From the sequence record NC_022968.1: a stretch of DNA of 64,000 nucleotides. The stretch is one strand, 5' to 3'. Positions within the stretch are counted from its first letter, which is position 1; each line of letters opens with the position of its first letter. Both the position numbers and the translations under genes were made by a program. The DNA comes from Escherichia phage 4MG. Below the pieces are notes generated by a model. The model was not told where the DNA came from and ran no database searches. It saw only the letters and a program-made list of their open reading frames with translations. Shown piece by piece: positions 1-64,000 of the stretch.

Positions 1-347
1 GACTGTTTTATTGTATTGCTCTCAGTCTGGATGATTGCGGTAATCATTTTATTGAATACTTCAATATCCACACTGTTGCACCAACTTCTGTTAAGTCTTT
101 TGCCCGTAGTCTGCTCCCGGAAGATGAGCAATGGGAAGTTAAGGAAAAGCTTGACAAAAAGAAGAATAAAATGGTATCATCCAAGTCCAAAGTTAAGATG
201 GACAAAGCCATGATGGTTAAGGCTGTCAATTACGACTGCCCTGGCTGGTTGGATGGTGTTACTCTTGCAGCAGGAAAGGCTGACTATGCAGATGCATATT
301 TGATTGGGAAAAAGTTCTTGGAGGACCTATCCGCAGGAAAAGAGTAA
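1..347 (+). CDS. 5'-truncated CDS running in from the window edge (C-terminal ~115 codons), unknown function
   Basis: Open frame from position 3 to TAA at 345-347 with protein-like composition; absent from ORF track because no start codon lies inside the window. Confidence 0.35.
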   Translation, partial: LFYCIALSLDDCGNHFIEYFNIHTVAPTSVKSFARSLLPEDEQWEVKEKLDKKKNKMVSSKSKVKMDKAMMVKAVNYDCPGWLDGVTLAAGKADYADAYLIGKKFLEDLSAGKE

Positions 348-388
348 AGAGTCCTGCATCTAAACCCAAGGCAAGGAAGAAACCTGTC

Positions 389-877
389 GTGGTGCCATTG
401 ACGGCAGAACTTTGGGTTAAGGATGCAAGACAGATAGCAGCATTCAGGGAGAAGTTAATTCTGGAACAAGGCGGTCTTGATCCTGTACTTGGTGAGCCAC
501 TTCGCAAACCATGTCTCGATCATGATCACTTCGACGGAAAGTGTCGAGGAGTCCTTAGCCAGTGTGTGAATACGTTTGAAGGATATGTCCTGAAGGCTTG
601 GATGAAGTACGTTTCTGCTTACACAGAGACCTCGTTGTCCACAGCGCTTAGAAATCTTGCTGACTACTTGGAACAAGATTTCAGTGGGTATCCTATTCAT
701 GCTGGCTACAAGGACGACATGCTGAAGTTTTTGAGAAGATGTACCAATGAGAAGATCATTGAAAGGGCTGAGTCGGATCTCGGCCTCATCATTCCGAAAG
801 GAACTCAGAAGCATGACAGCATCACACTTTACCTTACGGAGTTTGTCAGACAGACGGAGGAAAGATTTGCTGAATAA
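389..877 (+). CDS. Endonuclease VII-like (T4 gp49 family) nuclease
   Basis: Motif LDHDHFDGKCRGVLSQCVN matches the Endo VII DHDH..G..RGLLC..CN signature; GTG start. Confidence 0.55.
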   Translation: MVPLTAELWVKDARQIAAFREKLILEQGGLDPVLGEPLRKPCLDHDHFDGKCRGVLSQCVNTFEGYVLKAWMKYVSAYTETSLSTALRNLADYLEQDFSGYPIHAGYKDDMLKFLRRCTNEKIIERAESDLGLIIPKGTQKHDSITLYLTEFVRQTEERFAE

Positions 878-878
878 T

Positions 879-1079
879 TTGAGTAAGCCCCTGAAGTTCT
901 ATTACAAGAACTGGCGCGGGGAATACGGTTACCGTACCGTGGTGGACCCGGTGATGTGGTATGGGTCTACAGAGTTTCACAAAAAGCCTCAATGGATGAT
1001 CAAGGCATATGATGTCGAGAAAGATGCCGTGCGAGACTTTGCTGTGAATGATATCGTTGAATTTATCCGAGAGGTGTAA
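879..1079 (+). CDS. hypothetical small protein (start uncertain)
   Basis: Track ORF 747-1079 trimmed to TTG just after the upstream stop; no clear RBS. Confidence 0.3.
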   Translation: MSKPLKFYYKNWRGEYGYRTVVDPVMWYGSTEFHKKPQWMIKAYDVEKDAVRDFAVNDIVEFIREV

Positions 1080-2053
1080 TGCTGAGTGCAGAAGAAATCC
1101 TTGATTTAAAAGCTAAAGGCCTGAGTAACCGTGAAATTGCTCGTCGTTATCTGGGAAAAGAAAGCAAGGAATCCCACATCCGTCTTATTCTTAAGGCGCA
1201 TGAGTATAACAAGGAAGCTGAGAGAGTGATCAGTGATGTTATTGAGCAGCATCCCGGTGCTAAGATCTTCCTCGGTGACGTAGAAGTATCACCAACACTG
1301 GCTTGGGTCTTTAACCGATTCAAGGCGTTTGTAACACCTTCCCACGTAGAGCATGAACCTTACATGTACACATGGGCTGGTAAGTGGTTACATAACCCTG
1401 CGATCATCAGTCGCAAACTTCCTGACTACGAAACGTTCAAAACAGATATCCACGACGACCGTGAACTGGTTGAAGAACTGTGGCATATTTTGGATGAGTG
1501 TGATATCTTCATCGCACACAACGCTCGCTTCGACAAAGGTTGGGCTAACCAGCGTTTCGCGTTCCACGGAATGAAACCGCCATCTCCGTACATCGTGATC
1601 GATACGCTTGCAGAACTCAAGTCAGCATTCTCCTTGCCTTCTAACGCTCTGGAAGCTGCGTGTAATTACTTCCAACTGGACGCTCGTAAGCGCCACCACG
1701 AAGGTATCACGCTGTGGATTCGTTGTTTCCACGGAGAGATTGAAGCATTCGAAGAAATGGAATACTACAACATCGGGGATATCCCGACACTTGAAGGTAT
1801 CTACTTGAAAGTCCGTCCTTTCATGAAGAAACACCCTAACGTGACCCTGTACAATGATGAAGACGAAAACACGGTCCTGCGCTGTGTCCGTTGTAACTCT
1901 GATCAGGTTGTTGAGATGCCGGGTAAGGTCGGTACTACGTACCTGTCTAAGTTCCAGGCATACCGTTGTGAGTGCTGCGGTTCTGTGATGCGTGACCGCC
2001 GTAACATCCGTACTAAGGAAGAAATGGCTAACACGCTTGTGAATATCATTTAA
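1079..2053 (+). CDS. DEDDh-type 3'-5' exonuclease (DnaQ-like)
   Basis: IFLGDVEVS (Exo I DxE) and IAHNARFDKGW (Exo III HxAxFD) motifs; ATG overlaps upstream stop. Confidence 0.55.
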   Translation: MLSAEEILDLKAKGLSNREIARRYLGKESKESHIRLILKAHEYNKEAERVISDVIEQHPGAKIFLGDVEVSPTLAWVFNRFKAFVTPSHVEHEPYMYTWAGKWLHNPAIISRKLPDYETFKTDIHDDRELVEELWHILDECDIFIAHNARFDKGWANQRFAFHGMKPPSPYIVIDTLAELKSAFSLPSNALEAACNYFQLDARKRHHEGITLWIRCFHGEIEAFEEMEYYNIGDIPTLEGIYLKVRPFMKKHPNVTLYNDEDENTVLRCVRCNSDQVVEMPGKVGTTYLSKFQAYRCECCGSVMRDRRNIRTKEEMANTLVNII

Positions 2054-2084
2054 GGGCTTCGGCCCTTTTGCAAAGGAGAGAAGA

Positions 2085-2690
2085 TTGGATATTATTGTTC
2101 TTAACGCCCCGCCACAAAGCGGTAAAGATGAGATCTCTGCGTATCTGTGCAAAGGTAATCCCAACATCAACCACGAAGAGGTAAAGGAACTCCTGTTTGA
2201 GGTTGCTATTCGTTCAGCGGGGATTTCCCGTGAGTTGTGGGATGCAATGTATACTCGTCGGTATAAAGAGATCCCAAGCCCATATCTGATGATTGATGGT
2301 GTGAATGTATCTCCACGTCAGTGGATGATCCATTGCTCTGAGAAGGTTATCAAGCCGTTGTTTGGTAAGTCTGCATTTGGTAAGGCCGCTGTAGAGCACC
2401 TGAAAAAGACCTATGCGAATGATGAAGTCATTGTGTATTCTGATGGTGGTTTCAGGGAAGAAATCAAAGAGTTATCCGATTACGCATATTCAACTGGTGG
2501 TGAATTCTTCCTTGCACGTATCCACCGAAAAGGTTATGATTGGGGTAATGACAGTCGTAACTGGTTGTACCTTGATGGTATCAGAGGCCACGAACGTGAC
2601 TTTGACAACAAAGAGGGCGGCATGATAGACTGTGCTGAAGAGGTTCTCGAATGGGCGAGAACTATTAGCTACGGAGAAGAGAATGCGTAA
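2085..2690 (+). CDS. P-loop deoxynucleoside monophosphate kinase-like
   Basis: Walker A-like LNAPPQSGKD resembling T4 gp1 dNMP kinase (LSGVKRSGKD); RBS AAAGGAGAG upstream. Confidence 0.5.
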   Translation: MDIIVLNAPPQSGKDEISAYLCKGNPNINHEEVKELLFEVAIRSAGISRELWDAMYTRRYKEIPSPYLMIDGVNVSPRQWMIHCSEKVIKPLFGKSAFGKAAVEHLKKTYANDEVIVYSDGGFREEIKELSDYAYSTGGEFFLARIHRKGYDWGNDSRNWLYLDGIRGHERDFDNKEGGMIDCAEEVLEWARTISYGEENA

Positions 2691-3285
2691 ACCGCTAAAT
2701 ATCGGTATTGATGTTGACCTGACTTTTGTCGATTCAGGGTCCCCTTGGATTCTATGGATGGAACAGGTGTATGGTGTGAGTGCTGACTACAAGCTTCCAC
2801 CACCAAACCCACAAGGGAAACTCTACTACAACGTTTCCAAGTATTTTCCACCTGCAAAGGTAAATCAGGTTCCACCATACGAGTTCTGGGAAGACCCATA
2901 CCTCTATGACAAACTGAAGCCTCTGCCTGGTGCAGTTGAAGCAGTAGCGGCTTGGGCCGAAGCTGGACACTTCAACCAGTTTGTGTCTTACTGTAAGAAA
3001 GGCCACTTCTCGTCTAAGGTGCGATTCCTGAAACGTGAAACGGAAGAGTTTTTCAGTATCGAGCCAGGCTCAGGCCACGGGTTCTATGCAACGAAAAACA
3101 AAGCTGGTATCAAACTCGATGTCATCATTGATGACCGCAACGAGTTCCTGAATCAGTTCGGTCCTGAAGTGATCAAGATTAAGTTCAAGACACCTTACGA
3201 TCAGTCCGAAGAACTTCGTGTCTCGATTGACCTTGAGACCGATAACTGGGACGACATCCGGAAGTTTGTTCTGGACATTGCATAA
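2683..3285 (+). CDS. HAD-superfamily phosphatase, probable 5'-(deoxy)nucleotidase
   Basis: N-terminal IGIDVDLTF = HAD motif I DxDxT; start trimmed to ATG with GGAG RBS, overlapping the kinase stop. Confidence 0.5.
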   Translation: MRKPLNIGIDVDLTFVDSGSPWILWMEQVYGVSADYKLPPPNPQGKLYYNVSKYFPPAKVNQVPPYEFWEDPYLYDKLKPLPGAVEAVAAWAEAGHFNQFVSYCKKGHFSSKVRFLKRETEEFFSIEPGSGHGFYATKNKAGIKLDVIIDDRNEFLNQFGPEVIKIKFKTPYDQSEELRVSIDLETDNWDDIRKFVLDIA

Positions 3286-3479
3286 TGAAGAGATGCCCCA
3301 CAGGAGACTTCGTTGTCCACTATGGGGATTGGGTGGAGGTTTTCACCGAGGACGGAACCTTCCTCATATCCTTCAAAGCAACAAGCGACATGTGTCAGGA
3401 CATCCTGACACGTTATCTGGTGTTTAAAGCAGGAATGAACCCTGAGACACCATATCGAATCAAAAGGAGAGGCAAATGA
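3285..3479 (+). CDS. hypothetical protein
   Basis: ORF with TAATG stop/start overlap. Confidence 0.45.
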   Translation: MKRCPTGDFVVHYGDWVEVFTEDGTFLISFKATSDMCQDILTRYLVFKAGMNPETPYRIKRRGK

Positions 3480-3799
3480 CATTAAAACAAGAATCTTTCG
3501 ACATCCTGAAAAATGAATTGCAACGCCGTGTGGATAAGGTTCCACAGGTTATGGGGTTTGATGCCTATGGTATCACCGCCGCAGATATGGGTCTCGATGC
3601 CGATTTCATTAACCGACTGATCACTGAAGCCTACCTTGGTATCTTCACTGCCGAAGAAGCTGAAGAAATGATCGCATTCCAGCAACGCTTTGCTGATCGC
3701 ACCGCGATCCTTGAAAAGGTTGTGGAAGAAGCTGTTGGAAAGGTAATGGAAGCCAACAAAGAAAACATCCTGAAAAAACTGCAAGAAGGGGTTAAGTAA
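3476..3799 (+). CDS. hypothetical protein
   Basis: ORF with ATGA overlap, RBS AAAGGAGAGG. Confidence 0.5.
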   Translation: MTLKQESFDILKNELQRRVDKVPQVMGFDAYGITAADMGLDADFINRLITEAYLGIFTAEEAEEMIAFQQRFADRTAILEKVVEEAVGKVMEANKENILKKLQEGVK

Positions 3800-4764
3800 T
3801 GACAGAAGCTGTAATCGCTCGCGTAGTAGCGGATAGTGTTTCTCCGCAGGGACAACGTATTACAACTTTTGAGCTTGAATACCCGCGTATCATCCACAGT
3901 GAGTTGATGACGCACCGACTATTCAGTCGTAATGCTATGAGTAGCCGTGCAATTCCGATCAAGAAGATGATCGAGCAGGTTCAGCAAAATCCAGCAATGC
4001 CTGTTAAGTTCGGGAAGAACCAGCCCGGTATGCAAGATGCAGGTGACCATAACCAGTTGATCGATGCGGGTTATGAACCCGCAACTTGGTGGGGACTAGC
4101 AGGGCTGAGTGCAGCACGATTTGCTGAGGCATTTGCAGAAGCTGGGTATCATAAGCAGATTGCAAACCGCCTTCTGGAGCCATTCCAGCGTATGAAGACG
4201 GTCCTGACTGCTACCGACTTCGAGAACTTCTGGTGGTTGCGTGTGGATAAGGATGCAGATCCTACCATCTTCGCACTGGCTGAAGCCATGAAGAAGGCCT
4301 TTGATGAGTCCTTACCAGAACTTCTGGAACCGGGACAGTGGCATACGCCGTATGTTGATCACGTCTACGAATACGAAGACATTGACGACAAAGAATGTGT
4401 TGTGTTTGTTGGGTATTGTGTTCTTGACGAGAACGACAAGCCTGTTATGCTTACCGTTGAGGAAGCAAAGGCAATATCTGCCTCGTGTTGTGCTCAGGTC
4501 TCTTACCGTGTCCTGAACAACACAAAAGATAAGGCGCTGGACATTTATGGGAAACTTTTGAGCGGTAATAAGGTTCATGCTTCTCCGTTCGAACACCAGG
4601 CTACGCCACTTGTTCATGCTTCCTGTGATGAACTGGAGAATGGGGCATTCGCTTGGGAAGAGGGCGTTACCCACGTTGACCGGAATGGGATGTTCTGGAG
4701 TGGTAATTTCCGTGGTTGGTCACAACACCGCCAGTTAGTTCCCAACAACGTAGTTTCAGGTTGA
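3799..4764 (+). CDS. putative flavin-dependent thymidylate synthase (ThyX-like)
   Basis: THRLFSRNAMSSR resembles the ThyX RHR-x7-S-x-R signature; sits in nucleotide-metabolism module; 321 aa is long for ThyX. Confidence 0.4.
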   Translation: MTEAVIARVVADSVSPQGQRITTFELEYPRIIHSELMTHRLFSRNAMSSRAIPIKKMIEQVQQNPAMPVKFGKNQPGMQDAGDHNQLIDAGYEPATWWGLAGLSAARFAEAFAEAGYHKQIANRLLEPFQRMKTVLTATDFENFWWLRVDKDADPTIFALAEAMKKAFDESLPELLEPGQWHTPYVDHVYEYEDIDDKECVVFVGYCVLDENDKPVMLTVEEAKAISASCCAQVSYRVLNNTKDKALDIYGKLLSGNKVHASPFEHQATPLVHASCDELENGAFAWEEGVTHVDRNGMFWSGNFRGWSQHRQLVPNNVVSG

Positions 4765-4845
4765 CAAAGGTTCCAGTAATCCGTATCTTGGTTGTATGAA
4801 TTGCGGGGAGAGTTTCTCCCCGATTATAGGCAGAATGGAGAATAC

Positions 4846-5322
4846 ATGAGTAAAACAAAACGCAAACCTACCCAACACATTTCGGTCACTTTGGACTTCC
4901 TGAGAACCGTTCCTGGATTCGATGTGACACAAGAAAGTGGACTCCGCGCTGCCCTTTATGCAGTAGGATTCCAAGTCTCCGACAGTGAGGGTAATCCTAA
5001 GCAAGTAACTATGCTTAACAACAAAAATGTACGATGTGCTAATTTGCCATATTTGTACCGTAAGACCACGATCTTTGTCGGTGACATGCGTCCGGACTAT
5101 CCGTATGCAAAAATTTATAACGGCGTTGACATCCTTGATGTCGGTGTGTATTCAGAGCGCGACATGGAGTTCGTTATCGACTTGCCTTATGACATCCCGG
5201 TAAACGAAAAAGTCAACACCCGTAAGTACACAAAACGCGGTGACCGCCCAGACTCGTTCGATATTACGTTCAATAGTGAAGATGAAGCACGTCTGAGTGA
5301 CGCATTTGGTCTGGGGGACTAA
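4846..5322 (+). CDS. hypothetical protein
   Basis: Track ORF 4792-5322 trimmed to ATG with GGAG RBS; preceded by hairpin CGGGGAGAG-TTT-CTCCCCG. Confidence 0.5.
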   Translation: MSKTKRKPTQHISVTLDFLRTVPGFDVTQESGLRAALYAVGFQVSDSEGNPKQVTMLNNKNVRCANLPYLYRKTTIFVGDMRPDYPYAKIYNGVDILDVGVYSERDMEFVIDLPYDIPVNEKVNTRKYTKRGDRPDSFDITFNSEDEARLSDAFGLGD

Positions 5323-5552
5323 TGAGTAAAGAGAAGACCAAGTGGAAAGACCGTGGCTTTGATGATAAGCATCACTACGCCGGGTGGCTCTACTTCAATG
5401 ATTTGACCGATGACAGTAAGATGTACGATGATGTTTACTATGATCAATATTCTGGTAAAATAATCAATGTCACTGCTCCGTCTGAAGAAACACCTCAAGA
5501 CGAGGAAGTTGACGAAGCCGATAAATATCTTGCTCAATTCGAAGAGAAATAA
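5322..5552 (+). CDS. hypothetical acidic protein
   Basis: ORF; start overlaps upstream stop. Confidence 0.5.
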   Translation: MSKEKTKWKDRGFDDKHHYAGWLYFNDLTDDSKMYDDVYYDQYSGKIINVTAPSEETPQDEEVDEADKYLAQFEEK

Positions 5553-5561
5553 GGAGAAAGT

Positions 5562-7877
5562 TTGATCAATACAGTTGTAAAGAGTGATGGAACAGAAGTT
5601 GTGTTCGAGCCGGAACGTCTTAACAAAGCAGCAATCTTTGGTGATGACGGCAATGGCAACTGGTCACATATCTCAATGGACGCTTACAAGCGTCTGTATG
5701 ACGGTTGCACCACTCGTGAAGTAAACCAGGCATTGATCGACGCTTGTGTAAGTCGTAAAGATGAAGCTCACTCCCGCATGGCTGGACGTGTTCTCATCGG
5801 GCAGATCTACAAAGAGGCGTATGGTGGTTTTACAAAGATCCCTACGCTGTTTAACTTCTACCACTACATGACCAATATCGGCTACTGGGAAGATATGGGT
5901 TATGACTCTTTCGACCTGATTAAGCTGGAAGAAGCTATTGATCACTCGAAAGACCTGAGTTATGGTTATGCGGTTCTGAAACAGTTCCGCGATAAGTACG
6001 GTATCAAGGACAACATCAACGATGTTCTGTTTGAATCTCCGCAGATGATGTTCATGGGTATCGCAATGGCAGTAATGAAACGTATGCCGAAGGAACGCCG
6101 TATCAATGACGTTATCCAACTGTACACGTACCTGTCTGATCTGAAGATCAATGCTCCAACGCCGTACCTGAATGGTCTGCGTACTGGTCGCACTGGCTAT
6201 GCGTCATGTTGCATCATCAAAGCAGACGACACAGCTAAGAGCATCGGTGTTGCTCGTGAAGTTGCGTACACAATGACGGTTGCACAGGCCGGGATTGGGT
6301 ATTACCTGTCCTCCCGTTCAATCGGTGATGGTGTCCGTGGCAATACGATCAAACACATGGGTAAAATCCCATATTACCGTGGGATTGACTCTGGTGTGAA
6401 AGAGAACCGTCAGTCAACTCGTGGTGGCTCTGCAACAGTTTCGTTCTTGGCTATCGACCCACAAGTCGAAGACCTGATGAAGCTGAAGAACCCGCTCACA
6501 GTGACCTCTAAACGCCTGAACACAATGGATTACTCCATCGGTATTAACCAGTCGTTCATGAACCGTGTGGCTAAGAACCTTGACTGGATGCTGGTCTCTT
6601 ACAAGGATGCACCTCAGTTACACGAGGGTATGTTTAAGATGACCATGCAGGAGTTCGATGCGGAAGTTGCTCGTATCGCAGCGGATAAGAAGATCCCTAA
6701 GACTTGGGTTAAAGCCCGTGACTTAGCTCTGGAGATCATCACACAACGAGCAGAAACAGGTCGCCTGTACGTGTACTGGCCTGATGAGATGAACCGACAC
6801 ACGCCGTTCCTGGAGACAATTTACTCCTCTAACCTGTGTCAGGAAATCTGTCTGCCGACCAAGGGCTACAAAGATATGCGTAATATCTTCAACCCTGTTG
6901 CAGACGATGGTGAGGTTGCGCTATGCTTCCTGTCCTCTTTGGTTGCTGGTCGTGTTACTCCTGAAGAGTACGAGGATGTTGCTTACTACACCGTCCTGAT
7001 GATCGATAACGTTATGGATATCATGGAATATCCGTATGAGAACATGAAGCACACAGCCGAATCTCGTCGTTCGATTGGTGTTGGCCTGACTAACCTTGCT
7101 CACTACATCGCGAAACACAAAGTCGCGTATGGTTCTCCGGAAAGCAAGCAGTTGGTTCACGATCTGGCAGAACTGCACAGCTACAGCCTGCACAAGGCAA
7201 GCTTGCGACTGGCGAAAGAGCGTGGTGTGGCACCGTGGATGCATAAGACCAAATACCCTCAGGGTTGGTTGCCTATCGACACCTATAACAAGGCAGTTGA
7301 TAGTGTTGTGAAGAATCCGAGTCTGAAGCAGGACTGGGAAACTCTGCGACAGGAAATCATCAAGAATGGTGGTATTCGTAACAGTGTTCTGGAAGCGTAT
7401 ATGCCGAACGAAAGTTCCTCATTGGCTACCAACACAACCAACGGTCTGTATCCGGTACGTGATCATGTGATCTTCAAGAAATCGCCTCAAGGCTCTGTGC
7501 TGTTTATTGTGCCTGAGTATGAAGAACTGAAGGATTACTACACCTCTGCGTGGGATATCAACACAAACGACCTGATTGACATTTACGCCATCATTCAGAA
7601 GTTCGCAGGCCAGGCAATCAGTGCTGACCTCTACATCGACTACACCCAGTTGAAAGACGGGAAGATTTCGATGAAAGACCAGATTGGTTATCTGATCCGT
7701 GCGACGAAGATGGGGATGAAGACCTGGTACTACCTGAACTCGAAGGTTGGTGCTGGCGACTCCCTCACCGCAGAACTTCAGGCGAAGAAAGAAGCAGAAG
7801 AGGCCACCCGCAAGGATTATCCTCTGATCGCTGACAACTCTGTCGAAGATCCGTACTGTGAAGGTTGTGCATTGTAA
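5562..7877 (+). CDS. nrdA: ribonucleotide reductase class Ia large subunit
   Basis: 771 aa; N-terminal ATP-cone-like segment, SSNLCQEI active-site motif, C-terminal YCEGCAL Cys pair; TTG start after AAGGAG. Confidence 0.9.
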   Translation: MINTVVKSDGTEVVFEPERLNKAAIFGDDGNGNWSHISMDAYKRLYDGCTTREVNQALIDACVSRKDEAHSRMAGRVLIGQIYKEAYGGFTKIPTLFNFYHYMTNIGYWEDMGYDSFDLIKLEEAIDHSKDLSYGYAVLKQFRDKYGIKDNINDVLFESPQMMFMGIAMAVMKRMPKERRINDVIQLYTYLSDLKINAPTPYLNGLRTGRTGYASCCIIKADDTAKSIGVAREVAYTMTVAQAGIGYYLSSRSIGDGVRGNTIKHMGKIPYYRGIDSGVKENRQSTRGGSATVSFLAIDPQVEDLMKLKNPLTVTSKRLNTMDYSIGINQSFMNRVAKNLDWMLVSYKDAPQLHEGMFKMTMQEFDAEVARIAADKKIPKTWVKARDLALEIITQRAETGRLYVYWPDEMNRHTPFLETIYSSNLCQEICLPTKGYKDMRNIFNPVADDGEVALCFLSSLVAGRVTPEEYEDVAYYTVLMIDNVMDIMEYPYENMKHTAESRRSIGVGLTNLAHYIAKHKVAYGSPESKQLVHDLAELHSYSLHKASLRLAKERGVAPWMHKTKYPQGWLPIDTYNKAVDSVVKNPSLKQDWETLRQEIIKNGGIRNSVLEAYMPNESSSLATNTTNGLYPVRDHVIFKKSPQGSVLFIVPEYEELKDYYTSAWDINTNDLIDIYAIIQKFAGQAISADLYIDYTQLKDGKISMKDQIGYLIRATKMGMKTWYYLNSKVGAGDSLTAELQAKKEAEEATRKDYPLIADNSVEDPYCEGCAL

Positions 7878-7914
7878 TTCTTATGGGGCTTCGGCCCCGT
7901 TTTAGAGGGGAATA

Positions 7915-9003
7915 ATGGCTGTATTTAACGTTGAGAACACCGCTCATAAAACTGGTGACTATCCGCTGTTCTTAGGGCAGCAAATGGGGATGTATGACTC
8001 CATCAACAAAAAGTACCCGCAACTGTTCGACCTGTACAAAAAGCAGAAAGAGCAGGACTGGTCTGAAGATGAAGTTGAACTGAACCAATCCATTACCGAT
8101 TTCGCGACCTGTAGCAAATCAACCTACGATGTCATGGTCCAGACGATCATGTGGCAGTGGGAAGCCGACAGCGTTGCAGCACAGGCGATTATTTGTCTGT
8201 TCGCACCATTCATCACCAATAGTGAACTGTTTGCTATGATGATGAAGCAATCTGAGATTGAAGTTCTTCATGCTTTAACGTATTCTGATATTGTCCGTCA
8301 GTGTCTGCCAAACTCACGACAGATCATTGAAGACATTCAGAATAACCAAGCTGTTCTCGAACGCTCTGGTGTAATCGTGAAGTATATGCGTGAACTGGAA
8401 GTTCTCGGTGCAAAATACCGTATCGATCCTGAGTCCGTGGACAAAGAAGAGATTCGCCGTGGTATTCTGCGAGCGCTGTTCTCTCTGCTTGGTCTTGAAG
8501 GTATCGAGTTCATCTCCAGCTTTGCATGTACCTTTGCACTGGCAGAACAGGGTGTGTTCGTTCAGGTCGGTCAGCTTGTCCAGAAAATCATGCTGGATGA
8601 AATGCTGCACACCAAGATGGACTTCGGTGTTATTGACATTCTCCTGAAAGACCCTGTGTGGAAAGATAGTTTCTACGCTATCAAGTCAGAACTGAAGGCG
8701 ATCCTCGATGAGGTACGTACAAACGAGTATGCATGGGGTGATTACCTGTTCAGTGAAGGCCGTGCGATCATCGGGCTTAACGCTCCATTACTGAAGGACT
8801 GGACAGACTGGAACTGCGCCCCGATCTACGATTACTACGGTATCGAACGTGACTTCGAAGCACCAAAACGCGATCCTCTTCCGTTCATGGACACTTGGAT
8901 GAACCCAAGCAAACAGCAGAATGCGAATCAGGAACAAACCAACACCGATTATCGTGTCAACGCGGCAATTGATGACACTGAAGGCGAAACCTGGGATTTC
9001 TAA
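7915..9003 (+). CDS. nrdB: ribonucleotide reductase class Ia small subunit
   Basis: 362 aa directly downstream of nrdA with RBS GGGGAATA; size and position as expected for NrdB. Confidence 0.8.
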   Translation: MAVFNVENTAHKTGDYPLFLGQQMGMYDSINKKYPQLFDLYKKQKEQDWSEDEVELNQSITDFATCSKSTYDVMVQTIMWQWEADSVAAQAIICLFAPFITNSELFAMMMKQSEIEVLHALTYSDIVRQCLPNSRQIIEDIQNNQAVLERSGVIVKYMRELEVLGAKYRIDPESVDKEEIRRGILRALFSLLGLEGIEFISSFACTFALAEQGVFVQVGQLVQKIMLDEMLHTKMDFGVIDILLKDPVWKDSFYAIKSELKAILDEVRTNEYAWGDYLFSEGRAIIGLNAPLLKDWTDWNCAPIYDYYGIERDFEAPKRDPLPFMDTWMNPSKQQNANQEQTNTDYRVNAAIDDTEGETWDF

Positions 9004-9013
9004 GGAGAAAAAT

Positions 9014-9370
9014 ATGACAGTGCAAGACAACGTTCCACTTAAACCGCTACGCTTAGTGGCTTACGACCCACAGAAACTCCATCTTTTCCTTGGTGGCGAA
9101 CGGGTTAGTGGATTCATGCCATACCGTAAGATTTCCTTGCGCCGTGGTCTGAACGGCACGTTTGAAATGGAAATTTTCCTAAGTGGGGTGTCTTCTTGGG
9201 TCCCTAAGTTGCGTCAACTTTTAGGTTATGAAATGGCTATCAGTGTTCAGTATCCAAATGAATTTGCTGATAATCTTGGTTTTGAGGATGTTGGTGTCCT
9301 CTCCGGATTCGACCTGCACTTCACCAACGAAGTTCCGGAAATTGTGTTCTACTTTAAAAATAAGGATTGA
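9014..9370 (+). CDS. hypothetical protein
   Basis: Track ORF 8921-9370 trimmed to ATG after TAAGGAGAAAAAT. Confidence 0.5.
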   Translation: MTVQDNVPLKPLRLVAYDPQKLHLFLGGERVSGFMPYRKISLRRGLNGTFEMEIFLSGVSSWVPKLRQLLGYEMAISVQYPNEFADNLGFEDVGVLSGFDLHFTNEVPEIVFYFKNKD

Positions 9371-9371
9371 T

Positions 9372-9638
9372 ATGAGTATCAAAGACAATACCTTCGTGAT
9401 CTATGGCAAAGATAGCTGCCCTCACTGTGTTCGTGCGAAAGAATTCGCAAAGTCAAAAGGTCTTGACTTCCTGTACATGACCCTTGACAAGAACTATACA
9501 AAGGAAGAACTGGTTGCCAAATGTGCTCCAGTGATCCCGACAACCGTCCCACGCGTATTTATGGAAGTAGACGGTACTGAGCGTTATGTAGGGACCGCAG
9601 ATGAGTTTATCGCATTTGTGAAATCTCATAACATCTGA
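9372..9638 (+). CDS. glutaredoxin/NrdH-like redoxin
   Basis: CPHC active-site motif in an 88 aa protein next to nrdAB; trimmed start. Confidence 0.65.
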   Translation: MSIKDNTFVIYGKDSCPHCVRAKEFAKSKGLDFLYMTLDKNYTKEELVAKCAPVIPTTVPRVFMEVDGTERYVGTADEFIAFVKSHNI

Positions 9639-9716
9639 TTGACAGTCGTCTAAAAACCATATAAGATTAACTAAGCCCATCCTCATGTTGTTGGTGGGCC
9701 ACAAAGGAGAAAAGAA

Positions 9717-9857
9717 TGAGCAAACGTACTCTGCGTAAGGCATATCAAAAGGAACTGGCACTGGAACTGCGTGGTAAAAAGCGTAAGACTAAACGTGCCA
9801 CTGAAGACGAACTCCTGCAACTGGTAGCTGACGCTGCTGCCCGTAGCACATACTGAG
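9717..9857 (+). CDS. small basic protein (46 aa)
   Basis: Below track cutoff; ATG preceded by AAAGGAGAAAAGA. Confidence 0.35.
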
Positions 9858-9864
9858 GTAACCC

Positions 9865-10290
9865 ATGACTGACGTTATCAATGATGAAGGACAAACATTC
9901 GTCCCAATGCCACAATCAGAGCTTGACACTATTCTGTTTGGTGACCACGAGCAACTGGCCCGTGACTTTGTTGGTCTTGTATTCCCACGACTGATTAATC
10001 AGTTCAGTGAACAGACTCAATACCAGATCGAGGCAATGCGCCAGATGAAGTCTAGTTCAAAAGACCCGGCTTTCGAAAAGGAACTGAATGCCGCTCAGGT
10101 TCGCCTGAAAAAGGCTCTTTCCGAAGAGGTTATGCAAAAAGTTATGGATAAGATGGTCTATCTCCTGAAAGAAGAGCTTGCGCCACATGAGCTGGCCTAT
10201 GCTATCTACCAGGAACGTATTACCATCAAGATCTCTGGGATTGCCGCCCAACTTGAAACGGCTTTTGAAGAGGCGCTAGGAGAGGGTTAA
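9865..10290 (+). CDS. hypothetical protein
   Basis: ORF with RBS-like GAGGTAACCC upstream. Confidence 0.5.
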   Translation: MTDVINDEGQTFVPMPQSELDTILFGDHEQLARDFVGLVFPRLINQFSEQTQYQIEAMRQMKSSSKDPAFEKELNAAQVRLKKALSEEVMQKVMDKMVYLLKEELAPHELAYAIYQERITIKISGIAAQLETAFEEALGEG

Positions 10291-10309
10291 TCCGTAAGGA
10301 GGTCTTCTT

Positions 10310-10864
10310 TTGAAACTAACGCTTGAACAACTCAACAAGATTTTTCCAGTAGGTGCATCCGCTGGGCGTAACGCAAAGTTCATTGATGCACTGAACGACT
10401 TGTTTGAGAAGGGTGGTATTAATACTGTCAACCGTATCGCCGGATTCCTCTCCCAAATTGGTGTGGAGTCTGCCGAGTTCCGTTACGTCAAGGAGCTTGG
10501 GAAGGATTCGTACTTTGATAAGTATGATACTGGCTCTATCGCAAAGCGTCTTGGTAACACCCCAGAGAAGGATGGGGATGGGGCCAAGTACAAGGGGAGA
10601 GGCCTGATTCAGGTAACCGGACTTGCAAACTACAAAGCTTGCGGTAAGGCACTTGGTCTGGACCTCGTTAACCACCCAGAATTGCTTGAACAGCCTAAGT
10701 ATGCAGTTGCCAGCGCTGGTTGGTATTGGAACATGAGAAACATCAACGCCGCTTGCGATGCTGATGATATCGTTAAGATTACCAAGCTGGTAAACGGTGG
10801 TACAAACCACCTGGCCGAGCGCACAGCCTATTACAAAAAGGCAAAATCTGTTCTAACCTCGTAA
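10310..10864 (+). CDS. glycoside hydrolase family 19 lysozyme-like endolysin
   Basis: KYKGRGLIQVTGLANYKACG matches the GH19 catalytic signature (GRGxIQ[LV]T..NY); TTG start after TAAGGAGG. Confidence 0.7.
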   Translation: MKLTLEQLNKIFPVGASAGRNAKFIDALNDLFEKGGINTVNRIAGFLSQIGVESAEFRYVKELGKDSYFDKYDTGSIAKRLGNTPEKDGDGAKYKGRGLIQVTGLANYKACGKALGLDLVNHPELLEQPKYAVASAGWYWNMRNINAACDADDIVKITKLVNGGTNHLAERTAYYKKAKSVLTS

Positions 10865-10875
10865 GGAGAACCAAT

Positions 10876-11676
10876 ATGGGAAGAAGCAAAGAGGCTCGTG
10901 CAACAAAACTGAGCGCCCGTCAACAGCAACGTGCTGAACGTCAGGCCGCTAGTCAGGCAAAGCACCACCCGAAATTCGATGAGGAACGAAAAAGCGCACC
11001 ACCGCTAGTTGCTCTGAATGAAAAGCAGCAGGATTACCTTCACAAGTTGCAGACATGCAACATTATCATCGCGAAGGGGATCTTCGGAACAGGTAAAACC
11101 TACCTTGCATCCGCTCATGCTGCCGACTTGCTGCGTAGAAACGAACTCGACAAGATCATTGTCGCTCGTCCATACGTGCAGACGGGTAAAACCTCCGGCT
11201 TCAAACCGGGTACTTCACTGGAAAAGCTGTTCCCTTACGTCCGAAATATGCTGGATACCATCCGTAAGCGTATGGGTGATGGGGCTTACTACAATGCCCT
11301 GAAGGACGGCTTGAATGGGCGTATCGAAGTTCAGGAACTGGAAAGCATCCGTGGTCGTTCATTCGACGAAAAGAGCTTCCTGCTGATCGACGAAGCGCAG
11401 CAGAGCACCCCGGAAGAAATGCTGAGTATCATCACTCGTATTTCTGATAACTGTACGCTCGTAGTCATGGGTGATGCAAGTCAGAAAGATATTCATGGTC
11501 AGTCAGGCCTTGAATGGTTGATCGAGTTCACTCAGCGTCACAATCTTGCAGGCGTGGGATCTGTTTCCTTTGATGACCCGAATGAGGATATCGTTCGTGG
11601 TGGTATGGTTCGCGACATCGCTCTTGGCCTCATGGCTGACCGCGAAGAGAAGCGCTATACCCCGATGGCTTCTTAA
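10876..11676 (+). CDS. phoH: PhoH-like ATPase
   Basis: Walker A GIFGTGKTYLA, Walker B LLIDEAQ, typical PhoH size. Confidence 0.8.
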   Translation: MGRSKEARATKLSARQQQRAERQAASQAKHHPKFDEERKSAPPLVALNEKQQDYLHKLQTCNIIIAKGIFGTGKTYLASAHAADLLRRNELDKIIVARPYVQTGKTSGFKPGTSLEKLFPYVRNMLDTIRKRMGDGAYYNALKDGLNGRIEVQELESIRGRSFDEKSFLLIDEAQQSTPEEMLSIITRISDNCTLVVMGDASQKDIHGQSGLEWLIEFTQRHNLAGVGSVSFDDPNEDIVRGGMVRDIALGLMADREEKRYTPMAS

Positions 11677-11686
11677 CAGGAGGATT

Positions 11687-12319
11687 ATGGCATATTACAC
11701 TGGGGTAGGATCTCGCGAAACACCCCCAGAGGTTATCAGCGTCATGGAAGACGCTGCTTTCCGATTAGCAAGACTTGGATTCACACTGCGAAGTGGAAAA
11801 GCCGGGGGTGCTGATGAGGCATTTCAGGTAGGAATGCAAAAATATTACGAATCTCTTGACAATGGAAAACAAGAAGAGTATCGTACACGCTTGGCAGAGA
11901 TTTACATACCGTGGGACGGGTTTGCAGCAGATAATGACAAGCTCTGGGATTATTGGGATTATCCTTTGAGTTATGTCGATTACCTAATGCCGGAGCAAAA
12001 AGTGGTCAGGGACTCACTGGTCGAGGAAATTCATCCTAATTTCGAGGCACTTAAGAAGAAGCGTGGTGCTTTTGCACTTCACTCTCGCAACGTGCATCAG
12101 GTTTTGGGTGCAAATATTCTTGAGCCGCGCCCCTCTGCGTTTTGCCTGTACTATGCATCCGAGGATAAGCATGGTAATCCGAAAGGTGGTACGGCTACTG
12201 CGGTAAATCTTGCCAAAAAATATGGCGTGAGAACGCTTAATCTAAACACTCCGGAGCGCTTGGCCTTACTTGAGCAGTTCCTGACCAATCTTGAGAGGAA
12301 AAGAGGTGTCCAGGTTTAG
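11687..12319 (+). CDS. Rossmann-like nucleotide-binding protein (SLOG/DprA-like), function unknown
   Basis: N-terminal YTGVGSRETP ... SGKAGGADEAF pattern; trimmed to ATG after CAGGAGG. Confidence 0.4.
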   Translation: MAYYTGVGSRETPPEVISVMEDAAFRLARLGFTLRSGKAGGADEAFQVGMQKYYESLDNGKQEEYRTRLAEIYIPWDGFAADNDKLWDYWDYPLSYVDYLMPEQKVVRDSLVEEIHPNFEALKKKRGAFALHSRNVHQVLGANILEPRPSAFCLYYASEDKHGNPKGGTATAVNLAKKYGVRTLNLNTPERLALLEQFLTNLERKRGVQV

Positions 12320-12614
12320 AGATAAGCTGAATCAGTCCTATTGTCTCGTGAAATATGACAAAAAGGGCTGGGTTCTGGCTAAAAAGACAGGAAAACGGAT
12401 TTATGTCACTGAAAGTAATGGTGAAATCCGCTATATCTGCACCACAGATGATACTGACCAGTTCAAACATCTTACCGAGTCCTTGGAATATGAGTCAAGG
12501 AAGACCCTTGTAGTGGGTGATGTGGTGAGATTGGACAATTTTGGGCCATATCATGTGGTTGATTCCGGTTACCGTGGGGATGACGGTGAAGTGAAATATC
12601 TGATAGCTCGATAG
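12291..12614 (+). CDS. hypothetical protein
   Basis: ORF. Confidence 0.45.
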   Translation: MRGKEVSRFRDKLNQSYCLVKYDKKGWVLAKKTGKRIYVTESNGEIRYICTTDDTDQFKHLTESLEYESRKTLVVGDVVRLDNFGPYHVVDSGYRGDDGEVKYLIAR

Positions 12615-12621
12615 GAGGAGT

Positions 12622-13104
12622 ATGACAGTTAGTATTCATGGGGTTATCTCCCATCGAAAACTGATGGAGTTGAAGAATTGTGGGGTTGTTTCTCCGGGGC
12701 TGTTTGATGCTGAAGCGGAAAGCCTCTTCAATTTTTATCGTAAGGTTGTGGCTCAGTCTCTGTATGAGATGAACGATGGGTTCTTTACCCGAATGATTTA
12801 TAACACTGCCGCAGCAGAACGCGATGCACGGTGGATGTTCCCGGATCGTCGTGATTTGCTGAATCACCTGATCTACCTGGATGGTAAATCCAAGTATGTG
12901 ACTGTCGAAAAGGAAGAACTTGACAAGTTCACAATGCTGCACACCGCAGCCGTAGCCTCTGAAAGGGCGAGAAAAGTTCTCGTGACATTCAAGTACAGCG
13001 ACCAGGTACTTGTCGATGACGAAACAGGGTATTACATCGACTGGCTGATGAAGAATGCATACATTCTGAAAGGCTATATTGCAAACGCTCGTGAGGAGGA
13101 TTAA
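12622..13104 (+). CDS. hypothetical protein
   Basis: ORF after TAGGAGGAGT. Confidence 0.5.
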   Translation: MTVSIHGVISHRKLMELKNCGVVSPGLFDAEAESLFNFYRKVVAQSLYEMNDGFFTRMIYNTAAAERDARWMFPDRRDLLNHLIYLDGKSKYVTVEKEELDKFTMLHTAAVASERARKVLVTFKYSDQVLVDDETGYYIDWLMKNAYILKGYIANAREED

Positions 13105-13105
13105 T

Positions 13106-14029
13106 ATGGAACAGAACAAGAACTTTTTCGGAATGCCGGGATTCAGTGGCAACGTGTACAGCTACCCTGTCCACTCTCACGATCATGTTATCTACATTGA
13201 TGACCTGTCATGGTTAGAAGATCATCAGGACCGCTTGCAGGTAATTCGCCAGGCATCTCCTGATGATACCATTCGTGTGGTAATTAACAGTCCTGGTGGG
13301 GTTGTTTCTATCGCAATGGCTTATGTAAGTGCTATTCGTGAAAGCCAGGCGTCGATTGTTACCCACGCAGAAGGTAACGTGTGTTCTGCTGGTACTGTTC
13401 TGTGGCTTGCCTGTAAGGATCGCACGGTCTCTCCCCTGACTATGTTCATGTTCCACAACTACCAGGGCGGTACGTATGGTGACGGTGCAAACATGTACAG
13501 CCAGATTGCCTTTGAAAAGCACTACTTTGATCGCCTGATGGATACCTTCTACACCGGGGTTCTGACAGAGACTGAAATTGCTACGATCAAAGGTGGTGGT
13601 CAGGTGTGGATGGATGAAGTTGAGATCCTGAAGCGCACCCCAGCGGTTCTGCTCGATGAACGAAACATTAAGCGTATGCAAGAGGGGCAGCGTCCGATCA
13701 TCTCCGGTGAGAAGCCGAAAGAAAAGACCGTGGTCGAGAATGTTGATCTGAATAACCTCCCTGAAGACGGCGTGCCAGAAAGCATTTTCCTGAGAATTGA
13801 AGTTGAGGGTGAGACCTTTAAGTTCGACGTATCGACTCTCCAGGCAAAAGACTTTGATCCTTTCAACGTTGCTGAACTGCAAACCATCTACTCTCAGATT
13901 GGTGCAATCGCCTCAGGGTCAGAGGAAGCCTTGATTGTGAATACTCGAAACCGTCAGGACCTGATCGATGCGATTCTCGCCGCTTCTGAAGAGATTATGG
14001 CTGATGTGCTGGAGAAAATGGGGAAATAA
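13106..14029 (+). CDS. ClpP-like serine protease
   Basis: VINSPGG and GNVCSAGT motifs resemble the ClpP fold; trimmed to ATG after GTGAGGAGG. Confidence 0.55.
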   Translation: MEQNKNFFGMPGFSGNVYSYPVHSHDHVIYIDDLSWLEDHQDRLQVIRQASPDDTIRVVINSPGGVVSIAMAYVSAIRESQASIVTHAEGNVCSAGTVLWLACKDRTVSPLTMFMFHNYQGGTYGDGANMYSQIAFEKHYFDRLMDTFYTGVLTETEIATIKGGGQVWMDEVEILKRTPAVLLDERNIKRMQEGQRPIISGEKPKEKTVVENVDLNNLPEDGVPESIFLRIEVEGETFKFDVSTLQAKDFDPFNVAELQTIYSQIGAIASGSEEALIVNTRNRQDLIDAILAASEEIMADVLEKMGK

Positions 14030-14709
14030 TGTCTGCGCCTTTGAAGAAGAAGGGGGAACGTAGGGATTATGACGTGTATGAGACACCAGAATGGGCTGTC
14101 ACGGCCCTTTTGGATGTTATCCCTATCAACCCACACTGGAAATATTTAGAGCCGTGTAGAGCGTCTGGGAGATTCTACAACCACATGCCAATAGGTTCAG
14201 CCTGGGGTGAAATCCGTCATGGTGTGGATTATCTCAACACAGAGTACAAGCATGTGGATTGTATCATCACAAACCCGCCTTATTCTTTGGCTCAGGAGTT
14301 CGTTACAAAGGCCCTTGAAGATGCGGATGTGGTAATTATGCTCCTCAGGTTAGGATTCCTTGAAAGCCAGATCCGGAACAAGTGGTGGCAGGACAATAAA
14401 CCGTCCAGCCTGATGGTCTTATCACAAAGGCCTTCATTCACCGAAGACGGTAAGACTGATGGTTCTGGGTACGCTTACTTTGTGTGGGATAAGAAGAACC
14501 GCCTTAACCTTGAACCATTCTATTTCTTGGAGGGTCAAAGCGATGAGTGTCGCAAACAAGATGCGAGAGATCGCAAACAACGCAGAAAAGCAAACGCCAG
14601 CAGAAATGAAGGACATCTTCGAACAGATAGTGAGCGGGATAGCTCAGTGTGCGAGGAAGGGGATGTACGGGATGGGACTCTCAATGGACTTCCCGGTGGA
14701 GATGAGTGA
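14029..14709 (+). CDS. N6-adenine DNA methyltransferase (NPPY class)
   Basis: CIITNPPYSL catalytic motif; C-terminal ~55 codons are low-complexity and overlap the next ORF. Confidence 0.55.
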   Translation: MSAPLKKKGERRDYDVYETPEWAVTALLDVIPINPHWKYLEPCRASGRFYNHMPIGSAWGEIRHGVDYLNTEYKHVDCIITNPPYSLAQEFVTKALEDADVVIMLLRLGFLESQIRNKWWQDNKPSSLMVLSQRPSFTEDGKTDGSGYAYFVWDKKNRLNLEPFYFLEGQSDECRKQDARDRKQRRKANASRNEGHLRTDSERDSSVCEEGDVRDGTLNGLPGGDE

Positions 14710-14821
14710 TTACCTGCCTCATATTGTTGGGGATCTTCGTAATGGAGGTTTCACAGTTGACATCATCGGATACCAGCCGACAATGCAAGGCACTTCGATA
14801 AACTTCTTTGTTACCTGGTAA
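14543..14821 (+). CDS. hypothetical protein (overlaps methyltransferase 3' end; boundaries uncertain)
   Basis: Alternative-frame ORF with internal ATG; ends just before a terminator. Confidence 0.3.
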   Translation: MSVANKMREIANNAEKQTPAEMKDIFEQIVSGIAQCARKGMYGMGLSMDFPVEMSDYLPHIVGDLRNGGFTVDIIGYQPTMQGTSINFFVTW

Positions 14822-14826
14822 ATTAA

Positions 14827-14854
14827 CCCGCTTCGGCGGGTTTTTTCGTTTTTG
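14827..14854 (+). terminator. rho-independent terminator
   Basis: CCCGCTTCGGCGGG hairpin followed by TTTTTTCGTTTTTG. Confidence 0.8.
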
Positions 14855-14857
14855 TGC

Positions 14858-14886
14858 TTGACATCAATTTTACCGAGGATTATTAT
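14858..14886 (+). promoter_or_regulatory. sigma70-type promoter
   Basis: TTGACA - 17 nt - TATTAT, about 20 nt upstream of the AAGGAG/ATG of the next gene. Confidence 0.7.
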
Positions 14887-14907
14887 CTACCCAACAAAGG
14901 AGAACAC

Positions 14908-15180
14908 ATGAAATTTTTCATCTATTACCGACCACTGGAAACGATTCGATTCAAAGAGTACATGGGTGACTTGATCCATCTCTCCACTGAAGAGAAAGAA
15001 TATTCCCCGGATGGGAAAGTTTGGAAAATTAGACGTTGCAATCGTCCACAGAGTGTGTATACTCGTTTAGTAAAGATGCTGGCACATGGTGGGATGGAGA
15101 GTGACATGGTTTACCCTCTTGACGGCAAACGGTCAGTAAGAGATCTTGTTAACTACATGAATAAATGGGAGAACAAATAA
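14908..15180 (+). CDS. hypothetical protein
   Basis: Trimmed ORF; AAAGGAGAACAC then ATG. Confidence 0.55.
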   Translation: MKFFIYYRPLETIRFKEYMGDLIHLSTEEKEYSPDGKVWKIRRCNRPQSVYTRLVKMLAHGGMESDMVYPLDGKRSVRDLVNYMNKWENK

Positions 15181-15398
15181 TGTCAAAACGCCTTACGAAA
15201 GAGCAAGCGATTATCATCACCGGGTTTACAGGGCGCACAGCTTGTGGTTTTAGCCTTTTTCACGAGGATGTTGAAAAGCGTCTTGGGCGTCCTGTTTGGA
15301 CGCATGAGTTTGCCAACAAACAATTCTCTGAAGAGCTTCGCGATCTCTATCGTGAAGATTACCTGGCGATCTGTTACAGTGAGGAGGAAGCAGAATGA
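15180..15398 (+). CDS. hypothetical protein
   Basis: TAATG overlap with upstream gene. Confidence 0.5.
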   Translation: MSKRLTKEQAIIITGFTGRTACGFSLFHEDVEKRLGRPVWTHEFANKQFSEELRDLYREDYLAICYSEEEAE

Positions 15399-15784
15399 GC
15401 GAACTGAATGCTCGTGAAAAGCTGTTAGCCATTGCTGACTGGTTGGGTTGGCAGAATGAAGATCTATCTTTCGGCCTGAAGTCTCCTGAAGATGCAGTCA
15501 AGCTGTACAACTACTGGCAGGAACGTGCCGACACCCTACCTGAAATGGCAGACGAGGTAGAGGACGACGAAGGTCGTTATGTGTTCATGTTCCGTAAACA
15601 TGCCTTGGGCTATGACCCGCTTGGACAGGATGTTGAGATCCTTGCAAGCCTTGCACGGGACAAGTATGAAGAGAACAACGAAACACCGTGCTGTGATTTC
15701 AATGGACTCCGTAAACACGTTCGTACAATGTACATGAACGATGCCGAGTGGAAACTGCAAAAGGAGTATGGCCTTGTTCGATGA
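15395..15784 (+). CDS. hypothetical protein
   Basis: ATGA overlap; RBS GAGGAGG. Confidence 0.5.
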   Translation: MSELNAREKLLAIADWLGWQNEDLSFGLKSPEDAVKLYNYWQERADTLPEMADEVEDDEGRYVFMFRKHALGYDPLGQDVEILASLARDKYEENNETPCCDFNGLRKHVRTMYMNDAEWKLQKEYGLVR

Positions 15785-15926
15785 AAAATTTGAAGCGTGG
15801 TTCAATGAGAACTACCCTCATGTGACCGATCCAATCACTCGTGCCATTGCTCACTGTGCGTGGGATGCCCGGTGGGAGCTTCTGGTTGAAGAATTCCGTG
15901 AAGTTCACGGGGAGAAACAAAAATGA
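15768..15926 (+). CDS. hypothetical small protein
   Basis: Trimmed ORF with AAAAGGAG upstream. Confidence 0.4.
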   Translation: MALFDEKFEAWFNENYPHVTDPITRAIAHCAWDARWELLVEEFREVHGEKQK

Positions 15927-16174
15927 ACGGGGTCTCCATCAAGTATCGAGCATACTGGGGTGGGACTCGAAAACAACCGCTCGCAGGGTTCTCTGTAGGC
16001 AACAAACCCTGGGTGACTGTTCGCGAGAACTACGAAAAGCCTCTGCTTGTTCTCTGCACATGTGGGGCAAACGACTGGACCGATAACGGTCGCACAATGA
16101 ATGAATACGAATGTGGCTGTTGTGGCGAATTCGTACTAACAGAACCTAAACAGGAGAAACACAATGACCAATAA
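15923..16174 (+). CDS. Cys-rich small protein, possible zinc ribbon
   Basis: CTCG ... CGCCG cysteine pairs. Confidence 0.45.
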   Translation: MNGVSIKYRAYWGGTRKQPLAGFSVGNKPWVTVRENYEKPLLVLCTCGANDWTDNGRTMNEYECGCCGEFVLTEPKQEKHNDQ

Positions 16175-16475
16175 AACGTACACCGTTGTAAAAGACCAGT
16201 GCCATGAAAACATGGGTACTCCGTCTACCGTGGGTCAGTCAGTGACCACAATTGTGGCAGTTCCTTCTGGAACACAGATCGTGATAGTAGACCAAAACGG
16301 AGCCAAAGGCTTTTCACGGGTTCGTCGTGATGTTTATCTTACTCTTGGCGGTACATCACGAATTGCAGACAGATTCGGAAATGTTTCAGATTGTACATTC
16401 TCTGTGTACATTGGTGGGGTCGCCTATAATGGTAACGATGTGTACACCGCAGAGGAACTGGGGATCACCGAATGA
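16164..16475 (+). CDS. hypothetical protein
   Basis: ORF with AACAGGAGAAACAC RBS. Confidence 0.5.
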   Translation: MTNKTYTVVKDQCHENMGTPSTVGQSVTTIVAVPSGTQIVIVDQNGAKGFSRVRRDVYLTLGGTSRIADRFGNVSDCTFSVYIGGVAYNGNDVYTAEELGITE

Positions 16476-16738
16476 AAGTAACCGCGTTTTTAAAGTACGA
16501 TTTATACCCGTACTACATTGTTCTTGAAGGGGAACTCCAAGAGAACTTTGATGTGAAAACCAGTTGTGGAACCTATTCCCACACAAAAGTTCTGCGTGTT
16601 AAGCCTTTCTCTGAGTACGATTTACACTCTAAAATACACAGAGATATCAAACAACAGCATGATCGTTGTCTTCGTAAATTAAAAGTTGACTTGTTGAAGC
16701 AAAATGGTATAGACTTCATCAACACAGAAAATTTCTAA
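16472..16738 (+). CDS. hypothetical protein
   Basis: ATGA overlap. Confidence 0.45.
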   Translation: MKVTAFLKYDLYPYYIVLEGELQENFDVKTSCGTYSHTKVLRVKPFSEYDLHSKIHRDIKQQHDRCLRKLKVDLLKQNGIDFINTENF

Positions 16739-16747
16739 GGAGAAAAG

Positions 16748-18001
16748 ATGAAAGTATATCTGGTAGGTGGCGCAGTACGTGACGGTTTGCTTGGTCGTGA
16801 AGTTCATGACCGTGACTACGTGGTTGTGGGTGCAACGCACGAAGAAATGATCAATAAAGGTTTCACCCAGGTTGGCGCTGCTTTTCCAGTATACCTGCAT
16901 CCTGAAACCAACGAAGAGTATGCTTTGGCCCGTACCGAGCGCAAGACGGGCAACGGTCATACAGACTTCGAAACATTCTTCAGCCCGGACGTGACTTTGG
17001 TTGAGGATTTGTCTCGTAGAGACCTGACGATCAACGCTATGGCTAAAGATTTGGAAACAGGAGAGATCATCGACCCGTTTGGTGGTCAGTATGATATCGA
17101 AAAGAAAATTCTGCGTCATACAACGCTGGCATTCCTTGACGATCCTCTCCGCATCCTGCGTGTGTACCGATTCAAAGCACAACTGGGCAAAGACTGGGAA
17201 ATCCATGCCGACACTAAAGCTCTGTGCTTTAATAACCGTTATGGGCTGTCCCACATCAGCGGTGAGCGTAAGTGGAAAGAGATGGAGAAAGCCCTTGGTT
17301 CTGACAACTTCCGGGCATATGCTGAAGCAATGGCAGAGCTTGGTGAGTTGCCAGAACTGGATGCCCTGCGTGGAGTAGCACAACCACCAGAACACCACCC
17401 GGAAGGTGATGCTTTCGTTCATACACTGCTGTGTTTGGATGTGGCTGACCTTTACGAGGCTAACCCGTATACCAAATTTGCAGTGCTGTGCCATGACTTC
17501 GGTAAGGCGATCACTTTCCGTAAATACGGCAATCTGATCGGGCATGAAGAGGCAGGTCTGGAACCAGTACGTACATTGTGTGAGCGTATCCGTGTGCCTA
17601 ACGACTTCCGTGATGTTGCACTGTACGTAACAGAGCACCACACCCGTGTTCACTGTATCGCCCCTCGTGGCGGCAATAAGGGTGCAAAGCCACGGTCACT
17701 GATGAAACTGTTTGAGGCAGCAGGTAATGTGGCGAGCGCCAAAACAGCGATGAAGGTTGGTTCTTTGGCAGATGCGTGTTTCTGCGATGCAAAAGGTCGT
17801 GGTCCAACAAAAATTGCAGAGCCGTATCCGCAGGGTTATGTTCTGATGGATGCTTTCCGTTGCATGAAGGCTGTTGACACTAAGGTGATCTCTGCTGAGT
17901 GCCTTGCAAAAGGTAAGAGCGGTATCGAGATTGGTGAAGCTATTCGTGTTGCACGTATTGATGCTATCCGTAGCATCACCCAGCGTGAAATTAAGTGGTA
18001 G
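16748..18001 (+). CDS. cca: CCA-adding tRNA nucleotidyltransferase with HD domain
   Basis: MKVYLVGGAVRDGLLGREVHDRDYVVVG ... RRDLTINAMA ... HD-domain residues; close resemblance to E. coli Cca recalled from memory. Confidence 0.85.
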   Translation: MKVYLVGGAVRDGLLGREVHDRDYVVVGATHEEMINKGFTQVGAAFPVYLHPETNEEYALARTERKTGNGHTDFETFFSPDVTLVEDLSRRDLTINAMAKDLETGEIIDPFGGQYDIEKKILRHTTLAFLDDPLRILRVYRFKAQLGKDWEIHADTKALCFNNRYGLSHISGERKWKEMEKALGSDNFRAYAEAMAELGELPELDALRGVAQPPEHHPEGDAFVHTLLCLDVADLYEANPYTKFAVLCHDFGKAITFRKYGNLIGHEEAGLEPVRTLCERIRVPNDFRDVALYVTEHHTRVHCIAPRGGNKGAKPRSLMKLFEAAGNVASAKTAMKVGSLADACFCDAKGRGPTKIAEPYPQGYVLMDAFRCMKAVDTKVISAECLAKGKSGIEIGEAIRVARIDAIRSITQREIKW

Positions 18002-18009
18002 GAGAGACT

Positions 18010-18471
18010 ATGACCCTATTTGATTTTCCAAAACCGAATGGCAAGACGGTGCAGGAGAAGTACGAATATGCCAAGTTCCTAGTGTTGTGCAAGGAGCCTA
18101 CACTGGAACTTCTGCGATTCCTTGAAAGGGAGAAAGATAATTTTACGTACCGTCATCTTATGGTTGGTGGTTACACGTTTAGCTATGACCTTGTGTGGAG
18201 CAAAGGACTGCTCTTTGATAATCTTTCCCGGCAGGATACTACCTATCCACACTACGGTGTGGGCGGGTATGTAAGCAATGTCACCAGCAGGTACTATGGT
18301 TTTTCGTGGGCGAACCCTTATGAGGCATCTTTGTTGGAAAAGGCTGTTGACAACCTTATATTGTGGTCGGAAGAGCGTACAAGACTGGCAGAGATCCAGA
18401 GGGAAAAGGATATTCAAAATGCTCACCGAACTCGTGTCAAAGAATGGTTGAATACCCATGAAGAAAGCTGA
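18010..18471 (+). CDS. hypothetical protein
   Basis: Trimmed ORF after TAGGAGAG. Confidence 0.5.
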   Translation: MTLFDFPKPNGKTVQEKYEYAKFLVLCKEPTLELLRFLEREKDNFTYRHLMVGGYTFSYDLVWSKGLLFDNLSRQDTTYPHYGVGGYVSNVTSRYYGFSWANPYEASLLEKAVDNLILWSEERTRLAEIQREKDIQNAHRTRVKEWLNTHEES

Positions 18472-18664
18472 CAAGGAAGAGTACACATACGAGAAACACC
18501 ATTTCTACGCAGACAAACATGCAGGGAAGCAGGTCTGCGCCTGGTGCGGCCTTGTAGCCTTGAGAAACAAGGCAAGTGACTGGTGCGTTGACAAGGGGTG
18601 CAACTACAAACTGCACCCGTCTTATCGCAGCGCCATGTACAAATTTACGCAATTCTTCAAATAG
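18458..18664 (+). CDS. Cys-rich small protein
   Basis: CAWCG ... CNYK cysteine pairs. Confidence 0.45.
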   Translation: MKKADKEEYTYEKHHFYADKHAGKQVCAWCGLVALRNKASDWCVDKGCNYKLHPSYRSAMYKFTQFFK

Positions 18665-18672
18665 GAGAGCAT

Positions 18673-18993
18673 ATGTTCTGGTGGATTGATAATGTTGTAG
18701 GGCCATATATGTTCTTCGTGAACGAGTGGTTTGAGTGGCTGACGCTTGGTGTACTGATCGTGTCTTCTGCATTGATAGGTAAATTCTTCCATCCAAGAAG
18801 TTTTGATAGCTGGGAGGACTATTTCTGGCCCGTGTTGTTTATCACGGTGGCGACAGTGCTTATTCCAACTGCATCGGTACTGATAATGTTTATACTTCCG
18901 ATAATCGCCGTTGTCCTCTTGATCGCAGCGGTAGGTGGTGGAATATTCTGGGCTGTGCAGAATAACTTCTGGATAAAAAGGGGAAAACAATGA
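18673..18993 (+). CDS. small membrane protein
   Basis: Hydrophobic segments; RBS AGGAGAG. Confidence 0.5.
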   Translation: MFWWIDNVVGPYMFFVNEWFEWLTLGVLIVSSALIGKFFHPRSFDSWEDYFWPVLFITVATVLIPTASVLIMFILPIIAVVLLIAAVGGGIFWAVQNNFWIKRGKQ

Positions 18994-19208
18994 CTATTGA
19001 ACTTGTAATTTACCTGTGCATCGGTATACTGTGCATGGTCGCTGTAATAGCTGCTGATTGGTTCTTGGCAGATAGATTATCTGGACAAGGAATTGGTATT
19101 GGGCTGCTGGCTGTTGTGTTCTGGCCTTTATTTGGGATTTGCCTTATTGGTGGCCTGATAGCTGCCCTGTTTGAAGAAGATTTTGTAATCGCAAGGAGAA
19201 AGAGATGA
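18990..19208 (+). CDS. small membrane protein
   Basis: Two hydrophobic segments; ATGA overlap. Confidence 0.5.
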   Translation: MTIELVIYLCIGILCMVAVIAADWFLADRLSGQGIGIGLLAVVFWPLFGICLIGGLIAALFEEDFVIARRKR

Positions 19209-19693
19209 AGACACGCATGTACTGCGTAGTAAACCAATATATTGCTGGCATCCATGCCGGGATTCAGTCGGCACACGCGATGTCGGAGATGTTCCTTGAT
19301 TACTCTCAGCGCCGTAACAATGCCGGAAACCTGTTGTGGGACTGGGCTGATCGCGACAAGACCGTAATCGTGCTCAACGGTGGCTACCAGTCTTCATTGC
19401 AGGAACTATGTGAGAAACTGAAGCCTCTGAGCGGCACTTACCCTTGGGCTTCCTTCTGTGAGGAACAGGATGCCCTGAACGGTGCGATGACCGCAGTTGC
19501 TGTTGTGCTGCCTGAGTATATGTACTCACCGCAATACGCAGAAGTTGTTGACTTGGTGAAATTACCAGGTTACAATCCACCACAAGTTGCTAATCAGTAT
19601 CGTGACGAGATGGGAAATACCATCCACAACTATACGCAACCTGAAAAAGACCTGATCACAATGATCAAATCATTCCGACTGAAAGGAGAATAA
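19205..19693 (+). CDS. hypothetical protein
   Basis: ATGA overlap; RBS AGGAGAAAG. Confidence 0.5.
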   Translation: MKTRMYCVVNQYIAGIHAGIQSAHAMSEMFLDYSQRRNNAGNLLWDWADRDKTVIVLNGGYQSSLQELCEKLKPLSGTYPWASFCEEQDALNGAMTAVAVVLPEYMYSPQYAEVVDLVKLPGYNPPQVANQYRDEMGNTIHNYTQPEKDLITMIKSFRLKGE

Positions 19694-19695
19694 AT

Positions 19696-20031
19696 ATGAT
19701 CTACACTATCTTTTTACTCTGGACCCTCTTTGGCCTTGGCATCTGTACATATTCTTGGCTGAAAGGCGAAGATACCGTTGCCGACCCGAAATCGTTTGGT
19801 GTATTCGTTGTTCTGGCAATGGTCGAGGGGCTGATGTTGGTAACAACCCTGATCCCACCAAGCGCGGGTCTGTTTGCAGGGTGCTTGTTTGGTTTCTGGC
19901 TGTTCCGTCACCTGGTGGCAGCAAAAGCAATTCTCACCGGGAAGACCTGCAAAAACAAGAATATGGGTTATGGCATTCTTGTTAACGCCGTGTTCCTTGG
20001 CCTTGTGACCATCTCTTACTTCGGAGGGTAA
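19696..20031 (+). CDS. small membrane protein
   Basis: Hydrophobic segments; RBS AAGGAGAAT. Confidence 0.5.
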   Translation: MIYTIFLLWTLFGLGICTYSWLKGEDTVADPKSFGVFVVLAMVEGLMLVTTLIPPSAGLFAGCLFGFWLFRHLVAAKAILTGKTCKNKNMGYGILVNAVFLGLVTISYFGG

Positions 20032-20032
20032 T

Positions 20033-20209
20033 ATGAAAGTTGAAGAACTGAACCCGGAAATCCTTGTAGCCATGATAAATGCAGCGAGCAACATCGCCGC
20101 TGCTAAAATCAGGACAATTGGTGACGAATTCAACCGTGACCACAACTTTTTTAGCCGGGAATTTGGACGTGTTATCGAAGGCGTAATGAAAGAGGTCAAC
20201 AAAGAATGA
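20033..20209 (+). CDS. hypothetical small protein (58 aa)
   Basis: Below track cutoff; CGGAGGG RBS. Confidence 0.35.
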   Translation: MKVEELNPEILVAMINAASNIAAAKIRTIGDEFNRDHNFFSREFGRVIEGVMKEVNKE

Positions 20210-20547
20210 AAGACGTTCGTGGTGAAACCCTGAATGTTGGTGATGAGGTTTATATCTACTGGGGGTATAACCAATTGCGCCCAGCCGTGGTAAAGCAGAT
20301 CACTAAAAACAAGGCCAAAGTGTTTTGTGACGGGTCACTCTCCAAATGGAAGTCAGGTGAGTGCATGATCAAGGCAGAAGAACCAACAGGCTACTACCCT
20401 GACGAGGTGATCATGCTTCTTGAAGAGATTCGTCGTATTCGGGATGAGGCTCCGATGAATAAAGAGGGTCTTCCAACAAAACAACTGTGCCAGGGGCTTC
20501 TGAATTTTTGGGATATGAAGCGCCCAATGAAACTGGTTACCTCTTAA
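20206..20547 (+). CDS. hypothetical protein
   Basis: ATGA overlap. Confidence 0.45.
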   Translation: MKDVRGETLNVGDEVYIYWGYNQLRPAVVKQITKNKAKVFCDGSLSKWKSGECMIKAEEPTGYYPDEVIMLLEEIRRIRDEAPMNKEGLPTKQLCQGLLNFWDMKRPMKLVTS

Positions 20548-20555
20548 GGAGAGAT

Positions 20556-21629
20556 ATGAAAACTTTTGATATGATGCGATGCTACTCAGGTAGCCTCGCG
20601 TATGGGACTAATCTCCCAACATCGGATGTTGATATCCGTGGTCTGTTCTGTGCGGAACCTAAGTTCATCCGTACTCCATTCTTCAATATCAAAGAGCAGA
20701 CGCTCGCTGATGAAGAGGATGGTAAGATCTACGAACTGACAAACTTCATGAAGTTGTTTGTGGAGATGAACCCCAACATCATCGAACTGATGTTTGTTGA
20801 TGAAAAAGATATCATTTCCAGTTCAGACGCTTACGCATACCTGCGTACAATGGCACCTGAGCTTATGTCAAGTAAGGTTGCATTTAGCTTCTCTGGTTAT
20901 GCTATGGCACAGCTTAAGCGTATCCGTGGTCATGATAAGTGGATCACCAATCCGCAACCGGAGGAAAAGCCAACGCAAAAGGACTTCTTCCGTTTAGTCC
21001 ACAACTACAGTGAGCACCCTTTCCTTGCTGGTGTAATTAAGCACGAACGCTTCATGGAGGCCATGACAAATCTGAACGATATGTGCGTCCTCGTTCCTTA
21101 TGGCAACGACATCTATGGTGTGATGGAGAACTTCAGTAGCTCAGGTATGTTCAACGCAGATGGTTCTATTCGTCATGTTGACTACCAGCAACTGTCTGAT
21201 ACAGACAAGCGCCGGAAACCTGTGTTCATTGTAAAGTATCTGGCAGAAGAGCACAAACAGGCAAAGGAGAAGCACCGTAACTACTGGGCCTGGAAGCAGA
21301 ACCGTAACGAAGTGCGTCATCAGCTTGAAGTGAACTTTGGGTACGACACCAAACACGCCATGCATCTTGTACGTCTGATGCGCATGGCTGAAGAGATCCT
21401 GACTGATGGAAAGGTTCTGGTGAAGCGTCCTGACGCTCAAGAACTCTTAGATATCCGTGGTGGCAAGTGGACTCTTGACGAGCTTCTTAAATGGGCTGAT
21501 GAAAAAGATCATTACATTCGCGAAGTTCTGTACAAAAAGACAGACCTGCCGAAGTACACCGATCTTGAGTTAGCTTCTCGTGTTCTCATGACAGCGCAGG
21601 ATATCTGCTGGGCGAGTATGGATGTTTGA
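20556..21629 (+). CDS. Pol-beta superfamily nucleotidyltransferase (minimal NTase or CD-NTase-like)
   Basis: SGSLAYGTNLPTSDVDIRG = GS-x9-13-DxD nucleotidyltransferase motif; RBS TAAGGAGAG. Confidence 0.55.
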   Translation: MKTFDMMRCYSGSLAYGTNLPTSDVDIRGLFCAEPKFIRTPFFNIKEQTLADEEDGKIYELTNFMKLFVEMNPNIIELMFVDEKDIISSSDAYAYLRTMAPELMSSKVAFSFSGYAMAQLKRIRGHDKWITNPQPEEKPTQKDFFRLVHNYSEHPFLAGVIKHERFMEAMTNLNDMCVLVPYGNDIYGVMENFSSSGMFNADGSIRHVDYQQLSDTDKRRKPVFIVKYLAEEHKQAKEKHRNYWAWKQNRNEVRHQLEVNFGYDTKHAMHLVRLMRMAEEILTDGKVLVKRPDAQELLDIRGGKWTLDELLKWADEKDHYIREVLYKKTDLPKYTDLELASRVLMTAQDICWASMDV

Positions 21630-21834
21630 GGCAATCGTAGGCATAATTGGGGTTGCATATGCTGTGATTGCTGTGGTATACTCCGTGAAGATGGAGAACG
21701 ATAAGGTTCTTAAGCAGGTATATAAAGCAAAGTCAGATCATGACTGGTCAGAAATATGCTTTGCGGTCGGGTTCGCCTGGCCGCTGGCTACTTTGCTCCA
21801 CTATGTTATGAGGAGAAGAAATGCGTCAGCTTGA
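21622..21834 (+). CDS. small membrane protein
   Basis: Hydrophobic N-terminus. Confidence 0.45.
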   Translation: MFEAIVGIIGVAYAVIAVVYSVKMENDKVLKQVYKAKSDHDWSEICFAVGFAWPLATLLHYVMRRRNASA

Positions 21835-21996
21835 ATTTTCAGGAAAAATGCTTGAGCTTGTTGCTGAGTGGATGGATGACTATAAACGTCAACGTAGCTT
21901 CAGCGACGAGCCTGAGAACTGGCCTTATGAGCGCACCCAAGAAGACTGGATGAGTGACTTCTTTGTGTGGCTCCAGTGTAAGGGGTATCCGGTATG
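21821..21996 (+). CDS. hypothetical small protein (58 aa)
   Basis: Below track cutoff; AGGAGAAGAA RBS. Confidence 0.35.
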
Positions 21997-22224
21997 AGCT
22001 TCGGGACACTAACAGCAGAGCAGGCACAGATCCTGCAAGACCGTTATAAAGAACAGCAAGGTATTGAGAAGGTCGTATGGCCCTCACCAGGTAACTCCGG
22101 TGTTATCAAATGCCTGCATGACCAATGTCCTAATTGCGGGGGAACAGGTGTTCGCAAAGACGGCTTAGGACTGTGCTTCCACGGGATAGCCTGTCCTTGC
22201 CCTAAATGCAGTTTTACTTGCTGA
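21994..22224 (+). CDS. Cys-rich small protein
   Basis: CPNCGG and CPCPKC cysteine clusters. Confidence 0.45.
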   Translation: MSFGTLTAEQAQILQDRYKEQQGIEKVVWPSPGNSGVIKCLHDQCPNCGGTGVRKDGLGLCFHGIACPCPKCSFTC

Positions 22225-22231
22225 GGTATTA

Positions 22232-22882
22232 ATGGAAGAGATGCTATTGGTTGGTGGTGGAAAATCACCTGGGGTCACTGTCCTTGATATTGACCCATCA
22301 AAACAAACCCTTGGACAAACAAACCTTGTAGATGTCTACGGGCATCCGTTTACAAAGGTTGGGGCTGGCAATGCCATAATTCAGGATGTCTCTGGTCAAG
22401 GAAGGGTCATGTCCTTCCCAGGATCAGCATACTTCGAGACACCAATGACGGCAGACATAAGCATGGCAGTAGGTAAATTTGAAGTTCGTTCTGAGTTTTA
22501 TCTCAACAATACCGCAACTATGGCAGTATGGGGTACAGGGGATTATGTCTCTACAGGAAATATTGTTGGTGGGGTATTGCAGGTGGCGAACCTGTCTGGA
22601 GGTTCTCAGTATTTTGTTACAGACAATATTGGAAACTTTGTGAGGGCATTCTTCAGTCCGGCTGCTCCGGGGTGGAATGATTTCTCAATGATTTGGGACT
22701 CAACAACCAAAGTTATGAAAGTAGTGAATAACAACAATCCTTTAGCGACACAACAATACATAATTCCATATGGCTTTGGAAACGGGACAAAGTTGAGTGT
22801 CGGGGGAAGCTATCCACGAGGAGTCGGTTCTTATACCCTACAGGGATACCTGAAGCGGTTGCGGATCATTAAGTTATCATGA
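22232..22882 (+). CDS. hypothetical protein
   Basis: ORF. Confidence 0.5.
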   Translation: MEEMLLVGGGKSPGVTVLDIDPSKQTLGQTNLVDVYGHPFTKVGAGNAIIQDVSGQGRVMSFPGSAYFETPMTADISMAVGKFEVRSEFYLNNTATMAVWGTGDYVSTGNIVGGVLQVANLSGGSQYFVTDNIGNFVRAFFSPAAPGWNDFSMIWDSTTKVMKVVNNNNPLATQQYIIPYGFGNGTKLSVGGSYPRGVGSYTLQGYLKRLRIIKLS

Positions 22883-22955
22883 TTCATCCTGTCTCCTATA
22901 TAATATCTTGACTAACCATGATAAAATGGAGGTTAATAATATGATAGGAGGTAGT

Positions 22956-23444
22956 ATGTTTCAGAAATTAGTTCGTGAACACCCTACCCTACAAGAACAC
23001 TGGCAGACCCTGCTGGAAAAGGGGTTCATAGAGAACTCTAAGGGTTGCATCGCGCTTGTACGCAAGTACGCCGCTGATGAAAGAGTGCTTATTATCAGGG
23101 ATGCTAAAAACAGTATCCTTTATACCATTCGTGTAGGGCGATTGGAAGTTACTCGTGGCGTAGACACACAAAACCCGGTGACGTATACATTCCGTGTGGG
23201 TGATATGGGGAAGCTCGACCCAGAGCATCTGGAAGAGGCATTTGACCAATATGAGGGTTTTGAGACTTCCATCCGTGATCTCTATCGTACAATCGACAGG
23301 ATCATTAACGAGTATAAGAAGTCTCTTGGATGGGGATACAGAATCAAAGATTGGTTCAGAAACCCGCCGAACAAGGTGTTCTTTGCTGTATTCGTTATCT
23401 ATGCAATAATTAGCATGGTTGTGTATTTCTATCCACTTTTCTGA
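22956..23444 (+). CDS. hypothetical protein with C-terminal membrane anchor
   Basis: Trimmed to ATG after ATAGGAGGTAGT; hydrophobic C-terminus. Confidence 0.5.
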   Translation: MFQKLVREHPTLQEHWQTLLEKGFIENSKGCIALVRKYAADERVLIIRDAKNSILYTIRVGRLEVTRGVDTQNPVTYTFRVGDMGKLDPEHLEEAFDQYEGFETSIRDLYRTIDRIINEYKKSLGWGYRIKDWFRNPPNKVFFAVFVIYAIISMVVYFYPLF

Positions 23445-23455
23445 GGAGATTGTCT

Positions 23456-23851
23456 ATGAGGGACAGAGGAGATTATTACCGTAAGTACGCCGAGCGGAGG
23501 CGAATGATAGACCGTGAGCGTCGTTCTACGCCAGAAGGAAAGGCAAGGCAGTTACAGATCAGGCTTGAGCGTATCGAGGCTGAGAAACGTGCAACCATGC
23601 ACAGTGAGTGGGACATCTTTGTAAGAGAAGAGGCCAACCATCTTTGCAACGTGAGGATGTGTGAAACTGGCATCCGTTGGGAGCCAGACCACATGCTGCC
23701 CCTCCGGGCAAAGATTGTCTCCGGCCTTAACTGTGGTGATAATATCCAGGTAATCCCTGCAAAGATGAATCGTAGCAAAAAGAACCACATGATTTATACC
23801 AACCGCTTTGAGTGGATTAAGGATTTGGAGACCGTATGCAGGATGAAATGA
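23456..23851 (+). CDS. HNH endonuclease-like protein
   Basis: C-x4-C ... EPDHMLP ... N.Q..P ... NRSKKNH resembles the HNH motif. Confidence 0.45.
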   Translation: MRDRGDYYRKYAERRRMIDRERRSTPEGKARQLQIRLERIEAEKRATMHSEWDIFVREEANHLCNVRMCETGIRWEPDHMLPLRAKIVSGLNCGDNIQVIPAKMNRSKKNHMIYTNRFEWIKDLETVCRMK

Positions 23852-24330
23852 TTAGACTGTTTGTAAAAGACACCAGCCACGAGGTGATAAGCAAACTCCC
23901 CGGAATATCTAGTGCTGTTGCACAGGTAAAGTCCGGGGTTTGTGGGGCAATTGTTTTTGTCGTGAAGTCAAAACACAACATTGATTCTGAAGGCATACTC
24001 AATCCAAGATTGGTTATCACAAAGAGTGCTGGTAAGAATGAGCAGATATTTATGATAGCCACGAGTAAGGATGAGAAGATTTGGATTCATCCGGACGAAG
24101 TTTTCATTGGTAACACCCAGGTCTACAACCGGGACATGTTCTTTGATGCTTCTGCTCCAACTGAGGAAGAAGTCCAAATGCTGAGAATGGCTAAAGGTGC
24201 GGATTTGGATGCCCTTATGAAGGCATTTGGGAAAGTCCCCGGAAGGATTATGGAAAGGATAATGTCCGGGACTTTTGTGGAAGAGTACACAGCGGTAACC
24301 AAAGAAAAGGTAATCGTTTTAATGGGATAA
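23836..24330 (+). CDS. hypothetical protein
   Basis: ORF, last plus-strand gene before a terminator. Confidence 0.5.
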   Translation: MQDEMIRLFVKDTSHEVISKLPGISSAVAQVKSGVCGAIVFVVKSKHNIDSEGILNPRLVITKSAGKNEQIFMIATSKDEKIWIHPDEVFIGNTQVYNRDMFFDASAPTEEEVQMLRMAKGADLDALMKAFGKVPGRIMERIMSGTFVEEYTAVTKEKVIVLMG

Positions 24331-24356
24331 CCCGCCTTGAGCGGGTTTTCTTTTAT
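24331..24356 (+). terminator. rho-independent terminator
   Basis: CCCGCCTTGAGCGGG followed by TTTTCTTTTA. Confidence 0.75.
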
Positions 24357-24667
24357 CTGTCTTTTGACATTTTCTCAATAACGAGCCTGTCAGAATCATC
24401 CAACAGCATGAGGTGCTCTAAAGGAATGTCAATTGTTACTGGCATACCCCTAACGTGACATTCAAACCAGATGTCGTCTGGTGGGTATGGGATACGATCA
24501 GGTCCAAACTTTGATCGTTGGATCACAAAGCATTCACGACCATTAAGTTGCCCGGTAAGAGGGTTTTTAGGGCTGAATCCGTACAGAAGGCAAATGGTGT
24601 CCTCGCGTACACGGTTATCTGGTTCATTGCGGTCTGGACGACCACCCTTATCTTCGAGTAATTGCAT
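24353..24667 (-). CDS. hypothetical protein
   Basis: Minus-strand ORF in a two-gene inverted island. Confidence 0.45.
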   Translation of the reverse strand: MQLLEDKGGRPDRNEPDNRVREDTICLLYGFSPKNPLTGQLNGRECFVIQRSKFGPDRIPYPPDDIWFECHVRGMPVTIDIPLEHLMLLDDSDRLVIEKMSKDR

Positions 24668-24915
24668 TATTTGACTCCAAAGTTGAGTTTGCCATTGAGC
24701 TTCTGCACACGATGCGGCAGTATTTCTTCATACCACCAATCTTTCTCATGAAGACGGTATGATACGTGGGTCCCATAAGTATCTTCCTGACCGTTCTCAC
24801 CCTTGATGCGGTAAGTCCTGGTGAAGATGTCACGGATTGTTGCTTCAAACTGACCATCGATCAAGACGATCTCATTGTATTTGTACTTATCTTGTTCTAA
24901 GATTTCTTGAGACAT
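24667..24915 (-). CDS. hypothetical protein
   Basis: Trimmed to ATG preceded on the minus strand by AAAGGAGAAACATA. Confidence 0.5.
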   Translation of the reverse strand: MSQEILEQDKYKYNEIVLIDGQFEATIRDIFTRTYRIKGENGQEDTYGTHVSYRLHEKDWWYEEILPHRVQKLNGKLNFGVK

Positions 24916-24975
24916 TATGTTTCTCCTTTGTGTTGGTAAGGTAAGATTATCAGTGAAATTATTTTTAGTCAATAG

Positions 24976-25003
24976 TTGACATCATCTTTATTCCTGCCAT
25001 AAT
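24976..25003 (+). promoter_or_regulatory. sigma70-type promoter
   Basis: TTGACA - 16 nt - CATAAT upstream of the GHKL ATPase gene. Confidence 0.6.
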
Positions 25004-25034
25004 GGTTGAACACAAACCGTTTCAAGGAGAAACC

Positions 25035-26183
25035 ATGAAAAGCATTAAACTGAGCATTGCACCAACCTACGTAGCCCATTGGTCATGGTGGGAGGGCGTT
25101 CGTGAACTCATTCAGAACGCCATTGACGCTGGTGACCACGAAGTTGTGTTCATTAAGGACACCATTTCAATTGCATCCTACGGTGGTAAGCTGCCTATCC
25201 AATCCCTCCTGATGGGTAAGACCACTAAGGAAGATGATGATACCAAGATCGGTAAGTTTGGCGAGGGGATGAAGGTAGGTTTCCTGTGCCTGTTACGTGA
25301 AGGTGCAGACATTACCATGTACAACGGTCGAGATCTGTGGAAACCAGAGCTTGCGATGGATGATGTGTTCGACGAGAAGGTTCTCTCTGTCAATATCGAG
25401 GAGGGGCGTTTCCCTAATCGCTCTGAGGATTGTGTTACCATCCATATCAAGAATGTTCCTGAACACGCCATACGTGAAATAAAGAACAACTATGCCCCGG
25501 AACGTGCTAATCTTGAGGTGGTGTTTGAAGCAGAGGGCTATGGTAAGGCCTACGCGAAAAAGAACGAGCGTGATTACAAGGATTGCCGTCTATACGTTAA
25601 TGGCCTGTACGTAACCACCGTTGAGGGTAAGTACAAGTTCGATTATGACTTCCCGGCAGACCGATTCACTCTGGATCGTGACCGTAACCAGGCAAGTGAG
25701 TTCGAAGTTCGCTGGAATGCAACCCGTCTTCTGTCACAATCTGACGATGTGCTTATGCTGGCAGACCTGGGTGTTGGTCAGTACGATGACCTTGAGCACT
25801 TCGATAGTCAGAACGAGTCAAGCTATTATGTTCGTGGTTATGAACAGGACACTCTCGAAGAACGGGCGGTATCCATCTTCCGTGAACAAAATGGTTGGAA
25901 GGCATTCCCTATCAATGCCAATTGGTCTGATAGTCGTAAACGATTAGTTACTGAAATGGCGATCAGCCACGGCAAAACTCCGGTGACAGTCAAGAAAGCA
26001 GCCTACCAGATGCTGAAACACGAGTTTTCTGTGCCTGAGGAGATCAACGAAATGGTTGAATTCAAGGCTCTTAGCTACCTTGAGAAATTCCTTGCAAAAC
26101 ACGGTCGAAAACTGTACAGTAAGCCGCGTAAGGACCTGGAAAAAACAATCCATATGCTAAAAGTGGCTAAAGGGGAAGCATGA
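25035..26183 (+). CDS. GHKL-superfamily ATPase (Hsp90/MutL/MORC-like)
   Basis: N-terminal ELIQNAIDAG matches the Bergerat N-box E-x3-N-x2-D-A; GKFGEG matches the G2 box; RBS CAAGGAGAAACC. Confidence 0.5.
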   Translation: MKSIKLSIAPTYVAHWSWWEGVRELIQNAIDAGDHEVVFIKDTISIASYGGKLPIQSLLMGKTTKEDDDTKIGKFGEGMKVGFLCLLREGADITMYNGRDLWKPELAMDDVFDEKVLSVNIEEGRFPNRSEDCVTIHIKNVPEHAIREIKNNYAPERANLEVVFEAEGYGKAYAKKNERDYKDCRLYVNGLYVTTVEGKYKFDYDFPADRFTLDRDRNQASEFEVRWNATRLLSQSDDVLMLADLGVGQYDDLEHFDSQNESSYYVRGYEQDTLEERAVSIFREQNGWKAFPINANWSDSRKRLVTEMAISHGKTPVTVKKAAYQMLKHEFSVPEEINEMVEFKALSYLEKFLAKHGRKLYSKPRKDLEKTIHMLKVAKGEA

Positions 26184-26327
26184 CATACTCGATCTACGGC
26201 AGAATGTCAAAAGACTCGGCCTCCCGCGAGGGGGCCTGGTACTGTTTGAAAACTAAGGTTTCTGTTGACAATGTTCAGCAGGTTATGGAATACTACGCTA
26301 AGACATGGCGATATGTGGAGAAAAGAA

Positions 26328-26576
26328 ATGAAATTGAGTGAAATCAAAAAGGTCCTTGAGCAGTCCCGCTCTAATGGTATTTATTTTCACGATAAGGGTT
26401 GGAATCAGGACCCAGGAAGTGTTCGTGGACTGGCCTACCTCTCTAAGGATGGTCATTTGTTCATGACCTACTTACACCCACTTAAAAATAGGCGTGTGGT
26501 ACGTCCATTCACGCCGGACATGGAAAACATGCTCAGACCGTCAGAGGGCCTTGTCATCTGGGAGGGTTCTGTATGA
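26328..26576 (+). CDS. hypothetical protein
   Basis: Trimmed ORF with GGAGAAAAGAA RBS. Confidence 0.45.
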   Translation: MKLSEIKKVLEQSRSNGIYFHDKGWNQDPGSVRGLAYLSKDGHLFMTYLHPLKNRRVVRPFTPDMENMLRPSEGLVIWEGSV

Positions 26577-26767
26577 AAATTTCAAGCAATATGAAGAACT
26601 TCCTCATCGGCTTTCCGGTAGTGATTTTCGTTCTGGTAACTCTCGGCTTCCTGATCTCAACTTTCGGCCCAGGCTCCCTATTAATCCTTGGATTTTTGGC
26701 ATTTTTCGGGATGATCGGGATTGTTGTTGGGGATTTTATTCGTGATAAGTTCGGGGTCTGGAAATGA
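26573..26767 (+). CDS. small membrane protein
   Basis: Two hydrophobic segments; ATGA overlap. Confidence 0.5.
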   Translation: MKISSNMKNFLIGFPVVIFVLVTLGFLISTFGPGSLLILGFLAFFGMIGIVVGDFIRDKFGVWK

Positions 26768-26940
26768 CAGAACAAGAACTACGTGTGCAACAGGCAGGTG
26801 ACCTGTTGCATTACATTGAGAAAACGCTGCTGTTTGAGGCGGTTTTTAATTACTGGGAAGACCGTTGTCGGGTTGCAGACAAGATTAAAGAGCTTCACGA
26901 AATGGCTGTAGAGCCACGGGAGCCGTATGCAAAGTCGTGA
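26764..26940 (+). CDS. hypothetical small protein (58 aa)
   Basis: Below track cutoff; ATGA overlap. Confidence 0.35.
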   Translation: MTEQELRVQQAGDLLHYIEKTLLFEAVFNYWEDRCRVADKIKELHEMAVEPREPYAKS

Positions 26941-27175
26941 TTATCGTGAGCTACTGAAAGAGATCCACGGGGATTCTATTGATAACTGGTATCTCCCAGA
27001 AGAAGAGTGGGGAAAGGAGAACGCTATGGGCGGTGAAAATATTCTGGAGTTCATTAACCACGAGGTGTGGAAAGACACCGACACAGGGCAATGGCGATTC
27101 AAGGACAAGCTTTTCAAGCGAGAGGGTCAGGCCCGTAAAGCGGCACGTCTGTACTTTCGCAAGAAATTCTCCTGA
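26927..27175 (+). CDS. hypothetical protein
   Basis: ORF. Confidence 0.45.
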   Translation: MQSRDYRELLKEIHGDSIDNWYLPEEEWGKENAMGGENILEFINHEVWKDTDTGQWRFKDKLFKREGQARKAARLYFRKKFS

Positions 27176-27214
27176 TTTTGTGATAAAATAAAGGTTTACA
27201 AATAGGAGGAAATA

Positions 27215-27868
27215 ATGTTAGAAGCGATGTTAACAGCGGGTAAGAGTGCCCCAGTTGTGGGTAATAAGACTCTTCTTCTGCTACAGGCAGATAAAGGCGG
27301 TGTCGATCAGGCAAAAAGTGACAGGGTGTTCTCTAAAGTGGCGACAGTTAGTACCACAACCACAGCAAAGTTCAACAACAAGCAGTTTGATTGCCTGTCT
27401 GCGGCAAGTTATTTTGAAATAATGGCGGCAAACAAAACAGACCTTGTTTTTGGGTCAACAGATGACTACACTATCGAATTCTGGTGTAAGAACTCCAGTG
27501 TTGCATCCTCGTGGTGGTTGTATTTTGGAACCGGAACACAAAGTTGCTTGAAGGTATATCAGAGCGTTGTCTACTTACAGGATCAACTGAGGTATCTAAG
27601 TTTTAACTCAAACTTCTGGCCTTTATCAACATGGGCGCATATAGCAATTGTTAACAAGGACGGTATAACAAAGCTTTATATCAACGGGTCAACCGCTGTG
27701 ACTGGGGCTGGTTTTGCTTCTGGGGGTTGGAGTCTCCCATCTGTCTATGCGCGAATTGGGTATGGTGAGGCTACAGCGTTTGCATACATGGACCAAATCA
27801 GGATCAGTAAGGTTGCCAGGTATAGCGGTAACTTCTCTGTTCCAACAGCACCCTTTATTCTTGATTAA
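27215..27868 (+). CDS. hypothetical protein
   Basis: RBS AATAGGAGGAAATA; followed by a terminator. Confidence 0.5.
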   Translation: MLEAMLTAGKSAPVVGNKTLLLLQADKGGVDQAKSDRVFSKVATVSTTTTAKFNNKQFDCLSAASYFEIMAANKTDLVFGSTDDYTIEFWCKNSSVASSWWLYFGTGTQSCLKVYQSVVYLQDQLRYLSFNSNFWPLSTWAHIAIVNKDGITKLYINGSTAVTGAGFASGGWSLPSVYARIGYGEATAFAYMDQIRISKVARYSGNFSVPTAPFILD

Positions 27869-27890
27869 GGCCCTTAGGGGCCTTTTTTGT
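27869..27890 (+). terminator. rho-independent terminator
   Basis: GGCCCTTAGGGGCC hairpin followed by TTTTTTGTTGTT. Confidence 0.8.
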
Positions 27891-27948
27891 TGTTGACATC
27901 CAGAAAAATAGCTGGTACGCTCTTGGTAGATAACTAACAGGAGAAACT

Positions 27949-28065
27949 ATGGACACTATTTTAACAATCATCTTCCTTCTTGTGATGGTAGGTGTTGGTT
28001 TACGAGGACTGCCCTTCTGGGCCTGGGTTGTTTTGGCACACGAATCTAAAAGGAGGGATCGATGA
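27949..28065 (+). CDS. small membrane protein (38 aa)
   Basis: Below track cutoff; CAGGAGAAACT RBS; hydrophobic. Confidence 0.3.
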   Translation: MDTILTIIFLLVMVGVGLRGLPFWAWVVLAHESKRRDR

Positions 28066-28256
28066 AGCGAAGATACCGAGTTGTTACAGCAATTTCAGAG
28101 GGCGGCACTGAAATGTTTGTGCTACAGACCCGGAATATCTTCTGGCCCTTCTGGGCTGATGTGAGTCGGCATATGTACGAGGAATATGCTACAAGGGCCT
28201 TAGAGACAGAGAAGAAAAAAGATGCCTACAAGGGACGTGTCGTTCGCTTAGGCTGA
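28062..28256 (+). CDS. hypothetical protein
   Basis: RBS AAAAGGAGGG; ATGA overlap. Confidence 0.45.
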   Translation: MKRRYRVVTAISEGGTEMFVLQTRNIFWPFWADVSRHMYEEYATRALETEKKKDAYKGRVVRLG

Positions 28257-28468
28257 TATTTGCTGCCGTCAGGCAGCGCCGCAAAAATCCAATAGGAGAT
28301 TTTCGTGAAAAGAGGTGTAACTTTTGAGAAAGCGGTAGCCCTCGTTGAGGACACGCTTTCCAAAACAGGGGCCGGAAAATACATTAACGAGTACGTGGTG
28401 AAAATTATGGAGATCACGTATGATATGGGCTTCAAAGCCGGGGCAAAGACCTTAGAGAAGGAGAGGAA

Positions 28469-28714
28469 ATGAACATTTTTATTGACGAGCGTCGTGGAAC
28501 GCCGATCACCCAGGAAGAGCGCGAGTGGATCGAGAAAGAGATCCGTGAACTCGAAGCGTACCGTGTAGATGAGGATGCGCTAGCCGCTGAAGCGCAGTCT
28601 ATGAGGGAGGAAGGCATGTCTGCTTTTGATCGTGACGTGATCATTATGTGTATTGATGCTGATATCTACGGAATGAAACGAACCCTCGAACAGGGTCGTG
28701 TTATTTTGTGGTAA
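28469..28714 (+). CDS. hypothetical protein
   Basis: RBS GAAGGAGAGGAA. Confidence 0.45.
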   Translation: MNIFIDERRGTPITQEEREWIEKEIRELEAYRVDEDALAAEAQSMREEGMSAFDRDVIIMCIDADIYGMKRTLEQGRVILW

Positions 28715-28787
28715 TTCGCTTGACAGCCAGTTAATGCTGGCTTAAAATCACTGCATACAAAACAAATCCATAAAGGAGAAATAAAAC

Positions 28788-28958
28788 ATGCTGTCATTAA
28801 CCACTATCGCTTTTACCCTGAACCTTATCGCGGCGGTACTAAATACCTACATCGGTTTCCAGGGAAAGTCTACGTTCAATCTCGGCCTTGCGATGTTTAA
28901 CTGGCTCCTGACAGGGGCATTTCTGGCTGCGTTGGCACACGAGACAGGGTTATAATGA
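28788..28958 (+). CDS. small membrane protein (56 aa)
   Basis: Below track cutoff; AAAGGAGAAATAAAAC RBS. Confidence 0.35.
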
Positions 28959-29202
28959 AAGCTCATCGCTGGAACGTACCAAAAACGAAAAAGATGACAG
29001 ACATTCAGTACCTGTTCGGCGTTGCCGGGGTGCTTATGTGTGTGGTAGCATTCATTGGTTTTTGGTTGCTCATCCTTGCGGCGCTGCTGTCATGAAGCCG
29101 ATGAGCGAGTACCTGCTGTGCTTCCTGTACTTCGTTATGGTCTTTGCCATTGGAAGCGTTGTCTGGGGCATGTTTATTTTCCTTACCAACTGAGGATAAA
29201 AG

Positions 29203-29385
29203 ATGACACATGAAGATTATGTAAAAGATATGGATGACAAATCCCTGCGACAGCATGTTGAGCATGGAAGACAATTCCTCATTGACCACCCTGAGCCGGA
29301 GGCCCTGAAAGGTCGTAGTCAGGTCCGTAAGTGGGTTGAGTGTGCAGAGCGTGAACTGAAACGGCGATTCCCTGATGAATCGTAG
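29203..29385 (+). CDS. hypothetical protein
   Basis: RBS TGAGGATAAAAG. Confidence 0.45.
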   Translation: MTHEDYVKDMDDKSLRQHVEHGRQFLIDHPEPEALKGRSQVRKWVECAERELKRRFPDES

Positions 29386-29683
29386 CATCACCTATGCCGA
29401 TATCAGCGCGTTGACCAGAGACCTTCTTCAAAGAACCTATCCTAAAGGGAAGGCTCTTTGCATTCGTGCTGACTCTGACTTCTTCCGTGTTGGGGAGTCT
29501 TACGATATCGTCCGTATCGATCACTGGGAAGATACAGTCCACATAGCCACCGGGAATTATTTTGACGATGTTCTGGTCTGCGGAAGAACAATGTACGAAG
29601 GCATTGTTGCGGCTAAGGTCGAGAACGAAGAAAATGTTTACGTGTTTGATATTTGTGAGAGGAGACAAAAACGTGAAAGTTAA
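29375..29683 (+). CDS. hypothetical protein
   Basis: Overlapping start. Confidence 0.45.
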   Translation: MNRSITYADISALTRDLLQRTYPKGKALCIRADSDFFRVGESYDIVRIDHWEDTVHIATGNYFDDVLVCGRTMYEGIVAAKVENEENVYVFDICERRQKRES

Positions 29684-29903
29684 TGTAACACAGAAGAACA
29701 AAGCCAGAGCGATCATTGGTGAACTGGAGGCTGGCGACGGATTCCTTTTTGACGGGTATCCATATATGGTTTGTGAGAACGGCTTGCTGGTGAACTATAA
29801 AGGCTACGTGCCTGCGGTTTGCCTTCGTAATGCAAGAATTGTGACCATCCGATTTGAAACGGAGGTCCAGTTAACGCAGATCGATGTGGAGTACACCGTA
29901 TGA
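29673..29903 (+). CDS. hypothetical protein
   Basis: GTG start after GAGGAGACAAAAAC. Confidence 0.4.
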   Translation: MKVNVTQKNKARAIIGELEAGDGFLFDGYPYMVCENGLLVNYKGYVPAVCLRNARIVTIRFETEVQLTQIDVEYTV

Positions 29904-30292
29904 GTGAAATGCGAATAACCGATGACCCTATCAAGGCCATTGAGGGGACAGTTGGTGATATTACCATCACAGGGACTGGGGTTTACTACCCAGCACACAG
30001 AACGATCAGCATCAGCCAACCGAATGCAAATCGGCCAGACGACGAAGATTTTGTCCTGATGTGCGACGTTTCAGATTTGCCTAAACTGATCGCTGCCCTG
30101 AAAGAAATCCAGAAAGCATATGAGGGGCCGATCTCCTATAGTGGAGAACGATCTGCACACTACGCTAGTGGCTGGGATGATTGCATGAGACATCACAGAG
30201 GCCCACAACTACCAGACGGTTACCGTGGACCCTTGGGTGTTGTAAATAGCGAATATGATGAAGGCTGGAATGATGCCTGGGATTTCTTATAG
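29900..30292 (+). CDS. hypothetical protein
   Basis: ATGA overlap. Confidence 0.45.
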   Translation: MSEMRITDDPIKAIEGTVGDITITGTGVYYPAHRTISISQPNANRPDDEDFVLMCDVSDLPKLIAALKEIQKAYEGPISYSGERSAHYASGWDDCMRHHRGPQLPDGYRGPLGVVNSEYDEGWNDAWDFL

Positions 30293-30300
30293 GAGATGCC

Positions 30301-30720
30301 ATGATTGATTATGATATGCTGAATGAGTATTTCCTCCATGAACGCCATGAGCGGTTGATGGTTGTTTACAAAGAGGGCAGTGTTTCACAGGCAGAGCTAT
30401 ATCGCAGACAAAAGTACCTGAAGGCTTACTACTTCGTCAGTGATAAGCGAGAACTGCGGATGATGATCTGCGGAATCCGGTTCAGTGGTGTCATCATTGA
30501 GCCTGGTGCAGACCTGACCTACGAGAATTTCCGTTACTCGATGAGCCGTATGCGGTCAGAAGATGATGACCTGTTATTTGTGATGGACGATAAACATAAG
30601 GAACGTCTGGACGATATCATGGAAGAGTTCTGGGAAAGTTCCAGCAACAAAGAACTCATGGATAAATTCAAGGAGCGGATCAAGTTTGTAAAAATGGAGG
30701 ATACGAAATGTCAGCATTAA
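30301..30720 (+). CDS. hypothetical protein
   Basis: RBS TAGGAGATGCC. Confidence 0.5.
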   Translation: MIDYDMLNEYFLHERHERLMVVYKEGSVSQAELYRRQKYLKAYYFVSDKRELRMMICGIRFSGVIIEPGADLTYENFRYSMSRMRSEDDDLLFVMDDKHKERLDDIMEEFWESSSNKELMDKFKERIKFVKMEDTKCQH

Positions 30721-30899
30721 TGGTTGTGCTCTGGGTATTGTGGTTTGTGATCGCCGTGCGACTGAACTTCGAATTCGTTGGAATGCGGAGCATGGTTCAG
30801 TTCTTCCCGGAAGGCTGGCGTTGGTGGATGTTGCCAGTACAACTGTTGACACTCTTCAACTTCGCCATGTGTGTACTCTTCAATCCGTTTTCGGGGTGA
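30708..30899 (+). CDS. small membrane protein
   Basis: Hydrophobic; overlapping start. Confidence 0.45.
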   Translation: MSALMVVLWVLWFVIAVRLNFEFVGMRSMVQFFPEGWRWWMLPVQLLTLFNFAMCVLFNPFSG

Positions 30900-30903
30900 T
30901 ACC

Positions 30904-31332
30904 ATGATAAAACATTGCCACAATTGCAGTGCCTGTTGTGAAGTTATCGCTATAGACAACATCACACACGAAGACTTCCACGAAAAGATCAGGACCGGAA
31001 GAATATCCGCTATCCACGGGGAGATGATGAAACCAATCTCCAGGGATGAGGCCTACAAACGGAATCCTCTTGTTGTTACAGGTCGTGAGGAAGTTGGTAA
31101 AGGAACAAAACACTTCACCAGCTACTTTACCTGCACAAAGCTGAAAGACAACAAGTGCTCAATGTACGAGGATCGCCCGTACATGTGCAGCGGGTATCCG
31201 TTCTATGACCGGGAGCCTGTTGACACACAATCCCACGCTTCTCTGTGCAAGACACAGCTACGCAGGAAGGACACCCCGTACTCACCAACATGTACGTATG
31301 TCCCAACACTAATCGCGGTCAGAAATATCTAA
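30904..31332 (+). CDS. Cys-cluster protein (YkgJ-like CxxCxxCC)
   Basis: CHNCSACC near N-terminus plus further conserved Cys residues. Confidence 0.45.
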   Translation: MIKHCHNCSACCEVIAIDNITHEDFHEKIRTGRISAIHGEMMKPISRDEAYKRNPLVVTGREEVGKGTKHFTSYFTCTKLKDNKCSMYEDRPYMCSGYPFYDREPVDTQSHASLCKTQLRRKDTPYSPTCTYVPTLIAVRNI

Positions 31333-31356
31333 CCCACACAATAATGGAGCTTAAAG

Positions 31357-31914
31357 GTGACTAAGAAAAGAACAGAACTCAAGTTGTATAGACTAGTTTT
31401 CATGCTGGACCATATCAAAGAGTGCGATGTTGATGAGACTGGGTATTTGATATATCCAACAACAGACAATAAGTTGTACGACATATACATACTTGCTGAA
31501 AATAAAGAAAGTGTCATATTCAGGGCGGGAAGCTCCATAGCGGATCGCCAATCCTATTTTGGGATTGGTAATTTTTGGGGTGATGTAGAGGTCCTGAAAG
31601 TGGAAGAGATCCCCAGTGAAGACTATAAGGAATATATCATCACCGACACCCCTTTTGAAGGGGGTGGATTAAAGGTCTGGTGTTCAGGACCTGGTTATGA
31701 AAAGAGTAAATGGGAAGAGCTATGCGATGTCAAAGAAGGTACTAATATGCTCCGTGTATCAGACCTCAATGCTCACGCCGGGTGTGGTGCAGTACCTGCC
31801 AAAACGATAGAGGCTGCGCTTGAGAGATACAGGCTAGAAAGGGCAGAGCAAGAGCGCAGACACAAGGAGCGGGAGGAACGGAAGCTCAAGAGGCAGGCAA
31901 AGAAAGTAAAGTAA
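31357..31914 (+). CDS. hypothetical protein
   Basis: Lys/Arg/Glu-rich C-terminus; followed by a terminator. Confidence 0.5.
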   Translation: MTKKRTELKLYRLVFMLDHIKECDVDETGYLIYPTTDNKLYDIYILAENKESVIFRAGSSIADRQSYFGIGNFWGDVEVLKVEEIPSEDYKEYIITDTPFEGGGLKVWCSGPGYEKSKWEELCDVKEGTNMLRVSDLNAHAGCGAVPAKTIEAALERYRLERAEQERRHKEREERKLKRQAKKVK

Positions 31915-31925
31915 CACACAACAAG

Positions 31926-31952
31926 GGAGCCTGAAGAGGCTCCTTTTCTTTT
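31926..31952 (+). terminator. rho-independent terminator
   Basis: GGAGCC-TGAAGA-GGCTCC hairpin followed by TTTTCTTTT. Confidence 0.8.
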
Positions 31953-31977
31953 ATCTAAAGTGGCACATCAATTTCCC

Positions 31978-32006
31978 TTGACCTGAAGTGTCCCGTCGAT
32001 TATACT
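31978..32006 (+). promoter_or_regulatory. sigma70-type promoter
   Basis: TTGACC - 17 nt - TATACT, then GAGGAG RBS and ATG at 32037. Confidence 0.7.
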
Positions 32007-32036
32007 CCATCTATCAATTACACGAGGAGAAATTTT

Positions 32037-32150
32037 ATGACTGGACTTGAATTTTTAGTGCTAAGTGCGTGGGTGTGCTTCATGCTGTTCGGAAGCATTG
32101 GCCTGCTTCTGTGGGTATCTGTTGGTCCAGTGGCTAAGAAGGACGAATGA
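32037..32150 (+). CDS. small membrane protein (37 aa)
   Basis: Below track cutoff; strong promoter and RBS; hydrophobic. Confidence 0.4.
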   Translation: MTGLEFLVLSAWVCFMLFGSIGLLLWVSVGPVAKKDE

Positions 32151-32326
32151 TGGAACTGATTATCTTGTGGGGACTGCTGATCCTCTGTGTTGTCCTGATA
32201 GTGCTTGCTATCTGCGCCATCTTCAGCGATGACGATGACGACACGCCTTCCTCCGGCTCAGGCACTGTTGATACCGCTATGCTGATCACCACACAACAGG
32301 CTATGGTTGTCACCATGATTTTATAA
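32150..32326 (+). CDS. small membrane protein (58 aa)
   Basis: TGATG overlap; hydrophobic N-terminus, acidic DDDDD tract. Confidence 0.4.
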   Translation: MELIILWGLLILCVVLIVLAICAIFSDDDDDTPSSGSGTVDTAMLITTQQAMVVTMIL

Positions 32327-32338
32327 GGAGAACACAAC

Positions 32339-32566
32339 ATGTTTATATTCAGCAAAGAAGTGGTCAACACCCTTCTGAAAGAGGCCCACCAGGAATTAAC
32401 AAGGGTTGAGGATGCCCTGCTTGCACTTCACGACAGGGGGTACGGAATGTGCTCTGAAGAGTTCGTTTCCCTGATGGAGTATCGCAGACTGACAAAGAAT
32501 TCCATTGAAGATCTGGAGAAGAAGTTCAAAAGACTTGGGCTGATTGAGGAGATCCTGAAGAAATGA
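32339..32566 (+). CDS. hypothetical protein
   Basis: RBS TAAGGAGAACACAAC. Confidence 0.5.
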   Translation: MFIFSKEVVNTLLKEAHQELTRVEDALLALHDRGYGMCSEEFVSLMEYRRLTKNSIEDLEKKFKRLGLIEEILKK

Positions 32567-32802
32567 AAGAGCACGAGTTCAAAATACGTTTCGACAAAGC
32601 CACAGGTGAGTGGCGTGTATGGGTGAAGGTTCCGTTCCTGTTCTTCTGGACCTGCTGGCAGGTTGTTTTCAAAACCCAGAATGGCATATACGGAAATCCG
32701 TTCTTTGATAGCGAAAGAGACTGCGAGAAAGGCATCGAGAAGTGGAAGCTGGAAAACGCACCGGACTATGAGCGTTACAACACAACCCACCGCAAACTCT
32801 AA
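32563..32802 (+). CDS. hypothetical protein
   Basis: ATGA overlap. Confidence 0.45.
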   Translation: MKEHEFKIRFDKATGEWRVWVKVPFLFFWTCWQVVFKTQNGIYGNPFFDSERDCEKGIEKWKLENAPDYERYNTTHRKL

Positions 32803-32811
32803 GGAGAACAC

Positions 32812-33099
32812 ATGGCTTTCCACAAGGTTGTAAAAGCGCCTGCGAAACGGGCGCATATAAAGAATTACCCACACAAGAAGTCTGAAGCGAGAGACCGAAG
32901 AGTGAAGTGGTTATGGGACTATACAAAATCACTTCTTGGGGTTATCCTCGTAAACAGCGGCTATCATAAGTTTCACTTCTACGAACAATGGAGTGCTGTG
33001 AAAAAAGAGCTTAAAGAACTCGATGCTTACGATGAGCGAAACACCTGGCTCATTATCTCAGATGTTAAGTGGGAGCACAACAGATTTTATCGGTGGTGA
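32812..33099 (+). CDS. hypothetical protein
   Basis: RBS TAAGGAGAACAC; last gene before the non-coding region. Confidence 0.5.
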   Translation: MAFHKVVKAPAKRAHIKNYPHKKSEARDRRVKWLWDYTKSLLGVILVNSGYHKFHFYEQWSAVKKELKELDAYDERNTWLIISDVKWEHNRFYRW

Positions 33100-33112
33100 C
33101 CACACAAAAGGG

Positions 33113-33141
33113 TTGACGTAAACTGTCAGCCCTGTTATAGT
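33113..33141 (+). promoter_or_regulatory. sigma70-type promoter with no ORF downstream
   Basis: TTGACG - 17 nt - TATAGT directly after the last plus-strand gene; no RBS or ORF follows. Confidence 0.55.
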
Positions 33142-34805
33142 CATTATACGCCACATCTCCTGAAGCGGGAGGATACAATCACCAGACCTGCGTGAAAGGT
33201 TGTACACCCTGTTAACATTCTGTCATGTCGATAAAACACCATTTCATAAACATATACCCCACAACATGTCGATGCTATAAACATGTCTGAAGTGACCCAG
33301 CAAATTAGCCGGGGACTAATCGCCTTGCGATATACCCACCCCTCCCCCGCCCGGAGGGAAACGTAAACAGGCCCCTCTCTTTGTGTTTTCTGGCACGAAA
33401 ATATCCTGAAGAGGCAGGGCCTCGAAGACAGGTGTTTCTGGGCGCAATCTCTATGTCTGATGTGTTAGACGGACAATCACAGCCCCTCCGGGTTGTCAAG
33501 GATCTTTACAAAATATCTGAGAGGTCTGACCACGAGACCCTATCGAGTTTTTGGCACGATGATTGCATGATGATTACGTGGCGCAACTAATGATTACAAG
33601 TGCAACTATTAGCAATGTGACAGTTTACACCTGTTACAGCACGATTTGCTCTTGACTTGCTTATATTTGTGTGAATGAGCCTATTTAACATAATACACGT
33701 TATGCGAACCACAGATCACCGGGAGACAGGCCATATAGTCACATATGTTATCATTGCATCAGTGAACCATACCACAAGGCAACCAATAGCCTGCTACATG
33801 TTACCACCACGACAGTTTCACGCTGTTATTATTCATTTTGTGGGGTGTTTTGTCGATGAGAATACAAATGATAATCATTCTGAATACGATTTCGATTTCA
33901 GTTTCGAAATGAAAACCATTCTCAAATGGAAAATATTTTGTAAATCTGCCATAAAAAGCTTGACACAGAGGGAAAAATGTGTTTAGCATTTAAGCCTATC
34001 TTGAGCATCCAACCGCAATGATAATCATTAACGTTAAGCCTTGCTACGCCTGGCTTTAATAGACTTTTCCTATCAATAAAAAGCTTGACAGTTTACACCT
34101 TTTCATGCTCAAGAAAACCGCTTTTCATCGGGCATCTAGCCCGGTTTACAACATGATTAATCATGATTTGTCAATCATTAAACATGATTAAACCGCTTTT
34201 GATCTTCATAACCTGGCGACACAATAACACGAGGGCGATCATGCGATAGCGTGATCGGTGTTATCGTGGCGAGGTTATAAAATACTTCAACTATGCAATA
34301 GTTGCATTATGAATTATTCATTGTTCTAGTCATCTTGTCTGTTAACGCTTAGGCGCTAACGAGCCACGATAACGCGAACGAAAACGATATTTATTATCGT
34401 TTGAGTTACCCTCGTGTTATTGTGTCGCTCGCTCCGCTCGCGCCACTCACCCCGATAACGCGAACGATATTTTTATTTGACAAAAGATGATTACTATGCT
34501 CAAAAAAGACAGTTCACACAAAGGGTTAGATGAGAAAAGTTATCATTTCAGGGCTTTTGCTTCGTATTCACTCAATTTGCATAAAAACACGGTGTTTATT
34601 CACTTGATAACCTGCGTTATCATTTTTGGGGTGTGAGTGAGTCAAAGGCGGGTAATGATACACGATTAAACGCAATATAACGCGTTTTGAGAGGGTTTAT
34701 CTGTTAGGCTTGCCGTTGTATGGCTTCAAAGAGATCTCTTTAAATTCACTTTTTTGCATAAAGACGGGTAAAGATTTAGTGTTTTGTTTGGGGTGTTGGT
34801 ATGAT

Positions 34806-34834
34806 ATGCAAAAAGCCGGGGATTATCCCGGCCT
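34806..34834 (-). terminator. rho-independent terminator (minus strand)
   Basis: Minus-strand hairpin GGCCGGGATAATCCCCGGC followed by TTTTTGCATAT, just after the stop of gene 34853-35062. Confidence 0.7.
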
Positions 34835-34852
34835 TACTTGGTGTGACTTTGA

Positions 34853-35062
34853 TCAGATAAACATTGCAGCATAATGATCGTAAAGGTCTTGCGCTTGTCT
34901 GGCAGGCCAGCGGCTTTCATCCACCGGGACACGTAGATCAATCGGGCGGCGATCTTTCAATCCGTTAACATGAAAAAATGTTTCACCTGTAAGCTGTACG
35001 ATCTCCAGTTTAACGAGGTTGTCAGAATCTTTTACGGTCTGCTGAATGAGAATAGTAGTCAT
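34853..35062 (-). CDS. hypothetical protein
   Basis: Trimmed ORF; minus-strand GTGGAG RBS. Confidence 0.45.
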   Translation of the reverse strand: MTTILIQQTVKDSDNLVKLEIVQLTGETFFHVNGLKDRRPIDLRVPVDESRWPARQAQDLYDHYAAMFI

Positions 35063-35068
35063 TTGCAA

Positions 35069-35434
35069 TTACTCCACAATTGTGATGGTTTGACCTGGTA
35101 ACAGGAAATTCCCGGTTTTATCGTCAAAAATTCCGGTTGCACTTGTTACGGTGACCGTTTCGCCTGATGTCACGATCATAACTTGGGATTCAGTTGGATA
35201 ATCAAAGGTGTAAAGGCGAGGTGTTAACGGCTTGCCGCTTTCTTTCGAATAGTTAACATCATAATCATAAACGGCTTGACATTTGATCGCTACCGTTTCG
35301 GCCTTGTAATAGTGGTTATCATAGCCATAGCCACGCATAAACGGCGCGGATATTTCCAGGACTTCACACAGCGAACCACGAAACAACATATCGCCTTTTT
35401 TCAGGTCTAAAAGGTTGATTTTCTTAAGATCCAT
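35069..35434 (-). CDS. hypothetical protein
   Basis: Leader hairpin plus AGAGGTAAACAAAATG. Confidence 0.5.
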   Translation of the reverse strand: MDLKKINLLDLKKGDMLFRGSLCEVLEISAPFMRGYGYDNHYYKAETVAIKCQAVYDYDVNYSKESGKPLTPRLYTFDYPTESQVMIVTSGETVTVTSATGIFDDKTGNFLLPGQTITIVE

Positions 35435-35457
35435 TTTGTTTACCTCTCAAAGTGTAA

Positions 35458-35474
35458 CGGGGCGACTAGCGCCC
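35458..35474. repeat. GC-rich leader hairpin (family member)
   Basis: GGGGCG-ACTAG-CGCCCC between two minus-strand genes, about 20 nt upstream of the start codon. Confidence 0.6.
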
Positions 35475-35484
35475 CCGATGATTA

Positions 35485-35862
35485 TTACTGATAAGCGGGA
35501 TCGTTGGTGATGTCGATCCAATGAGTTAAATCAATTTTGCCTTTTTCTTTCATTTTCTCGATCAGGCGGTCGGCTAATGTCTCAGAACGAACATAAACAT
35601 TCTCGCTAAAATCCTGGCCTGTTTCATCGTCGATCATTTCGCAATATTCGATTTTACCGATGAAAGCATGATTCAAGGCGTAAGTTTTACCAGTAAACCA
35701 GTTGTGTAAATGAATCTCGCATTTATAATCATCGCTACGGCCTTCAGTAGTCATAACGTCGATCAGATCACCTTTGAAAACTGAAAGATTCCACATGAGA
35801 TCTTTAGTTTTACCGCCAAAATCTTTAGTTTCTACGGTTGAAGCCAGGTTAATGATCGACAT
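35485..35862 (-). CDS. hypothetical protein
   Basis: First gene of a minus-strand unit; RBS AGAGGTAAATCA. Confidence 0.5.
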   Translation of the reverse strand: MSIINLASTVETKDFGGKTKDLMWNLSVFKGDLIDVMTTEGRSDDYKCEIHLHNWFTGKTYALNHAFIGKIEYCEMIDDETGQDFSENVYVRSETLADRLIEKMKEKGKIDLTHWIDITNDPAYQ

Positions 35863-35899
35863 TTGATTTACCTCTTAGTCTGTTTTGTTTGATTTCGTT

Positions 35900-35945
35900 T
35901 GTTTGCCCTACGAGATAAATATTACTATAGGGGGATCAGCACGTC
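35900..35945 (-). promoter_or_regulatory. sigma70-type promoter (minus strand), conserved family
   Basis: Minus-strand TTGACG - 17 nt - TAATAT followed by conserved CGTAGGGC. Confidence 0.5.
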
Positions 35946-36358
35946 AATAGCTCTTTACATAACTTTACACTATTCACTGTTTGCATCTTTATGCATCGCT
36001 ATGCAATTCATTTCATGGTGAAATTACTTTTTAGGCGTTTTTCCGTGTCAAGCTATTTTTATATAGCCTTTAAACGTCCTGTAACGCGTTTTAAGCGGTT
36101 TTGCGTCCAGGCTGTACCCTAGCCCGTTTTAACGGAGATCTCCCCATATTCACTATTTTGCATAGGATTTGAGGGTGTAGTGATAATCATTCTCATCGCC
36201 CAGCGATTAGCCCCCGGCTAACTATCTAAATGATAGTGATTCTCATTACCGGAATAACAGGCACCTCCGGTGGCTTTCCTCCGGTGTCCATCGTTGCCGC
36301 TTCCACAAAAGAATAACAAAAACCGGGACAGAAAACAAGCCCCGGAATTGTAAAGATT

Positions 36359-36676
36359 TTAGCGGATATTTATCCCGGCGGGTAGCCAGTAGCCAGAATA
36401 ATGATCATGAGGTGTGAACCCGTGGGACGGCTTTATATATGTAACTGATAACCATTCTCGATCATCCAGATAAAGCGCCTCATCTATTGCCACCACAAAA
36501 CACAATTCACCTTCACGATCTTTAACGGTTGCGATAGCGTGTTTTTCTATCGCCTTTTCAAGTGCAGCCAGGCCGCGCCGGAATTGTTCCGGGCGTGTGC
36601 GGTAACCTAAGTTATCCTCAGGGCAAAGTCTGTTTAAGGTAGCCCAGCTAACCGCAATCATTTTTTGAAGTGTCAT
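36359..36676 (-). CDS. hypothetical protein
   Basis: Trimmed to ATG with minus-strand AAGAGG RBS. Confidence 0.45.
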   Translation of the reverse strand: MTLQKMIAVSWATLNRLCPEDNLGYRTRPEQFRRGLAALEKAIEKHAIATVKDREGELCFVVAIDEALYLDDREWLSVTYIKPSHGFTPHDHYSGYWLPAGINIR

Positions 36677-36686
36677 TGTCTGCCTC

Positions 36687-37163
36687 TTATCTGTAACGGT
36701 GCATTGATTCACGATAGACCGATCCGCCGTCGAACTTCTCCGCACTTCTCAGGGCGTCCACTAGCTCGCACATTTTGCGGAGTACATACGAACAATGATC
36801 ATTAAAGTCAATGGCTTTTTTAATCATTTCCTCTTTACTCTCCCCATCAATAAAGACAAGTTGATCAAGGGCGTTATAGTGATCAAGCCAGGCGCGGATC
36901 GCGTCATGCTCCAGGGGGCGATCTGTCTGGCTAAAACTTGACAGGCCGAAAGATTCAAAAGTGTTTACATTGTCCATTAATTCATCATAAGCGGTTTCCC
37001 AGCTACTAGCCCAGAACTCAACCGCATCAGATTGAAAATCAGGATCATCAGGGTCAATAAAACAGATTGAAAAAAGTTGCAGGCCTTCACGCTTTGTTAA
37101 GGTATAGCGAGCACTATCAAGGGCGCGTGTTTTGGTGTCTTCTGGGGTGATTTCATATTTCAT
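36687..37163 (-). CDS. hypothetical protein (start uncertain)
   Basis: Track ORF trimmed to internal ATG. Confidence 0.4.
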   Translation of the reverse strand: MKYEITPEDTKTRALDSARYTLTKREGLQLFSICFIDPDDPDFQSDAVEFWASSWETAYDELMDNVNTFESFGLSSFSQTDRPLEHDAIRAWLDHYNALDQLVFIDGESKEEMIKKAIDFNDHCSYVLRKMCELVDALRSAEKFDGGSVYRESMHRYR

Positions 37164-37305
37164 TCTTTGATACCTATAAACGGAAAATGTGAGAGATCTG
37201 CGGGGCGTAAGTGTTGACTTTGAACCCATTCACCAGACATCAGAGCCAGGACACGGGAACCGCGCCAGCGGTAGCGATTCCCATTCAAAAGGTTAACGTA
37301 AATGA

Positions 37306-37533
37306 TCATGCGCCGTAAAGACCATCACTATTAAAATCATCCTCAAAAGAGGCCAAGTATTCGAAAAATTCAAACTCCATCGCGACAACATGTTTAACCA
37401 AATCAGCATTTTTGTATTCAGCCGGGGACAGGCGGATCGGCGCGTCACTATATAGATCCGTAAGTTCGATGTATTCCCCGACCTTTTGAGCGGTTACCGT
37501 GTTTTTCTTGTTGTCGAAAATTACTTGTTTCAT
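37306..37533 (-). CDS. hypothetical protein
   Basis: ORF with ATGA overlap to upstream gene. Confidence 0.45.
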   Translation of the reverse strand: MKQVIFDNKKNTVTAQKVGEYIELTDLYSDAPIRLSPAEYKNADLVKHVVAMEFEFFEYLASFEDDFNSDGLYGA

Positions 37534-37754
37534 GATATACGCTCAATAATAATGATTGCTTGCGGGATAGAATCAGGAGTAACGATCAGGGCTTTTGATT
37601 GACGAATTTTAAAGCCTAGTTTCGCTTTGCACACCGTGGCGGTCATTTTCCGCATTTCAGGATCTACGTTTGCACCTTCACAGAACCATACAGCCTTTTC
37701 ACCTGCGATAAGGTTGCGTAAAAATTCAGTTTGCCCGGTTTGATTCTTTAACAT
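37530..37754 (-). CDS. hypothetical protein
   Basis: Leader hairpin plus GAAAGGTAAACGAAATG. Confidence 0.5.
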   Translation of the reverse strand: MLKNQTGQTEFLRNLIAGEKAVWFCEGANVDPEMRKMTATVCKAKLGFKIRQSKALIVTPDSIPQAIIIIERIS

Positions 37755-37775
37755 TTCGTTTACCTTTCAAAGTAT

Positions 37776-37794
37776 GCCGGGGACGTTCCCCGGC
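37776..37794. repeat. GC-rich leader hairpin (family member)
   Basis: GCCGGGGA-CGT-TCCCCGGC, 8-bp stem and 3-nt loop. Confidence 0.65.
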
Positions 37795-37801
37795 TTGCTG
37801 A

Positions 37802-38062
37802 TTAGATTGATTTTTCGATATCGGCTAAAATCTCTTTTGCAAGAGTATAGTTTACATTCAGATCCCGCGCTATGTCTTCGGCTAACAGTTTACGACCTAC
37901 GTTACCGAAACTTAACATTCTTTTAACTTCTGGTAACCCTTTGCCCCAATAGTTATAGCAGGAATCACCGATATATTTTGAGTAAAACGCGTTATCGTTG
38001 CGAACTCCACCTAAAACAGCGACATTAACAGAGATAACGTGTTTAAAATTGTGCTTTTCCAT
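37802..38062 (-). CDS. hypothetical protein
   Basis: Leader hairpin plus AAAAGGTAAACAAAATG. Confidence 0.5.
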   Translation of the reverse strand: MEKHNFKHVISVNVAVLGGVRNDNAFYSKYIGDSCYNYWGKGLPEVKRMLSFGNVGRKLLAEDIARDLNVNYTLAKEILADIEKSI

Positions 38063-38082
38063 TTTGTTTACCTTTTCGGCTT

Positions 38083-38103
38083 GCCGGGGAGGTATTCCCC
38101 GGC
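38083..38103. repeat. GC-rich leader hairpin (family member)
   Basis: GCCGGGGA-GGTAT-TCCCCGGC. Confidence 0.65.
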
Positions 38104-38147
38104 CTCAAAAAGATATTAACCGATCCGCGCCTTGCTTGCAAGCGTTT

Positions 38148-38480
38148 TTATTCATCTTCCCCGTAATCATCGCCAATGTTGAAAATGTCCAGCATATCAC
38201 CAGCAGCGATCCACAGCAGGTACATTTCCAGGGTATGGCGATCCATATTATCGATCCCGTCTACCCCTTCACGCTCGATCCCGGTTTCAGCCAGATAATC
38301 CCGGATCATTTGATCGGTGTAGGCGCTAAACTGTAAACCGTCCCGGAAATAGGGCAGGGCTTCAACGGTGGAGGCTTCACAATCCCCAGAGTGGGCGATC
38401 TCTTCTACCTGGTCACGGTCACGGAAAATCAGACACAACCGACCACAGGAGGAAGACCAATAAACGTTTTTCTTTTTCAT
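38148..38480 (-). CDS. hypothetical acidic protein
   Basis: Trimmed start; acidic C-terminus DDYGEDE. Confidence 0.45.
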   Translation of the reverse strand: MKKKNVYWSSSCGRLCLIFRDRDQVEEIAHSGDCEASTVEALPYFRDGLQFSAYTDQMIRDYLAETGIEREGVDGIDNMDRHTLEMYLLWIAAGDMLDIFNIGDDYGEDE

Positions 38481-38482
38481 GA

Positions 38483-38716
38483 TTAAGCCCACACTTTAGC
38501 ATAAGAGAAGAGATCGGAAATATAGCCACGATACCCGCCGCGCTTGTGATTGCTTGCGTTATTCTTCCAGGCAACAACCACAGATCCCGAACGTTTTACA
38601 CCACAGAAGATCCCGCGATCCCCACCTTTTCCGGCTTCTACCCATTGCCCCGGCTGCAATTTTGCAACGTTGGTTTGAGCGTCCCAGATATCCACGGTTT
38701 TAGTGTATCGTGCCAT
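38483..38716 (-). CDS. hypothetical protein
   Basis: Leader hairpin plus GAAAGGTAAATATTATG. Confidence 0.5.
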   Translation of the reverse strand: MARYTKTVDIWDAQTNVAKLQPGQWVEAGKGGDRGIFCGVKRSGSVVVAWKNNASNHKRGGYRGYISDLFSYAKVWA

Positions 38717-38737
38717 AATATTTACCTTTCATTATGA

Positions 38738-38756
38738 CCGGGGACAATCCCCGGCC
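38738..38756. repeat. GC-rich leader hairpin (family member)
   Basis: CCGGGGA-CAA-TCCCCGG. Confidence 0.65.
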
Positions 38757-38768
38757 TGTTAGAATACT

Positions 38769-39110
38769 TTAGCCGATCTGGTTTTCAGAGTCAACCGGGA
38801 AAACATCATTTACAATCTCAACAACTACCGCGAAAACATCCAGAGCATCACGGATCGGCAGGCTATCCGCTTGCTTTACATAGCCTTTCACGCTTTCAAG
38901 CTGATAAGAGATGTAATGAGCTTTGCAGGGTTTTTGTGTGCCGTGATCAATGCTGTTTTCCGTGCGGATCATGATATCCAGGCGATCCCCGTTCACAGCG
39001 TCATTGATATGACAAAAACGCAATAACGTTTTATCATCGAAACGACGAAAATCACATTTTGCTTTGTCAGTAACGCCAGCCAGGAAGAAAAATTTATTTG
39101 CCAGTTCCAT
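38769..39110 (-). CDS. hypothetical protein
   Basis: ORF. Confidence 0.45.
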   Translation of the reverse strand: MELANKFFFLAGVTDKAKCDFRRFDDKTLLRFCHINDAVNGDRLDIMIRTENSIDHGTQKPCKAHYISYQLESVKGYVKQADSLPIRDALDVFAVVVEIVNDVFPVDSENQIG

Positions 39111-39126
39111 TTTTAAAACCTCGTTT

Positions 39127-39243
39127 TAGAATAAAGATAATAACAGCAGGAAGATCACGAAAGACCACACCAGACGACACATGATCCGCGCCTCAGTGTA
39201 AACCGGGTTTTCGGTAGTGTATTCTACTTTGTAACCTTTCATG
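39127..39243 (-). CDS. small membrane protein (38 aa)
   Basis: Below track cutoff; leader hairpin plus GGTGAGGTGAATCATG. Confidence 0.3.
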
Positions 39244-39261
39244 ATTCACCTCACCAGGTGA

Positions 39262-39280
39262 CCGGGAACCGCTCCCGGCC
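39262..39280. repeat. GC-rich leader hairpin (family member)
   Basis: CCGGGA-ACCGC-TCCCGG. Confidence 0.6.
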
Positions 39281-39321
39281 TTGTCTGATAATTATTGATC
39301 AACCGTTCCCCGTTGTCAAAT

Positions 39322-39618
39322 TTATTTTTTGGCCTCTTGTGTGGCGTACATTTCAACCAAACTTTGAGCGCTCAAATTATCCACAAAAAAGGATGTCACG
39401 GCAACCGCCGGATCACCTTCCACGGCTTCACCTTCCGGCATTGGTTCGACTTCCGGCGATGGTATGCAAGCCGGATTAATCCAGCGGCGATCCTCGGAAT
39501 AGCCACGCGCTACAATGTAGCAGGTTAGCGGATCGTCGTATGATTCAACAATAAAATCATCACACTGTTTAAGCGCAAGGGCGCTATAAAAACACATTCC
39601 GGCGAATACTTCAAACAT
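39322..39618 (-). CDS. hypothetical protein
   Basis: ORF. Confidence 0.45.
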   Translation of the reverse strand: MFEVFAGMCFYSALALKQCDDFIVESYDDPLTCYIVARGYSEDRRWINPACIPSPEVEPMPEGEAVEGDPAVAVTSFFVDNLSAQSLVEMYATQEAKK

Positions 39619-39627
39619 GATCTTTAC

Positions 39628-39846
39628 CTACTTTTTGAGGGTGAGGATAGGGCGTTTATCGCCTTCTTTAACTCCGGGATCTAGCTCATCACAGATCCCG
39701 ATCTGCTCGCCTTTGCCTAACGTGTATTCGTTTTCGTACACGTTGCAAGCCTGCTCGGTGGGGAATGTTTTTTTAACATCCCAGCTACATTCTAACTTCA
39801 TTGAAGTTAGCGAGATATGGCAGGCCATAACGATAAACCCGAACAT
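39628..39846 (-). CDS. hypothetical protein
   Basis: ORF. Confidence 0.45.
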   Translation of the reverse strand: MFGFIVMACHISLTSMKLECSWDVKKTFPTEQACNVYENEYTLGKGEQIGICDELDPGVKEGDKRPILTLKK

Positions 39847-40082
39847 TACGCCACCTCTTCAAAAGTCGATTCCCAGGCCCCGTGATAATCAACGCCGTTT
39901 TCGGTGTCCTCATCACAAGAGTGGATATTATCAAAAAGTTCGCCGGATGTATAGCCCTCATTCAACATTTCGAAAATTCTTTCTTGTGCTGATTCTTCTA
40001 AAAAATCCGCGTGGCGGTCTAATACTTCACCGTTATTATCTGACTTTTTCCACCAATAAGAGATTTTGATTTCGCGTTTCAT
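39846..40082 (-). CDS. hypothetical acidic protein
   Basis: Trimmed to ATG (MKREIKISYWW...). Confidence 0.45.
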   Translation of the reverse strand: MKREIKISYWWKKSDNNGEVLDRHADFLEESAQERIFEMLNEGYTSGELFDNIHSCDEDTENGVDYHGAWESTFEEVA

Positions 40083-40189
40083 TTTTCGGACTCCAGAATG
40101 ATATGGATAGCGACAACAGAGCAAGCCGCTACGATGAAAGATACCAGCGCCGCCACACACCAAAGGTTTGTATAATCTAACATTTTCAT
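40079..40189 (-). CDS. small membrane protein (36 aa)
   Basis: Below track cutoff; minus-strand AGAGAGG RBS; ATGA overlap. Confidence 0.3.
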   Translation of the reverse strand: MKMLDYTNLWCVAALVSFIVAACSVVAIHIILESEK

Positions 40190-40259
40190 TACCTCTCTTT
40201 AAGTGGTGGCATTATTGCCGCCTATGAATAAAGATACCATAAGCGGCGCAGATTGCAAG

Positions 40260-40550
40260 TTATTTTTTGATCTGGTTTGTGCGGTTATAGTCCTCATACC
40301 GTACACGGGACACGGTGACCGATTGAGGGAGGAGGCAACGCACACGATCCGCGCGGTTGTCATATTTCTGGATATGTGCCGGGGTATTGTTGCGGGTAAA
40401 CTTCACGCGTAAACGTAATTTTGTTGGATCACGGTCATCGATCCCGGTGACCACACCGAACCCAATTTGACCATAATTATGATAAACCATTTTGCCCAAG
40501 TATTTGTTTTCAAGAGCATTTTTAGTCAGAGCATTCATTACTTTACACAT
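40260..40550 (-). CDS. hypothetical protein
   Basis: First gene after promoter region; RBS AAAAGGTAAATATCATG. Confidence 0.5.
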   Translation of the reverse strand: MCKVMNALTKNALENKYLGKMVYHNYGQIGFGVVTGIDDRDPTKLRLRVKFTRNNTPAHIQKYDNRADRVRCLLPQSVTVSRVRYEDYNRTNQIKK

Positions 40551-40589
40551 GATATTTACCTTTTGGTTGTGTGGGCTTCACTATGTCGC

Positions 40590-40635
40590 CCTACGTGTTA
40601 AATATTAACAGATTCACGCCAGGACGCAAGAAAAT
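40590..40635 (-). promoter_or_regulatory. sigma70-type promoter (minus strand), conserved family
   Basis: Minus-strand TTGCGT - 16 nt - TAATAT followed by conserved CGTAGGGCGAC. Confidence 0.45.
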
Positions 40636-40839
40636 TATTAAATCTTTACAATATTCACTGTTTTGCATAAGTATTCAATGATATGCAAATAGTTTCACGT
40701 TGTTACTAAATTTAAGCCCTTTTGAGCGTGGCGCGGTTTCGTGATACCGCTTTAAAGCTCCTGTAAGCCTCTCTAAGCGCTTCAACGTCGAACCCTGGCA
40801 AGTGCATCACCTCGCGGAGAAGTCCCCAAATTCACTTTT

Positions 40840-40873
40840 TTGCATAGAAAAAAGGCCGGGGATCGTCCCGGCC
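40840..40873 (-). terminator. rho-independent terminator (minus strand)
   Basis: Minus-strand GGCCGGGACGATCCCCGGCC followed by TTTTTTCTATG, just after the stop of gene 40879-41082. Confidence 0.75.
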
Positions 40874-40878
40874 TCTTG

Positions 40879-41082
40879 TTAGTCAGTTTGTACGGCTTGC
40901 CACTGTAAAGCACGTTTGCGATCCGCCAACCGTTTATTGAGATTTGGATCATAACGGTCTGGCGTCCAGGTTTTGGCAACGCGTTCCGGCTTGTGTAATT
41001 TGTCGTTACGTTGGCGGCGCTCGTTTACTTCACCATAAGCCAGGCGATCACGCTTGCTTGTCATCTTCTCAATATTTCGCAT
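40879..41082 (-). CDS. hypothetical basic protein
   Basis: ORF ending at the terminator. Confidence 0.45.
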   Translation of the reverse strand: MRNIEKMTSKRDRLAYGEVNERRQRNDKLHKPERVAKTWTPDRYDPNLNKRLADRKRALQWQAVQTD

Positions 41083-41096
41083 TCTAAACCCTCGTT

Positions 41097-41444
41097 TTAT
41101 TTTCGTTTGTTGTATACATGTTCAATGATCCGGCCTTGCTGTTCTGCTAGCTCATTAGCTCGCCATTCTATGATCTCGGTTATCTGCTCTTTTGTGCCTT
41201 CTTTGTGATACGTGATAAACCCGCCACGCTTTTTCACTTCACACAATAGCCCGTTACCCTCAAGATCATTTAATGCCCCAGATCGCCGGGTGTGGTAGTG
41301 CTTACCGTGGAACCTATATTCAATATAATGATACACTTTCCCGATCCTGTATTCGTAGTAAATCCAGAGCACTCCCCGCCATAGCCTGGCGGGGATCTTC
41401 CAGTAAATAGCAGCAGCAGCTACCAAAAACAGGATTTTAAACAC
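41097..41444 (-). CDS. hypothetical protein with N-terminal membrane anchor
   Basis: Hydrophobic N-terminus. Confidence 0.45.
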   Translation of the reverse strand: MFKILFLVAAAAIYWKIPARLWRGVLWIYYEYRIGKVYHYIEYRFHGKHYHTRRSGALNDLEGNGLLCEVKKRGGFITYHKEGTKEQITEIIEWRANELAEQQGRIIEHVYNKRK

Positions 41445-41446
41445 TG

Positions 41447-42013
41447 TTAATAATCCTCTAACATTTCGCGCAGGGCTTCCAGTTCCTCACCTGTAAAGAT
41501 CTTGCGGAGTTCCTCGCCTGTTTTCTGGCAAGCAAGATAAATCTCTAAACCTTTGCGGCTATCCTCATCATAACCCATGTTAGCGCAAAAATCAGCATGA
41601 GTTTCTGATCCACAATCAGCATCAGCTAGCAGGCAGTAAAGCACGTTTGCGGCGCAAGGTGTCGCAACATATACACGGTAACCGAAAGACATTGCTTTAT
41701 TATTGTTGCGTTTGTAATCGTCGCGTGTCCAGTTTTTCTGATCCACTTGTGCAACTTTCGCGCCAACTTTCGCAAGCTCTCGCGCATCAGTCGGAGTTAC
41801 GCCACCGTTACGGCCTACACGGTGCCCGGTTCCCGTTTTAAATTCAGTGCGGTAAACGTTAGCGCCCTTTTCGAAACTCACAAAAAACAGATCCGCTTCC
41901 CACTTAGGATCATTGTTAACGCCGCCATATTGAGCATTAAAAGTAATGCCCTTTTCTTTCAGGAAGTTAGAAACGGCTACGTCTTGATCGTTGAAAGTGA
42001 TTTTGTTATTCAT
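41447..42013 (-). CDS. hypothetical protein
   Basis: 188 aa ORF. Confidence 0.5.
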   Translation of the reverse strand: MNNKITFNDQDVAVSNFLKEKGITFNAQYGGVNNDPKWEADLFFVSFEKGANVYRTEFKTGTGHRVGRNGGVTPTDARELAKVGAKVAQVDQKNWTRDDYKRNNNKAMSFGYRVYVATPCAANVLYCLLADADCGSETHADFCANMGYDEDSRKGLEIYLACQKTGEELRKIFTGEELEALREMLEDY

Positions 42014-42108
42014 GATATTTTACCTTTTGTTTGGTTTGGCATTATTGCCGGGTTATTTCTCTTACTTGGTGGAGCTATCTTAAAGCCCCACCTATTAAGA
42101 GTCAACAA

Positions 42109-42294
42109 CTATTTAATAATTTCTTTGCCGAAAGAATCAAAAGAGGCGATCACTTTTAGATTATCATCTAACAGCTTGCCGGGGATCTTTAGATTGTTGA
42201 TCCGTTGGCTAGCCTCTTGTTTAACGTCCTCAATAGTGCGGCTTGCCGAATTGAAGATCGTTAAAACTTGCCCGTTATCCATGCTTACAACCAT
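42109..42294 (-). CDS. hypothetical protein
   Basis: ORF. Confidence 0.4.
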   Translation of the reverse strand: MVVSMDNGQVLTIFNSASRTIEDVKQEASQRINNLKIPGKLLDDNLKVIASFDSFGKEIIK

Positions 42295-42295
42295 T

Positions 42296-42691
42296 TCACA
42301 CCGCCTTTAAATAATTGTTAGTTACTCGGTAAACGTGGCGATAAGCTTGTTTTTTGGTGTGCGGCGCATAGGTCATAGACTGATAAGCCAGATCATAACC
42401 GATTTTTTCAAGCCAGTAAAGCGCGGCGCTTTGCCCTTCATTGTGTGATTGTTCCCGGCGGCGTGGCGATTCCAGGACGGTGACGCCGAACCCGGTATAA
42501 CCATTTTGCACGGACAGAAGATCCCCACGGTGAAGCGTGGCGCGGTATTTGTTGATCGTGTTACCGTTGACATCTCGCCCAAAATCAAAGGAATCAATGA
42601 CCACGAAAAAATCCCCGGTTGTCTGGCGTGAAACTTCTTTCAGGCGGTTAACAGCGTCATACAGATTGATTGAGGTTTTAAACTTTGCCAT
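42296..42691 (-). CDS. hypothetical protein
   Basis: Leader hairpin plus TAAAGGTAAAGAAAATG. Confidence 0.5.
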   Translation of the reverse strand: MAKFKTSINLYDAVNRLKEVSRQTTGDFFVVIDSFDFGRDVNGNTINKYRATLHRGDLLSVQNGYTGFGVTVLESPRRREQSHNEGQSAALYWLEKIGYDLAYQSMTYAPHTKKQAYRHVYRVTNNYLKAV

Positions 42692-42711
42692 TTTCTTTAC
42701 CTTTAGTCAGT

Positions 42712-42729
42712 GCCGGGAACCGTCCCGGC
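42712..42729. repeat. GC-rich leader hairpin (family member)
   Basis: GCCGGGA-ACCG-TCCCGGC. Confidence 0.6.
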
Positions 42730-42770
42730 TTGAGTAGAATTATCGGCTTTTCTTGCCGGGGTGTCAATAC

Positions 42771-43064
42771 TTACAGAAGATTTTTTAATTCTTCGTAAGT
42801 GGCGGCGCTAATCTCGGTTACAGATTTAACACGTACAACATGAGCGCCACAATCAGACCAATAACCGCTTTCGTTCACTTCGTCGATATCATCGAAAGAA
42901 TAATGGGCGGCGGCGCAACGGTTTTCCGCTTCGTTGGTTGCATCTTCCAGGGAGTGATCAACAATAAGATCCACGGTCGGGAATTCTTTCCCATCATACA
43001 TGCAATAGATACGGGCAAGGAAAAATTTTGCTGGGGCGGTAGTGGTTTTGTTTGTAGTAGTCAT
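42771..43064 (-). CDS. hypothetical acidic protein
   Basis: Leader hairpin plus AAAAGGTAATACAAAATG. Confidence 0.5.
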   Translation of the reverse strand: MTTTNKTTTAPAKFFLARIYCMYDGKEFPTVDLIVDHSLEDATNEAENRCAAAHYSFDDIDEVNESGYWSDCGAHVVRVKSVTEISAATYEELKNLL

Positions 43065-43085
43065 TTTGTATTACCTTTTTTGTGT

Positions 43086-43104
43086 GGCGGGAACTATTCC
43101 CGCC
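43086..43104. repeat. GC-rich leader hairpin (family member)
   Basis: GGCGGGAA-TAG-TTCCCGCC. Confidence 0.6.
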
Positions 43105-43144
43105 TTGATTTGTAATATAATCGATCTAGCTTAGGATTGCAAAT

Positions 43145-43342
43145 TTATTTTGCAACATAATCCGGGTTAGGTGTACGGCGTTCAATGATCCGGGCTTCGT
43201 ACCCGTTGCGGCGATAATCTTTCTTTGTTGCTCTCGCATCAGACCAATTTGCCTCGGCGCAGGAATCCTCCCAGCCGTTGCAGGTTCTTTCCTGTACGAT
43301 GATTTCATAAAGCCATTTATTAACACGCGGAGCCTTTGCCAT
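43145..43342 (-). CDS. hypothetical protein
   Basis: RBS GAGGTAAACGAAATG; preceded by a hairpin-containing promoter. Confidence 0.5.
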   Translation of the reverse strand: MAKAPRVNKWLYEIIVQERTCNGWEDSCAEANWSDARATKKDYRRNGYEARIIERRTPNPDYVAK

Positions 43343-43373
43343 TTCGTTTACCTCGTTTTGTTTCGGTTTTGGT

Positions 43374-43403
43374 ATTATGCGCCGGATTCCCGGCGCTTGT
43401 CAA
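43374..43403 (-). promoter_or_regulatory. sigma70-type promoter whose spacer is a GC-rich palindrome
   Basis: Minus-strand TTGACA - AGCGCCGGGAATCCGGCG - CATAAT; spacer is a family hairpin. Confidence 0.5.
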
Positions 43404-43405
43404 AT

Positions 43406-43735
43406 TTATTTTCTTGCCATATGAGCAGCAAGCCGGGCGGCAACCTGGGATCGCTTATGCATTACCGGGATCGGCTTGCCGTTTGCGTCGTGTACATAGG
43501 ATACACGGGGCGCTTTGCGGTTGCGATAGCCTGCTTTTACTTCCAGCGTAACAACCGGGGCGCGTTCCATTTCAGCACGTTGATCGGCGGTGTCCTGGAT
43601 TGCTTCAACCATAACGCCGGGGATCACTTGCCAGCGTTTACCAGCAGGGGCGGCGGTGCCGTTGTCGATCACTTTGCCACCGTTAGATTTTGCAGCAGTA
43701 CGGGCAAGGGCGCGAGAATTGAAATAGTTATTCAT
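43406..43735 (-). CDS. hypothetical basic protein
   Basis: Track ORF trimmed to ATG (MNNYFNSRAL...). Confidence 0.45.
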   Translation of the reverse strand: MNNYFNSRALARTAAKSNGGKVIDNGTAAPAGKRWQVIPGVMVEAIQDTADQRAEMERAPVVTLEVKAGYRNRKAPRVSYVHDANGKPIPVMHKRSQVAARLAAHMARK

Positions 43736-43825
43736 GGTGTAACCTCGTTTAGTGTGGTTGTTTGTTTCGCTTGTCAATGTCCGGGAAGTATAACCCCAGA
43801 CATTAACCAGCGTCAACAATTATTT

Positions 43826-44122
43826 TTATTCTTCGGTGTCGTCATCAGGATCACCGTAAGCACTAGGGATCGGGGTGTTACAGTTATCACAAGGCAGATC
43901 CGCGCCTTCCCAGTAGACATCCACGCCAGCAGGCATCCAGGCCGGATCGCATTCGTCCCTTAATTCTTCCAGCAGGCGGGGGAAGTTTTCACGGGTACAC
44001 TTTGAACAAAGGCAACCGCCATCACGCATGATCAAAATTTTCGGATACCCGCCGAACTCATACGGGTGACGGATATAATTTTTTACAGTGCCGATCAATT
44101 GCTTGTTAGCGGAAATTTTCAT
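43826..44122 (-). CDS. Cys-rich acidic protein
   Basis: CLCSKC ... CDNC cysteines; leader hairpin plus GAAAGGTAAAACAGAATG. Confidence 0.5.
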   Translation of the reverse strand: MKISANKQLIGTVKNYIRHPYEFGGYPKILIMRDGGCLCSKCTRENFPRLLEELRDECDPAWMPAGVDVYWEGADLPCDNCNTPIPSAYGDPDDDTEE

Positions 44123-44143
44123 TCTGTTTTACCTTTCGTTAGT

Positions 44144-44162
44144 GCCGGGGCGCGTCCCCGGC
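44144..44162. repeat. GC-rich leader hairpin (family member)
   Basis: GCCGGGG-CGCGT-CCCCGGC. Confidence 0.65.
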
Positions 44163-44195
44163 TTGTTAGTAAGATAGCCGATCCGAACCTGGGGA

Positions 44196-44726
44196 TCAAG
44201 CTACTTTTAAAATATTTTTCAGGCCGTCGATATTAGACAGCAGATCCGCGCCTGCTTTCTTTGCAGCTTCCAGGGCTTCGGAGTCGATCCCGTTTTCCTT
44301 GTAAACATCTTTTGCAGCGTCGATCAATGTTTCATCGTCATCATAGGAATAATCGAAACTACATCCCATCGTTTCGCCGTCCAGGAGTGTGATCCCGTTT
44401 GCGGTAGCAGTTACCACGAAACCATAATCACTAGCGTTTAAATCGCGCTCTAATGCCTCTTGTGCGGCCTTGTAAGCGTTAGCCGATGGATTCTCATCAC
44501 CCTGGCTTATCAGGTGTGCGATCCTTTCTTTCAAGCTGTATTGAAGCGGGATCGCGTACTTGTAAGAGTTTCGGCAGGCTTGCGGATTTTTAACCGTTAC
44601 CCCACCTTCGTGATCGTCGGTCATTTCCCATTGATCCGCGAACCCGGTAAACTCATTAAAGTTAACAACGTTAACAGTAAAATCAATGCCGTTTGAAGAG
44701 TAGTTGAAAGTTTCGATAGTGTCCAT
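44196..44726 (-). CDS. highly acidic protein, first gene of a minus-strand unit
   Basis: 176 aa rich in Asp/Glu; RBS AAAAGGTAAAGCAAATG; directly downstream of a promoter. Confidence 0.5.
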   Translation of the reverse strand: MDTIETFNYSSNGIDFTVNVVNFNEFTGFADQWEMTDDHEGGVTVKNPQACRNSYKYAIPLQYSLKERIAHLISQGDENPSANAYKAAQEALERDLNASDYGFVVTATANGITLLDGETMGCSFDYSYDDDETLIDAAKDVYKENGIDSEALEAAKKAGADLLSNIDGLKNILKVA

Positions 44727-44764
44727 TTGCTTTACCTTTTGTGTGTGGGCGGCGGTGTGTCGCC

Positions 44765-44800
44765 CTGATGAGATGAATAGTAAGCGCTTTACTAATTGCC
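44765..44800 (-). promoter_or_regulatory. sigma70-type promoter (minus strand), conserved family
   Basis: Minus-strand TTGACG - 17 nt - TACTAT followed by CAGGGCGAC. Confidence 0.5.
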
Positions 44801-44850
44801 GTCAATACCCCTGGATGAAAATATTTTAAAAATCTTTTTGCCCGGTGTGG

Positions 44851-44878
44851 TTGCATCCCGGCGGGGATCGTGTACTAT
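44851..44878 (+). promoter_or_regulatory. sigma70-type promoter (plus strand), divergent from the minus-strand promoter
   Basis: TTGCAT - 16 nt - TACTAT, preceded by AAAATCTTTTTGCC element. Confidence 0.45.
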
Positions 44879-44908
44879 ATAAAGACACACACAAGAGAGG
44901 TAAACGAA

Positions 44909-45100
44909 ATGGAAAACGGGAAAGTAGTTGCAAGCGAAACAATGGTAACCCTGTACACCTGGGAGAGTGAGCGCGGAGCGCCCCAGGTTAGGATCGTGCC
45001 TTTGCCGTTTGCAGAACGTGCGAGCGTGTCCGGGTTTTACTATGGCACAAAGGCGGTGAGTGAGTCCGGCGCGGTGTTATGGGATAGCAGGGAAGACTAA
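44909..45100 (+). CDS. hypothetical small protein
   Basis: Trimmed to ATG after AGAGAGGTAAACGAA. Confidence 0.4.
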   Translation: MENGKVVASETMVTLYTWESERGAPQVRIVPLPFAERASVSGFYYGTKAVSESGAVLWDSRED

Positions 45101-45120
45101 AAAATCTTTTTGCCTGGGGC

Positions 45121-45149
45121 TTGCAATCCGTGCGGCCCTGGGTTATATT
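45121..45149 (+). promoter_or_regulatory. sigma70-type promoter with no ORF downstream
   Basis: TTGCAA - 17 nt - TATATT, preceded by a second copy of AAAATCTTTTTGCC; no RBS-led ORF follows. Confidence 0.45.
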
Positions 45150-45475
45150 TATCAGACAGAAGAGAAAACGCCACTCCACGGCGAAAAGGCGGGGCTAACG
45201 TACCGGGCGCGGGTGCCAGGTCGGAAGGTGGATCGCCGGTAGTTCGTCTGAATGACATTTGTAAAGATTTGTAAAGATGGTTGATCCTGGGGTTGGTTCT
45301 GCTATTATTATCACATAGCGGGAACATTGAAACCGGAGTACAAAACACCGGGGGTGCCTGTCATTCTGCAAATGATAATGATTATCATTCAACAAGCTAA
45401 ATGAGAATGCTTCTCATTCCGCATAAAAATTTATCTTGACATCGAGTGTGCTTGTGTGAGAAAATTATTGATCCC

Positions 45476-45681
45476 AAAAAATTTTTTCGCGTCTATAGAA
45501 AAAATACGTTTTTGAAACTGAAAAGTCGATCGAGAACCGGGCGCAAAAATTTTTTCGAGAGCGAGAAAAAATACGATCTCGATTTTGAAAAATCGATCGA
45601 GAACCCAATCTCTACCGAGAAAAATTTTTTGAGCAGTATAGAAAAAATACGATCTTGAAAACGAAAAAGTGATCGAGTACC
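45476..45681. repeat. three imperfect tandem direct repeats (~62 bp unit)
   Basis: Units at about 45476, 45545 and 45621 sharing AAAAATTTTTTCG...AGAAAAAATACG...TCGATCGAGAACC. Confidence 0.7.
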
Positions 45682-45907
45682 TGAAGTTTTACTCCCGAAA
45701 TATTGGAGATAAGTTTTGCAGTTTTTTGAGATATTTGTCCAGATGTGACAGTTGTTTTTGCAGTAAATTCATACAGTTACGTGCATGTTTTTGAGATATG
45801 TGGCAGGTTGTTTTCGAGATCTTTATTCACAAAATATTGGATTTACCTGGACACTTCAGCAGAGGCCGTTTCGAAAACCATTTCGATTTTCATTTTGATT
45901 TCTGGTT

Positions 45908-45942
45908 CAAAATATCCAGGCAAATATCAGGTCAAATATCAC
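45908..45942. repeat. short iteron-like repeats
   Basis: CAAAATATCCAGGCAAATATCAGGTCAAATATCAC (AAATATC three times). Confidence 0.5.
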
Positions 45943-45949
45943 ACGGTTT

Positions 45950-46774
45950 TCATTTCGGTTCCTTACCGAAAATATCTCTCCACATACAAATATCATAGCT
46001 CTTGTGGTGCGCCATCTCATACATCTGAATTTCTTCGTCTGTTGGATGCAAGATATCCATGAAAAGATGCTTTATATCTGAGGTGTTAAACGTTGAAGAA
46101 ACCCCGTCTATGGTGGTATGGATAGCCAGTTCACCATATGCCTTTGTCAGGTGGATACGGTCTTTACCATTCATGATGGTTACACGATCATCTTGCACTG
46201 CAATCCAACTATCCACACCGATAACCATATCACTTGGTGTGCTTGCATGGACCAAAAGCTCTATGACCGTGCTGGTTGGGATGATACTGTTCAGGTAATC
46301 CCTTTGCCACTCATTCCATCCACGCTCCTGGAGGCATCTACGCAATACAAAATCGCATCTAAGCTCGTTAGTGGCATCTCCAACGATATAGTTAAACTCA
46401 TCCGAGATCTCGGCTCTGTCCATTTTGTTGTCGAGGGATAAAATATCTTTTGCCATGTTATCAGCACGGCGAGCAACATTAATCAAGCTCCACGTCAAGG
46501 CCTCTATTTGACGTTCAAGCGCCTCAACGTAGGCTTGGTAATCAGCAATCTCAGAACTCTTTGCATAGGACTTAAGTTCTTCAAGCTCCGACGCGACCTT
46601 GCCCTTCTGCTTATCAAAGTCAGTTTCATCATCTGGATCACTTGAAAACTCAAGATATGATAGCTCATGCTCTGTGCTTTCATAGATCTTTTTCAGGTCT
46701 GTCTCGATGTCTGGGACATCAAACTTCTTTTTGTGGTGTGGGACGATCTCTGTTGTGTGAAATACTGTAGTCAT
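45950..46774 (-). CDS. hypothetical protein
   Basis: 274 aa ORF. Confidence 0.5.
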   Translation of the reverse strand: MTTVFHTTEIVPHHKKKFDVPDIETDLKKIYESTEHELSYLEFSSDPDDETDFDKQKGKVASELEELKSYAKSSEIADYQAYVEALERQIEALTWSLINVARRADNMAKDILSLDNKMDRAEISDEFNYIVGDATNELRCDFVLRRCLQERGWNEWQRDYLNSIIPTSTVIELLVHASTPSDMVIGVDSWIAVQDDRVTIMNGKDRIHLTKAYGELAIHTTIDGVSSTFNTSDIKHLFMDILHPTDEEIQMYEMAHHKSYDICMWRDIFGKEPK

Positions 46775-46896
46775 CTAAAAGCTCCTGTAAGCTCTTCTGA
46801 GCGTTTCTAATCAAAGGCTGTACGTTCGCCTACCTTACATGCTAAAAACCCCGTAGAACTCGATTGGTGAGCTTTACGGGGCATTGTGGTGTCATT

Positions 46897-47046
46897 TTAC
46901 TGACCGTGCTTCTGACTCATCTGATATTTCATCCAAGCCATGTTCATTTTGTGCTTCACATCGTATGTGATCGGGAGATTACCGAATAGAAAATAGCTCA
47001 GGTCATAAAGCTTCTCCCAAAATTTAAATATCAGTTTCTCTTTCAT
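46897..47046 (-). CDS. hypothetical small protein (49 aa)
   Basis: Below track cutoff; minus-strand AAGGAG RBS. Confidence 0.3.
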   Translation of the reverse strand: MKEKLIFKFWEKLYDLSYFLFGNLPITYDVKHKMNMAWMKYQMSQKHGQ

Positions 47047-47167
47047 CCTCGATCTCCTTCAGTAGTCGTTTTGCTTTCGCAAATATGAATCCTCTAGCTG
47101 AACCTCTTGGAGATGCATCGCACAACTCTTTCAGCATCTCATATAGTTTGGTTTCTTTATCTGTCAT

Positions 47168-47512
47168 TCACCCTCCGTTCTTTTCTATACCAAGGATCAT
47201 CCCCTGGAGTTGTTGTTTCATCGGGATCAATGCTGGGAAGTCGTCTACCCAGACATCCGGAACCCAACCCGCTTTTGCACAAACTGTAGCCTTCTGTACA
47301 CCACCACAGTAGATGATGTCAATGCCAAGTTTCTCAGCCCAGTATTCGATGTCTTCATTGCGATCCGTTTCATGTCGGAAGGTAACGAACTTCACCGACC
47401 AACCAGACCCACGAGAACAAAACAGGTGGACAAACTCAGCCCACCGTTGAGGGTCGAGGGTGAAGGTATCATCGAAGTCAAGCGCTATCCGCTTACTTTC
47501 AAATGGCTTCAC
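47168..47512 (-). CDS. small HAD-like protein
   Basis: IALDFDDTFT contains the DxDxT motif; GTG start. Confidence 0.4.
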   Translation of the reverse strand: MKPFESKRIALDFDDTFTLDPQRWAEFVHLFCSRGSGWSVKFVTFRHETDRNEDIEYWAEKLGIDIIYCGGVQKATVCAKAGWVPDVWVDDFPALIPMKQQLQGMILGIEKNGG

Positions 47513-47847
47513 AGCGCCCCCGGATCTGCATTCTCACAACGATCCCACTTGCCACACTTCTTATCAACGTAGTGCTCAAGGCGACGTTGGACTGTTTCTA
47601 CGATTGCTGGCATGTCATCCTCACGAGGATTAATGCAGTCCTGAAGTTCAAGCAGGAAGGCCAGATCGATTACACAGTTGATAACATCAGCAATCTCACC
47701 GATTGCAGGTTCATCGCAACGCCAAGGGCGATTAAGCGCTCTTGACAGTTCACCAACTTCCTCTACGAGATTCTTAAACACTGAATCAACAGTCCGGGCT
47801 TGCGCCCGAACCGAGGACTGGAGTACGCGTTCAGCGATTCCTGTCAT
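47509..47847 (-). CDS. MazG-like nucleotide pyrophosphohydrolase
   Basis: EEVGELSRAL ... EIADVINCVIDLA matches the MazG fold motif. Confidence 0.5.
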   Translation of the reverse strand: MTGIAERVLQSSVRAQARTVDSVFKNLVEEVGELSRALNRPWRCDEPAIGEIADVINCVIDLAFLLELQDCINPREDDMPAIVETVQRRLEHYVDKKCGKWDRCENADPGAL

Positions 47848-48491
47848 TTAGACTCCTTCTCCTTTGCCTTTTCTGCTTCGGCAGCTTTGGCAGAAGCATC
47901 AAGCTCTTCAGTGTACTTCTTGATTTGAGCATCAAGGTACTTGATCGTGCTATCAGCCAGTTGCTGAGTACGAGGTGACTCAACCACGTTCTGACCTACA
48001 TATGCTGCCAGCATCTTGTACGCAGTCTCTTTCTGAGGCATGAAGTTGGCATACAGAATACCGATGAAGCAAACAATCATGCCAAACACAGCGATCTTAC
48101 GTGGTCCTTTGGTCATATCACGCTTAGGAACAGGTTGTTGTTCTTGTTCACGGCGTGGCGGTGCAGTAACTTCGCCAAGAACTTCAAATCGCAGCCAACC
48201 GGAAGTCTCGCCATTTGGATACCGAACTTTCAAAGTTCCATCGTTATCGACGGTTGTGATTACCAGCACATCCCCAGTCTTTAAATTGATCCAGTCCTTA
48301 GTCAGGACAAGGTTCTGACCGAGATAGAAGCCGTAGCTCTCTTTTTTACCGTCAGTCTCTTCATAACATTTCTGGATAGCATACATGATCACATATGCTG
48401 CGCCAGCGATAAACATCAGGAAACCCCAACCGCTGTAAGTACCGTCAGTGGTGAGTACATCAATTAAGTAAATCAGAAAAGGCCATGACAT
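47844..48491 (-). CDS. membrane protein
   Basis: Multiple hydrophobic segments; Lys/Glu-rich C-terminus. Confidence 0.5.
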   Translation of the reverse strand: MSWPFLIYLIDVLTTDGTYSGWGFLMFIAGAAYVIMYAIQKCYEETDGKKESYGFYLGQNLVLTKDWINLKTGDVLVITTVDNDGTLKVRYPNGETSGWLRFEVLGEVTAPPRREQEQQPVPKRDMTKGPRKIAVFGMIVCFIGILYANFMPQKETAYKMLAAYVGQNVVESPRTQQLADSTIKYLDAQIKKYTEELDASAKAAEAEKAKEKESK

Positions 48492-48748
48492 CAGTTATTC
48501 TCCTCTACGTAAGAAACAGTTGTGGAAGGATCATTTTTACTTCCACCGTAATTTGTGTGGGTGGTTGAGTTAGGGCAGCGAACTACGTACAGAGTTCTCT
48601 GTCCACGCTCAGATGAAGACACCCGGTAAATATGACAATCCCGAAGACCATCTGGTAGTTCATAAATTCCAGTTTTTTCCTCTGAAGGATATGGACCACA
48701 ACCAGATAATATCATCGTAACAGCCAGCAATGCAAGAACTTTTCTCAC
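48491..48748 (-). CDS. lipoprotein
   Basis: Signal peptide MRKVLALLAVTMILSGC with lipobox LSGC. Confidence 0.55.
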   Translation of the reverse strand: MRKVLALLAVTMILSGCGPYPSEEKTGIYELPDGLRDCHIYRVSSSERGQRTLYVVRCPNSTTHTNYGGSKNDPSTTVSYVEENN

Positions 48749-48759
48749 TTAATTTCCCC

Positions 48760-48963
48760 TTACGGAATCTCAGCCTTTCGATTATCAACACACATGACAG
48801 TGGGGATAGGTTTGGTAGAGAAATCCTTGATCTTATCTTTGCCGTTGCAAAACTCAACAGCCCACTTGAATGCCCCTTCATCACGGCTAACGCCAGAAAA
48901 GACCACAGCAAAAACAAACAATGAAAGAAAAATACCAACCATAAAATAGTATGGATTACTCAT
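48760..48963 (-). CDS. small membrane protein
   Basis: Trimmed start; one hydrophobic segment. Confidence 0.4.
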   Translation of the reverse strand: MSNPYYFMVGIFLSLFVFAVVFSGVSRDEGAFKWAVEFCNGKDKIKDFSTKPIPTVMCVDNRKAEIP

Positions 48964-49232
48964 GTTGTTGTCGGCTCCGCGCCGCCCCCAGTTGATTCGT
49001 CGCATTTAGAAGCTCCTGTCGCCCATGCCTCCGAGCACATTGAACTTCCACACACATCTGAAGTGACTCACATCACTTCCTCTTGGAACTAACTATACAC
49101 TAACAAATCTTTAGATCAAGTGTTTTTTATAAAGATCTTATTTTTATTTGTTTATATCTTTATTATTTAGTTCTTTATTATATCGTAGGTCGTTTTTGTC
49201 ACCCCTCCACCTACGTTTTTGGCAGGGGTTGG

Positions 49233-49529
49233 TTACTTCTTAATCAGTTCATCAAGAGGAATGTACAGACTGGTTTTGCCGGGTCTTTCTACCACTTCGA
49301 GGTAACCTAGTGCCTCTAAAGTTTTAAGAGACCTCTGTACACTTCGTGGGCTAACACTAGTTGCTTCCGCAATGGTGTTAACTGACTCTACAAACTCTGC
49401 TCCCTTGCTCTGGAAGAACTGCCACCTGAACTTAATATACAGGTAGACCCGGAGGTCTGTTGACGAGACCTCCGGATTTGACAGGATTCCATACGAGCAT
49501 AAAACACTGAAAGACTTATCTATTCTCAT
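49233..49529 (-). CDS. helix-turn-helix DNA-binding protein
   Basis: IAEATSVSPRSVQRSLKTLEALGYL resembles a winged-helix HTH. Confidence 0.45.
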   Translation of the reverse strand: MRIDKSFSVLCSYGILSNPEVSSTDLRVYLYIKFRWQFFQSKGAEFVESVNTIAEATSVSPRSVQRSLKTLEALGYLEVVERPGKTSLYIPLDELIKK

Positions 49530-49912
49530 GCTGTCTCCAGATAGTCTTTCAGATATTCGATGACGTAGCTACGTGCATAGTTCTCATCAGCATCGTTATG
49601 CCACATTTTAGTGACAACACCAGTCAATTTGTATAGTGAACGTTCAAAATGGTTCATCCCCGGAAGAATACTCACCATAAAATCCTCTTCCTCACTAATT
49701 TCAAGAGGATTAACAGTGAAGTCTGGTTGAACTAGTGTCTCCCAGGCTCCATTTTTGAACCGTTTTAAGGTCAAGGCACGACGATTTGAAGAGGTAAGAT
49801 ACTCAGAGTAGTCATCCCCCTGGTGAAAACCGATCCTGACCATAGCCCCACTGTACATAAAATCAACATCCACAGTGAGGCGCTCTACCTTCAGCCTATT
49901 TTGCGTGTTCAT
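49526..49912 (-). CDS. hypothetical protein
   Basis: ATGA overlap. Confidence 0.45.
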   Translation of the reverse strand: MNTQNRLKVERLTVDVDFMYSGAMVRIGFHQGDDYSEYLTSSNRRALTLKRFKNGAWETLVQPDFTVNPLEISEEEDFMVSILPGMNHFERSLYKLTGVVTKMWHNDADENYARSYVIEYLKDYLETA

Positions 49913-51332
49913 CTAAGTCAACAGCCCTCCCAAATGGTGGGTCGTACTTGGATTTGTTACGTCCACACAGCACCCACAACGTATCCCACTTCTTACCCCA
50001 GTCTTTTTTGCGTGAGGTAAGGTCTTCAATGTACCCATCAGTGAAGATTATCACATCTTTTGCATCAGGGATATTCTTTTCGATGTATTCAAAGGCAACA
50101 CCAGCGCGTGTACCACCTGTGGAAGTCACATTATAGTCCAGCATCTCCTTGATGTTATCCTGTGTGTACACTTTCACTTCCCCAACCATCGTAGACCAGC
50201 AGAAAAGTGTTACCCGGAAGCACTTATACAGGGTGCACAGGCCAATAATCTCATTGAATATCCTGGTCATGGTCTGTCTGCTGATAGAACCCGACACATC
50301 GAAGCATACAACGATGTCGATTGTCTCAGATTGCTTCCTTCCCGGAAGAATAATGCTCTGTTTGTGGGTGATTGCCCCATAATTACGCAGTACCTGGGTC
50401 ACCGAGCCAGACCTACGAGCGGGTTTACGGTACGAAAGGTGCGACCTCACACGAGAAACCATACGTTGTTTAATGATTTTCATGTAGTCAATGTGTGGTT
50501 TCCGCATTCTTGCAATCAATTCCCGCGCTTCTTTCGGCCCTTCACCCCCGGCAGCACTCATTGCAGCATCAATCAGCCCAGCAGACCACGCAAGATTCTC
50601 ATCTTTGGCGATTGGGCCGAGGCTTGGGTGCGGGTCTACATACCCAAGGATGTCACGCTCAGGGTCATAATCCCCGATATGTGTACCCATAGGGTTGCCA
50701 GTAACCGCTTTCCCATTGTAGATCATCTCGTAAATTTCTTCTGCTGTCTTGTTTTGGAATGCAAAATCACAATAGCAGTAGGCAAGGAATCCAAATTCTT
50801 TGTCTTTATTGAACTTAGTTTGCGCCCCCAGAGGGAAGAACTTCAGGGTTTTATTCCTTGGCCCCAAGTCTCCAGCCACCAAATCTGTGTTGATGTACTG
50901 ATCCGCTGCGATATTGTACATCTTGGAGTTGAAGCTTTTACCACGGGCCATATGGTCGTTGGTGATATGGCGTATTTCATGCATGAGAATAACCACCACT
51001 TCTTTTGGTGTTTTCTTGCGATAGAATACGTCTACATACGTCTTGTAATCATCCTTCTGTTGTTGTGTCATTGTTGGATGATTGTCAATACGATCAAACA
51101 CTTTCTTTTTGCGCTCTGCTGGCATACCCATAATGAACTCAGGGTTGTAATACAGATTACGATGGTCTGTTGCAGCCGTTGGCAACCAACGCCAGTCAGC
51201 GATGATCGGTAAAGAACTCAGCAAAGTTCCGTAAAATGGGCGATGTTGCAGCAATGCAATACGTGCTGACTGAATTAGTTTTAGCGCTTCATCTTGAAGC
51301 TTAGAGATCATCTCAGATTCATCTTTGTACAC
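49896..51332 (-). CDS. metallopeptidase-like / von Willebrand factor A domain protein (DUF2201-like architecture)
   Basis: HEIRH (HExxH) in N-terminal half; DVSGSI (MIDAS DxSxS) in C-terminal half; start set at GTG with GGAG RBS. Confidence 0.55.
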   Translation of the reverse strand: MYKDESEMISKLQDEALKLIQSARIALLQHRPFYGTLLSSLPIIADWRWLPTAATDHRNLYYNPEFIMGMPAERKKKVFDRIDNHPTMTQQQKDDYKTYVDVFYRKKTPKEVVVILMHEIRHITNDHMARGKSFNSKMYNIAADQYINTDLVAGDLGPRNKTLKFFPLGAQTKFNKDKEFGFLAYCYCDFAFQNKTAEEIYEMIYNGKAVTGNPMGTHIGDYDPERDILGYVDPHPSLGPIAKDENLAWSAGLIDAAMSAAGGEGPKEARELIARMRKPHIDYMKIIKQRMVSRVRSHLSYRKPARRSGSVTQVLRNYGAITHKQSIILPGRKQSETIDIVVCFDVSGSISRQTMTRIFNEIIGLCTLYKCFRVTLFCWSTMVGEVKVYTQDNIKEMLDYNVTSTGGTRAGVAFEYIEKNIPDAKDVIIFTDGYIEDLTSRKKDWGKKWDTLWVLCGRNKSKYDPPFGRAVDLDEHAK

Positions 51333-51344
51333 AGTTATCTCCAA

Positions 51345-51372
51345 ATAAAAAAGGCCATCTATATGATGGCCT
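51345..51372 (-). terminator. rho-independent terminator (minus strand)
   Basis: Minus-strand GGCCATCATATAGATGGCC followed by TTTTTTATTT. Confidence 0.65.
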
Positions 51373-51381
51373 GATTATAAT

Positions 51382-51645
51382 TCACTCTTCTACAGGATGC
51401 AAGAACTTTTGTGGTAAAAAGTGATCAAGCCCTTCTATTCTGAAACACCAGGCCAACTGAGCACCAGGAGCACCGGGGAAATGTGGGATAGCAAACAAGA
51501 CAATCCCATCAACTTTTCCAATTACGAGTCGCCCCATAGAGGTTGTTGATACCTTTTGACCGAACTTGATATCCGGAATAAAGCCTGCATCCAACATTTT
51601 CTTTTCAGGAGCCGACGCGGGTCGGCCCAGCATTTCTTCGTACAT
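51382..51645 (-). CDS. hypothetical protein
   Basis: TAATG overlap with upstream gene. Confidence 0.45.
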   Translation of the reverse strand: MYEEMLGRPASAPEKKMLDAGFIPDIKFGQKVSTTSMGRLVIGKVDGIVLFAIPHFPGAPGAQLAWCFRIEGLDHFLPQKFLHPVEE

Positions 51646-52577
51646 TACACCACCTTGTTGAGCATCGCAGCAATCTTAGGCAGGCCCATCTCTGTCTGAA
51701 TGATCAGTTGGGTCAGCGCCTTTTCCATTTTCTTCGACACAATGATGAAGTTGTCTTTAGCAAAACCAACTTTAAGGTCCATAATCAGGATCGCCTTTGG
51801 TTCACCAGACAGCTTCTCTCCGGTCAGAGAGCAGGTATTGCGAATATACTTCGCTTTGAACTGTGCATAGGTCACAGAAACGTTCATACCAGCGTCGGAG
51901 AATGTCTTGCAGTAGTTGGCGTAGGCCAGCGCTACAGCAACATCATCAGGCAGTTTTTGCTTCTCTTCCGCTGGTGCTGTAGTTTCTTCTGCAACCGGAG
52001 GCTGTTTATGGAAGTGCTGTTCAGCAAGTTCCATTGCGGAAGACGCGGTGCGCTCTTTAGGTTCCGGGTGACGTGGAAAATCTTCTGCAACAACAGGTTT
52101 TTCTACAACTTCTGAAGTATCTACTGGCATTTCTTTCTCCTCTTTTGGAATATATTTGGTTTTCAGTTTTTCCATGTGCTCTTTTGACATGTTGAGCATC
52201 ATTGCTTGTACGATTTCACGGTCAAGTGGCTCAATTATAGTGATTGCCGTCTTCTTGTCAACCAAACAATCTTTCAGTTCGTTAGCACGTTGAAGAACAA
52301 CACAGACGTTACCACGTACATAACCCTTCTTATCGTTGATACGCTCAACGGTTGGGTACAGCGGGTCTTTTTCACCATGCACAGAGCGCATACTGAAGTC
52401 CATATTGGTATAGTCACATTTACCCATACCAAGAAGCTTTTCACCCATCATGAACCAGTCATCAAGGGTCAGACTGAATTCCAGGCCACGTTTCTTTGTG
52501 CGTTCAACCTTTTTACGGTAACGTTCCTCTAGACTTTTGATCTCACTGGCGGTAAATTTCTTTTTCACATCAAACAT
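51645..52577 (-). CDS. hypothetical protein with degenerate HNH_3-like segment
   Basis: ERINDKKGYVRGNVCVVLQRANELK resembles the C-terminal half of HNH_3; minus-strand AAGGAG RBS. Confidence 0.45.
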   Translation of the reverse strand: MFDVKKKFTASEIKSLEERYRKKVERTKKRGLEFSLTLDDWFMMGEKLLGMGKCDYTNMDFSMRSVHGEKDPLYPTVERINDKKGYVRGNVCVVLQRANELKDCLVDKKTAITIIEPLDREIVQAMMLNMSKEHMEKLKTKYIPKEEKEMPVDTSEVVEKPVVAEDFPRHPEPKERTASSAMELAEQHFHKQPPVAEETTAPAEEKQKLPDDVAVALAYANYCKTFSDAGMNVSVTYAQFKAKYIRNTCSLTGEKLSGEPKAILIMDLKVGFAKDNFIIVSKKMEKALTQLIIQTEMGLPKIAAMLNKVV

Positions 52578-52647
52578 TTTCTACTCCTTGGGTTATTCCC
52601 GTTCTTGTTGGGAGAATTATCCTGGATTGTGTCCCCACTGTCAACAC

Positions 52648-52676
52648 TTGATTTCAAAATTTTTACAGTGTATGCT
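52648..52676 (+). promoter_or_regulatory. sigma70-type promoter
   Basis: TTGATT - 17 nt - TATGCT, then GAGGAA RBS and ATG at 52708. Confidence 0.55.
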
Positions 52677-52707
52677 TTCTATACATTCAGTAAGCAGAGG
52701 AATAAAA

Positions 52708-53739
52708 ATGAGTAAGTTTAACGTTGATGTGCGACCCGTGTCTGTCCCAAAAGTGACTGCGGATATAGACTGGAGCCTGTTGAAAGATGACCAAACAACC
52801 CGTGACATGCTGGAACAGCTACAGAGAGAAAGGGAGTATCGACAAATGGCAATGATAGGTATGTGGGAAAACCCACGAGCCAGTAAGGATGAGTTTATCT
52901 CCCGTTTGCAACCCAAGATGGTGGAGGATAATCCTTTCGTAGAACTGCTCAGAGAACTTGTTGATAGGGTTGATGTCAGAGATGGCCCATATTCATGGTT
53001 ATGGGGGACATATGAAGACCGCCGTGGTGGTATGGACAGACGCCAAATGGCAAGATTAGAAGTAGAAATAAGAGAAAGAAACCCTTCCTCAAGCCCTTTT
53101 GAGCGCGCGCCGGGTGAGGATGTATCACGGGGTAGTGTTATCGCTTCTATTCGTGGTCATGGTGATGGTGCAGCGCTTATTGATAGTCATAACTGGCGTT
53201 TGTCTTCACGCACAAGGAACTTTCTCTCTATCTTGAAGCCACTGATCCGGCAAATGGGCCGCTGTGAGCCTGACCTGGTGATAAAGGCAGATTTCAGAAG
53301 GTATAGTGCCAGTACATCGAGCTTTATGCAGCCGCGCTCTGATATCGACCTGCTGGGTATTTCTTTAACCATTGGCGACCTGCTTGTATATTGTGATTTC
53401 AGAGATCGTGATAATTTTGATGTACACTGCAATCACATTGGACACAGTGTTTTCCATTTGCGTGACCAAGGTGTAAGGGTGCAGAATGCTCGTGAGGCGA
53501 TGTTGATTTGCAATAAATATGAAACGCTCTTCACTTTTAAGTGGGACGAACGTCTGAGAAACATGATGGCAGGTGAATCTCCAACGGAAGATGAACTGCT
53601 AATGATGGAAATGGCTGGTTATAAAGATGAATTTTGGCTTGACAAGATAGATTACTTTGATACACTCAAGATCAAACCTTTTAACATGATGGAGCAATCA
53701 CGATGGTACGAACAAACAATTCCTCGATTCCAGTTTTAA
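52708..53739 (+). CDS. hypothetical protein
   Basis: 343 aa, trimmed start. Confidence 0.5.
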   Translation: MSKFNVDVRPVSVPKVTADIDWSLLKDDQTTRDMLEQLQREREYRQMAMIGMWENPRASKDEFISRLQPKMVEDNPFVELLRELVDRVDVRDGPYSWLWGTYEDRRGGMDRRQMARLEVEIRERNPSSSPFERAPGEDVSRGSVIASIRGHGDGAALIDSHNWRLSSRTRNFLSILKPLIRQMGRCEPDLVIKADFRRYSASTSSFMQPRSDIDLLGISLTIGDLLVYCDFRDRDNFDVHCNHIGHSVFHLRDQGVRVQNAREAMLICNKYETLFTFKWDERLRNMMAGESPTEDELLMMEMAGYKDEFWLDKIDYFDTLKIKPFNMMEQSRWYEQTIPRFQF

Positions 53740-54212
53740 CCCCGGCACAAGAACTCGCTTTAGCGATTAAAATTGCAGCAGAAGGCCACCTGAATCAGAA
53801 AGATAAGGGTGGTAACCCGTATATTCTTCACCCGCTGAAGGTGATGCACTACCTGAAGACCGATGATTTTCAGCTTATGGCTATCGCCGCGCTTCATGAT
53901 GTGGTTGAAGACACCGATGTTACCGCTTCGGATCTGGTAATGCTGGGCTTCTCGAATCGTGTGAAGGATGCTGTGGTTCTTCTGACGAAAACCCCTAATC
54001 AGACACCGGAAGAGTATTTTAACCGCCTAGCCCAAAACTACGATGCGGTACGTGTGAAGCTTGCAGACCTGCGCCATAACTCTGATGTTCGTCGTCTGAA
54101 AGGGCTGACGGATAAAGATTTGTTGCGTGTTCGTAAGTATCACGACATGTACCTTCGTCTGACAAAGATGAAAGAACACCATGAAGCAATCAATATGTTG
54201 TCGCAACTATGA
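53703..54212 (+). CDS. HD-domain (p)ppGpp hydrolase-like protein (small alarmone hydrolase)
   Basis: HLNQKDKGGNPYILHP ... AALHDVVEDT ... LADLRHN match the RelA/SpoT hydrolase motifs. Confidence 0.6.
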   Translation: MVRTNNSSIPVLTPAQELALAIKIAAEGHLNQKDKGGNPYILHPLKVMHYLKTDDFQLMAIAALHDVVEDTDVTASDLVMLGFSNRVKDAVVLLTKTPNQTPEEYFNRLAQNYDAVRVKLADLRHNSDVRRLKGLTDKDLLRVRKYHDMYLRLTKMKEHHEAINMLSQL

Positions 54213-54562
54213 ACCTCTTGACACTGCTCCGCACAAACAAGTATACTCAGAAACAGATGGGGTTCCTGCTGGGAATTCCCTCGTGGAAAGTGAGTAAGCT
54301 CGTTCTCAAGCTTGAGAGCCGTGGTTACATACAGGTTAATCGTAGATACAAACTGAGTGGTCCAGTGTCAAGACCTTTTTTGATTTACGATCAGAATCTT
54401 TACAAAGTGACTCTATACAGGAGCAAAGAATGTCCAGAAATCAAGGTTACACCCACAAAGGAACAGTCCAGAAGCCGCGACTCGGTTGGGCGTGGACTGA
54501 GAAACTTCGCGAAACATCTCGTTACTGGATGTCTTACCAGCATTCGGAGACCGGAAAGGTAG
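54209..54562 (+). CDS. hypothetical protein (3' end overlaps next ORF)
   Basis: ATGA overlap with upstream gene. Confidence 0.35.
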   Translation: MNLLTLLRTNKYTQKQMGFLLGIPSWKVSKLVLKLESRGYIQVNRRYKLSGPVSRPFLIYDQNLYKVTLYRSKECPEIKVTPTKEQSRSRDSVGRGLRNFAKHLVTGCLTSIRRPER

Positions 54563-54642
54563 TGAAGTACCGTAAAACTGACGGTAAAGTTGTGGGTGGT
54601 GAAGACTACCTTGATCTCGAATCCATTAAGGAGCTTAAATGA
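54430..54642 (+). CDS. hypothetical protein
   Basis: CAGGAGCAAAGA RBS; overlaps previous ORF in another frame. Confidence 0.4.
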   Translation: MSRNQGYTHKGTVQKPRLGWAWTEKLRETSRYWMSYQHSETGKVVKYRKTDGKVVGGEDYLDLESIKELK

Positions 54643-55127
54643 ATATCAAATCAAGCAAACAGCTTTACGAAGAGCACCTTGAAAAAGGTACACCACTTGA
54701 GAACATCCTCAAGGTTATGGTCAACAGGGCTGATCGTTATCAGAACTATTACAACGATATGAAGATCCGTGCAAAGAACTACGAAAAGCAATATGATGAC
54801 CTGCTTCGTAGTTCTGGACGGCTTATCACTGTTAAGGTTGATCATATAGCACAGGACAACTGGGTGTCATACACCTGGTACAAGCACAACAAATATCGCT
54901 GGAACGGTAAATGCTGGCACAAAACTGATGATAAAGGGCCGCATTACAATGCAAAACACTACCAAGGGAAGTTTACTGTGGATATTCTTCTTTCAGAAGA
55001 AGATATGCCAGAAGTTTTCGTTGGTAAATGCACGGGTAGTGTCTTCGGAGAAAAGGTGATCACAGCCAAAGGGCATATGATCGGGTACGGTGATGAATTT
55101 GAATTGAGGAAAATAACCAATGGCTAA
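54639..55127 (+). CDS. hypothetical protein
   Basis: ATGA overlap. Confidence 0.5.
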   Translation: MNIKSSKQLYEEHLEKGTPLENILKVMVNRADRYQNYYNDMKIRAKNYEKQYDDLLRSSGRLITVKVDHIAQDNWVSYTWYKHNKYRWNGKCWHKTDDKGPHYNAKHYQGKFTVDILLSEEDMPEVFVGKCTGSVFGEKVITAKGHMIGYGDEFELRKITNG

Positions 55128-55500
55128 CTGGAAAACACGGTTTGACATACGTGATGTATGGGGTCAACGAAATGGTGAATGCGGTCCTGAAGAATGGACT
55201 GATAAAACTGTTCATGAGTTGGCAAAAGAGGTTGCTCGTCGCATAAAGCGTAAGTGGCCTCAACACATGATTGACGGTCATGACTGGGACCCTAATCTCA
55301 CAGAAATCTACGACTGGTTTGTGTCGGTTCCTTCTTTGAAAGAACATCGTGATATGCTGGCGCGTCTGATTGCGAATGAGAATGTCAGTGATGATGAGAT
55401 CTGCGATCTTTCAAACAACACACCGATGAAAGAGTTCAATGACGCAATGGACCTTTTCTACGACTGGTGTGATCGTAACTTGGTATGGGTGGAAAAGTGA
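55120..55500 (+). CDS. hypothetical protein
   Basis: ORF. Confidence 0.45.
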   Translation: MANWKTRFDIRDVWGQRNGECGPEEWTDKTVHELAKEVARRIKRKWPQHMIDGHDWDPNLTEIYDWFVSVPSLKEHRDMLARLIANENVSDDEICDLSNNTPMKEFNDAMDLFYDWCDRNLVWVEK

Positions 55501-55713
55501 AGCCTTTAGATTTTAACAGGGACGTTCCTCGTCATCGACACCGCCTTAGTCGTCGTGCATGGTATGTGGTTTTTGGTGCTGGTAGGGTGCATCAAACAGA
55601 TAAGTTATTGCCGAAAGACCTTGCAGAGAGAATCCATACCCTATACAATGATATAGACCCCATTGATATTGAGGGGGTAATTGAAAGTTATCTTGAACAA
55701 AGGAGACAAACTA

Positions 55714-56922
55714 ATGTCGAGTCGTAACATTTTTGATGAGAACCGTATCACACTTCGGGATGTTCCTGATCTGATGAAGTTCTGTCAGCGTCGTGGACGC
55801 GCTTTGATGATGTTTGGTGGTGCTGGTCTTGGCAAGAGCCAGGCAATGAAGCAGGTAGCCAATATGATGTTTGGTGAGCGTGACGACAACCTGATCGACT
55901 TCCGTCTTGCGGATAAAGAACCGTCTGACGTTGTTGGGGTGCAGATCCCCGTTACCGACAACAATGGTATTACACGTACTGTGTACGCTATCCCAAGCTT
56001 CTGGCCTGATGATCCGAACTGGCAGGGCATTGTGTTCCTGGATGAGTTGCTCCATGCGGAGCCATATCTCCAGAAAGTTGCCTATCAGATCATGCTTGAT
56101 CATAAGATCGGTACATATAAGTTCCCGGTAGGCGCGGTGTTTGCAGGTGCAGGTAACCGCCCTGGTGATGGTACTGCGGTAAGTATGCTGGAAGCTCCAC
56201 TGGCTAACCGTATGATCCTCGTTGAACTGGATTACGACACAACTGTTTGGTTACAGGACTTCGCTATGCACAACGATGTTCACCCATCCGTTGTTGGTTT
56301 TGTGAGCGCAAACCCAAGTAAGATCGAAAACTATGAAGAGATGCTGGAGATTAACTCCCCTTCATACGCCACTCCGCGTACTTGGGTCACCGCAAGTGAT
56401 ATTCTGTACGATTATGACGCAGGCCTGCTCTCTGCTCGTCTGGCACTGGCATCGTTGCAGGGTAGTATCGGTAAGCCTCTGGCTAACGAACTGTGGGAAT
56501 ACCATACCCGTATCTCCAAAATGGTCTCTATCGAGGATGTGATGAGCGGTAAACTTACTAAACATACCGGGGCTGACTCATCCGACATCCTGTGGACACT
56601 GGGTTCTCAAGGTTCTATCTGGCTTCGTAAGGCTATCCAGAACAAGGAGTACACTGATGATGAGGTTATCGCGTTTGCTGCTAACTTCCTGAAGTATATG
56701 TATGATAACTTCGGGCAGGATGACACGGCATCCAACCGTGACTTCGTAAGTTCGGTGTTTATGTCCTTCATCCAGGAGAACTCCTTCGGGAAGGCGATCC
56801 TGATGTCGGGTAACCGTGAGCGTTTACCTGCTAAACTACTCCAGAAATACCCGGTGGTTATGGAGATCATCACAGAATACCGTAAGAACTTCTCTGACGG
56901 TGTAGATGCAATCGTGAACTAA
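55714..56922 (+). CDS. MoxR/CobS-like AAA+ ATPase
   Basis: Walker A GGAGLGKSQ, Walker B IVFLDELLHAEP; trimmed to ATG after AAAGGAGACAAACTA. Confidence 0.65.
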   Translation: MSSRNIFDENRITLRDVPDLMKFCQRRGRALMMFGGAGLGKSQAMKQVANMMFGERDDNLIDFRLADKEPSDVVGVQIPVTDNNGITRTVYAIPSFWPDDPNWQGIVFLDELLHAEPYLQKVAYQIMLDHKIGTYKFPVGAVFAGAGNRPGDGTAVSMLEAPLANRMILVELDYDTTVWLQDFAMHNDVHPSVVGFVSANPSKIENYEEMLEINSPSYATPRTWVTASDILYDYDAGLLSARLALASLQGSIGKPLANELWEYHTRISKMVSIEDVMSGKLTKHTGADSSDILWTLGSQGSIWLRKAIQNKEYTDDEVIAFAANFLKYMYDNFGQDDTASNRDFVSSVFMSFIQENSFGKAILMSGNRERLPAKLLQKYPVVMEIITEYRKNFSDGVDAIVN

Positions 56923-56931
56923 GGGGGCGTT

Positions 56932-57621
56932 GTGTCTGGAGATCGCTGGATTCTGTATCGTCAACAGCATGAGCTTGGGTTTTATGAGCTTAAACTCTGC
57001 CTGAACAGTGGTGATGAGTGGGCGTATGCCCCTATCATCTCTCTTGGCTCTGGAAGCCAACAGGCAGATTTTGCTGCTGAGGATTATTTTAAAAGGTCTT
57101 TACCTTTGCTAGGAGAAGAGGGCTACGACAGAAGTATAGACCTGAAGCAGAAGAGAAGCTATGTTGAGGTGGAGACAGACACACAACGCAGACACCTTAG
57201 TTTTATCGAAAGGGGAATATTCCCCTTTGGTGAATGGGCGGGTGTTGCTTTCGAGGACTGTCCCCCACCCCTGCTGTTGTGGTATATCAACGGGGGTGAT
57301 TTTGATAACCTCAAAATTTCTTGCTCTCTGAAGGCAGCGTGTCTTGGTGCGTATCTTTCAATTCAGGATCGTGCTGATTATTACAAACCATCAAGGGACA
57401 AGGTGAGTCTTTCTGGAACCATATTACGCTGTGAAAGGTTCAGAGAGATGTACAGCGTTCATATGGTAACAGAAGACAGGAATTACTTGACCTTCCTGAG
57501 CAAGACACAATACGAATGTGGTGATGAGGCCTGTTTTAATGGCTACATTATTGAGAACATGGAATGGGGTGGTATCTGCTACAATCGTGGTTCTTCTAAA
57601 AAACCTGCTAAAAACATTTGA
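56932..57621 (+). CDS. hypothetical protein
   Basis: GTG start after CTAAGGGGGCGTT. Confidence 0.45.
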   Translation: MSGDRWILYRQQHELGFYELKLCLNSGDEWAYAPIISLGSGSQQADFAAEDYFKRSLPLLGEEGYDRSIDLKQKRSYVEVETDTQRRHLSFIERGIFPFGEWAGVAFEDCPPPLLLWYINGGDFDNLKISCSLKAACLGAYLSIQDRADYYKPSRDKVSLSGTILRCERFREMYSVHMVTEDRNYLTFLSKTQYECGDEACFNGYIIENMEWGGICYNRGSSKKPAKNI

Positions 57622-57646
57622 CAGCCTCTTCGGAGGCTGTTAATCT
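57618..57646 (+). promoter_or_regulatory. sigma70-type promoter whose spacer is a hairpin (may also act as a weak terminator)
   Basis: TTGACA - GCCTCTTCGGAGGCTGT - TAATCT. Confidence 0.4.
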
Positions 57647-57680
57647 TTGTGCATACCAAACAGAACGAGGATAAACTCAA

Positions 57681-58022
57681 ATGCAAATTACTGAAACTCT
57701 GAATGACCAACAACGTCTGATGTCTCTTGGACACAAAGAGGCTCTGCAACAGAACTTCCCGATCTTCAACGAACTGACCACCGATGGTTATGAGGTTGAG
57801 TTCTATTATGTTGATGGTTTTGGTGGCCTGACCATCGTTCCAAGCGTGAAGCGTATCCGCGTTAAAGCGAACCAGGAAGCGCTGTCTGACGTGGACTACT
57901 GCTCTAAACTGGCACATAAGGTCCGTCAATCCTTTGAATCTCGTCTGACAAATCCGAAATTCCTGTCAGGTCAGAAGATCTCCAGTGCATTCAAAAACAA
58001 GAAGGGGAAATACCGTGTATAA
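57681..58022 (+). CDS. hypothetical protein
   Basis: RBS GAGGATAAACTCAA. Confidence 0.5.
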   Translation: MQITETLNDQQRLMSLGHKEALQQNFPIFNELTTDGYEVEFYYVDGFGGLTIVPSVKRIRVKANQEALSDVDYCSKLAHKVRQSFESRLTNPKFLSGQKISSAFKNKKGKYRV

Positions 58023-58206
58023 CTTAACCTGGGAACAAGCAAAGCAGGCAATGCGTGAAGGTAAGCGTGTACGCAACCAATATTTCACCAGCGATGAGTG
58101 GTTTGAAATGGTTGATGGGCGTATCTACGCAGAGGACGGTTGCCCTATGGCAGGCTGGTATCGTGGTGAGGCGTGGCAGGATGAAGGCTGGAGTGTGATC
58201 GAATGA
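58015..58206 (+). CDS. DUF2829-like small protein, possible Thoeris anti-defence (Tad2-like) signal sponge
   Basis: N-terminal YNLTWEQAKQAMREGKRVRNQYF resembles the DUF2829 pattern; GTG start overlapping upstream stop. Confidence 0.35.
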   Translation: MYNLTWEQAKQAMREGKRVRNQYFTSDEWFEMVDGRIYAEDGCPMAGWYRGEAWQDEGWSVIE

Positions 58207-58351
58207 TCTACAAAAACCAATTCTGTAATGTTTGGCGCAAGTTTGTTAACGGTAAAGGCTATGTATCTGGTGACCAAGGCCTTACTTGGACAGAGAACGG
58301 CGCTCCTGAAGACCTGATCAAGCGTTTACCTTACTATGTGGAGAGCAAAGC

Positions 58352-58552
58352 ATGACAACAAAGTGGATCGAGACCCCCAATGGTGTTAATGACATCCCTG
58401 TTGGTTACTGGTGTGTTGTCATGAAAGATGGGAAACCCGGCTTTTGCGAAGCCAGTAAGGGTAACGGTTGCATTCACTACATCATCAACGGGCATTTCTA
58501 TTTCGATATGGAACCTGTTGTTGCGTATTGTAAATTCCCACTTTGGCTTTAG
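58352..58552 (+). CDS. hypothetical protein
   Basis: ATGA overlap. Confidence 0.45.
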   Translation: MTTKWIETPNGVNDIPVGYWCVVMKDGKPGFCEASKGNGCIHYIINGHFYFDMEPVVAYCKFPLWL

Positions 58553-58562
58553 GAGAGAAAGT

Positions 58563-58856
58563 ATGAGCCGCAGACCCGGTTTCGGTTATATCTACATTGT
58601 TGATAAAGAAGGTGATGATCGCCTGGTGCGTCTTGGTTCTCTCGATATCGACTACGTGAAGGACCAGTATGGTCCTGATGCAAAGAACTGCCATATCCGT
58701 GAAGATAGTGGCTTCTGCCAGTCGTCATGGACAGCGGGTGAATCTGCTGGTGCAATTCTGGCTAAAATCTCAGAGCACGATAAAGAGTATGTCCATTTTG
58801 TCCGTGACTTTGCTCAACGGAACCACATTGTCCTGATGAAGGGGGAGTTATGGTAG
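58563..58856 (+). CDS. hypothetical protein
   Basis: Trimmed to ATG after TAGGAGAGAAAGT. Confidence 0.5.
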   Translation: MSRRPGFGYIYIVDKEGDDRLVRLGSLDIDYVKDQYGPDAKNCHIREDSGFCQSSWTAGESAGAILAKISEHDKEYVHFVRDFAQRNHIVLMKGELW

Positions 58857-59047
58857 AATTTAGACCTGTTCCGGATTATGCAGATGTTATGTCAGCGGAA
58901 GATTGGTCAAACTGTGTAAGGGTCGGTGCATTTATTCCCGATGATGGTGATGGGTACTGGTGCAAAAATGATATATCCGAATCCAATATCAGTTGCTGGA
59001 AGCCTAAGCCGGAGTGGGCCACCCATGTTGCGTGGTACAATCGCTAA
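58850..59047 (+). CDS. hypothetical protein
   Basis: ORF. Confidence 0.4.
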   Translation: MVEFRPVPDYADVMSAEDWSNCVRVGAFIPDDGDGYWCKNDISESNISCWKPKPEWATHVAWYNR

Positions 59048-59219
59048 TGGCTAAGTTTAAATTCCAGAAATCCGAACTAAATGAGCGTTGGTGGCTTGAC
59101 ACCGCCAACCTTGTTGTGGGAGGATACACCTACAAAAGGCATCGGGTGTTCGTTGTCTGTGCTAAAACCAAAGCAGAAGCTCGTGAGAGCATGGCTGCTT
59201 TCATTGAGAGGAGTTGTAT

Positions 59220-59732
59220 ATGACGATTGAATTAAAACTGGACACAGCGGCAGTAGAAAAGCTTTTCCCAGAGGGGACAGAACTGCGTGTAAACCTACAA
59301 CAATCTGTGGTGAACAATATCGCCAAGCGGATTCTTGATCGCGATATCTCTGTTCGCCTGGAAACCTTGATCCGTACCCATGTGGCGCATGAGTGCGGCA
59401 TGATGGACCTGAATACCCTGGTCAAGAATGCTCTTGATGCACACCTTGAGAAAACTGGCTGGCATGATCACCGTCTTAAGGATAGCACCACCTCACAGAT
59501 CCGTGAATTGGTTAAGAAAAAGGTGCAACAGCTTGCGGATTCAGAAATGCAAAAGATCATTAACGATACCCTTTCTCGTTCTACCAATACGATGAAGGAT
59601 ACCCTTGATCGCCATATCGACAATGCGCTTCAGGATGTGGAAAAACACATCGCTACACGCCTTAACCAGAAATTCGCTGCGGTTGTTGATGCTGCGATTG
59701 CTGCTAAACTCGGTATGGAGGTGAAGAAATGA
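59220..59732 (+). CDS. hypothetical protein
   Basis: RBS GAGGAGTTGTAT. Confidence 0.5.
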   Translation: MTIELKLDTAAVEKLFPEGTELRVNLQQSVVNNIAKRILDRDISVRLETLIRTHVAHECGMMDLNTLVKNALDAHLEKTGWHDHRLKDSTTSQIRELVKKKVQQLADSEMQKIINDTLSRSTNTMKDTLDRHIDNALQDVEKHIATRLNQKFAAVVDAAIAAKLGMEVKK

Positions 59733-60223
59733 GCTTCAAATACAAAGTTGGTGACCTGATCGAAGCGGTCAAGAATGGTGAGGTTAATGTTTTTGCGCAT
59801 GGCTGCAACTGTTTTTGCACAATGGGTAGCGGTATCGCACCACTGATCAAAGAAGCGTTTCCGAAAATGTACGCTGCGGATCTGAAGACCGAGAAGGGTG
59901 ATAAGCATAAGCTTGGAACCTACACAATGGCCTTCCTGAAGGACGGCGAAGCTGCTGGTTTTAATCTGTATTCGCAATATGGCTATAATCGCCGTAAACA
60001 GGGCCTCAGGGACCTCGATTACAATGCCCTGTATGATTCGTTGGATTTGATGAAGAAGGCCTTACAGAGCTTTACAGACGGTTCTGTGGCTGACTACAAA
60101 ATCGGCTTCCCTAAAATCGGTGCTGGTCTTGCAGGCGGCGACTGGAACGTCATCGAAGCGATGATCAAGTCCGTGTTTTGGGATTGCGATGTCACAATCT
60201 ACATCCTTCCGGAGAAAAAGTGA
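59729..60223 (+). CDS. macro domain protein (ADP-ribose binding or hydrolysing)
   Basis: VFAHGCNCFCTMGSGIAPLI and IGFPKIGAGLAGGDW match the two glycine-rich macro-domain motifs; ATGA overlap. Confidence 0.55.
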   Translation: MSFKYKVGDLIEAVKNGEVNVFAHGCNCFCTMGSGIAPLIKEAFPKMYAADLKTEKGDKHKLGTYTMAFLKDGEAAGFNLYSQYGYNRRKQGLRDLDYNALYDSLDLMKKALQSFTDGSVADYKIGFPKIGAGLAGGDWNVIEAMIKSVFWDCDVTIYILPEKK

Positions 60224-60411
60224 TGTTCGTGATAATCTATTTGGCTATGTGGGTTCTGGCAACAACTGTATTCATCAGGCGCTGGCAGCGTCAGTTTGGA
60301 AGGGTTGATGCCTTTATCTTGGTATCGGCTATCTTTGCAGGGTTCTTTTGGTTCGCATACTTCCCGATTTTGGTAATCCTTCGCTTAATAAACGGAGACT
60401 GGAGATCATGA
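60223..60411 (+). CDS. small membrane protein
   Basis: Two hydrophobic segments; overlapping start. Confidence 0.4.
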   Translation: MFVIIYLAMWVLATTVFIRRWQRQFGRVDAFILVSAIFAGFFWFAYFPILVILRLINGDWRS

Positions 60412-60608
60412 TCGAATTAAAAGATGGTATGGTTGCACATACTAAAAAGATCGACCTTCATGTCGGTAATACGGTGTTCACCTATAACGCCCCTCGTGGT
60501 CAGAGCTTTGCTATCCTACTCCTTGGTGCAGAGAAGCCAAGTGGTGACGGCACTGGTATCCAGATCGATGAGTGGCTGAAGAATCGCGGTTGGAAACTGG
60601 AGGACTAA
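60408..60608 (+). CDS. hypothetical protein
   Basis: Trimmed start. Confidence 0.45.
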   Translation: MIELKDGMVAHTKKIDLHVGNTVFTYNAPRGQSFAILLLGAEKPSGDGTGIQIDEWLKNRGWKLED

Positions 60609-60850
60609 TGTATTATAAACATAAAAGCGCAGACCAGCAGAAAGAATTATTCGCTATTTTGGATACGGATAACAACTCTTTCTGGTTCTCAGGTATGAAT
60701 CGTGTAGCATATTCATCCTCTGGGATTGCAAAGACAGCGTTCTCTTCCAGCGCGAAAAATCCTCTCCGCTGCAAGTTCGGAGAACAGACTCGCTTTAAGA
60801 TTGTTCGCGTAGCGATTACACCAGAGGGGATTATTGCTCATGAGGTATAA
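60608..60850 (+). CDS. hypothetical protein (paralog pair, copy 1)
   Basis: Shares D-T-x-FW-x-G-x-AW/Y-x-S-xG-AK-xA...RxK...Q-TR-x-V-V pattern with next gene. Confidence 0.5.
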   Translation: MYYKHKSADQQKELFAILDTDNNSFWFSGMNRVAYSSSGIAKTAFSSSAKNPLRCKFGEQTRFKIVRVAITPEGIIAHEV

Positions 60851-61088
60851 AAAACGACTTGACACAGTTTTCTTAATCTTCGATACTGAGGACGGTATTT
60901 TGTGGAGTCATGGGCCAAAGGCTGCTTGGATAAGTACCGGGGCAGCAAAGAATGCCTGGAACTTATGCTCTAAGTCATACTATGACGACAAAGGCGACCG
61001 CATAAAACCGAAGTTTGACGATCAAACGCGTTATGTCATCGTTGAAATTCATGAAAATTTTGTTAGAAATCTTGTAGAGGAGAAATAA
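60840..61088 (+). CDS. hypothetical protein (paralog pair, copy 2)
   Basis: Tandem duplicate of previous gene. Confidence 0.5.
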   Translation: MRYKKRLDTVFLIFDTEDGILWSHGPKAAWISTGAAKNAWNLCSKSYYDDKGDRIKPKFDDQTRYVIVEIHENFVRNLVEEK

Positions 61089-61475
61089 ATGACTATGAGT
61101 AAATCTTTGGGCCAAACTACCCCTGCACAGCCTACAGAAATTGGGGGTAAGCGTTTCGCTGGTATCCTGCGTGATGTGGAACCGTTCTTCGGTTTCGGTA
61201 CGCATAAAGAGGTTCGTTGCATCTATGGTATCTTGGGCCGTGACCACAAAAACCGTGGCTTTGATGGTGGGCCGGTCCGTACTTCTGTTGTGCAGGATCT
61301 GATTGTCCATGAAGGTGATATTTATGCTATCACTATGAATAGCGCCTATCTGCTGGAAAGCGTACAGCTTCAGCATTTTATCGCCAGCGATATTTGGCGT
61401 GATGACATTGCCAAGCTCATTGCTCTCGCAATGATTGGTCAGGCAGCAAAGAATGAGGAGTCTAAAATTGACTAA
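61089..61475 (+). CDS. hypothetical protein
   Basis: ORF. Confidence 0.45.
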   Translation: MTMSKSLGQTTPAQPTEIGGKRFAGILRDVEPFFGFGTHKEVRCIYGILGRDHKNRGFDGGPVRTSVVQDLIVHEGDIYAITMNSAYLLESVQLQHFIASDIWRDDIAKLIALAMIGQAAKNEESKID

Positions 61476-62514
61476 ACCTATTAAGTACCCAAGCACCAAC
61501 CAGTTCCGTCAGGTTATTAAGGCGATTCATGATCGCCTGACCTTTGATGGTATTGATGAGAATGGAAACATCAAGCGCAAGGTTGTTGCGCCAGATCAGT
61601 ACCTGATCCCGTACATCGGTACAGTTAAGATCCACGGGACCAACGGCAGCATTGTCTTCCACTCTGAAGATGAGGTTGTTTTCCAGTCCAAAGAGCGTAT
61701 CGTTCAGGTTGGGGATGACAACAACGGCTTTGCTGCGTTCATGACCCGTAAAGATACCAAAGAGCTTCTGGAGCAGGTCAAGTACCTGTGTGAATGCAAT
61801 GACACACCATTCTCTTTCCCAGTTGAGATCGCTGGTGAGTGGGCTGGTCGCGGTATCCAGAAAGGCGTTGCTGTAAGCGAAGTTGAGCCGTTCTTCACGA
61901 TCTTCCGTGTTGCGGTTGGTCGCAATGAAGAGGGAAATTCCCTGAACTGGATGCCACCAAACTTCCAGTACGGCATTGGCCTGCCACAACAGCGGATCTT
62001 CAGTGTTCTTGACTTTGGTTTCTGGTCTGTGCAGATCCCATTCAACGAACCTGAACTGGTACAGAACGATCTGACCACACTGACGATGCAGGTTGAAGCC
62101 TCCTGCCCGGTTGGGAAACACTTCGGCGTTGAAGGTGTTGGTGAAGGCATTGTGTGGTCTCCTCTGCAACCTGAACTGGCTAAAGACTCCGGTCTGTGGT
62201 TCAAGGTGAAAGGCGAGAAGCACTCTGTGTCTAAGGTGAAAACTCTGGCTGAAGTTGACCCAGTACGTCTTCAGAACATGCGTGAGTTTGTTGACTACGC
62301 TGTGACTGAGAATCGCCTTGAGCAGGCTCTTGGTGAGGTTGGTCTCGACCAAACCAAGATCGGTGAGTTCATCGCATGGGTTAGTCGTGACATCAACAAG
62401 GAAGAAGGCGATGTTCTGGAAGCTAACTCCCTGACCATGAAGGATGTTGCGAAGTTCATCAGTAACAAATCTCGTGGCTGGTACATGCAGAAACTGAACG
62501 AGAGTCCACTGTAA
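61468..62514 (+). CDS. Rnl2-family RNA ligase
   Basis: VKIHGTNGSIV (motif I KxHGxN) and AGEWAGRGIQKG parallel T4 Rnl2 EKIHGTNFSL and FGEFAGPGIQKN as recalled; TTG start after GAGGAG. Confidence 0.6.
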   Translation: MTKPIKYPSTNQFRQVIKAIHDRLTFDGIDENGNIKRKVVAPDQYLIPYIGTVKIHGTNGSIVFHSEDEVVFQSKERIVQVGDDNNGFAAFMTRKDTKELLEQVKYLCECNDTPFSFPVEIAGEWAGRGIQKGVAVSEVEPFFTIFRVAVGRNEEGNSLNWMPPNFQYGIGLPQQRIFSVLDFGFWSVQIPFNEPELVQNDLTTLTMQVEASCPVGKHFGVEGVGEGIVWSPLQPELAKDSGLWFKVKGEKHSVSKVKTLAEVDPVRLQNMREFVDYAVTENRLEQALGEVGLDQTKIGEFIAWVSRDINKEEGDVLEANSLTMKDVAKFISNKSRGWYMQKLNESPL

Positions 62515-62699
62515 TGGCGCTGATCGTATGCACCTCACGGCCTGTTAAGGACAGGCCAGTGAAGTCTGAAGTTGATACTCTTATCTTCGAAGATGAAGAA
62601 ATGGGTAGACAATACGTAGAGGAACATGGTACGTTTGTCTTCTCAGTTCAAAAAGCGAGGATTATTCATGCAACAGACAGAGCCGAAGTTCGAAGTTAA
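62514..62699 (+). CDS. hypothetical protein
   Basis: ATGG overlap. Confidence 0.4.
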   Translation: MALIVCTSRPVKDRPVKSEVDTLIFEDEEMGRQYVEEHGTFVFSVQKARIIHATDRAEVRS

Positions 62700-62847
62700 T
62701 CATTTTGTTCGCGATAAGCACACGGGTAGAGTTATGAGAATCACCGATGTGCAATGGCAAGATGGTTGGTGTTATTCTTTTGATATGTTGGGTTGGCGTT
62801 TGTACCCAGAAGAGGATTTAGAGCCAATTGTTCCGATGCGTGGGTAA
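62668..62847 (+). CDS. hypothetical small protein
   Basis: Trimmed ORF. Confidence 0.35.
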   Translation: MQQTEPKFEVNHFVRDKHTGRVMRITDVQWQDGWCYSFDMLGWRLYPEEDLEPIVPMRG

Positions 62848-62875
62848 GCTTAAGGATTTATTAAGAGGAGAAAGT

Positions 62876-63238
62876 ATGGTAAAATCGAATGTTATTACTA
62901 TCAATGGACAGACCATTGTCAATGGTAGTATTAATTTCAATGGTGACCTGAACATCACCTCGAATGGAGATAACGTCTTCATCAATGGTGAACTTGTTCA
63001 CACCACACAGGAAAAGAACATCACTGTCGTTATTAACGGTGACACTAAGGGGATCAGCACAGTCTCTGGTGATGTCAACGTATACGGCACAGTGGCTGGT
63101 AACATCAAAACCACCTCTGGTGATGTTCACGTTGAAAACGGCGCACTTGGTGACGTTACCACAGTGTCCGGAGATGTACGTGCAAAAACAATAGAAGGCA
63201 ATGTAAAAACTGTCTCAGGCGATATCTCCCGCCGTTAA
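62876..63238 (+). CDS. repeat protein with beta-helix-like periodicity (bactofilin-like?)
   Basis: Repeated SGDV/NGxx units; RBS AAGAGGAGAAAGT. Confidence 0.5.
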   Translation: MVKSNVITINGQTIVNGSINFNGDLNITSNGDNVFINGELVHTTQEKNITVVINGDTKGISTVSGDVNVYGTVAGNIKTTSGDVHVENGALGDVTTVSGDVRAKTIEGNVKTVSGDISRR

Positions 63239-63243
63239 TTGAT

Positions 63244-63266
63244 AGCCCCTGCCCTGGGGCTTTTTA
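63244..63266 (+). terminator. rho-independent terminator
   Basis: GCCCCTGCCCTGGGGC followed by TTTTT. Confidence 0.7.
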
Positions 63267-63280
63267 ATTTGGAGCGTAAT

Positions 63281-63811
63281 TTGAAAGTAAAAAATCTGAT
63301 CCTGGCAACCGCCTGTGTGTTTTCTCTAGCCACCACGCCTGTACTGGCTAAAGACAACGCAAAGAAGCCCAAGGTGATTCATCTCTGCAAAAAAGATGAT
63401 TCAGCGGTAAATATCTTGGCATGTAATATGTATCGTGAAGCCCGTGGTGAGAGCGATTCTGGGATGATGTCTATCGCCTTTGTCACCCTTAACCGAAAGG
63501 ACAACGATAAGTTCCCTCACACCGTAAAGAAGATCGTGTACCAGTCCGGGCAATTCTCCTGGACATCTGGTAGTTCTTCCTTCAAAGTGTATGAAAAGGA
63601 GCGTTGGGAAAAGGCAAAAGAGTTTGCCTCGTTTCTAATCAAGGTGCATACCACGAACAAAATTGTGTATGATGCCCTTGACATCACTAAGGGTTCTACG
63701 TATTATCACTCAAAGAAGGTTAAACCATACTGGACGAAAGTTATGATTCGCACTGTAAGGATTGATAACCACATTTTCTATAAAGAGAAGCCTGAATCCC
63801 AGGGAGCCTGA
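63281..63811 (+). CDS. secreted SleB-like cell wall hydrolase
   Basis: N-terminal signal peptide (LILATACVFSLATTPVLA); NMYREARGES ... VTLNR ... YQSGQFSWT match Hydrolase_2/SleB motifs; TTG start after GGAG. Confidence 0.55.
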   Translation: MKVKNLILATACVFSLATTPVLAKDNAKKPKVIHLCKKDDSAVNILACNMYREARGESDSGMMSIAFVTLNRKDNDKFPHTVKKIVYQSGQFSWTSGSSSFKVYEKERWEKAKEFASFLIKVHTTNKIVYDALDITKGSTYYHSKKVKPYWTKVMIRTVRIDNHIFYKEKPESQGA

Positions 63812-63815
63812 ACGT

Positions 63816-63989
63816 ATGAAGAGTATTTTGCTACTTTGTGTTTGCATTATCCCGTATCTTGTGATACTGTCTCTTACTCAATGGATGTTCTGGGAGCAAG
63901 TGTCTGGGGCTTACGCTCTTGGCCTGCTGGCAGGTATCTATATCGTGCGGAAGGCTCGCAAAAGAAACCCCATAAATAACTGCAAATAG
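63816..63989 (+). CDS. small membrane protein
   Basis: Trimmed to ATG after AGGGAG; hydrophobic. Confidence 0.4.
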   Translation: MKSILLLCVCIIPYLVILSLTQWMFWEQVSGAYALGLLAGIYIVRKARKRNPINNCK

Positions 63990-64000
63990 AGGAGAAGCGG

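Follow-up and report, generated by a model that had tools for sequence, protein, structure and literature searches.

Outside T7, how phages recognize, copy and cut their short direct terminal repeats is poorly understood. The inverted repeat of T7 was reportedly proposed to fold back during concatemer processing and, to our knowledge, is not a conserved four-way junction. The ColE1 pas and the G4 complementary-strand origin are strand-specific hairpin clusters of ~100–200 nt, active solely when folded as single strands; the RNase III stems flanking rRNAs are long-range, near-perfect duplexes of ~20 bp around a structured RNA, whose sequence is free to change provided that it pairs; and the Rep-binding element of AAV is a (GCTC)n repeat. 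The T5 injection stop signal region, by comparison, is defined by paired DnaA boxes (Davison, bioRxiv 10.1101/866236). Later papers (PMC4925675, PMC4281155), citing Chung, Nardone and Hinkle 1990 (J Mol Biol 216:939), treat the hairpin-end model of T7 concatemers as accepted. For the phages considered here, several of which are phage-therapy candidates, terminal-repeat packaging has been reported as T7-type (PMC9862379), and the ORF-free gap of 1–2 kb in rV5/PVP-SE1-like phages has so far been noted merely as “non-coding” (PMC3606486).

We analysed a stretch of 64,000 nt (the window) from Escherichia phage 4MG (NC_022968.1), a Seunavirus-like myophage of the Vequintavirinae. The original prediction of a perfect inverted repeat around a structured core was correct as to the repeat itself, although its arms are 20 rather than 19 nt long and its coordinates were 1–2 nt out: the outer arms GCGACACAATAACACGAGGG (34216–34235) and CCCTCGTGTTATTGTGTCGC (34409–34428) are 100% complementary across a spacer of 173 nt. 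Among perfect inverted repeats with arms at most 300 nt apart this is the longest in the window, the next-longest being 12 nt and the maximum among 40 dinucleotide shuffles 15 nt. The fold energy of the 246-nt stretch is −105.4 kcal/mol versus −62.1 ± 4.2 in shuffles (z = −10.25), which together with the length of the repeat excludes a chance origin. Folding the region as RNA, one of the checks suggested with the prediction, gave a four-way junction of helices P1–P4 with a z of about −10, the sole strongly structured spot within the 2-kb ORF-free gap. The repeat forms P1, the stem that closes this conserved, single-copy junction of ~213 nt. The predicted inner inverted pair, GTTATCGTGGC/GCCACGATAAC, was located at 34260–34270 and 34363–34373 and grows to 13 bp if one U.G is allowed. 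Nothing corresponds exactly to an alleged 17 bp palindrome, to which two imperfect hairpins come nearest, P4 (34377–34389/34395–34407, 85%) and one within P3 (34282–34294/34298–34310, 85%). The parts of the junction are as follows:

34216–34235, + strand: 5′ arm of P1, the outer 20-bp stem GCGACACAATAACACGAGGG, perfect complement of 34409–34428
34236–34257, + strand: P2 hairpin CGATCATGC-GATA-GCGTGATCG, 9 bp including one U.G; 11 variants, all of which fold
34258–34270, + strand: 5′ strand of the P3 base, GTGTTATCGTGGC, pairing with 34363–34375; invariant in 20/22 homologs
34271–34362, + strand: P3 interior, AT-rich (34% GC) and hypervariable, with small local hairpins; 73–144 nt long in relatives
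34363–34375, + strand: 3′ strand of the P3 base, GCCACGATAACGC; invariant in all homologs including Hena1
34377–34407, + strand: P4 hairpin with AAC/GTT, a tandem G.A / A.G internal loop and a covarying stem of 8–9 bp; 10 variants
34409–34428, + strand: 3′ arm of P1, CCCTCGTGTTATTGTGTCGC, complementary to the 5′ arm
34427–34444, + strand: G+C-rich 3′ tail GCTCGCTCCGCTCGCGCC with two GCTCGC units; invariant in three genera bar 1–2 positions
34450–34469, + strand: junction sequence repeated in direct orientation, CCCCGATAACGCGAACGATA, 86 nt beyond the first copy

Fur-box-like palindromes lie near the element, and small hairpin cassettes are mobile within the gap among relatives.

The homolog set comprised 22 full-length distinct sequences from Seunavirus, Mydovirus, Henunavirus and one metagenomic contig, each of which, folded alone, gives the same four-way architecture (22/22). 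Locus, orientation and architecture are identical across the three genera, and a search with a covariance model gives a single copy for the 64-kb window and likewise for each relative, the locus never changing. Compensatory changes, which the original prediction had proposed to look for in related phages, are plentiful: pairing is kept through many two-sided changes in the three genera, and the claim of a long-range stem around a structured core, folding as a single strand, is strongly supported. With a conservative alignment 95.2% of cells pair, versus 25–49% with the partners slid, and both sides have changed at 15 base pairs; the covariation score of 0.169 (0.065 in shuffles) was reached by 0/500 shuffles. 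The covariance-model alignment, which mixed strands and partial matches, was left out of the pair counts. Pairing is maintained in all variants of P1 (18), P2 (11) and P4 (10). The P1 variants span 18–22 bp, 16 of the 18 being perfectly Watson-Crick, and that of Erwinia phage Hena1 differs in sequence and shares little with the window's, yet forms a perfect 22-bp repeat. Compensatory switches include CGATCA/TGATCG to CGATTA/TAATCG in P2 and ACGATA/TATCGT to ATGATA/TATCAT to ATGCGA/TCGCAT to ATCAAAAC/GTTTTGAT in P4, and the U.G pair of P3 becomes C-G in Henunavirus. Insertions are confined to loops (the P3 interior in LNA4; 55 nt in the P4 loop of Mydo and NDO71), and the P3 arms lie 73–144 nt apart among relatives, without helical phasing.

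Other parts scarcely change. The 3′ strand of the P3 base opens an invariant block GCCACGATAACGCGAACGA, the tandem G.A / A.G loop of P4 is invariant across homologs, and the constancy of the junction, this loop and the 3′ tail implies purifying selection. There are exactly two occurrences of GATAACGCGAAC in the 64-kb window; in the copy at 34450–34469 the core CGCGAAC is kept by all relatives examined, and CGCGAACGA by all except two Henunavirus phages. The core CGAT(A/T/C)ACGC is present in three never-varying copies, one inverted and two direct; CGATAACGC has two direct copies and one inverted copy; these and the 34%-GC interior were compared with an iteron-type replication origin, in which an initiator binds direct repeats beside an AT-rich unwinding region, their spacing being variable and unphased. 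The repeated CGATAACGCGAACGA is invariant, as is P3. A never-varying 13-bp helix with a third direct copy would be unusual in an RNA and rather resembles a site where a protein binds DNA. These unvarying copies, together with the Fur-box-like palindromes that mark the region as rich in protein sites, are what one would expect of ordinary duplex sites bound by a protein dimer or oligomer (an initiator, a repressor or the small subunit of a terminase, for example), where nothing folds and the symmetry merely mirrors that of the protein. We nevertheless consider this very unlikely: the sequences of P1, P2 and P4 vary freely among close relatives, always on both arms; P1 of Hena1 remains a perfect repeat with little resemblance in sequence; the spacing of the P3 arms is unphased; and the wobble asymmetry described below would be meaningless for duplex DNA.

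The 20-nt perfect arms are also terminal inverted repeats of the transposon type, and homology with more distant relatives begins exactly at the left arm. These features and the mobile hairpin cassettes in the gap would suit a selfish or neutral palindrome without phage function, either a miniature transposon remnant or a quasi-palindrome symmetrised by template switching between its arms, a process that can also generate compensatory change. However, there is no target-site duplication (the flanks are AACCTG and TCGCTC) and only a single copy in 64 kb, on which grounds a miniature inverted-repeat transposable element or IS remnant was rejected; given also the same locus, orientation and architecture in three genera, with invariant parts that imply purifying selection, we regard such an origin as extremely improbable. 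The rV5-like phage FV3 has the same 2.3-kb gap, in which we found neither a model match above 8 bits nor a long inverted repeat. It does have a homologous primase-helicase and a similar TCTAGACG motif, and the absence of the element despite the shared gap and primase-helicase suggests that it is accessory and not a core part of replication or packaging.

The + strand fold is more stable than that of the − strand in 22/22 homologs, by a mean of 11.5 kcal/mol. On the + strand G.U pairs occur in P3 in 20/22 sequences, in P4 in 7 or 8 and in P2 in 3, and there is just one A.C pair. Most P2 loops have the form G-N-N-A, those of Henunavirus being GAAA or GCAA; these loops and the invariant tandem G.A loop are RNA-like in detail. 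P1 is almost devoid of G.U pairs, which counts against an RNA. The same preference for the + strand is expected of an RNA and of a single-stranded DNA fold, and compensatory change in inverted repeats is common to both. A cruciform extruded from intact duplex, one of the forms that the original prediction had envisaged, is the least likely form of the element, since the interior is not one palindrome and the wobble pairs are strand-specific; with an interior of three separate hairpins and a 92-nt AT-rich loop, extrusion would need ~210 bp to be unwound.

Of the roles listed in the original prediction (an origin, a resolution site or a structured RNA) we favour the last, with a probability of roughly 0.4: the element would form the core of a structured, non-coding + strand RNA. 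Its setting bears on this reading as well as on its alternatives:

33468–33984, no strand assigned: predicted direct terminal repeat of 517 bp, from homology to the Hena1 and KPP-1 termini; context, outside the fold
33960–33989, + strand: sigma-70-like site TTGACA-N18-TAGCAT with 10/12 matches, straddling the right boundary of the repeat and facing the element
34076–34090, + strand: second copy of ATAAAAAGCTTGACA, then GTTTACAC...CATGCTCAA, a conserved box 130 nt upstream of P1
34477–34500, + strand: TTGACA-N12-TATGCT box directly past the element, conserved in Seunavirus and Mydovirus
34815–34832, − strand: hairpin GCCGGGGATTATCCCGGC, seen in the sequence as the terminator of the − strand gene cluster and the right border of the non-coding region

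The terminal repeat starts at the motif GACGGACA (window 33468) in the Hena1 record and in KPP-1 (coverage/PhageTerm) and ends in both at TGTGTT|TAGCA (window 33984|33985); as these termini map to identical motifs here, a 517-bp repeat is predicted for the window. From the repeat boundary, a predicted one in the window, the element is separated by 231 nt here, by 308 nt in KPP-1 and by 260 nt in Hena1, without a change of side; this most informative part of the setting lay outside the original prediction. At the 33960 site conservation fails in the second hexamer, which reads TAGCAA in KPP-1 and TAGCAC in Hena1. CTTGACAGTTTAC is conserved as far as Hena1. The TTGACA boxes other than that at 33960 are not canonical promoters because their (C/T)ATGCT motif stands 12–14 nt away. 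Promoter-like matches in the gap are no commoner than in shuffles, and their positions are not conserved in the upstream regions of relatives. A good promoter-like site is present at 33113, upstream of the element.

A scan of 32800–35300 revealed no terminator-like site, and none lies between 33113 and the element, a point in favour of the RNA reading. As an intrinsic terminator the element itself was rejected, P1 being followed by TCGCTCC (+ strand) or CAGGTTA (− strand) without a U-tract, and the best candidate for a terminator 3′ of it (−8.1 kcal/mol, z = −0.24) was likewise discarded. In PVP-SE1-type phages a terminator-like hairpin lies immediately upstream of P1, which counts against the RNA reading. 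The homologs of the 34815–34832 hairpin in KPP-1 and Hena1 receive terminator scores, and the annotation of PVP-SE1 places a terminator at the equivalent position. The position of the element between convergent + and − gene clusters and the high stability of its fold on both strands might recall a transcription barrier or terminator that parts the two clusters and shields the terminal repeat from read-through. This is hardly credible, however, when neither strand has a U-tract after the stem, the scan finds no terminator, the − strand cluster already has its own at 34815–34832, and a simple terminator would have no need of a four-way junction with invariant flanking motifs.

Under the RNA reading, the element would act through intrastrand folding of the + strand, in an RNA read rightward from the terminal-repeat boundary region; this RNA could start at either TTGACA box (33960 or 34085) or arise by read-through from the 33113 site. 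The perfect 18–22-bp P1 would insulate the fold, and its length and regularity would suit processing by RNase III. Variation would be tolerated in the periphery, in P2, the P3 interior and the distal part of P4. The invariant parts, namely the P3 base, the tandem G.A loop and the junction sequence GCCACGAUAACGCGAACGA, together with the GCUCGC tail and the second copy of CGCGAACGA, would present a surface to a phage or host factor. Transcription, processing and the binding of a partner are what we infer from these features; the literature searched yielded no infection transcript data for these phages. In keeping with an RNase III stem, P1 is an uninterrupted duplex of ~20 bp formed by the sequences flanking a structured core, and it may be likened, from its sequence, to the rRNA-flanking stems in that it varies while pairing is kept. 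The RNase III sites of T7 early mRNA, unlike the element, are simple hairpins with internal loops between genes. Searches of Rfam 15 with cmscan, covering 31000–38000 (E ≤ 1) and 34190–34480 (E ≤ 10), returned only chance microRNA matches of 21.3 and 13.7 bits, far under their gathering scores. If an RNA, the element would be a new large structured phage RNA without an Rfam relative.

A possible but doubtful alternative is a cis-acting folded-DNA element of the genome end, serving replication or packaging, in which the + strand would fold once the region is opened by the R-loop of rightward transcription or by a rightward fork, for which the + strand is the lagging template. The fold could then be a site of single-strand initiation or primosome assembly comparable to the ColE1 pas or G4 origin; alternatively, it could be a hairpin intermediate aiding duplication of the terminal repeat in concatemer processing, as proposed for T7. 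As the folded P3 helix would reproduce the duplex sequence of 34450–34469, one DNA-binding protein could read both sites. A position 231 nt from the predicted repeat boundary is of the kind expected for cis-acting DNA sites, and the nearly always perfect Watson-Crick pairing of P1, the invariance of P3 and the repeated CGATAACGCGAACGA, the AT-rich interior and the missing canonical promoter and terminator signals of an RNA gene all favour this alternative; the strand favoured is also the one that would be non-template for the rightward TTGACA boxes. The likeness to T7 extends to a non-coding inverted repeat within some hundreds of bases of a short direct terminal repeat, here a predicted one, with packaging reported as T7-type and the hairpin end an accepted model for T7 concatemers. 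On the other hand, the T7 repeat is imperfect, and FV3, which shares the gap and has a comparable TCTAGACG motif as well as homologs of the replication proteins, dispenses with the element. Moreover, no hairpin would be needed to duplicate the repeat if the two GTGTT(T)AG boundaries were nicked in a staggered fashion, and resection or incomplete end replication here would expose the − strand, not the +.

As with the ColE1 pas and G4 origin, a promoter-like region would lie upstream and the element would be on the strand displaced by transcription; those sites, however, were defined by functional assays, and the phages here encode their own primase-helicase. Seunaviruses are said to lack a primase (PMC4309531), and a hairpin recruiting the host primase was considered as a correlate; this was rejected because element-bearing NDO71 and a Henunavirus phage have a primase-helicase (55% identity in the Mydovirus NDO71). 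The T5 region is likewise a large untranslated region at the terminal-repeat boundary, full of inverted repeats and palindromes and conserved whereas neighbouring genes are not, but its repeats are kilobases apart while the element is one compact junction. Nor do T5-like paired DnaA boxes (TTWTNCACA) occur between 33006 and 39376, which leaves the gap without any and weighs against a folded-DNA element; across the 64 kb there are 9 consensus boxes versus 7.5 expected.

In a bolder form of the DNA alternative, which we think unlikely, the junction would be a DNA device, a folded + strand by the terminal repeat at which a protein starts replication or copies the repeat by hairpin priming. Such a protein would read the invariant P3 helix and the GCTCGC repeats, and the device would be the counterpart in a large myovirus of rolling-hairpin or T7 hairpin-end chemistry. 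Like the parvovirus/AAV ITR, the element is a branched hairpin with a long stem around small palindromes, beside GCTC-type repeats (here GCTCGCTCCGCTCGC). Unlike the ITR, it lies ~750 nt from the predicted end of a 148-kb duplex-DNA genome and has its GCTC repeat outside the stem, and the resemblance may be coincidental. If true, this device would be the first conserved, covariation-supported DNA secondary structure linked to terminal-repeat processing in a tailed phage, and any functional DNA fold here would furnish rare comparative evidence for one in a duplex-DNA phage. Under the favoured RNA reading as under these alternatives, the gap now has an anatomy, with exact predicted termini, a terminal repeat and a covariation-backed element with defined helices and invariant motifs.

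GATC is kept in every P2 variant and shifts into the loop when the stem mutates; a role as a Dam site was given no weight because GATC is common genome-wide (384 matches vs 269 expected). The + strand ORF 34487–34636 was rejected as coding, as relatives carry frame-breaking 1-nt indels in it, and the ORF at 33675–33986, within the predicted terminal repeat, is inconsistently annotated among relatives.

No other perfect inverted repeat in the whole 64-kb window whose arms lie at most 300 nt from each other is as long as the one formed by the 20-nt arms of the P1 stem (GCGACACAATAACACGAGGG, 34216-34235, and its complement, 34409-34428, with a 173-nt spacer); the runner-up has 12 nt, and the longest in 40 dinucleotide shuffles has 15 nt. 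The perfect pairing claimed in the original prediction is thereby borne out, with arms one base longer and coordinates shifted by 1-2 nt; the inner inverted pair that it also described, GTTATCGTGGC / GCCACGATAAC, lies at 34260-34270 / 34363-34373. The RNA fold of 34200-34445 has an energy of -105.4 kcal/mol on the plus strand versus -62.1 +/- 4.2 for shuffles (z = -10.25) and -93.2 kcal/mol on the minus strand (z = -8.1), and a sliding fold scan revealed no other strongly structured spot in the non-coding gap around it. The structure takes the form of a four-way junction nearly devoid of unpaired bases where the arms meet. The window contains just two copies of GATAACGCGAAC.

Features of the junction and its 3' flank
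34216-34235 with 34409-34428, plus strand: P1, 20 bp, perfect
34236-34257, plus strand: P2, hairpin of 9 bp with loop GAUA
34258-34270 with 34363-34375, plus strand: P3 base, 13 bp including one U.G
34271-34362, plus strand: P3 interior, 92 nt, 34% GC
34376, plus strand: junction base G
34377-34407, plus strand: P4, in order AAC/GUU, tandem G.A / A.G, 8 bp
34408, plus strand: junction base A
34427-34444, plus strand: G+C-rich tail GCTCGCTCCGCTCGCGCC, 3' of the fold
34450-34469, plus strand: direct second copy of the junction sequence, CCCCGATAACGCGAACGATA, 3' of the fold

The region shares ~90% identity with Cronobacter phage GAP31 and 76-82% with two further sets of relatives, the PVP-SE1-type phages of Salmonella (Seunavirus) and phages of Klebsiella, Raoultella and Proteus (Mydovirus), all of them Vequintavirinae; a 148,567-bp IMG/VR contig matches the element without a single difference. 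In the window and every Seunavirus and Mydovirus relative examined, the element occupies a 1.5-2.3-kb ORF-free gap flanked by long convergent plus-strand and minus-strand gene clusters; in the Erwinia phage pEp_SNUABM_01 the flanking genes on either side lie on the minus strand, and the record of the Erwinia phage Hena1 stops at the terminal repeat. A covariance model derived from the helices returned one hit in the window (127.9 bits) and a single one in each relative, at a constant locus. The rV5-like Vequintavirus FV3 has the same ORF-free gap between convergent clusters, but the model scores nothing there above 8 bits and a long inverted repeat is likewise missing; the element is therefore specific to the Seunavirus-Mydovirus-Henunavirus branch. 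The first minus-strand gene beside the gap differs between 4MG and the ~90%-identical GAP31 (window 34853-35140 versus 5157-5423 of the GAP31 locus, L001); an 87-aa membrane-like protein keeps the gap-side position in Mydovirus and Henunavirus, and in Vequintavirus and Justusliebigvirus it lies further inside the cluster.

Each of 22 distinct full-length homologs, folded singly, forms the same P1-P4 junction. P1 shows the compensatory changes CACAATAAC/GTTATTGTG to CACTATAAC/GTTATAGTG, GAGGG/CCCTC to GAGAG/CTCTC and GGGAG/CTCCC, and CACGAGGG/CCCTCGTG to CACTAGGG/CCCTAGTG; in the Erwinia phages it differs in sequence (CCACCTATAAACGCTGATAG / CTATCAGCGTTTATAGGTGG) and is still a perfect 21-22-bp repeat. 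P2 has 11 variants and P4 has 10, with the stems ACGATA, ATGATA, ATGCGA and ATCAAAAC, each with its complement. In a conservative MAFFT alignment, with the P3 interior swapped for GAAA and two Erwinia sequences partly out of register, 95.2% of cells are paired, as against 25-49% with partners slid by 1-3 columns; 15 pairs are altered on both sides (7.0 +/- 1.5 in shuffles), and the covariation score of 0.169 (0.065 in shuffles) was reached by 0 of 500 shuffles. No variation is seen in the P3 base, in the GCCACGATAACGCGAACGA block, in the tandem G.A loop or in the GCTCGC tail, and the second CGCGAAC copy is retained among relatives with slight variation in the preceding bases. Because P3 is invariant, its pairing draws support solely from the repeat itself and from a single switch of U.G to C-G. 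The interior of P3 is hypervariable (73-144 nt), and insertions of ~50-55 nt are tolerated in it and in the P4 loop. Template switching between arms can also generate compensatory changes in inverted repeats, a caveat for an RNA and a DNA function alike.

Physical ends have been determined independently in two relatives: the Hena1 record annotates a direct terminal repeat of 519 bp, and doubled read coverage with PhageTerm gave a 514-bp repeat and T7-type packaging for KPP-1 (PMC9862379). Both sets of ends map to the same two motifs in the window, TTA|GACGGACA at 33468 on the left and TGTGTT|TAGCA at 33984|33985 on the right; we therefore predict a direct terminal repeat of 517 bp in 4MG (33468-33984). 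The element begins 231 nt to the right of the predicted repeat (308 nt in KPP-1 and 260 nt in Hena1, on the same side), and several database records begin or stop within ~1 kb of it. The sequences at the two boundaries resemble each other: ATGTGTTA|GACGG at the left one (33467|33468) and ATGTGTT|TAGCA at the right one (33984|33985). This motif could mark where terminase cuts; KPP-1 and Hena1 keep its left version, CTAGACGGACA, and the FV3 gap has TCTAGACGTCC.

Plus-strand G.U pairs occur at three sites (in P3 of 20 of the 22 sequences, P4 of 7 or 8 and P2 of 3), versus one case of an A.C mismatch, the equivalent of G.U on the minus strand. In all 22 homologs the plus-strand fold is the more stable, with a mean advantage of 11.5 kcal/mol. 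Given this pattern and these energies, the element acts as a folded single strand of plus polarity, with which RNA and single-stranded DNA are equally compatible.

The reading we tentatively favor, at a probability of about 0.4, is that the element forms the core of a plus-strand non-coding RNA transcribed rightward from the repeat boundary. RNA would be the simplest outcome of any rightward transcription, and the G-N-N-A loops, the invariant tandem G.A loop, the tolerance of peripheral insertions, a P1 stem long and regular enough for RNase III, and the absence from FV3 despite homologous core machinery all fit an RNA. Against it, promoter-like matches occur at chance frequency in non-conserved positions; the TTGACA boxes at 34085 and 34477 lie 12-14 nt from a (C/T)ATGCT motif, a spacing wrong for sigma-70 and reminiscent of T4 activator-dependent middle promoters; PVP-SE1-type phages have a terminator-like hairpin directly upstream of P1; no clear terminator was found after the element; and the literature searched yielded no transcriptome for these phages. 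The region's best sigma-70-like site (33113-33141, TTGACG-17-TATAGT with an upstream TG, 10/12 matches) directly follows the last plus-strand gene and is directed into the terminal repeat; PVP-SE1 has a homologous site, TTGACG-17-TACTAT.

Alternatively, and with only slightly lower probability, the plus DNA strand itself may fold into the junction. The folded strand would offer a site for priming or assembly, or would be a hairpin intermediate through which the terminal repeat is copied, such as has been proposed for T7 (Chung et al. 1990, as cited in PMC4925675 and PMC4281155). The strand would be freed by an R-loop or as the lagging template of a rightward fork. The adjoining terminal repeat, the Watson-Crick and nearly always perfect P1, and the invariant P3 helix, which recreates within a single strand the duplex present at the third, direct copy, speak for such a DNA structure; however, FV3 lacks the element, staggered nicks at the two GTGTT(T)AG boundaries could alone duplicate the repeat, and end resection here would be expected to bare the minus strand.

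The element matched no Rfam family, and no description of it was found in the literature; the rV5 paper marks the gap only as a "non-coding" box and expected terminators between convergent units, finding none (PMC3606486). A terminator is rejected as the stem lacks a following U-tract, a transposon remnant by the single copy, fixed locus, purifying selection and lack of target duplication, and a mere pair of duplex protein sites by freely covarying arms, unphased spacing and strand bias. The likeness to the T5 stop signal fails as the element has no T5-type DnaA boxes. Seunaviruses are reported to lack a primase (PMC4309531), a lead dropped since element-bearing Mydovirus and Henunavirus phages have a primase-helicase. 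The element represents a new family of structured elements, whether it works as a structured RNA of the phage or as a cis-acting hairpin near the genome end.

The gap contains further motifs. The exact 13-nt palindrome AATGATAATCATT, which corresponds to the core of the Fur-box consensus of E. coli, occurs inside the terminal repeat (33867-33879) and just outside it (34017-34029), and is also listed at 45371-45389; with exact copies in the corresponding gap of GAP31, KE22, Ro1, FENT2, KP12, EC152, LNA4, BIS47 and one metagenomic contig, it may connect the region to host iron regulation. ATGCTCAAGA (34000-34008, minus; 34105-34114 and 34496-34508, plus) and GACAGTT(T/C)ACAC (34084-34098, 34508-34519) accompany an A-tract and the TTGACA boxes; read on the minus strand, the ATGCTCAAGA-type motif provides terminator-like hairpins of KPP-1 and PVP-SE1 with their T-tract. 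GATC is enriched in the whole window (384 matches versus 269 +/- 15 in shuffles), so Dam sites are not avoided by 4MG. The gaps of relatives, though not the window, contain a ~40-55-nt cassette of three mini-hairpins (CCCGn4-5CGGG, TTAGC..GCTAA, TCGC..GCGA) at varying positions on both strands, among them the loop of P4 (Mydo, NDO71), the tip of P3 (LNA4) and a place immediately 5' of P1 (FENT2); it has the look of a very small hairpin module that moves or duplicates.

Mini-hairpin cassettes in the loci (L) of relatives' genomes
L014 2170, L018 1170, L015 1134, L008 1462: plus strand
L002 3588, L005 950, L006 1088, L007 955, L009 454: minus strand

Small conserved hairpins or palindromes also lie 3' of the element (34603-34628, 34670-34692, 34726-34739), among them the perfect 14-nt palindrome AAAGAGATCTCTTT. 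A TTTTT run comes after another of them, TTGATAAC-CTGC-GTTATCA, whose arms covary to TTAATAAC/GTTATTAA in Mydovirus, and the hairpin AAACGC-N8-GCGTTTT covaries too.

Follow-up and report, generated by a model that had tools for sequence, protein, structure and literature searches.

A short motif recurs in the non-coding DNA between early-type genes of this phage, and the question is whether it is a signal at all and, if so, whether it acts on DNA or on RNA and to what end. The window (the whole 64-kb stretch of DNA analysed here) belongs by sequence matches to the GAP31-like phages, subfamily Vequintavirinae, genus Seunavirus. The region is 89-92% identical to Cronobacter phage GAP31, Enterobacter phage EC152 and Escherichia phage LNA4, and the stretch compared, 33000-41928, is 100% identical to the IMG/VR contig IMGVR_UViG_2595698946_000001 (148,567 bp). 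From ~34.85 to 45 kb the genes lie on the minus strand and are small, mostly unknown and early-type; the plus-strand genes meet them across an 850-bp non-coding region at 33.99-34.85 kb. Phages of the rV5, PVP-SE1 and GAP31-like groups are widely used as biocontrol and therapy candidates, and to our knowledge the control of their early genes is essentially uncharacterised.

We detected five exact matches to ATTCACT-N2-4-TTTGCAT (34566, 34744, 36148, 40653 and 40830), all on the plus strand, and no match to the same pattern in 100 dinucleotide shuffles. A relaxed pattern gave seven matches against 0.97 expected, including a sixth plus-strand copy at 35972 (ATTCACTGTTTGCAT, spacer of 1 nt) and an unrelated match at 11039. 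The original prediction of a recurring motif is borne out by these six plus-strand copies, and its positions were right for all but one copy, which had been put at 35962 and lies at 35972. ATTCACT alone is not enriched (11 vs 11.5 expected), whereas TATGCAAA is (12 vs 2.7), therefore the composite motif is the signal. The best description of it is an imperfect 18-bp dyad, TAT(T/G)CA-N6-TGCATA. The left half, TATTCA, is replaced by TATGCA in the C-type copies (see below) of Mydovirus Klebsiella phages and of PVP-SE1; TATGCA reads exactly as the reverse complement of TGCATA, the right half, and the dyad is perfect in the Klebsiella-phage orthologues. In the papers covered we found nothing on the motif; the genome papers on CB7 and on rV5 (PMC3606486) go no further than sigma-70-like promoters, terminators and one possible late motif.

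The six copies come in three pairs, the members of each pair 176-178 bp apart, and they are the two ends of a larger conserved intergenic module of fixed length, which had been missed. The feature is real, non-random and conserved, and it is larger and more structured than first described. The three regions (modules A, B and C, Table 1) align as one paralogous module of ~300 bp with a conserved core of ~200 bp, the paralogues being about 65-67% identical to one another. A hidden Markov model (HMM) built from 23 distinct module copies and used in an nhmmer search detected exactly three full-length copies in the window. The pattern WATKCA-N6-TGCAWW has six matches against 0.29 expected, 6/6 of them inside modules A, B and C, and in exact scans of all 148,567 bp of the contig the distal element turned up at these three loci alone. 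The same 18-mer was also seen in unrelated metagenomic phages, where some occurrences are gene starts (ATG CAA AAA AGT GAA...); these look like chance matches because none has the flanking sequence of the module.

Each module contains two adjacent proximal sites, O1 and O2, with a period of 19-20 bp, and one distal site, O3. The O3 site lies inside a nearly invariant 29-bp block, GAGATCTC-N3-A(A/T)ATTCACT(T/A)TTTTGCATA. The GAGATCTC-like palindrome that had been noticed in front of the distal copies is intact in A and B and is degenerate, GAGAAGTC, in C. Another small palindrome directly follows O2, its position being kept and its sequence differing in each paralogue (pair 97/111: GC 11, AU 8).

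Table 1. Coordinates in the window of the three modules, their sites, the neighbouring transcription signals and the gene of the candidate binding protein.
Feature	Position	Strand	Sequence or remark
Module A core, O1 to O3	34565..34760	+	nhmmer full-length match 34565-34763, E=1e-37
O1, module A	34565..34583	+	TATTCA-N7-TGCATA
O2 half-site, module A	34597..34602	+	TATTCA; rest of O2 absent
Small palindrome after O2, module A	34606..34621	.	GATAAC-ctgc-GTTATC, then T-run on + strand
GAGATCTC palindrome before O3, module A	34731..34738	.	
O3, module A	34743..34760	+	AATTCACTTTTTTGCATA
Intrinsic terminator, minus-strand unit upstream of module A	34810..34832	-	
Sigma-70-like early promoter below module B	35919..35947	-	TTGACG-N17-TAATAT, then CGTAGGGC
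Module B core, O1 to O3	35971..36164	+	nhmmer 35971-36167, E=1e-46
O1, module B	35971..35987	+	TATTCA-N5-TGCATC
O2, module B	35990..36007	+	TATGCA-N6-TGCAAT
Small palindrome after O2, module B	36010..36024	.	ATTTCA-tgg-TGAAAT
GAGATCTC palindrome before O3, module B	36135..36142	.	
O3, module B	36147..36164	+	TATTCACTATTTTGCATA
Intrinsic terminator upstream of module B	36318..36345	-	
Sigma-70-like early promoter below module C	40602..40629	-	TTGCGT-N16-TAATAT, then CGTAGGGC
Module C core, O1 to O3	40652..40846	+	nhmmer 40652-40849, E=1e-51
O1, module C	40652..40669	+	TATTCA-N6-TGCATA
O2, module C	40672..40689	+	TATTCA-N6-TGCAAA, 20 bp after O1
Small palindrome after O2, module C	40691..40707	.	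AGTTTCA-cgt-TGTTACT (imperfect)
Degenerate palindrome GAGAAGTC before O3, module C	40817..40824	.	
O3, module C	40829..40846	+	AATTCACTTTTTTGCATA
Intrinsic terminator upstream of module C	40847..40873	-	7 nt from O3
98-aa winged-helix protein (HTH_36), candidate binding protein	49233..49529	-	35.6 bits, cut-off 25

Along the direction of minus-strand transcription, a stop codon is followed by an intrinsic terminator, the distal motif, the conserved interior and the proximal motif. In modules B and C, a conserved sigma-70-like promoter (predicted transcription starts at about 35912 and 40595, respectively) and then the next minus-strand gene come after the proximal motif, as expected from the proposed location between the terminator of one unit and the promoter of the next; module A departs from this, with no recognisable promoter downstream. 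The distance from the terminator to the -35 element is ~225 bp in module C and 370 bp in module B, where the terminator is separated from O3 by ~155 bp of additional non-coding DNA that contains Fur-box-like sites. Other minus-strand regions at 39-44 kb with sigma-70-like promoters and terminator-like hairpins have no copy of the motif or the module.

The motif had been proposed to be possibly specific to this phage, which is wrong, because the module also occurs in phages of Seunavirus, Mydovirus and Henunavirus, with module C in 59 phage records across these genera, and in several metagenomic contigs; the hosts of the phages with module C are Klebsiella, Salmonella, Cronobacter, Escherichia, Enterobacter, Proteus, Raoultella and Erwinia. 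Module C was not detected in the many rV5-like Vequintavirus genomes. A lack of enrichment over shuffled controls and a lack of conservation in related phages had been named in advance as grounds for dropping the motif; since it is enriched and kept in relatives, neither applies.

The spacing of the sites is conserved as well. From the O2 half-site to O3 there are 146-147 bp and from O1 to O3 176-178 bp, both in 23/23 distinct copies, and further full-length nhmmer matches are all 196-199 bp long. In modules B and C, 157 bp separate the O2 start from the O3 start; with 10.5 bp per helical turn, this makes 15.0 turns, and 147 bp makes 14.0 turns. Outside O1-O3 the length is free, the -35 element being 22, 23, 35 or 38 bp from O1 (a hand count from the alignment), with 22-23 bp in modules B and C. 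Compared with GAP31, the interiors of B and C are 94-97% identical, against 69-94% for the third codon positions of eight neighbouring genes. Compared with Mydovirus, the interior is 90-93% identical in B and 76-79% in C, against 50-71% for third codon positions of the genes aligned over at least 40% of their length. The interior is more conserved than neighbouring third codon positions, so this non-coding DNA is under purifying selection.

The imperfect dyad, the spaced arrays and the strictly conserved spacing make the regulator binding site of the original prediction plausible. We tentatively favour the reading that the motif copies are protein-binding sites acting at the DNA level, three in each conserved ~200-bp module, which would be a putative cis-regulatory element. 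The dyads would be operator-type sites for one protein, held in a fixed helical register upstream of sigma-70 early promoters; the separations of 14 and 15 turns would therefore put O1, O2 and O3 on the same face of the helix. A dimeric regulator of host or phage origin, able to oligomerise further, may occupy the distal and proximal sites jointly and bend or loop the DNA between them, and such a loop could set the activity or timing of early transcription at the three junctions. In A and B, an internal promoter-like element, TTGAC(A/T), would fall within the loop; this element belongs to a repeated ATAAAAAGCTTGACA promoter family.

We infer looping from the analogy with known looping operator pairs, i.e., gal OE/OI with GalR and HU, lac O1/O3 and ara O2/I1. 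As in those systems, dyad-type sites lie a near-integral number of helical turns apart at a conserved spacing and flank or precede promoters. Unlike those pairs, the module sites are asymmetric and in one orientation, the intervening DNA is strongly conserved, and three paralogous copies are found in a lytic phage. The asymmetry and the one orientation shared by all sites could stem from common descent and not from function. O3 does not vary over ~29 bp, spacer and flank included, and this together with the 90-93% conservation of the B interior is more than a passive loop would need. By eye, no IHF-like site was found in the interior, and the A-tract periodicity is ambiguous, its strongest peak being at 9 bp and not at 10.5. 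Comparison by eye with the consensus sites of CRP, IHF, Fis, DnaA, ArgR, TyrR, CytR, NsrR and SoxS gave no convincing match. An invertible or MITE-like element bounded by TATGCAA/TTGCATA was rejected, as the orientation is the same throughout, target-site duplications are absent and 147 bp is too short to invert.

The motif might also be a promoter for a modified RNA polymerase, either of the sigma-54-like -24/-12 kind or a middle promoter with a box like that of T4 MotA; we regard this as highly improbable. Sigma-54 promoters have GG at -24 and GC at -12, at a fixed spacing. The resemblance is superficial: AAATTCACT-N3-TTGCATA is similar to TGGCAC-N5-TTGCA, the sigma-54 consensus (TTCAC...TTGCAT vs GGCAC...TTGCA), TTTGCATA is similar to the MotA box, TTTGCTTA, and TGCATA-N12/13-TATGCA is a constant arrangement. 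However, the defining and essential GG at -24 is replaced by TT, the spacer between ATTCACT and TTTGCAT varies from N1 to N4, and the putative -10 element has no final T. The transcriptional context of the distal copies makes no sense either; the one in module C would fire straight into a terminator hairpin and antisense to genes. No other transcription unit in the window has the motif. According to the rV5 paper, homologues of the T4 late-transcription proteins gp33, gp45 and gp55 are absent from the subfamily (PMC3606486), which also speaks against such a promoter.

The modules might instead be non-coding RNA genes, the motif copies being the promoter, the ends or pairing partners at the RNA level, a reading that we consider rather unlikely. 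The proximal UAUGCAA could pair with the distal UUGCAUA, and RNAalifold with RIBOSUM scoring predicts that O2 and O3 pair in a closing helix, with further hairpins inside. In this structure 87.6% of cells pair, against 32-50% in slid controls, and 15 pairs change on both sides, figures that are biased upward because the structure was derived from the same alignment; the GU/AC count (38 vs 16) is biased in the same way by how the structure was derived. The palindrome that keeps its place but differs in sequence among the paralogues, with a T-run after it on the plus strand, and the bidirectional-looking terminators after O3 in modules A and C would also suit an RNA gene. Against this, the standard RNAalifold energy is -0.33 kcal/mol, the paralogues have a structure conservation index of 0.07-0.09, and all of the RNA-structure signal comes from the TATGCA/TGCATA dyads: when they are excluded, the consensus energy of the interior is 0 (diverse set) and the z-scores within orthologue groups are -0.7 to -1.2. 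Single-sequence z-scores average -0.7 on the plus strand and -1.4 on the minus strand. Rfam gave no match at gathering thresholds and only chance-level hits (<=18 bits) at E<=10, and on neither strand did we find a promoter that could convincingly drive transcription of the module. A structured RNA was rejected, since both the hairpins found by hand, whose sequence differences among paralogues had resembled covariation, and the RIBOSUM model failed the conservation-index and column-shuffle tests with the dyads excluded. An unstructured small RNA from the module is possible; the strict length constraint would be unusual for one. The other role originally suggested, a processing signal, finds no support here, as the distal copy in A and C follows the minus-strand terminator, in DNA that the expected mRNA would not include, and the tests for a conserved RNA fold were negative.

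The module is not coding. In the 23 copies, all three minus-strand frames have stop codons at varying positions and no conserved start, and the small minus-strand frames considered as ORFs (MQKSEF..., MHLPGF...) are unconserved and without a ribosome-binding site. A tRNA relic was considered as well, because tRNAs are annotated in the homologous region of one Klebsiella phage, OY978796. ARAGORN detects no tRNA in that region, so the annotation is offset, and none in the 64-kb window.

Comparison of close relatives brings in another possible function, the exchange of early genes. Relative to GAP31, a stretch of three genes between modules A and B (34841-35858) has been exchanged, one breakpoint lying at terminator A and the other at the start codon below promoter B; further gene-sized replacements are seen in EC152. 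LNA4 has a deletion of 35972-36831, produced by recombination between two similar promoter-upstream sequences (GTCAAT(A/G)GCT...CTTTAC); this phage is without most of module B, therefore a single module is dispensable. Other breakpoints among the relatives are at ordinary gene boundaries. The module marks where relatives exchange early-gene cassettes, which is relevant to phage adaptation to different hosts.

Such exchanges recall the PeSL (promoter-early stem-loop) cassettes defined in T4-like phages (PMC2839356, Arbiol 2010; PMC4122927, Comeau 2014). By analogy, the modules would be terminator/promoter cassettes serving mainly as recombination anchors for early-gene shuffling, with the motif as a passenger, which seems to us improbable. 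The composite order on the minus strand (terminator, module, sigma-70 promoter) is PeSL-like, an intrinsic terminator and a strong sigma-70 early promoter share the intergenic space among small unknown early genes, and close relatives differ in gene cassettes with breakpoints at the cassette, the GAP31 replacement and the LNA4 deletion both being bounded by module cassettes. Of the PeSL features, the early promoter with AT-rich upstream DNA (in B and C) and the cassette-bounded indels are thus found here, but not the compactness or the copy number. A PeSL is a compact unit in which the stem-loop overlaps the promoter or lies next to it, whereas the terminator and the promoter of the modules are >220 bp apart; only three module copies exist here, against about 50 PeSLs per genome, which occupy hyperplastic regions and belong to another phage subfamily. 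The paralogues are old and, at ~65% identity, too diverged for efficient mutual recombination, and the LNA4 junction lies in promoter-upstream sequence and not in the motif. A PeSL has no fixed-length conserved interior with dyad sites, and the PeSL reading leaves the fixed 146-147 bp spacing and the conservation of the interior above third codon positions unexplained.

One phage protein may be considered as the ligand of such sites. It is a 98-aa winged-helix protein (HTH_36, Table 1) that matches only the N-terminal part of PHROG families named 'replication initiation protein' (positions 12-114 of 337 in phrog_8102), and its helix-turn-helix segment is its best-conserved part. That it binds the module sites is speculative. 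The protein was found in 68 phage records of Seunavirus, Mydovirus and Henunavirus and not in rV5-like Vequintavirus, in parallel with the module; this co-distribution is only shared clade membership.

Its PHROG match raises the idea that the modules are replication origins or accessory origin elements, the dyads being iterons for a lambda-O-like protein of 98 aa, which is improbable to a somewhat greater degree than the RNA and cassette readings. Lambda iterons are adjacent and dyad-symmetric and are bound by the N-terminal winged-helix domain of the O protein, and large myoviruses such as T4 have several origins. The modules likewise have adjacent dyad-symmetric repeats of 18-19 bp, and one small phage protein is related to O-like origin-binding domains and has a distribution that mirrors that of the modules. 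Unlike a lambda-type origin, however, the sites are neither within nor next to the initiator-like gene, with no motif site near the gene of the 98-aa protein, and a module has no more than 2+1 of them. By eye, nothing like a long AT-rich unwinding element stands out (GC 0.38-0.44), and the protein is a DNA-binding domain alone, without the C-terminal part. A distant homologue in Aeromonas phage PhAER-4 has no motif arrays alongside, and the loss of module B is tolerated in LNA4.

A bolder reading, which we think unlikely although less so than an origin as such, is that the modules are nucleoprotein elements of fixed geometry, in which ~200 bp would be looped or wrapped by a phage or host protein at the TATGCA dyads and would act as an early-transcription switch or insulator, or as a replication origin. 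If true, this would be a previously unrecognised kind of element in large lytic phages, with three ancient paralogues maintained across at least three genera; as an origin, it would be one of several, bound by an O-like winged-helix protein. The constraint on the modules, stronger than at synonymous sites, the length kept within 1 bp across genera and the operator-like dyads point to a novel regulator or a novel nucleoprotein architecture, and the three modules are well-defined targets for experiments.

The HMM search of the window additionally detected one partial, interior-only fragment of the module at 46771-46837. At this place it makes up the leader, with the Shine-Dalgarno region, for the gene at 45950-46774.

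Palindromes of 7-1-7 form resembling Fur boxes (TGATAATCATTCTCA, AATGATAATCATTATC, TGAGAATGCTTCTCA) were clustered in non-coding DNA adjoining the modules (paralogous non-coding units, named A, B and C, with a dyad motif at both ends) and in the 45.4-kb promoter region (see table). Nine were observed against 0.31 expected, and the 19-bp Fur consensus with at most 3 mismatches was observed 3 times against 0.02 expected. A related palindrome (TTGAGAATTGTTCTCA) is present in the C-type modules (orthologous to module C) of Mydovirus and PVP-SE1, where it lies between the -35 element and the proximal dyad site O1. At 36165-36250 the window is ~50 bp longer past module B than the Cronobacter phage GAP31 and the Enterobacter phage EC152 (sequences L001 and L030), and the extra DNA is a duplication of a Fur-like box. 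The clustering of these palindromes suggests that some phage promoters may be under iron-responsive control.

The exact GTAAA-N5-GTAAA tandem repeats at two promoters resemble a CpxR box. The CTTTACA preceding the proximal motif corresponds to this pattern, which was kept in the B-type orthologues (of module B) examined. With one mismatch allowed, the GTAAA-N5-GTAAA repeat showed no clear enrichment (8 observed vs 4.5 expected).

EC152 lacks 36365-36685, corresponding to the gene at 36359-36745 of the window. In the Escherichia phage LNA4 (sequence L031), 3167-3438 corresponds to window 35859-36831, and recombination between two similar promoter-upstream sequences has removed the greater part of module B together with the gene after it. 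This loss indicates that a phage can do without module B.

A fragment resembling the module interior, the conserved DNA between the dyad sites, was detected at 46771-46837 (CGCTCAGAAGAGCTTACAGGAGCTTTTAG-ATG, minus strand). There it serves as the leader, Shine-Dalgarno region included, of a gene at 45950-46774 that encodes 274 aa. It sits after a terminator, no sigma-70 promoter was visible at this leader, and GAP31 also carries the fragment. The resemblance suggests that the module interior may have been derived from a gene leader.

Gene blocks of the plus and minus strands converge in a large non-coding region at 33990-34560, which contains further repeats. Downstream of a TTGACA promoter, 45470-45680 holds about three imperfect repeats of ~60 bp each (aaaaattttttcg...gagaaaaaatacgatc...tcgatcgagaac), which look like iterons; Tandem Repeats Finder did not call them.

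Features in the module-flanking and promoter regions
Feature	Coordinates	Strand	Context
Fur-box-like 7-1-7 palindromes	36181-36195, 36231-36250, 33869-33883, 34531-34545, 45368-45392, 45402-45416		
GTAAA-N5-GTAAA, exact	35954-35968	-	close upstream of promoter -35 element
GTAAA-N5-GTAAA, exact	45261-45275	+	close upstream of promoter -35 element
Perfect inverted repeat, 20 bp	34216-34235 / 34409-34428		within 33990-34560
Direct repeats, 29 bp	34364, 34450		within 33990-34560
Promoter-like ATAAAAAGCTTGACA, two copies	33951, 34076	+	directed into module A; listed with 33990-34560
Winged-helix protein, 98 aa	49233-49529	-	

In OY978796.1 (Klebsiella phage vB_Kpn_K45PH128C2; sequences L003 and L004), the tRNA and CDS coordinates are offset from the sequence, and ARAGORN found 0 tRNA where 20 are annotated.

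The small early genes flanking the modules at 35485-35862 and 40879-41082, both on the minus strand, show homology to T4 gp30.8 (PF06019, 1.9e-29) and T7 gp1.1 (PF08200, 2e-10). The winged-helix protein, named 'replication initiation protein' in some records, consists solely of a domain resembling the one with which lambda O binds DNA at its N-terminus.

Follow-up and report, generated by a model that had tools for sequence, protein, structure and literature searches.

What function do the GC-rich hairpins serve that recur between the small genes of Escherichia phage 4MG? In the 64,000-nt stretch of DNA analyzed here (the window; NC_022968.1), which belongs to a Seunavirus, an rV5-like myophage, and shares ~92% identity with Cronobacter phage GAP31, the minus strand carries 28 ORFs from 44726 to 34853 that are preceded by SD-like leaders. 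They are orthologous to GAP31_045-072. PHROG families were matched by 24 of the 28 array proteins, and for nearly all of these families the function is unknown, so that the host-takeover role named in the preliminary description would be a conjecture. In addition, an Srd-like protein is encoded at the head of a unit in this early array. The preliminary description of this DNA held that about 28 minus-strand genes were each led by a hairpin. The 28 ORFs were recovered, but at 14 of the 27 gene junctions the genes are closely coupled (<=15 nt) without a hairpin between them.

All nine hairpins that had been listed are present (35459-75, 37776-94, 38083-103, 38736-56, 39260-80, 42712-29, 43086-104, 43379-96, and 44144-62). 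Their stems are 6-9 bp long and their loops of 3-5 nt vary in sequence and length. One hairpin family had been placed in nearly every gap; however, the GCCGGGGA-type hairpin occupies just 8 of the 13 gaps, and different hairpins are found in other gaps. The distance from the hairpin to the ATG, previously given as 12-25 nt, is 20-24 nt in eight copies and 36 nt for the copy at 43379. Moreover, hairpins with dG <= -12 kcal/mol number 14 on the minus strand of the region, all told a 13-fold enrichment over 100 dinucleotide shuffles (1.06 +/- 1.0, maximum 5). These strong hairpins sit in intergenic gaps, and the density of strong hairpins elsewhere in the window is 1.9 per 10 kb per strand. As the preliminary description had suggested, a covariance model was built from the hairpin and leader and used to scan the 64 kb window and the 148 kb GAP31 genome. 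In the window it identified nine matches, all of them minus-strand sites in 35432-44767 that lie just 5' of start codons, and in GAP31 the matches were confined to the orthologous 10 kb. Equal frequency of the motif in coding sequence, named earlier as a result that would speak against a functional reading, was not what the scan of GAP31 gave: the hairpin-plus-leader motif was not seen at similar density within coding sequence there.

Sigma70-like promoters with 8-11 of 12 matches to TTGACA-16/18-TATAAT were found at 13 gaps. Those directly 5' of the hairpins or overlapping them match TTGACA-17-TATAAT at 9-11 of 12 positions, and the promoters are kept in eight relatives. The preliminary description had not noticed them. 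The cassette (~80 nt), with which each of the ~13 short units opens, consists of an upstream stop codon in an A/T-rich stretch, sigma70-type -35 and -10 hexamers, a GC stem-loop, an unstructured A/C-rich leader, an SD, and an ATG. An example is aaaTAAatTTGACA ... AAAGGTAAAnnnnATG, in which the A/T-rich stretch with the upstream stop precedes the -35 and the SD and ATG are at the 3' end. The tails after the cassette hairpins are A/C-rich (ACTAACGAAA, ACACAAAAAA, ACTGACTAAA, and similar). The SD is (A/G)AGGT, and the ATG is 12-13 nt downstream of it; the conserved leader noted earlier was confirmed as (A/G)AGGTAAA-N3-5-ATG at most copies. The predicted 5' UTRs fold as a single 5' hairpin, of which the SD and AUG are unpaired in 6 of 8. 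The anatomy thus makes the hairpins components of promoter cassettes and does not point to the processing, attenuation or regulator-binding roles first proposed for them.

Three positional classes were found. In class A, the main class with six strong copies, the stem-loop begins 8-10 nt 3' of the -10 hexamer and is immediately preceded by a conserved CA(A); its 3' end is 20-22 nt from the ATG. The -10 and the hairpin are 8, 9, 9, 10, 9, and 9 nt apart in the window, and in eight relatives the interval is 8-10 nt, a constancy that could derive partly from common descent of the cassettes. In class B (one copy), the hairpin lies within the spacer between the -35 and -10, and in class C (two copies) the -10 lies within the hairpin loop. 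The features of the array are as follows.

34853..44726, minus strand: gene array; 28 small genes encoding 34-188 aa, arranged as ~13 short units, defined by ORFs and leaders
44724..44805, minus strand: gene 1 cassette; TTGACG-17-TACTAT, 11 nt, weak hairpin GGGCG..CGCCC (44747-44765), leader, ATG 44726; covariance model E=1.5e-5
44120..44199, minus strand: gene 2 class A cassette; TTGATC-17-TATCTT, 8 nt, hairpin 44144-44162, SD AAAGGT, ATG 44122
43733..43816, minus strand: gene 3 class C cassette; TTGACG-18-TATACT, hairpin 43773-43807 with the -10 in its loop
43340..43403, minus strand: gene 4 class B cassette; hairpin 43379-43396 in the spacer of TTGACA-18-CATAAT
43062..43142, minus strand: gene 5 class A cassette; TTGCAA-17-TATATT, 9 nt, hairpin 43086-43104, SD, ATG 43064
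42689..42767, minus strand: gene 6 class A cassette; TTGACA-17-GATAAT, 9 nt, hairpin 42712-42729, SD, ATG 42691
42011..42105, minus strand: gene 8 class C cassette; TTGACT-17-TAAGAT, hairpin 42068-42092 with the -10 in its loop, and a long leader
40850..40877, minus strand: intrinsic terminator of the unit of genes 8-10; GGCCGGG..CCCCGGCC followed by TTTTTT
40548..40629, minus strand: gene 11 promoter; TTGCGT-16-TAATAT, 10 nt, weak GGGC..GCCC hairpin, leader, ATG 40550
40181..40258, minus strand: gene 12 cassette; TTGCAA-16-TATCTT, 8 nt, imperfect hairpin GGCGGCAataaTGCCACC (40205-40222), SD, ATG 40183
39240..39319, minus strand: gene 16 class A cassette; TTGACA-17-AATAAT, 10 nt, hairpin 39260-39280 (with a G.U pair), SD GAGGT, ATG 39242
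38714..38794, minus strand: gene 18 class A cassette; TTGACT-17-TAAAGT (overlapping the end of gene 17), 9 nt, hairpin 38736-38756, SD, ATG 38716
38060..38141, minus strand: gene 20 class A cassette; TTGCAA-17-TAATAT, 9 nt, hairpin 38083-38103, SD, ATG 38062
37752..37797, minus strand: gene 21 hairpin 37776-37794 and leader, without a credible promoter (intercistronic copy)
36323..36345, minus strand: terminator of the unit of genes 21-25; CCGGGGC..GTCCCGG followed by TTTTTG, a hairpin outside the cassette family
35860..35947, minus strand: gene 26 promoter; TTGACG-17-TAATAT and a long A/C-rich leader, hairpin absent
35432..35484, minus strand: gene 27 hairpin 35459-35475 (GGGGCG..CGCCCC) and leader, with at most a weak promoter TCACCA-18-AATAAT
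34812..34835, minus strand: intrinsic terminator at the array end; AAGGCCGGG..CCCCGGCTTT followed by a T run

The stems of these hairpins are kept up through compensatory changes. Double changes were found at 4 of 8 stem pairs, and the covariation score was 0.309, compared with 0.155 +/- 0.013 in shuffles, of which 0 of 500 scored as high, and <=0.09 in slid controls. The class C hairpin of gene 3 shows a compensatory change in PVP-SE1 (AATGTGTGG/CCACACATT), and NINP13076 possesses an arm-swapped hairpin variant at the same position as well as two copies with stem mismatches. The non-Watson-Crick cells on the sense strand were G.U in 26 cases vs A.C in 9, a modest bias among sequences that are not independent. 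Finally, the G.U pair of GGCC..GGTC was retained in 7 genomes.

Gene replacements between relatives also end at the cassettes, which recombine among themselves. Clusters of synteny breaks fell in cassette or terminator intervals in 17 of 50 cases, although these intervals make up 13% of the region (p = 1.6e-4); many indel end points are at plain gene boundaries lacking a cassette. The replacement of gene 20 is exact: its upstream boundary is the gene 20 cassette, at the leader/ATG (38055), and its downstream boundary is the gene 21 hairpin (37794). The cassette type of gene 3 stands before a different gene in FENT2, and class B variants with compensatory stems stand before different genes in PVP-SE1, KE23, FENT2, and Hena1. 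The PVP-SE1 counterpart of the gene 6 cassette is chimeric, and the gene 16 promoter carries an annotation in the PVP-SE1 record. Moreover, KE23, EspYZU15, and FENT2 each have two non-orthologous sites with an identical hairpin and loop, which shows only sequence exchange among cassettes. As conserved patches around unrelated ORFs, the cassettes would provide crossover points at which small genes could be swapped with their own expression signals. The cassette would thus be a compact plug-in expression unit before small early phage genes that also marks points of gene swapping.

Could the hairpins then be DNA palindromes without RNA function, acting as recombination hot spots (cruciforms) or as small mobile palindromic elements spread among promoters? 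The crossovers at or beside hairpins and the within-genome homogenisation of hairpin and loop in several relatives would agree with this, as would the mapping of RB49 mini-circle junctions inside the loop (PMC2839356) and the endonuclease VII homologue encoded in the phage group (GAP31_151). However, one-sided changes on the sense strand are mostly G.U rather than A.C and a G.U pair persists, and a purely DNA-level element would not need the fixed spacing to the -10 and the SD/ATG. We regard this possibility as very improbable.

Our best inference, drawn from the arrangement of the cassettes, is that the hairpin is transcribed as a stem-loop close to the mRNA 5' end, where it would stabilise or insulate, and that it would also serve as a patch for recombination. 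Because only 8-10 nt separate the -10 from each of the six strong copies, the first ~20 nt of the mRNA would be made up of the hairpin. Judging from the -10 spacing, host RNA polymerase would start at the conserved CA(A) just 5' of the class A hairpin, and the 5' end of the mRNA would consist of 2-4 unpaired nt followed by a hairpin of -13 to -16 kcal/mol. Such a hairpin may hinder 5'-end-dependent attack (RppH, RNase E) and may prevent upstream sequence from pairing with the ribosome site. RppH and RNase E need 5' ends with no fewer than 2 unpaired nt, with a preference for 3 or more, and a 5'-terminal stem-loop blocks RppH (PMC8833179). As a start 7 nt after the -10 leaves 2-4 nt unpaired, which is maybe enough for RppH and RNase E, the protection could be partial. 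T4 Srd stimulates RNase E on host mRNA (PMC4980113). Given that class B and C hairpins are outside the transcript of their own promoter, 5' protection is not the common function; on read-through transcripts, hairpins of all classes might act as barriers or attenuators between cistrons.

The last point borders on the interpretation given for PeSLs, the promoter-early stem-loop cassettes of T4-like phages, according to which the hairpins terminate or attenuate transcription from the upstream cassette, so that each gene or gene pair is an insulated unit with its own promoter. The hairpins are indeed intergenic, and the class B and C copies are able to act only on upstream transcripts. The terminators at 34812-35 and 40850-77 are built from the cassette hairpin family plus a T run; these are the two T-run copies that the preliminary description had correctly assigned to unit ends, and a third unit ends in a different hairpin (36323-45). 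Moreover, the stem-loop of RB49 PeSL211/210, which according to its sequence lacks a U tract, was reported to cut lacZ expression like rrnB T1 (PMC2839356). The cassette copies, however, differ from the three unit-end hairpins with their T runs: no U tract follows any cassette hairpin, the nine listed ones included, so the earlier statement that these are not terminators stands for canonical terminators. Intrinsic termination in E. coli normally requires a U tract. At a class A site, an efficient terminator would also cut short the transcript of the cassette itself, ~20 nt ahead of the ribosome site. In addition, the hairpin is placed by the downstream -10 and ATG, relative to which it is fixed, whereas its distance from the upstream stop codon varies from 8 to 45 nt. 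Termination as the general role is therefore rather unlikely.

RNA processing signals or regulator sites (RNase III, RNase E, nut-like antitermination) also seem improbable, although the hairpins are conserved and transcribed and the A-rich single-stranded leader could hold RNase E sites. The two promoterless copies (37776-94 and 35459-75) would even need processing to become 5'-terminal. RNase III needs roughly two helical turns, about 20 bp or more of dsRNA, and the stems of 6-9 bp are far below this, which makes the RNase III processing envisaged earlier unlikely. Binding of a sequence-specific regulator, the other role envisaged, is likewise unlikely: the variable loops, compensatory changes, and arm swaps argue against recognition such as boxB-N, no boxA-like partner motif was shared in the alignments, and the hairpins had no Rfam match. 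We infer that the cassette hairpins are neither intrinsic terminators nor RNase III sites, while an attenuator role, or RNase E processing adjoining the hairpin, may apply.

Several known systems share features with the cassette hairpins. According to the work of Emory, Bouvet and Belasco (1992) as cited in PMC3997798, the E. coli ompA and papA mRNAs carry 5'-terminal stabilising stem-loops. In both cases a stable hairpin lies a few nt from the 5' end, a position predicted for the cassettes, and the leader between it and the ribosome site is unstructured. A stabilising hairpin should begin within ~0-2 nt of the 5' end; in the cassettes, whose starts are deduced from spacing, 2-4 unpaired nt may remain if transcription begins at position 7-8 after the -10. 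Different from ompA and papA, the cassettes form a repeated hairpin family on many genes of one phage. Similar to Rho-independent terminators, the hairpins are GC-rich with 7-9 bp and 3-6 nt loops, but the fit is full only at the three unit ends; the cassette copies have no U tract, and class A copies are downstream of their own promoter. Lambda nut boxB and T7 RNase III sites are also non-terminator hairpins in early transcripts, and the hairpins here differ from them in having no conserved loop or boxA and stems far too short for RNase III. REP-type and intercistronic stem-loops (e.g., malE-malF), which block 3' exonucleases, share U-tract-less GC hairpins between cistrons and fit the promoterless copies at 37776-94 and 35459-75; most copies here, however, are tied to a promoter and a downstream RBS and are 8-45 nt from the upstream stop codon.

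The closest likeness is to PeSLs, known from RB49/phi1, PST/T4, and nt-1/KVP40 (Arbiol et al., 2010, PMC2839356; Comeau et al., 2014, PMC4122927), in which the hairpin occupies five positions, one of them downstream of the -10. In a direct comparison of RB49 PeSL sequences with the window cassettes, the RB49 PeSLs showed classes B and C, the TAAGAT-in-loop design of the gene 8 cassette, and the common motifs CGAAAC (leader) and GGATCGGT (spacer). Both possess a near-consensus sigma70 promoter and an A/T-rich stretch in which the upstream stop codon lies, and both close at the 3' end with an SD and ATG; their stable G/C stem-loop can lie in the spacer, enclose the -10, or follow it. Both cluster before small ORFans or ORFs of unknown function in a hyperplastic region, and both show indel or replacement end points between close relatives at cassettes, chimeric cassettes, and within-genome hairpin homogenisation. 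They differ in hairpin family (GCCGGGGA/GGCGGGAA here, GGGGATC/GGGAGTA in PeSLs), in SD type (AAAGGTAAA and GGAGAATCAAA, respectively), and in the dominant class, as hairpins of the transcribed type, which start 8-10 nt past the -10, are in the minority in RB49/phi1. PeSLs are further characterised by terminator or attenuator activity in reporter assays and by mini-circles that arise through recombination between flanking cassettes, whereas the cassettes here are described from sequence. The lineage differs as well: the window and its relatives are Vequintavirinae, and the PeSL phages are Straboviridae. PeSLs outside T4-like phages were not found in the PeSL literature searched, and what was previously a cassette of T4-like myoviruses only thus appears to occur in an unrelated phage group. 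We consider it probable that the array is a hyperplastic early-type gene block of an rV5-like (Seunavirus) phage with PeSL-type expression cassettes as its building units. The cassette architecture is also present in Felix O1 and in Erwinia phage Hena1, in which the gene 1-type hairpin (GGGCGACAC..CGCCC) occurs twice.

A 6 kb query taken from the early block (34853-44726, minus strand) was 92% identical to Cronobacter phage GAP31 across 95% of its length. The identities to Enterobacter phage EC152 and Escherichia phage LNA4 were ~91%, and those to Salmonella phages PVP-SE1 and SSE121 were ~85%. All of these phages belong to Seunavirus of the subfamily Vequintavirinae (rV5-like myophages). The counterpart of the block in GAP31 is genes 045-072, the distal part of a leftward unit headed by an 'anti-sigma factor' gene. 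The preliminary description had put the number of small minus-strand genes at about 28, and minus-strand reading with the ORF table returned exactly 28 (34-188 aa), which run from 44726 to 34853 and are numbered in the direction of transcription. Fourteen gene junctions were tightly coupled (<= 15 nt); the remaining 13 gaps ranged from 47 to 496 nt and each contained at least one hairpin. The units were closed by three hairpins with T runs, at 40850-77, 36323-45 and 34812-35.

Comparison of the block proteins with PHROGs and Pfam returned almost only 'unknown function' labels. The product of gene 26 (35485-35862, minus strand) matched Pfam 'Phage GP30.8', a T4 early-region family (2e-29). The product of gene 2 (43826-44122, minus strand) matched a PHROG labelled 'DNA ligase', an annotation also found in EC152, which is implausible for a protein of 98 aa. 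Finally, ~800 nt past the last terminator (~34000-34810) are without an annotated gene in GAP31, yet 89.6% conserved with it; a 'non-coding' box is mentioned in the rV5 genome paper.

The preliminary description overlooked the sigma70-type promoters that lie beside the hairpins. With these promoters included, the hairpins form part of ~80 nt cassettes consisting of promoter, hairpin, leader, Shine-Dalgarno sequence (SD) and ATG. The hairpin follows the -10 hexamer in class A, occupies the spacer between -35 and -10 in class B and encloses the -10 hexamer in class C. Six gaps had a good promoter immediately 5' of a class A hairpin.

Promoters and hairpins of the cassettes
TTGACA-17-GATAAT, class A promoter
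TTGACA-17-AATAAT, class A promoter
TTGACT-17-TAAAGT, class A promoter
TTGCAA-17-TATATT, class A promoter
TTGCAA-17-TAATAT, class A promoter
TTGATC-17-TATCTT, class A promoter
43379-96, minus strand, class B hairpin inside the spacer of TTGACA-18-CATAAT
43773-807, minus strand, class C hairpin with the -10 hexamer in its loop
42068-92, minus strand, class C hairpin with the -10 hexamer in its loop

The distances from the -10 hexamer to the hairpin in the six class A copies were 8, 9, 9, 10, 9 and 9 nt. The hairpin ended 7-9 nt before the SD (A/G)AGGT, which was 12-13 nt ahead of the ATG. Weaker class A-like copies were found upstream of genes 1, 11 and 12, and the hairpins at 37776-94 and 35459-75 were followed by a leader and had no credible promoter. 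An A/T-rich stretch containing the stop codon of the preceding gene was found 5' of every cassette -35, and the distance from that stop codon to the hairpin varied from 8 to 45 nt. The position of the hairpin is set by the downstream -10 and ATG, not by the upstream stop codon. The hairpin array of the preliminary description is real, and its interpretation needs recasting in terms of promoter-hairpin-leader cassettes.

The class C design was also observed outside the early block of GAP31, where the -10 lies in the loop of a GC hairpin at 70010-70038, 71957-71976 and 81288-81305 of the record. These promoters were near-consensus (TTGACA-16/18-TATAAT, TAGAAT or TATCAT), so that the design is used genome-wide at strong promoters.

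Two further sequence features were noted in the block. GATC occurred 114 times in 34800-44800 (11.4 per kb), against expectations of 38 from a zero-order and 78 from a local second-order Markov model; this is 2-2.4x the density elsewhere in the window (4.7-5.6 per kb), and the peak recurs in GAP31 (record 20-32 kb). Coding GATC sites were almost all in the phases GAT-Cnn (50) or nnG-ATC (49), and 6 of 10 intergenic sites were in promoter spacers just 5' of the -10 (..GATCGGy-TAnnnT). GATC is also present in spacer hairpins of the promoter-early stem-loop cassettes (PeSLs) of the T4-like phage RB49. The second feature is a 16 nt motif, ATGCAAAAnAGTGAAT, with four exact copies against 0.36 expected by chance and a variant near 35985.

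Exact copies of ATGCAAAAnAGTGAAT
34744-34759, minus strand
36148-36163, minus strand
40653-40668, minus strand
40830-40845, minus strand

Long non-coding gaps follow the three terminators, and all copies lie in these gaps. Within each pair, the first copy precedes a palindrome (GGAGATCTCC or AAGAGATCTCTT), and the second precedes ATTGTAAAG and, ~25 nt on, a sigma70-like promoter with the leader 'cgtagggc'. The motif resembles a recurrent control element between operons, be it an operator or a phage-specific promoter.

The nine hairpins listed in the preliminary description were all found in the window. The 10 kb block contained 14 strong minus-strand hairpins (dG <= -12 kcal/mol), compared with 1.06 +/- 1.0 in its dinucleotide shuffles and a density of 1.9 per strand and 10 kb elsewhere in the window; 13 of the 14 were intergenic. 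A covariance model (CM) built on 29 non-identical sequences of hairpin plus leader, drawn from the window and its relatives, matched nine window sites at E < 1e-4, all on the minus strand at 35432-44767. When the complete 148 kb GAP31 genome was scanned, matches were found only in the orthologous 21.5-31.5 kb. With matches confined to the block in both window and GAP31, the motif is specific to it and not equally frequent in coding sequence, contrary to the refuting case named in the preliminary description. An Rfam scan of the whole window returned no family at gathering score. The hairpins are real and highly non-random.

Pair counts were taken from a CM-based alignment of 48 distinct cassettes, because MAFFT misaligned stems of unequal length. 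The paired cells amounted to 92%, both sides changed in 4 of 8 stem pairs, and the covariation score was 0.309, whereas shuffles gave 0.155 +/- 0.013 (none of 500 as high) and slid-partner controls <= 0.09; since this alignment is fitted to the model, leans towards it and mixes orthologues with paralogues, these numbers are supportive and do not amount to a formal test. Individual orthologous comparisons revealed clean compensation: GCCGGGA/TCCCGGC versus GCCAGGG/CCCTGGC, GGCCGGGA/TCCCGGTC versus GGCGGGGA/TCCCCGTC, GCGCCGG/CCGGCGC versus GCGCCCC/GGGGCGC, and AATGTCTGG/CCGGACATT versus AATGTGTGG/CCACACATT. Moreover, the stem arms were swapped between one pair of orthologues (GCCGGGG..CCCCGGC versus GCCCCGG..CCGGGGC). 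Among non-Watson-Crick cells, G.U outnumbered A.C by 26 to 9 (about 8-9 to 4-5 in independent families), an excess that mildly favours pairing in the sense RNA and is only suggestive. Folding of the predicted 5' UTRs gave a single 5' hairpin (-13 to -16 kcal/mol), and both SD and AUG were free of pairing in 6 of 8.

A strong 9 bp hairpin, TCCCCGCCaggctaTGGCGGGGA (41373-41395, minus strand, -18.5 kcal/mol), was also found within gene 9, ~50 nt into its coding sequence. Relatives retain this hairpin via G.U and compensatory changes (TCCCCGCT..GGCGGGGA in GAP31; CCCCGGC..GCCGGGG in KE23).

Breakpoints, defined as the edges of non-homologous segments in chained BLAST alignments of the region with eight relatives, were concentrated at the cassettes: 17 of 50 distinct break clusters fell within cassette/terminator intervals, which make up 13% of the sequence (p = 1.6e-4). 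The remaining clusters mostly coincided with the start or stop codon of a coupled gene. For instance, an unrelated gene replaces gene 20 in GAP31, PVP-SE1, EC152 and LNA4; identity extends through promoter, hairpin, leader and ATG, is lost at 38055 and returns from the first base of the next hairpin, at 37794. The cassette of the PVP-SE1 gene-6 orthologue is chimeric, with a gene-5-type promoter and hairpin and a gene-6-type leader end, and in FENT2 the gene-11 orthologue is preceded by the class C cassette of gene 3. KE23, EspYZU15 and FENT2 each carry an identical 19 nt hairpin, loop included, at two non-orthologous positions, whereas hairpins at orthologous positions differ between genomes, which indicates exchange between cassettes. 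Like the cassette anatomy, structural conservation and restriction to the block, the link to breakpoints is a direct observation.

No start-site data for transcripts of Vequintavirinae or Felix O1-like phages were found in the literature searched. A CA(A) is conserved just 5' of the class A stem, and start sites placed from it and from the -10 position would give mRNAs beginning with 2-4 unpaired nt followed by the hairpin. RppH and RNase E of E. coli require at least two unpaired 5' nt and prefer three or more, and RppH is blocked by a 5'-terminal stem-loop (PMC8833179); the classic work on ompA/papA 5' stem-loops, as cited in PMC3997798, belongs to the same background. Given these requirements, we favour a role of the class A hairpin as a 5'-proximal element that would stabilise or insulate the mRNA. 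The hairpins may also, or instead, act as attenuators or barriers of the PeSL type. This is a real alternative, because class B and C hairpins lie outside their own transcripts, which limits any action of theirs to read-through RNA or to the DNA itself; in class A, however, an efficient terminator would abort the cassette's own mRNA, which argues for another role there. Termination by cassette hairpins was rejected, as no U tract follows the cassette copies.

The processing and regulator-binding functions suggested earlier fared less well. The stems have a length that excludes RNase III sites, and the loops vary freely, which rules against nut/boxB-like sites and makes a loop-specific binding protein unlikely. 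Promoters of the N4 hairpin type, which serve a virion RNA polymerase, were considered and discarded: the cassettes have clear sigma70 -35/-10 hexamers, and an RNA polymerase gene is reported to be missing from relatives (PMC7344957).

The stabilising role favoured for class A may be connected with RNase E. The leftward unit containing the block is headed by a gene for a 310 aa Srd-like protein (51645-52577, minus strand), the orthologue of the GAP31 'anti-sigma factor'. Its product matched the PHROGs 'decoy of host sigma70' (6e-19) and 'Srd anti-sigma factor' (1e-11), had its best match in a family labelled HNH endonuclease and had no Pfam hit. Srd of T4 is a stimulator of RNase E activity on host mRNA (PMC4980113), so a link between class A hairpins and RNase E through this protein is attractive, if speculative. 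The transcribed hairpins offer a testable tie between the architecture of phage mRNAs and the way in which the phage manipulates RNA decay in its host.

PeSLs are known from the T4-like phages RB49/phi1, PST/T4 and nt-1/KVP40, where they consist of a strong sigma70-like promoter with an upstream A/T-rich region, a stem-loop in one of five positions, and SD and ATG at the 3' end (PMC2839356; PMC4122927). They precede ORFans in hyperplastic regions and lie at indel end points; their stem-loop was interpreted as a terminator/attenuator, and recombination between cassettes yields mini-circles (PMC2839356; PMC4122927). They were proposed as a shuffling mechanism for T4-like accessory genes, and the authors noted no evidence elsewhere; the PeSL literature found here was likewise confined to T4-like phages. 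When RB49 ORFs 193-229 were read directly, their cassettes were of classes B and C, such as TTGACA-GGGGATCnnnGATCCCC-TATAAT and GGGAGTAgTAAGATACTCCC with TAAGAT in the loop. Similar to the window cassettes, they lack U tracts and contain the leader CGAAAC, the spacer GGATCGGT and tgTTGAC. Different from RB49, however, the dominant class in the window is the transcribed class A.

The genome papers of rV5, Certrevirus CB7 and Felix O1 give promoters and terminators and no promoter-linked hairpins. As BLAST with single cassettes returned only orthologous copies in Seunavirus, two further loci were scanned with structure taken into account, and both revealed a broader spread of the design. All three classes (A, B and C), with hairpins of the same families, were present in Erwinia phage Hena1 (Henunavirus; 5900-12300 of its fetched locus, L012). 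Felix O1 (Ounavirinae, 37% GC) had four near-identical promoter-hairpin-leader cassettes, unmentioned in its genome paper, composed of TTGACA-17-TAAATT, 10-11 nt, GGGGAGGgaatgaCCTTCCC (GGGGAGG..CCTTCCC), leader, GGAG and ATG.

Felix O1 cassettes (positions in its fetched locus, L013)
7209-7330
8074-8195
8639-8760
9237-9360

Both the Hena1 and Felix O1 groups have homologues of the window's gene-1 protein. The window cassettes are of the PeSL kind, in a lineage where these were undescribed so far. It is conceivable, though we consider it rather doubtful, that virulent enterobacterial myophages of at least three unrelated groups, the T4-like, rV5-like and Felix O1-like phages, share such cassettes as a common 'plug-and-play' early-gene currency, and that the transcribed hairpin is a cap-like shield: the Srd-like protein would turn RNase E/RppH decay on host mRNAs, and the early mRNAs of the phage would be spared. 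The cassettes provide annotators with a simple mark of early transcription units in these phages, which are used in therapy, and ready-made compact expression parts with strong promoter, 5' hairpin and ribosome-binding site in ~80 nt. Finally, the same architecture and breakpoint behaviour in Vequintavirinae as in T4-like phages, together with the analogous design in Felix O1, suggest a general rule by which large virulent phages gain and express small host-interaction genes.
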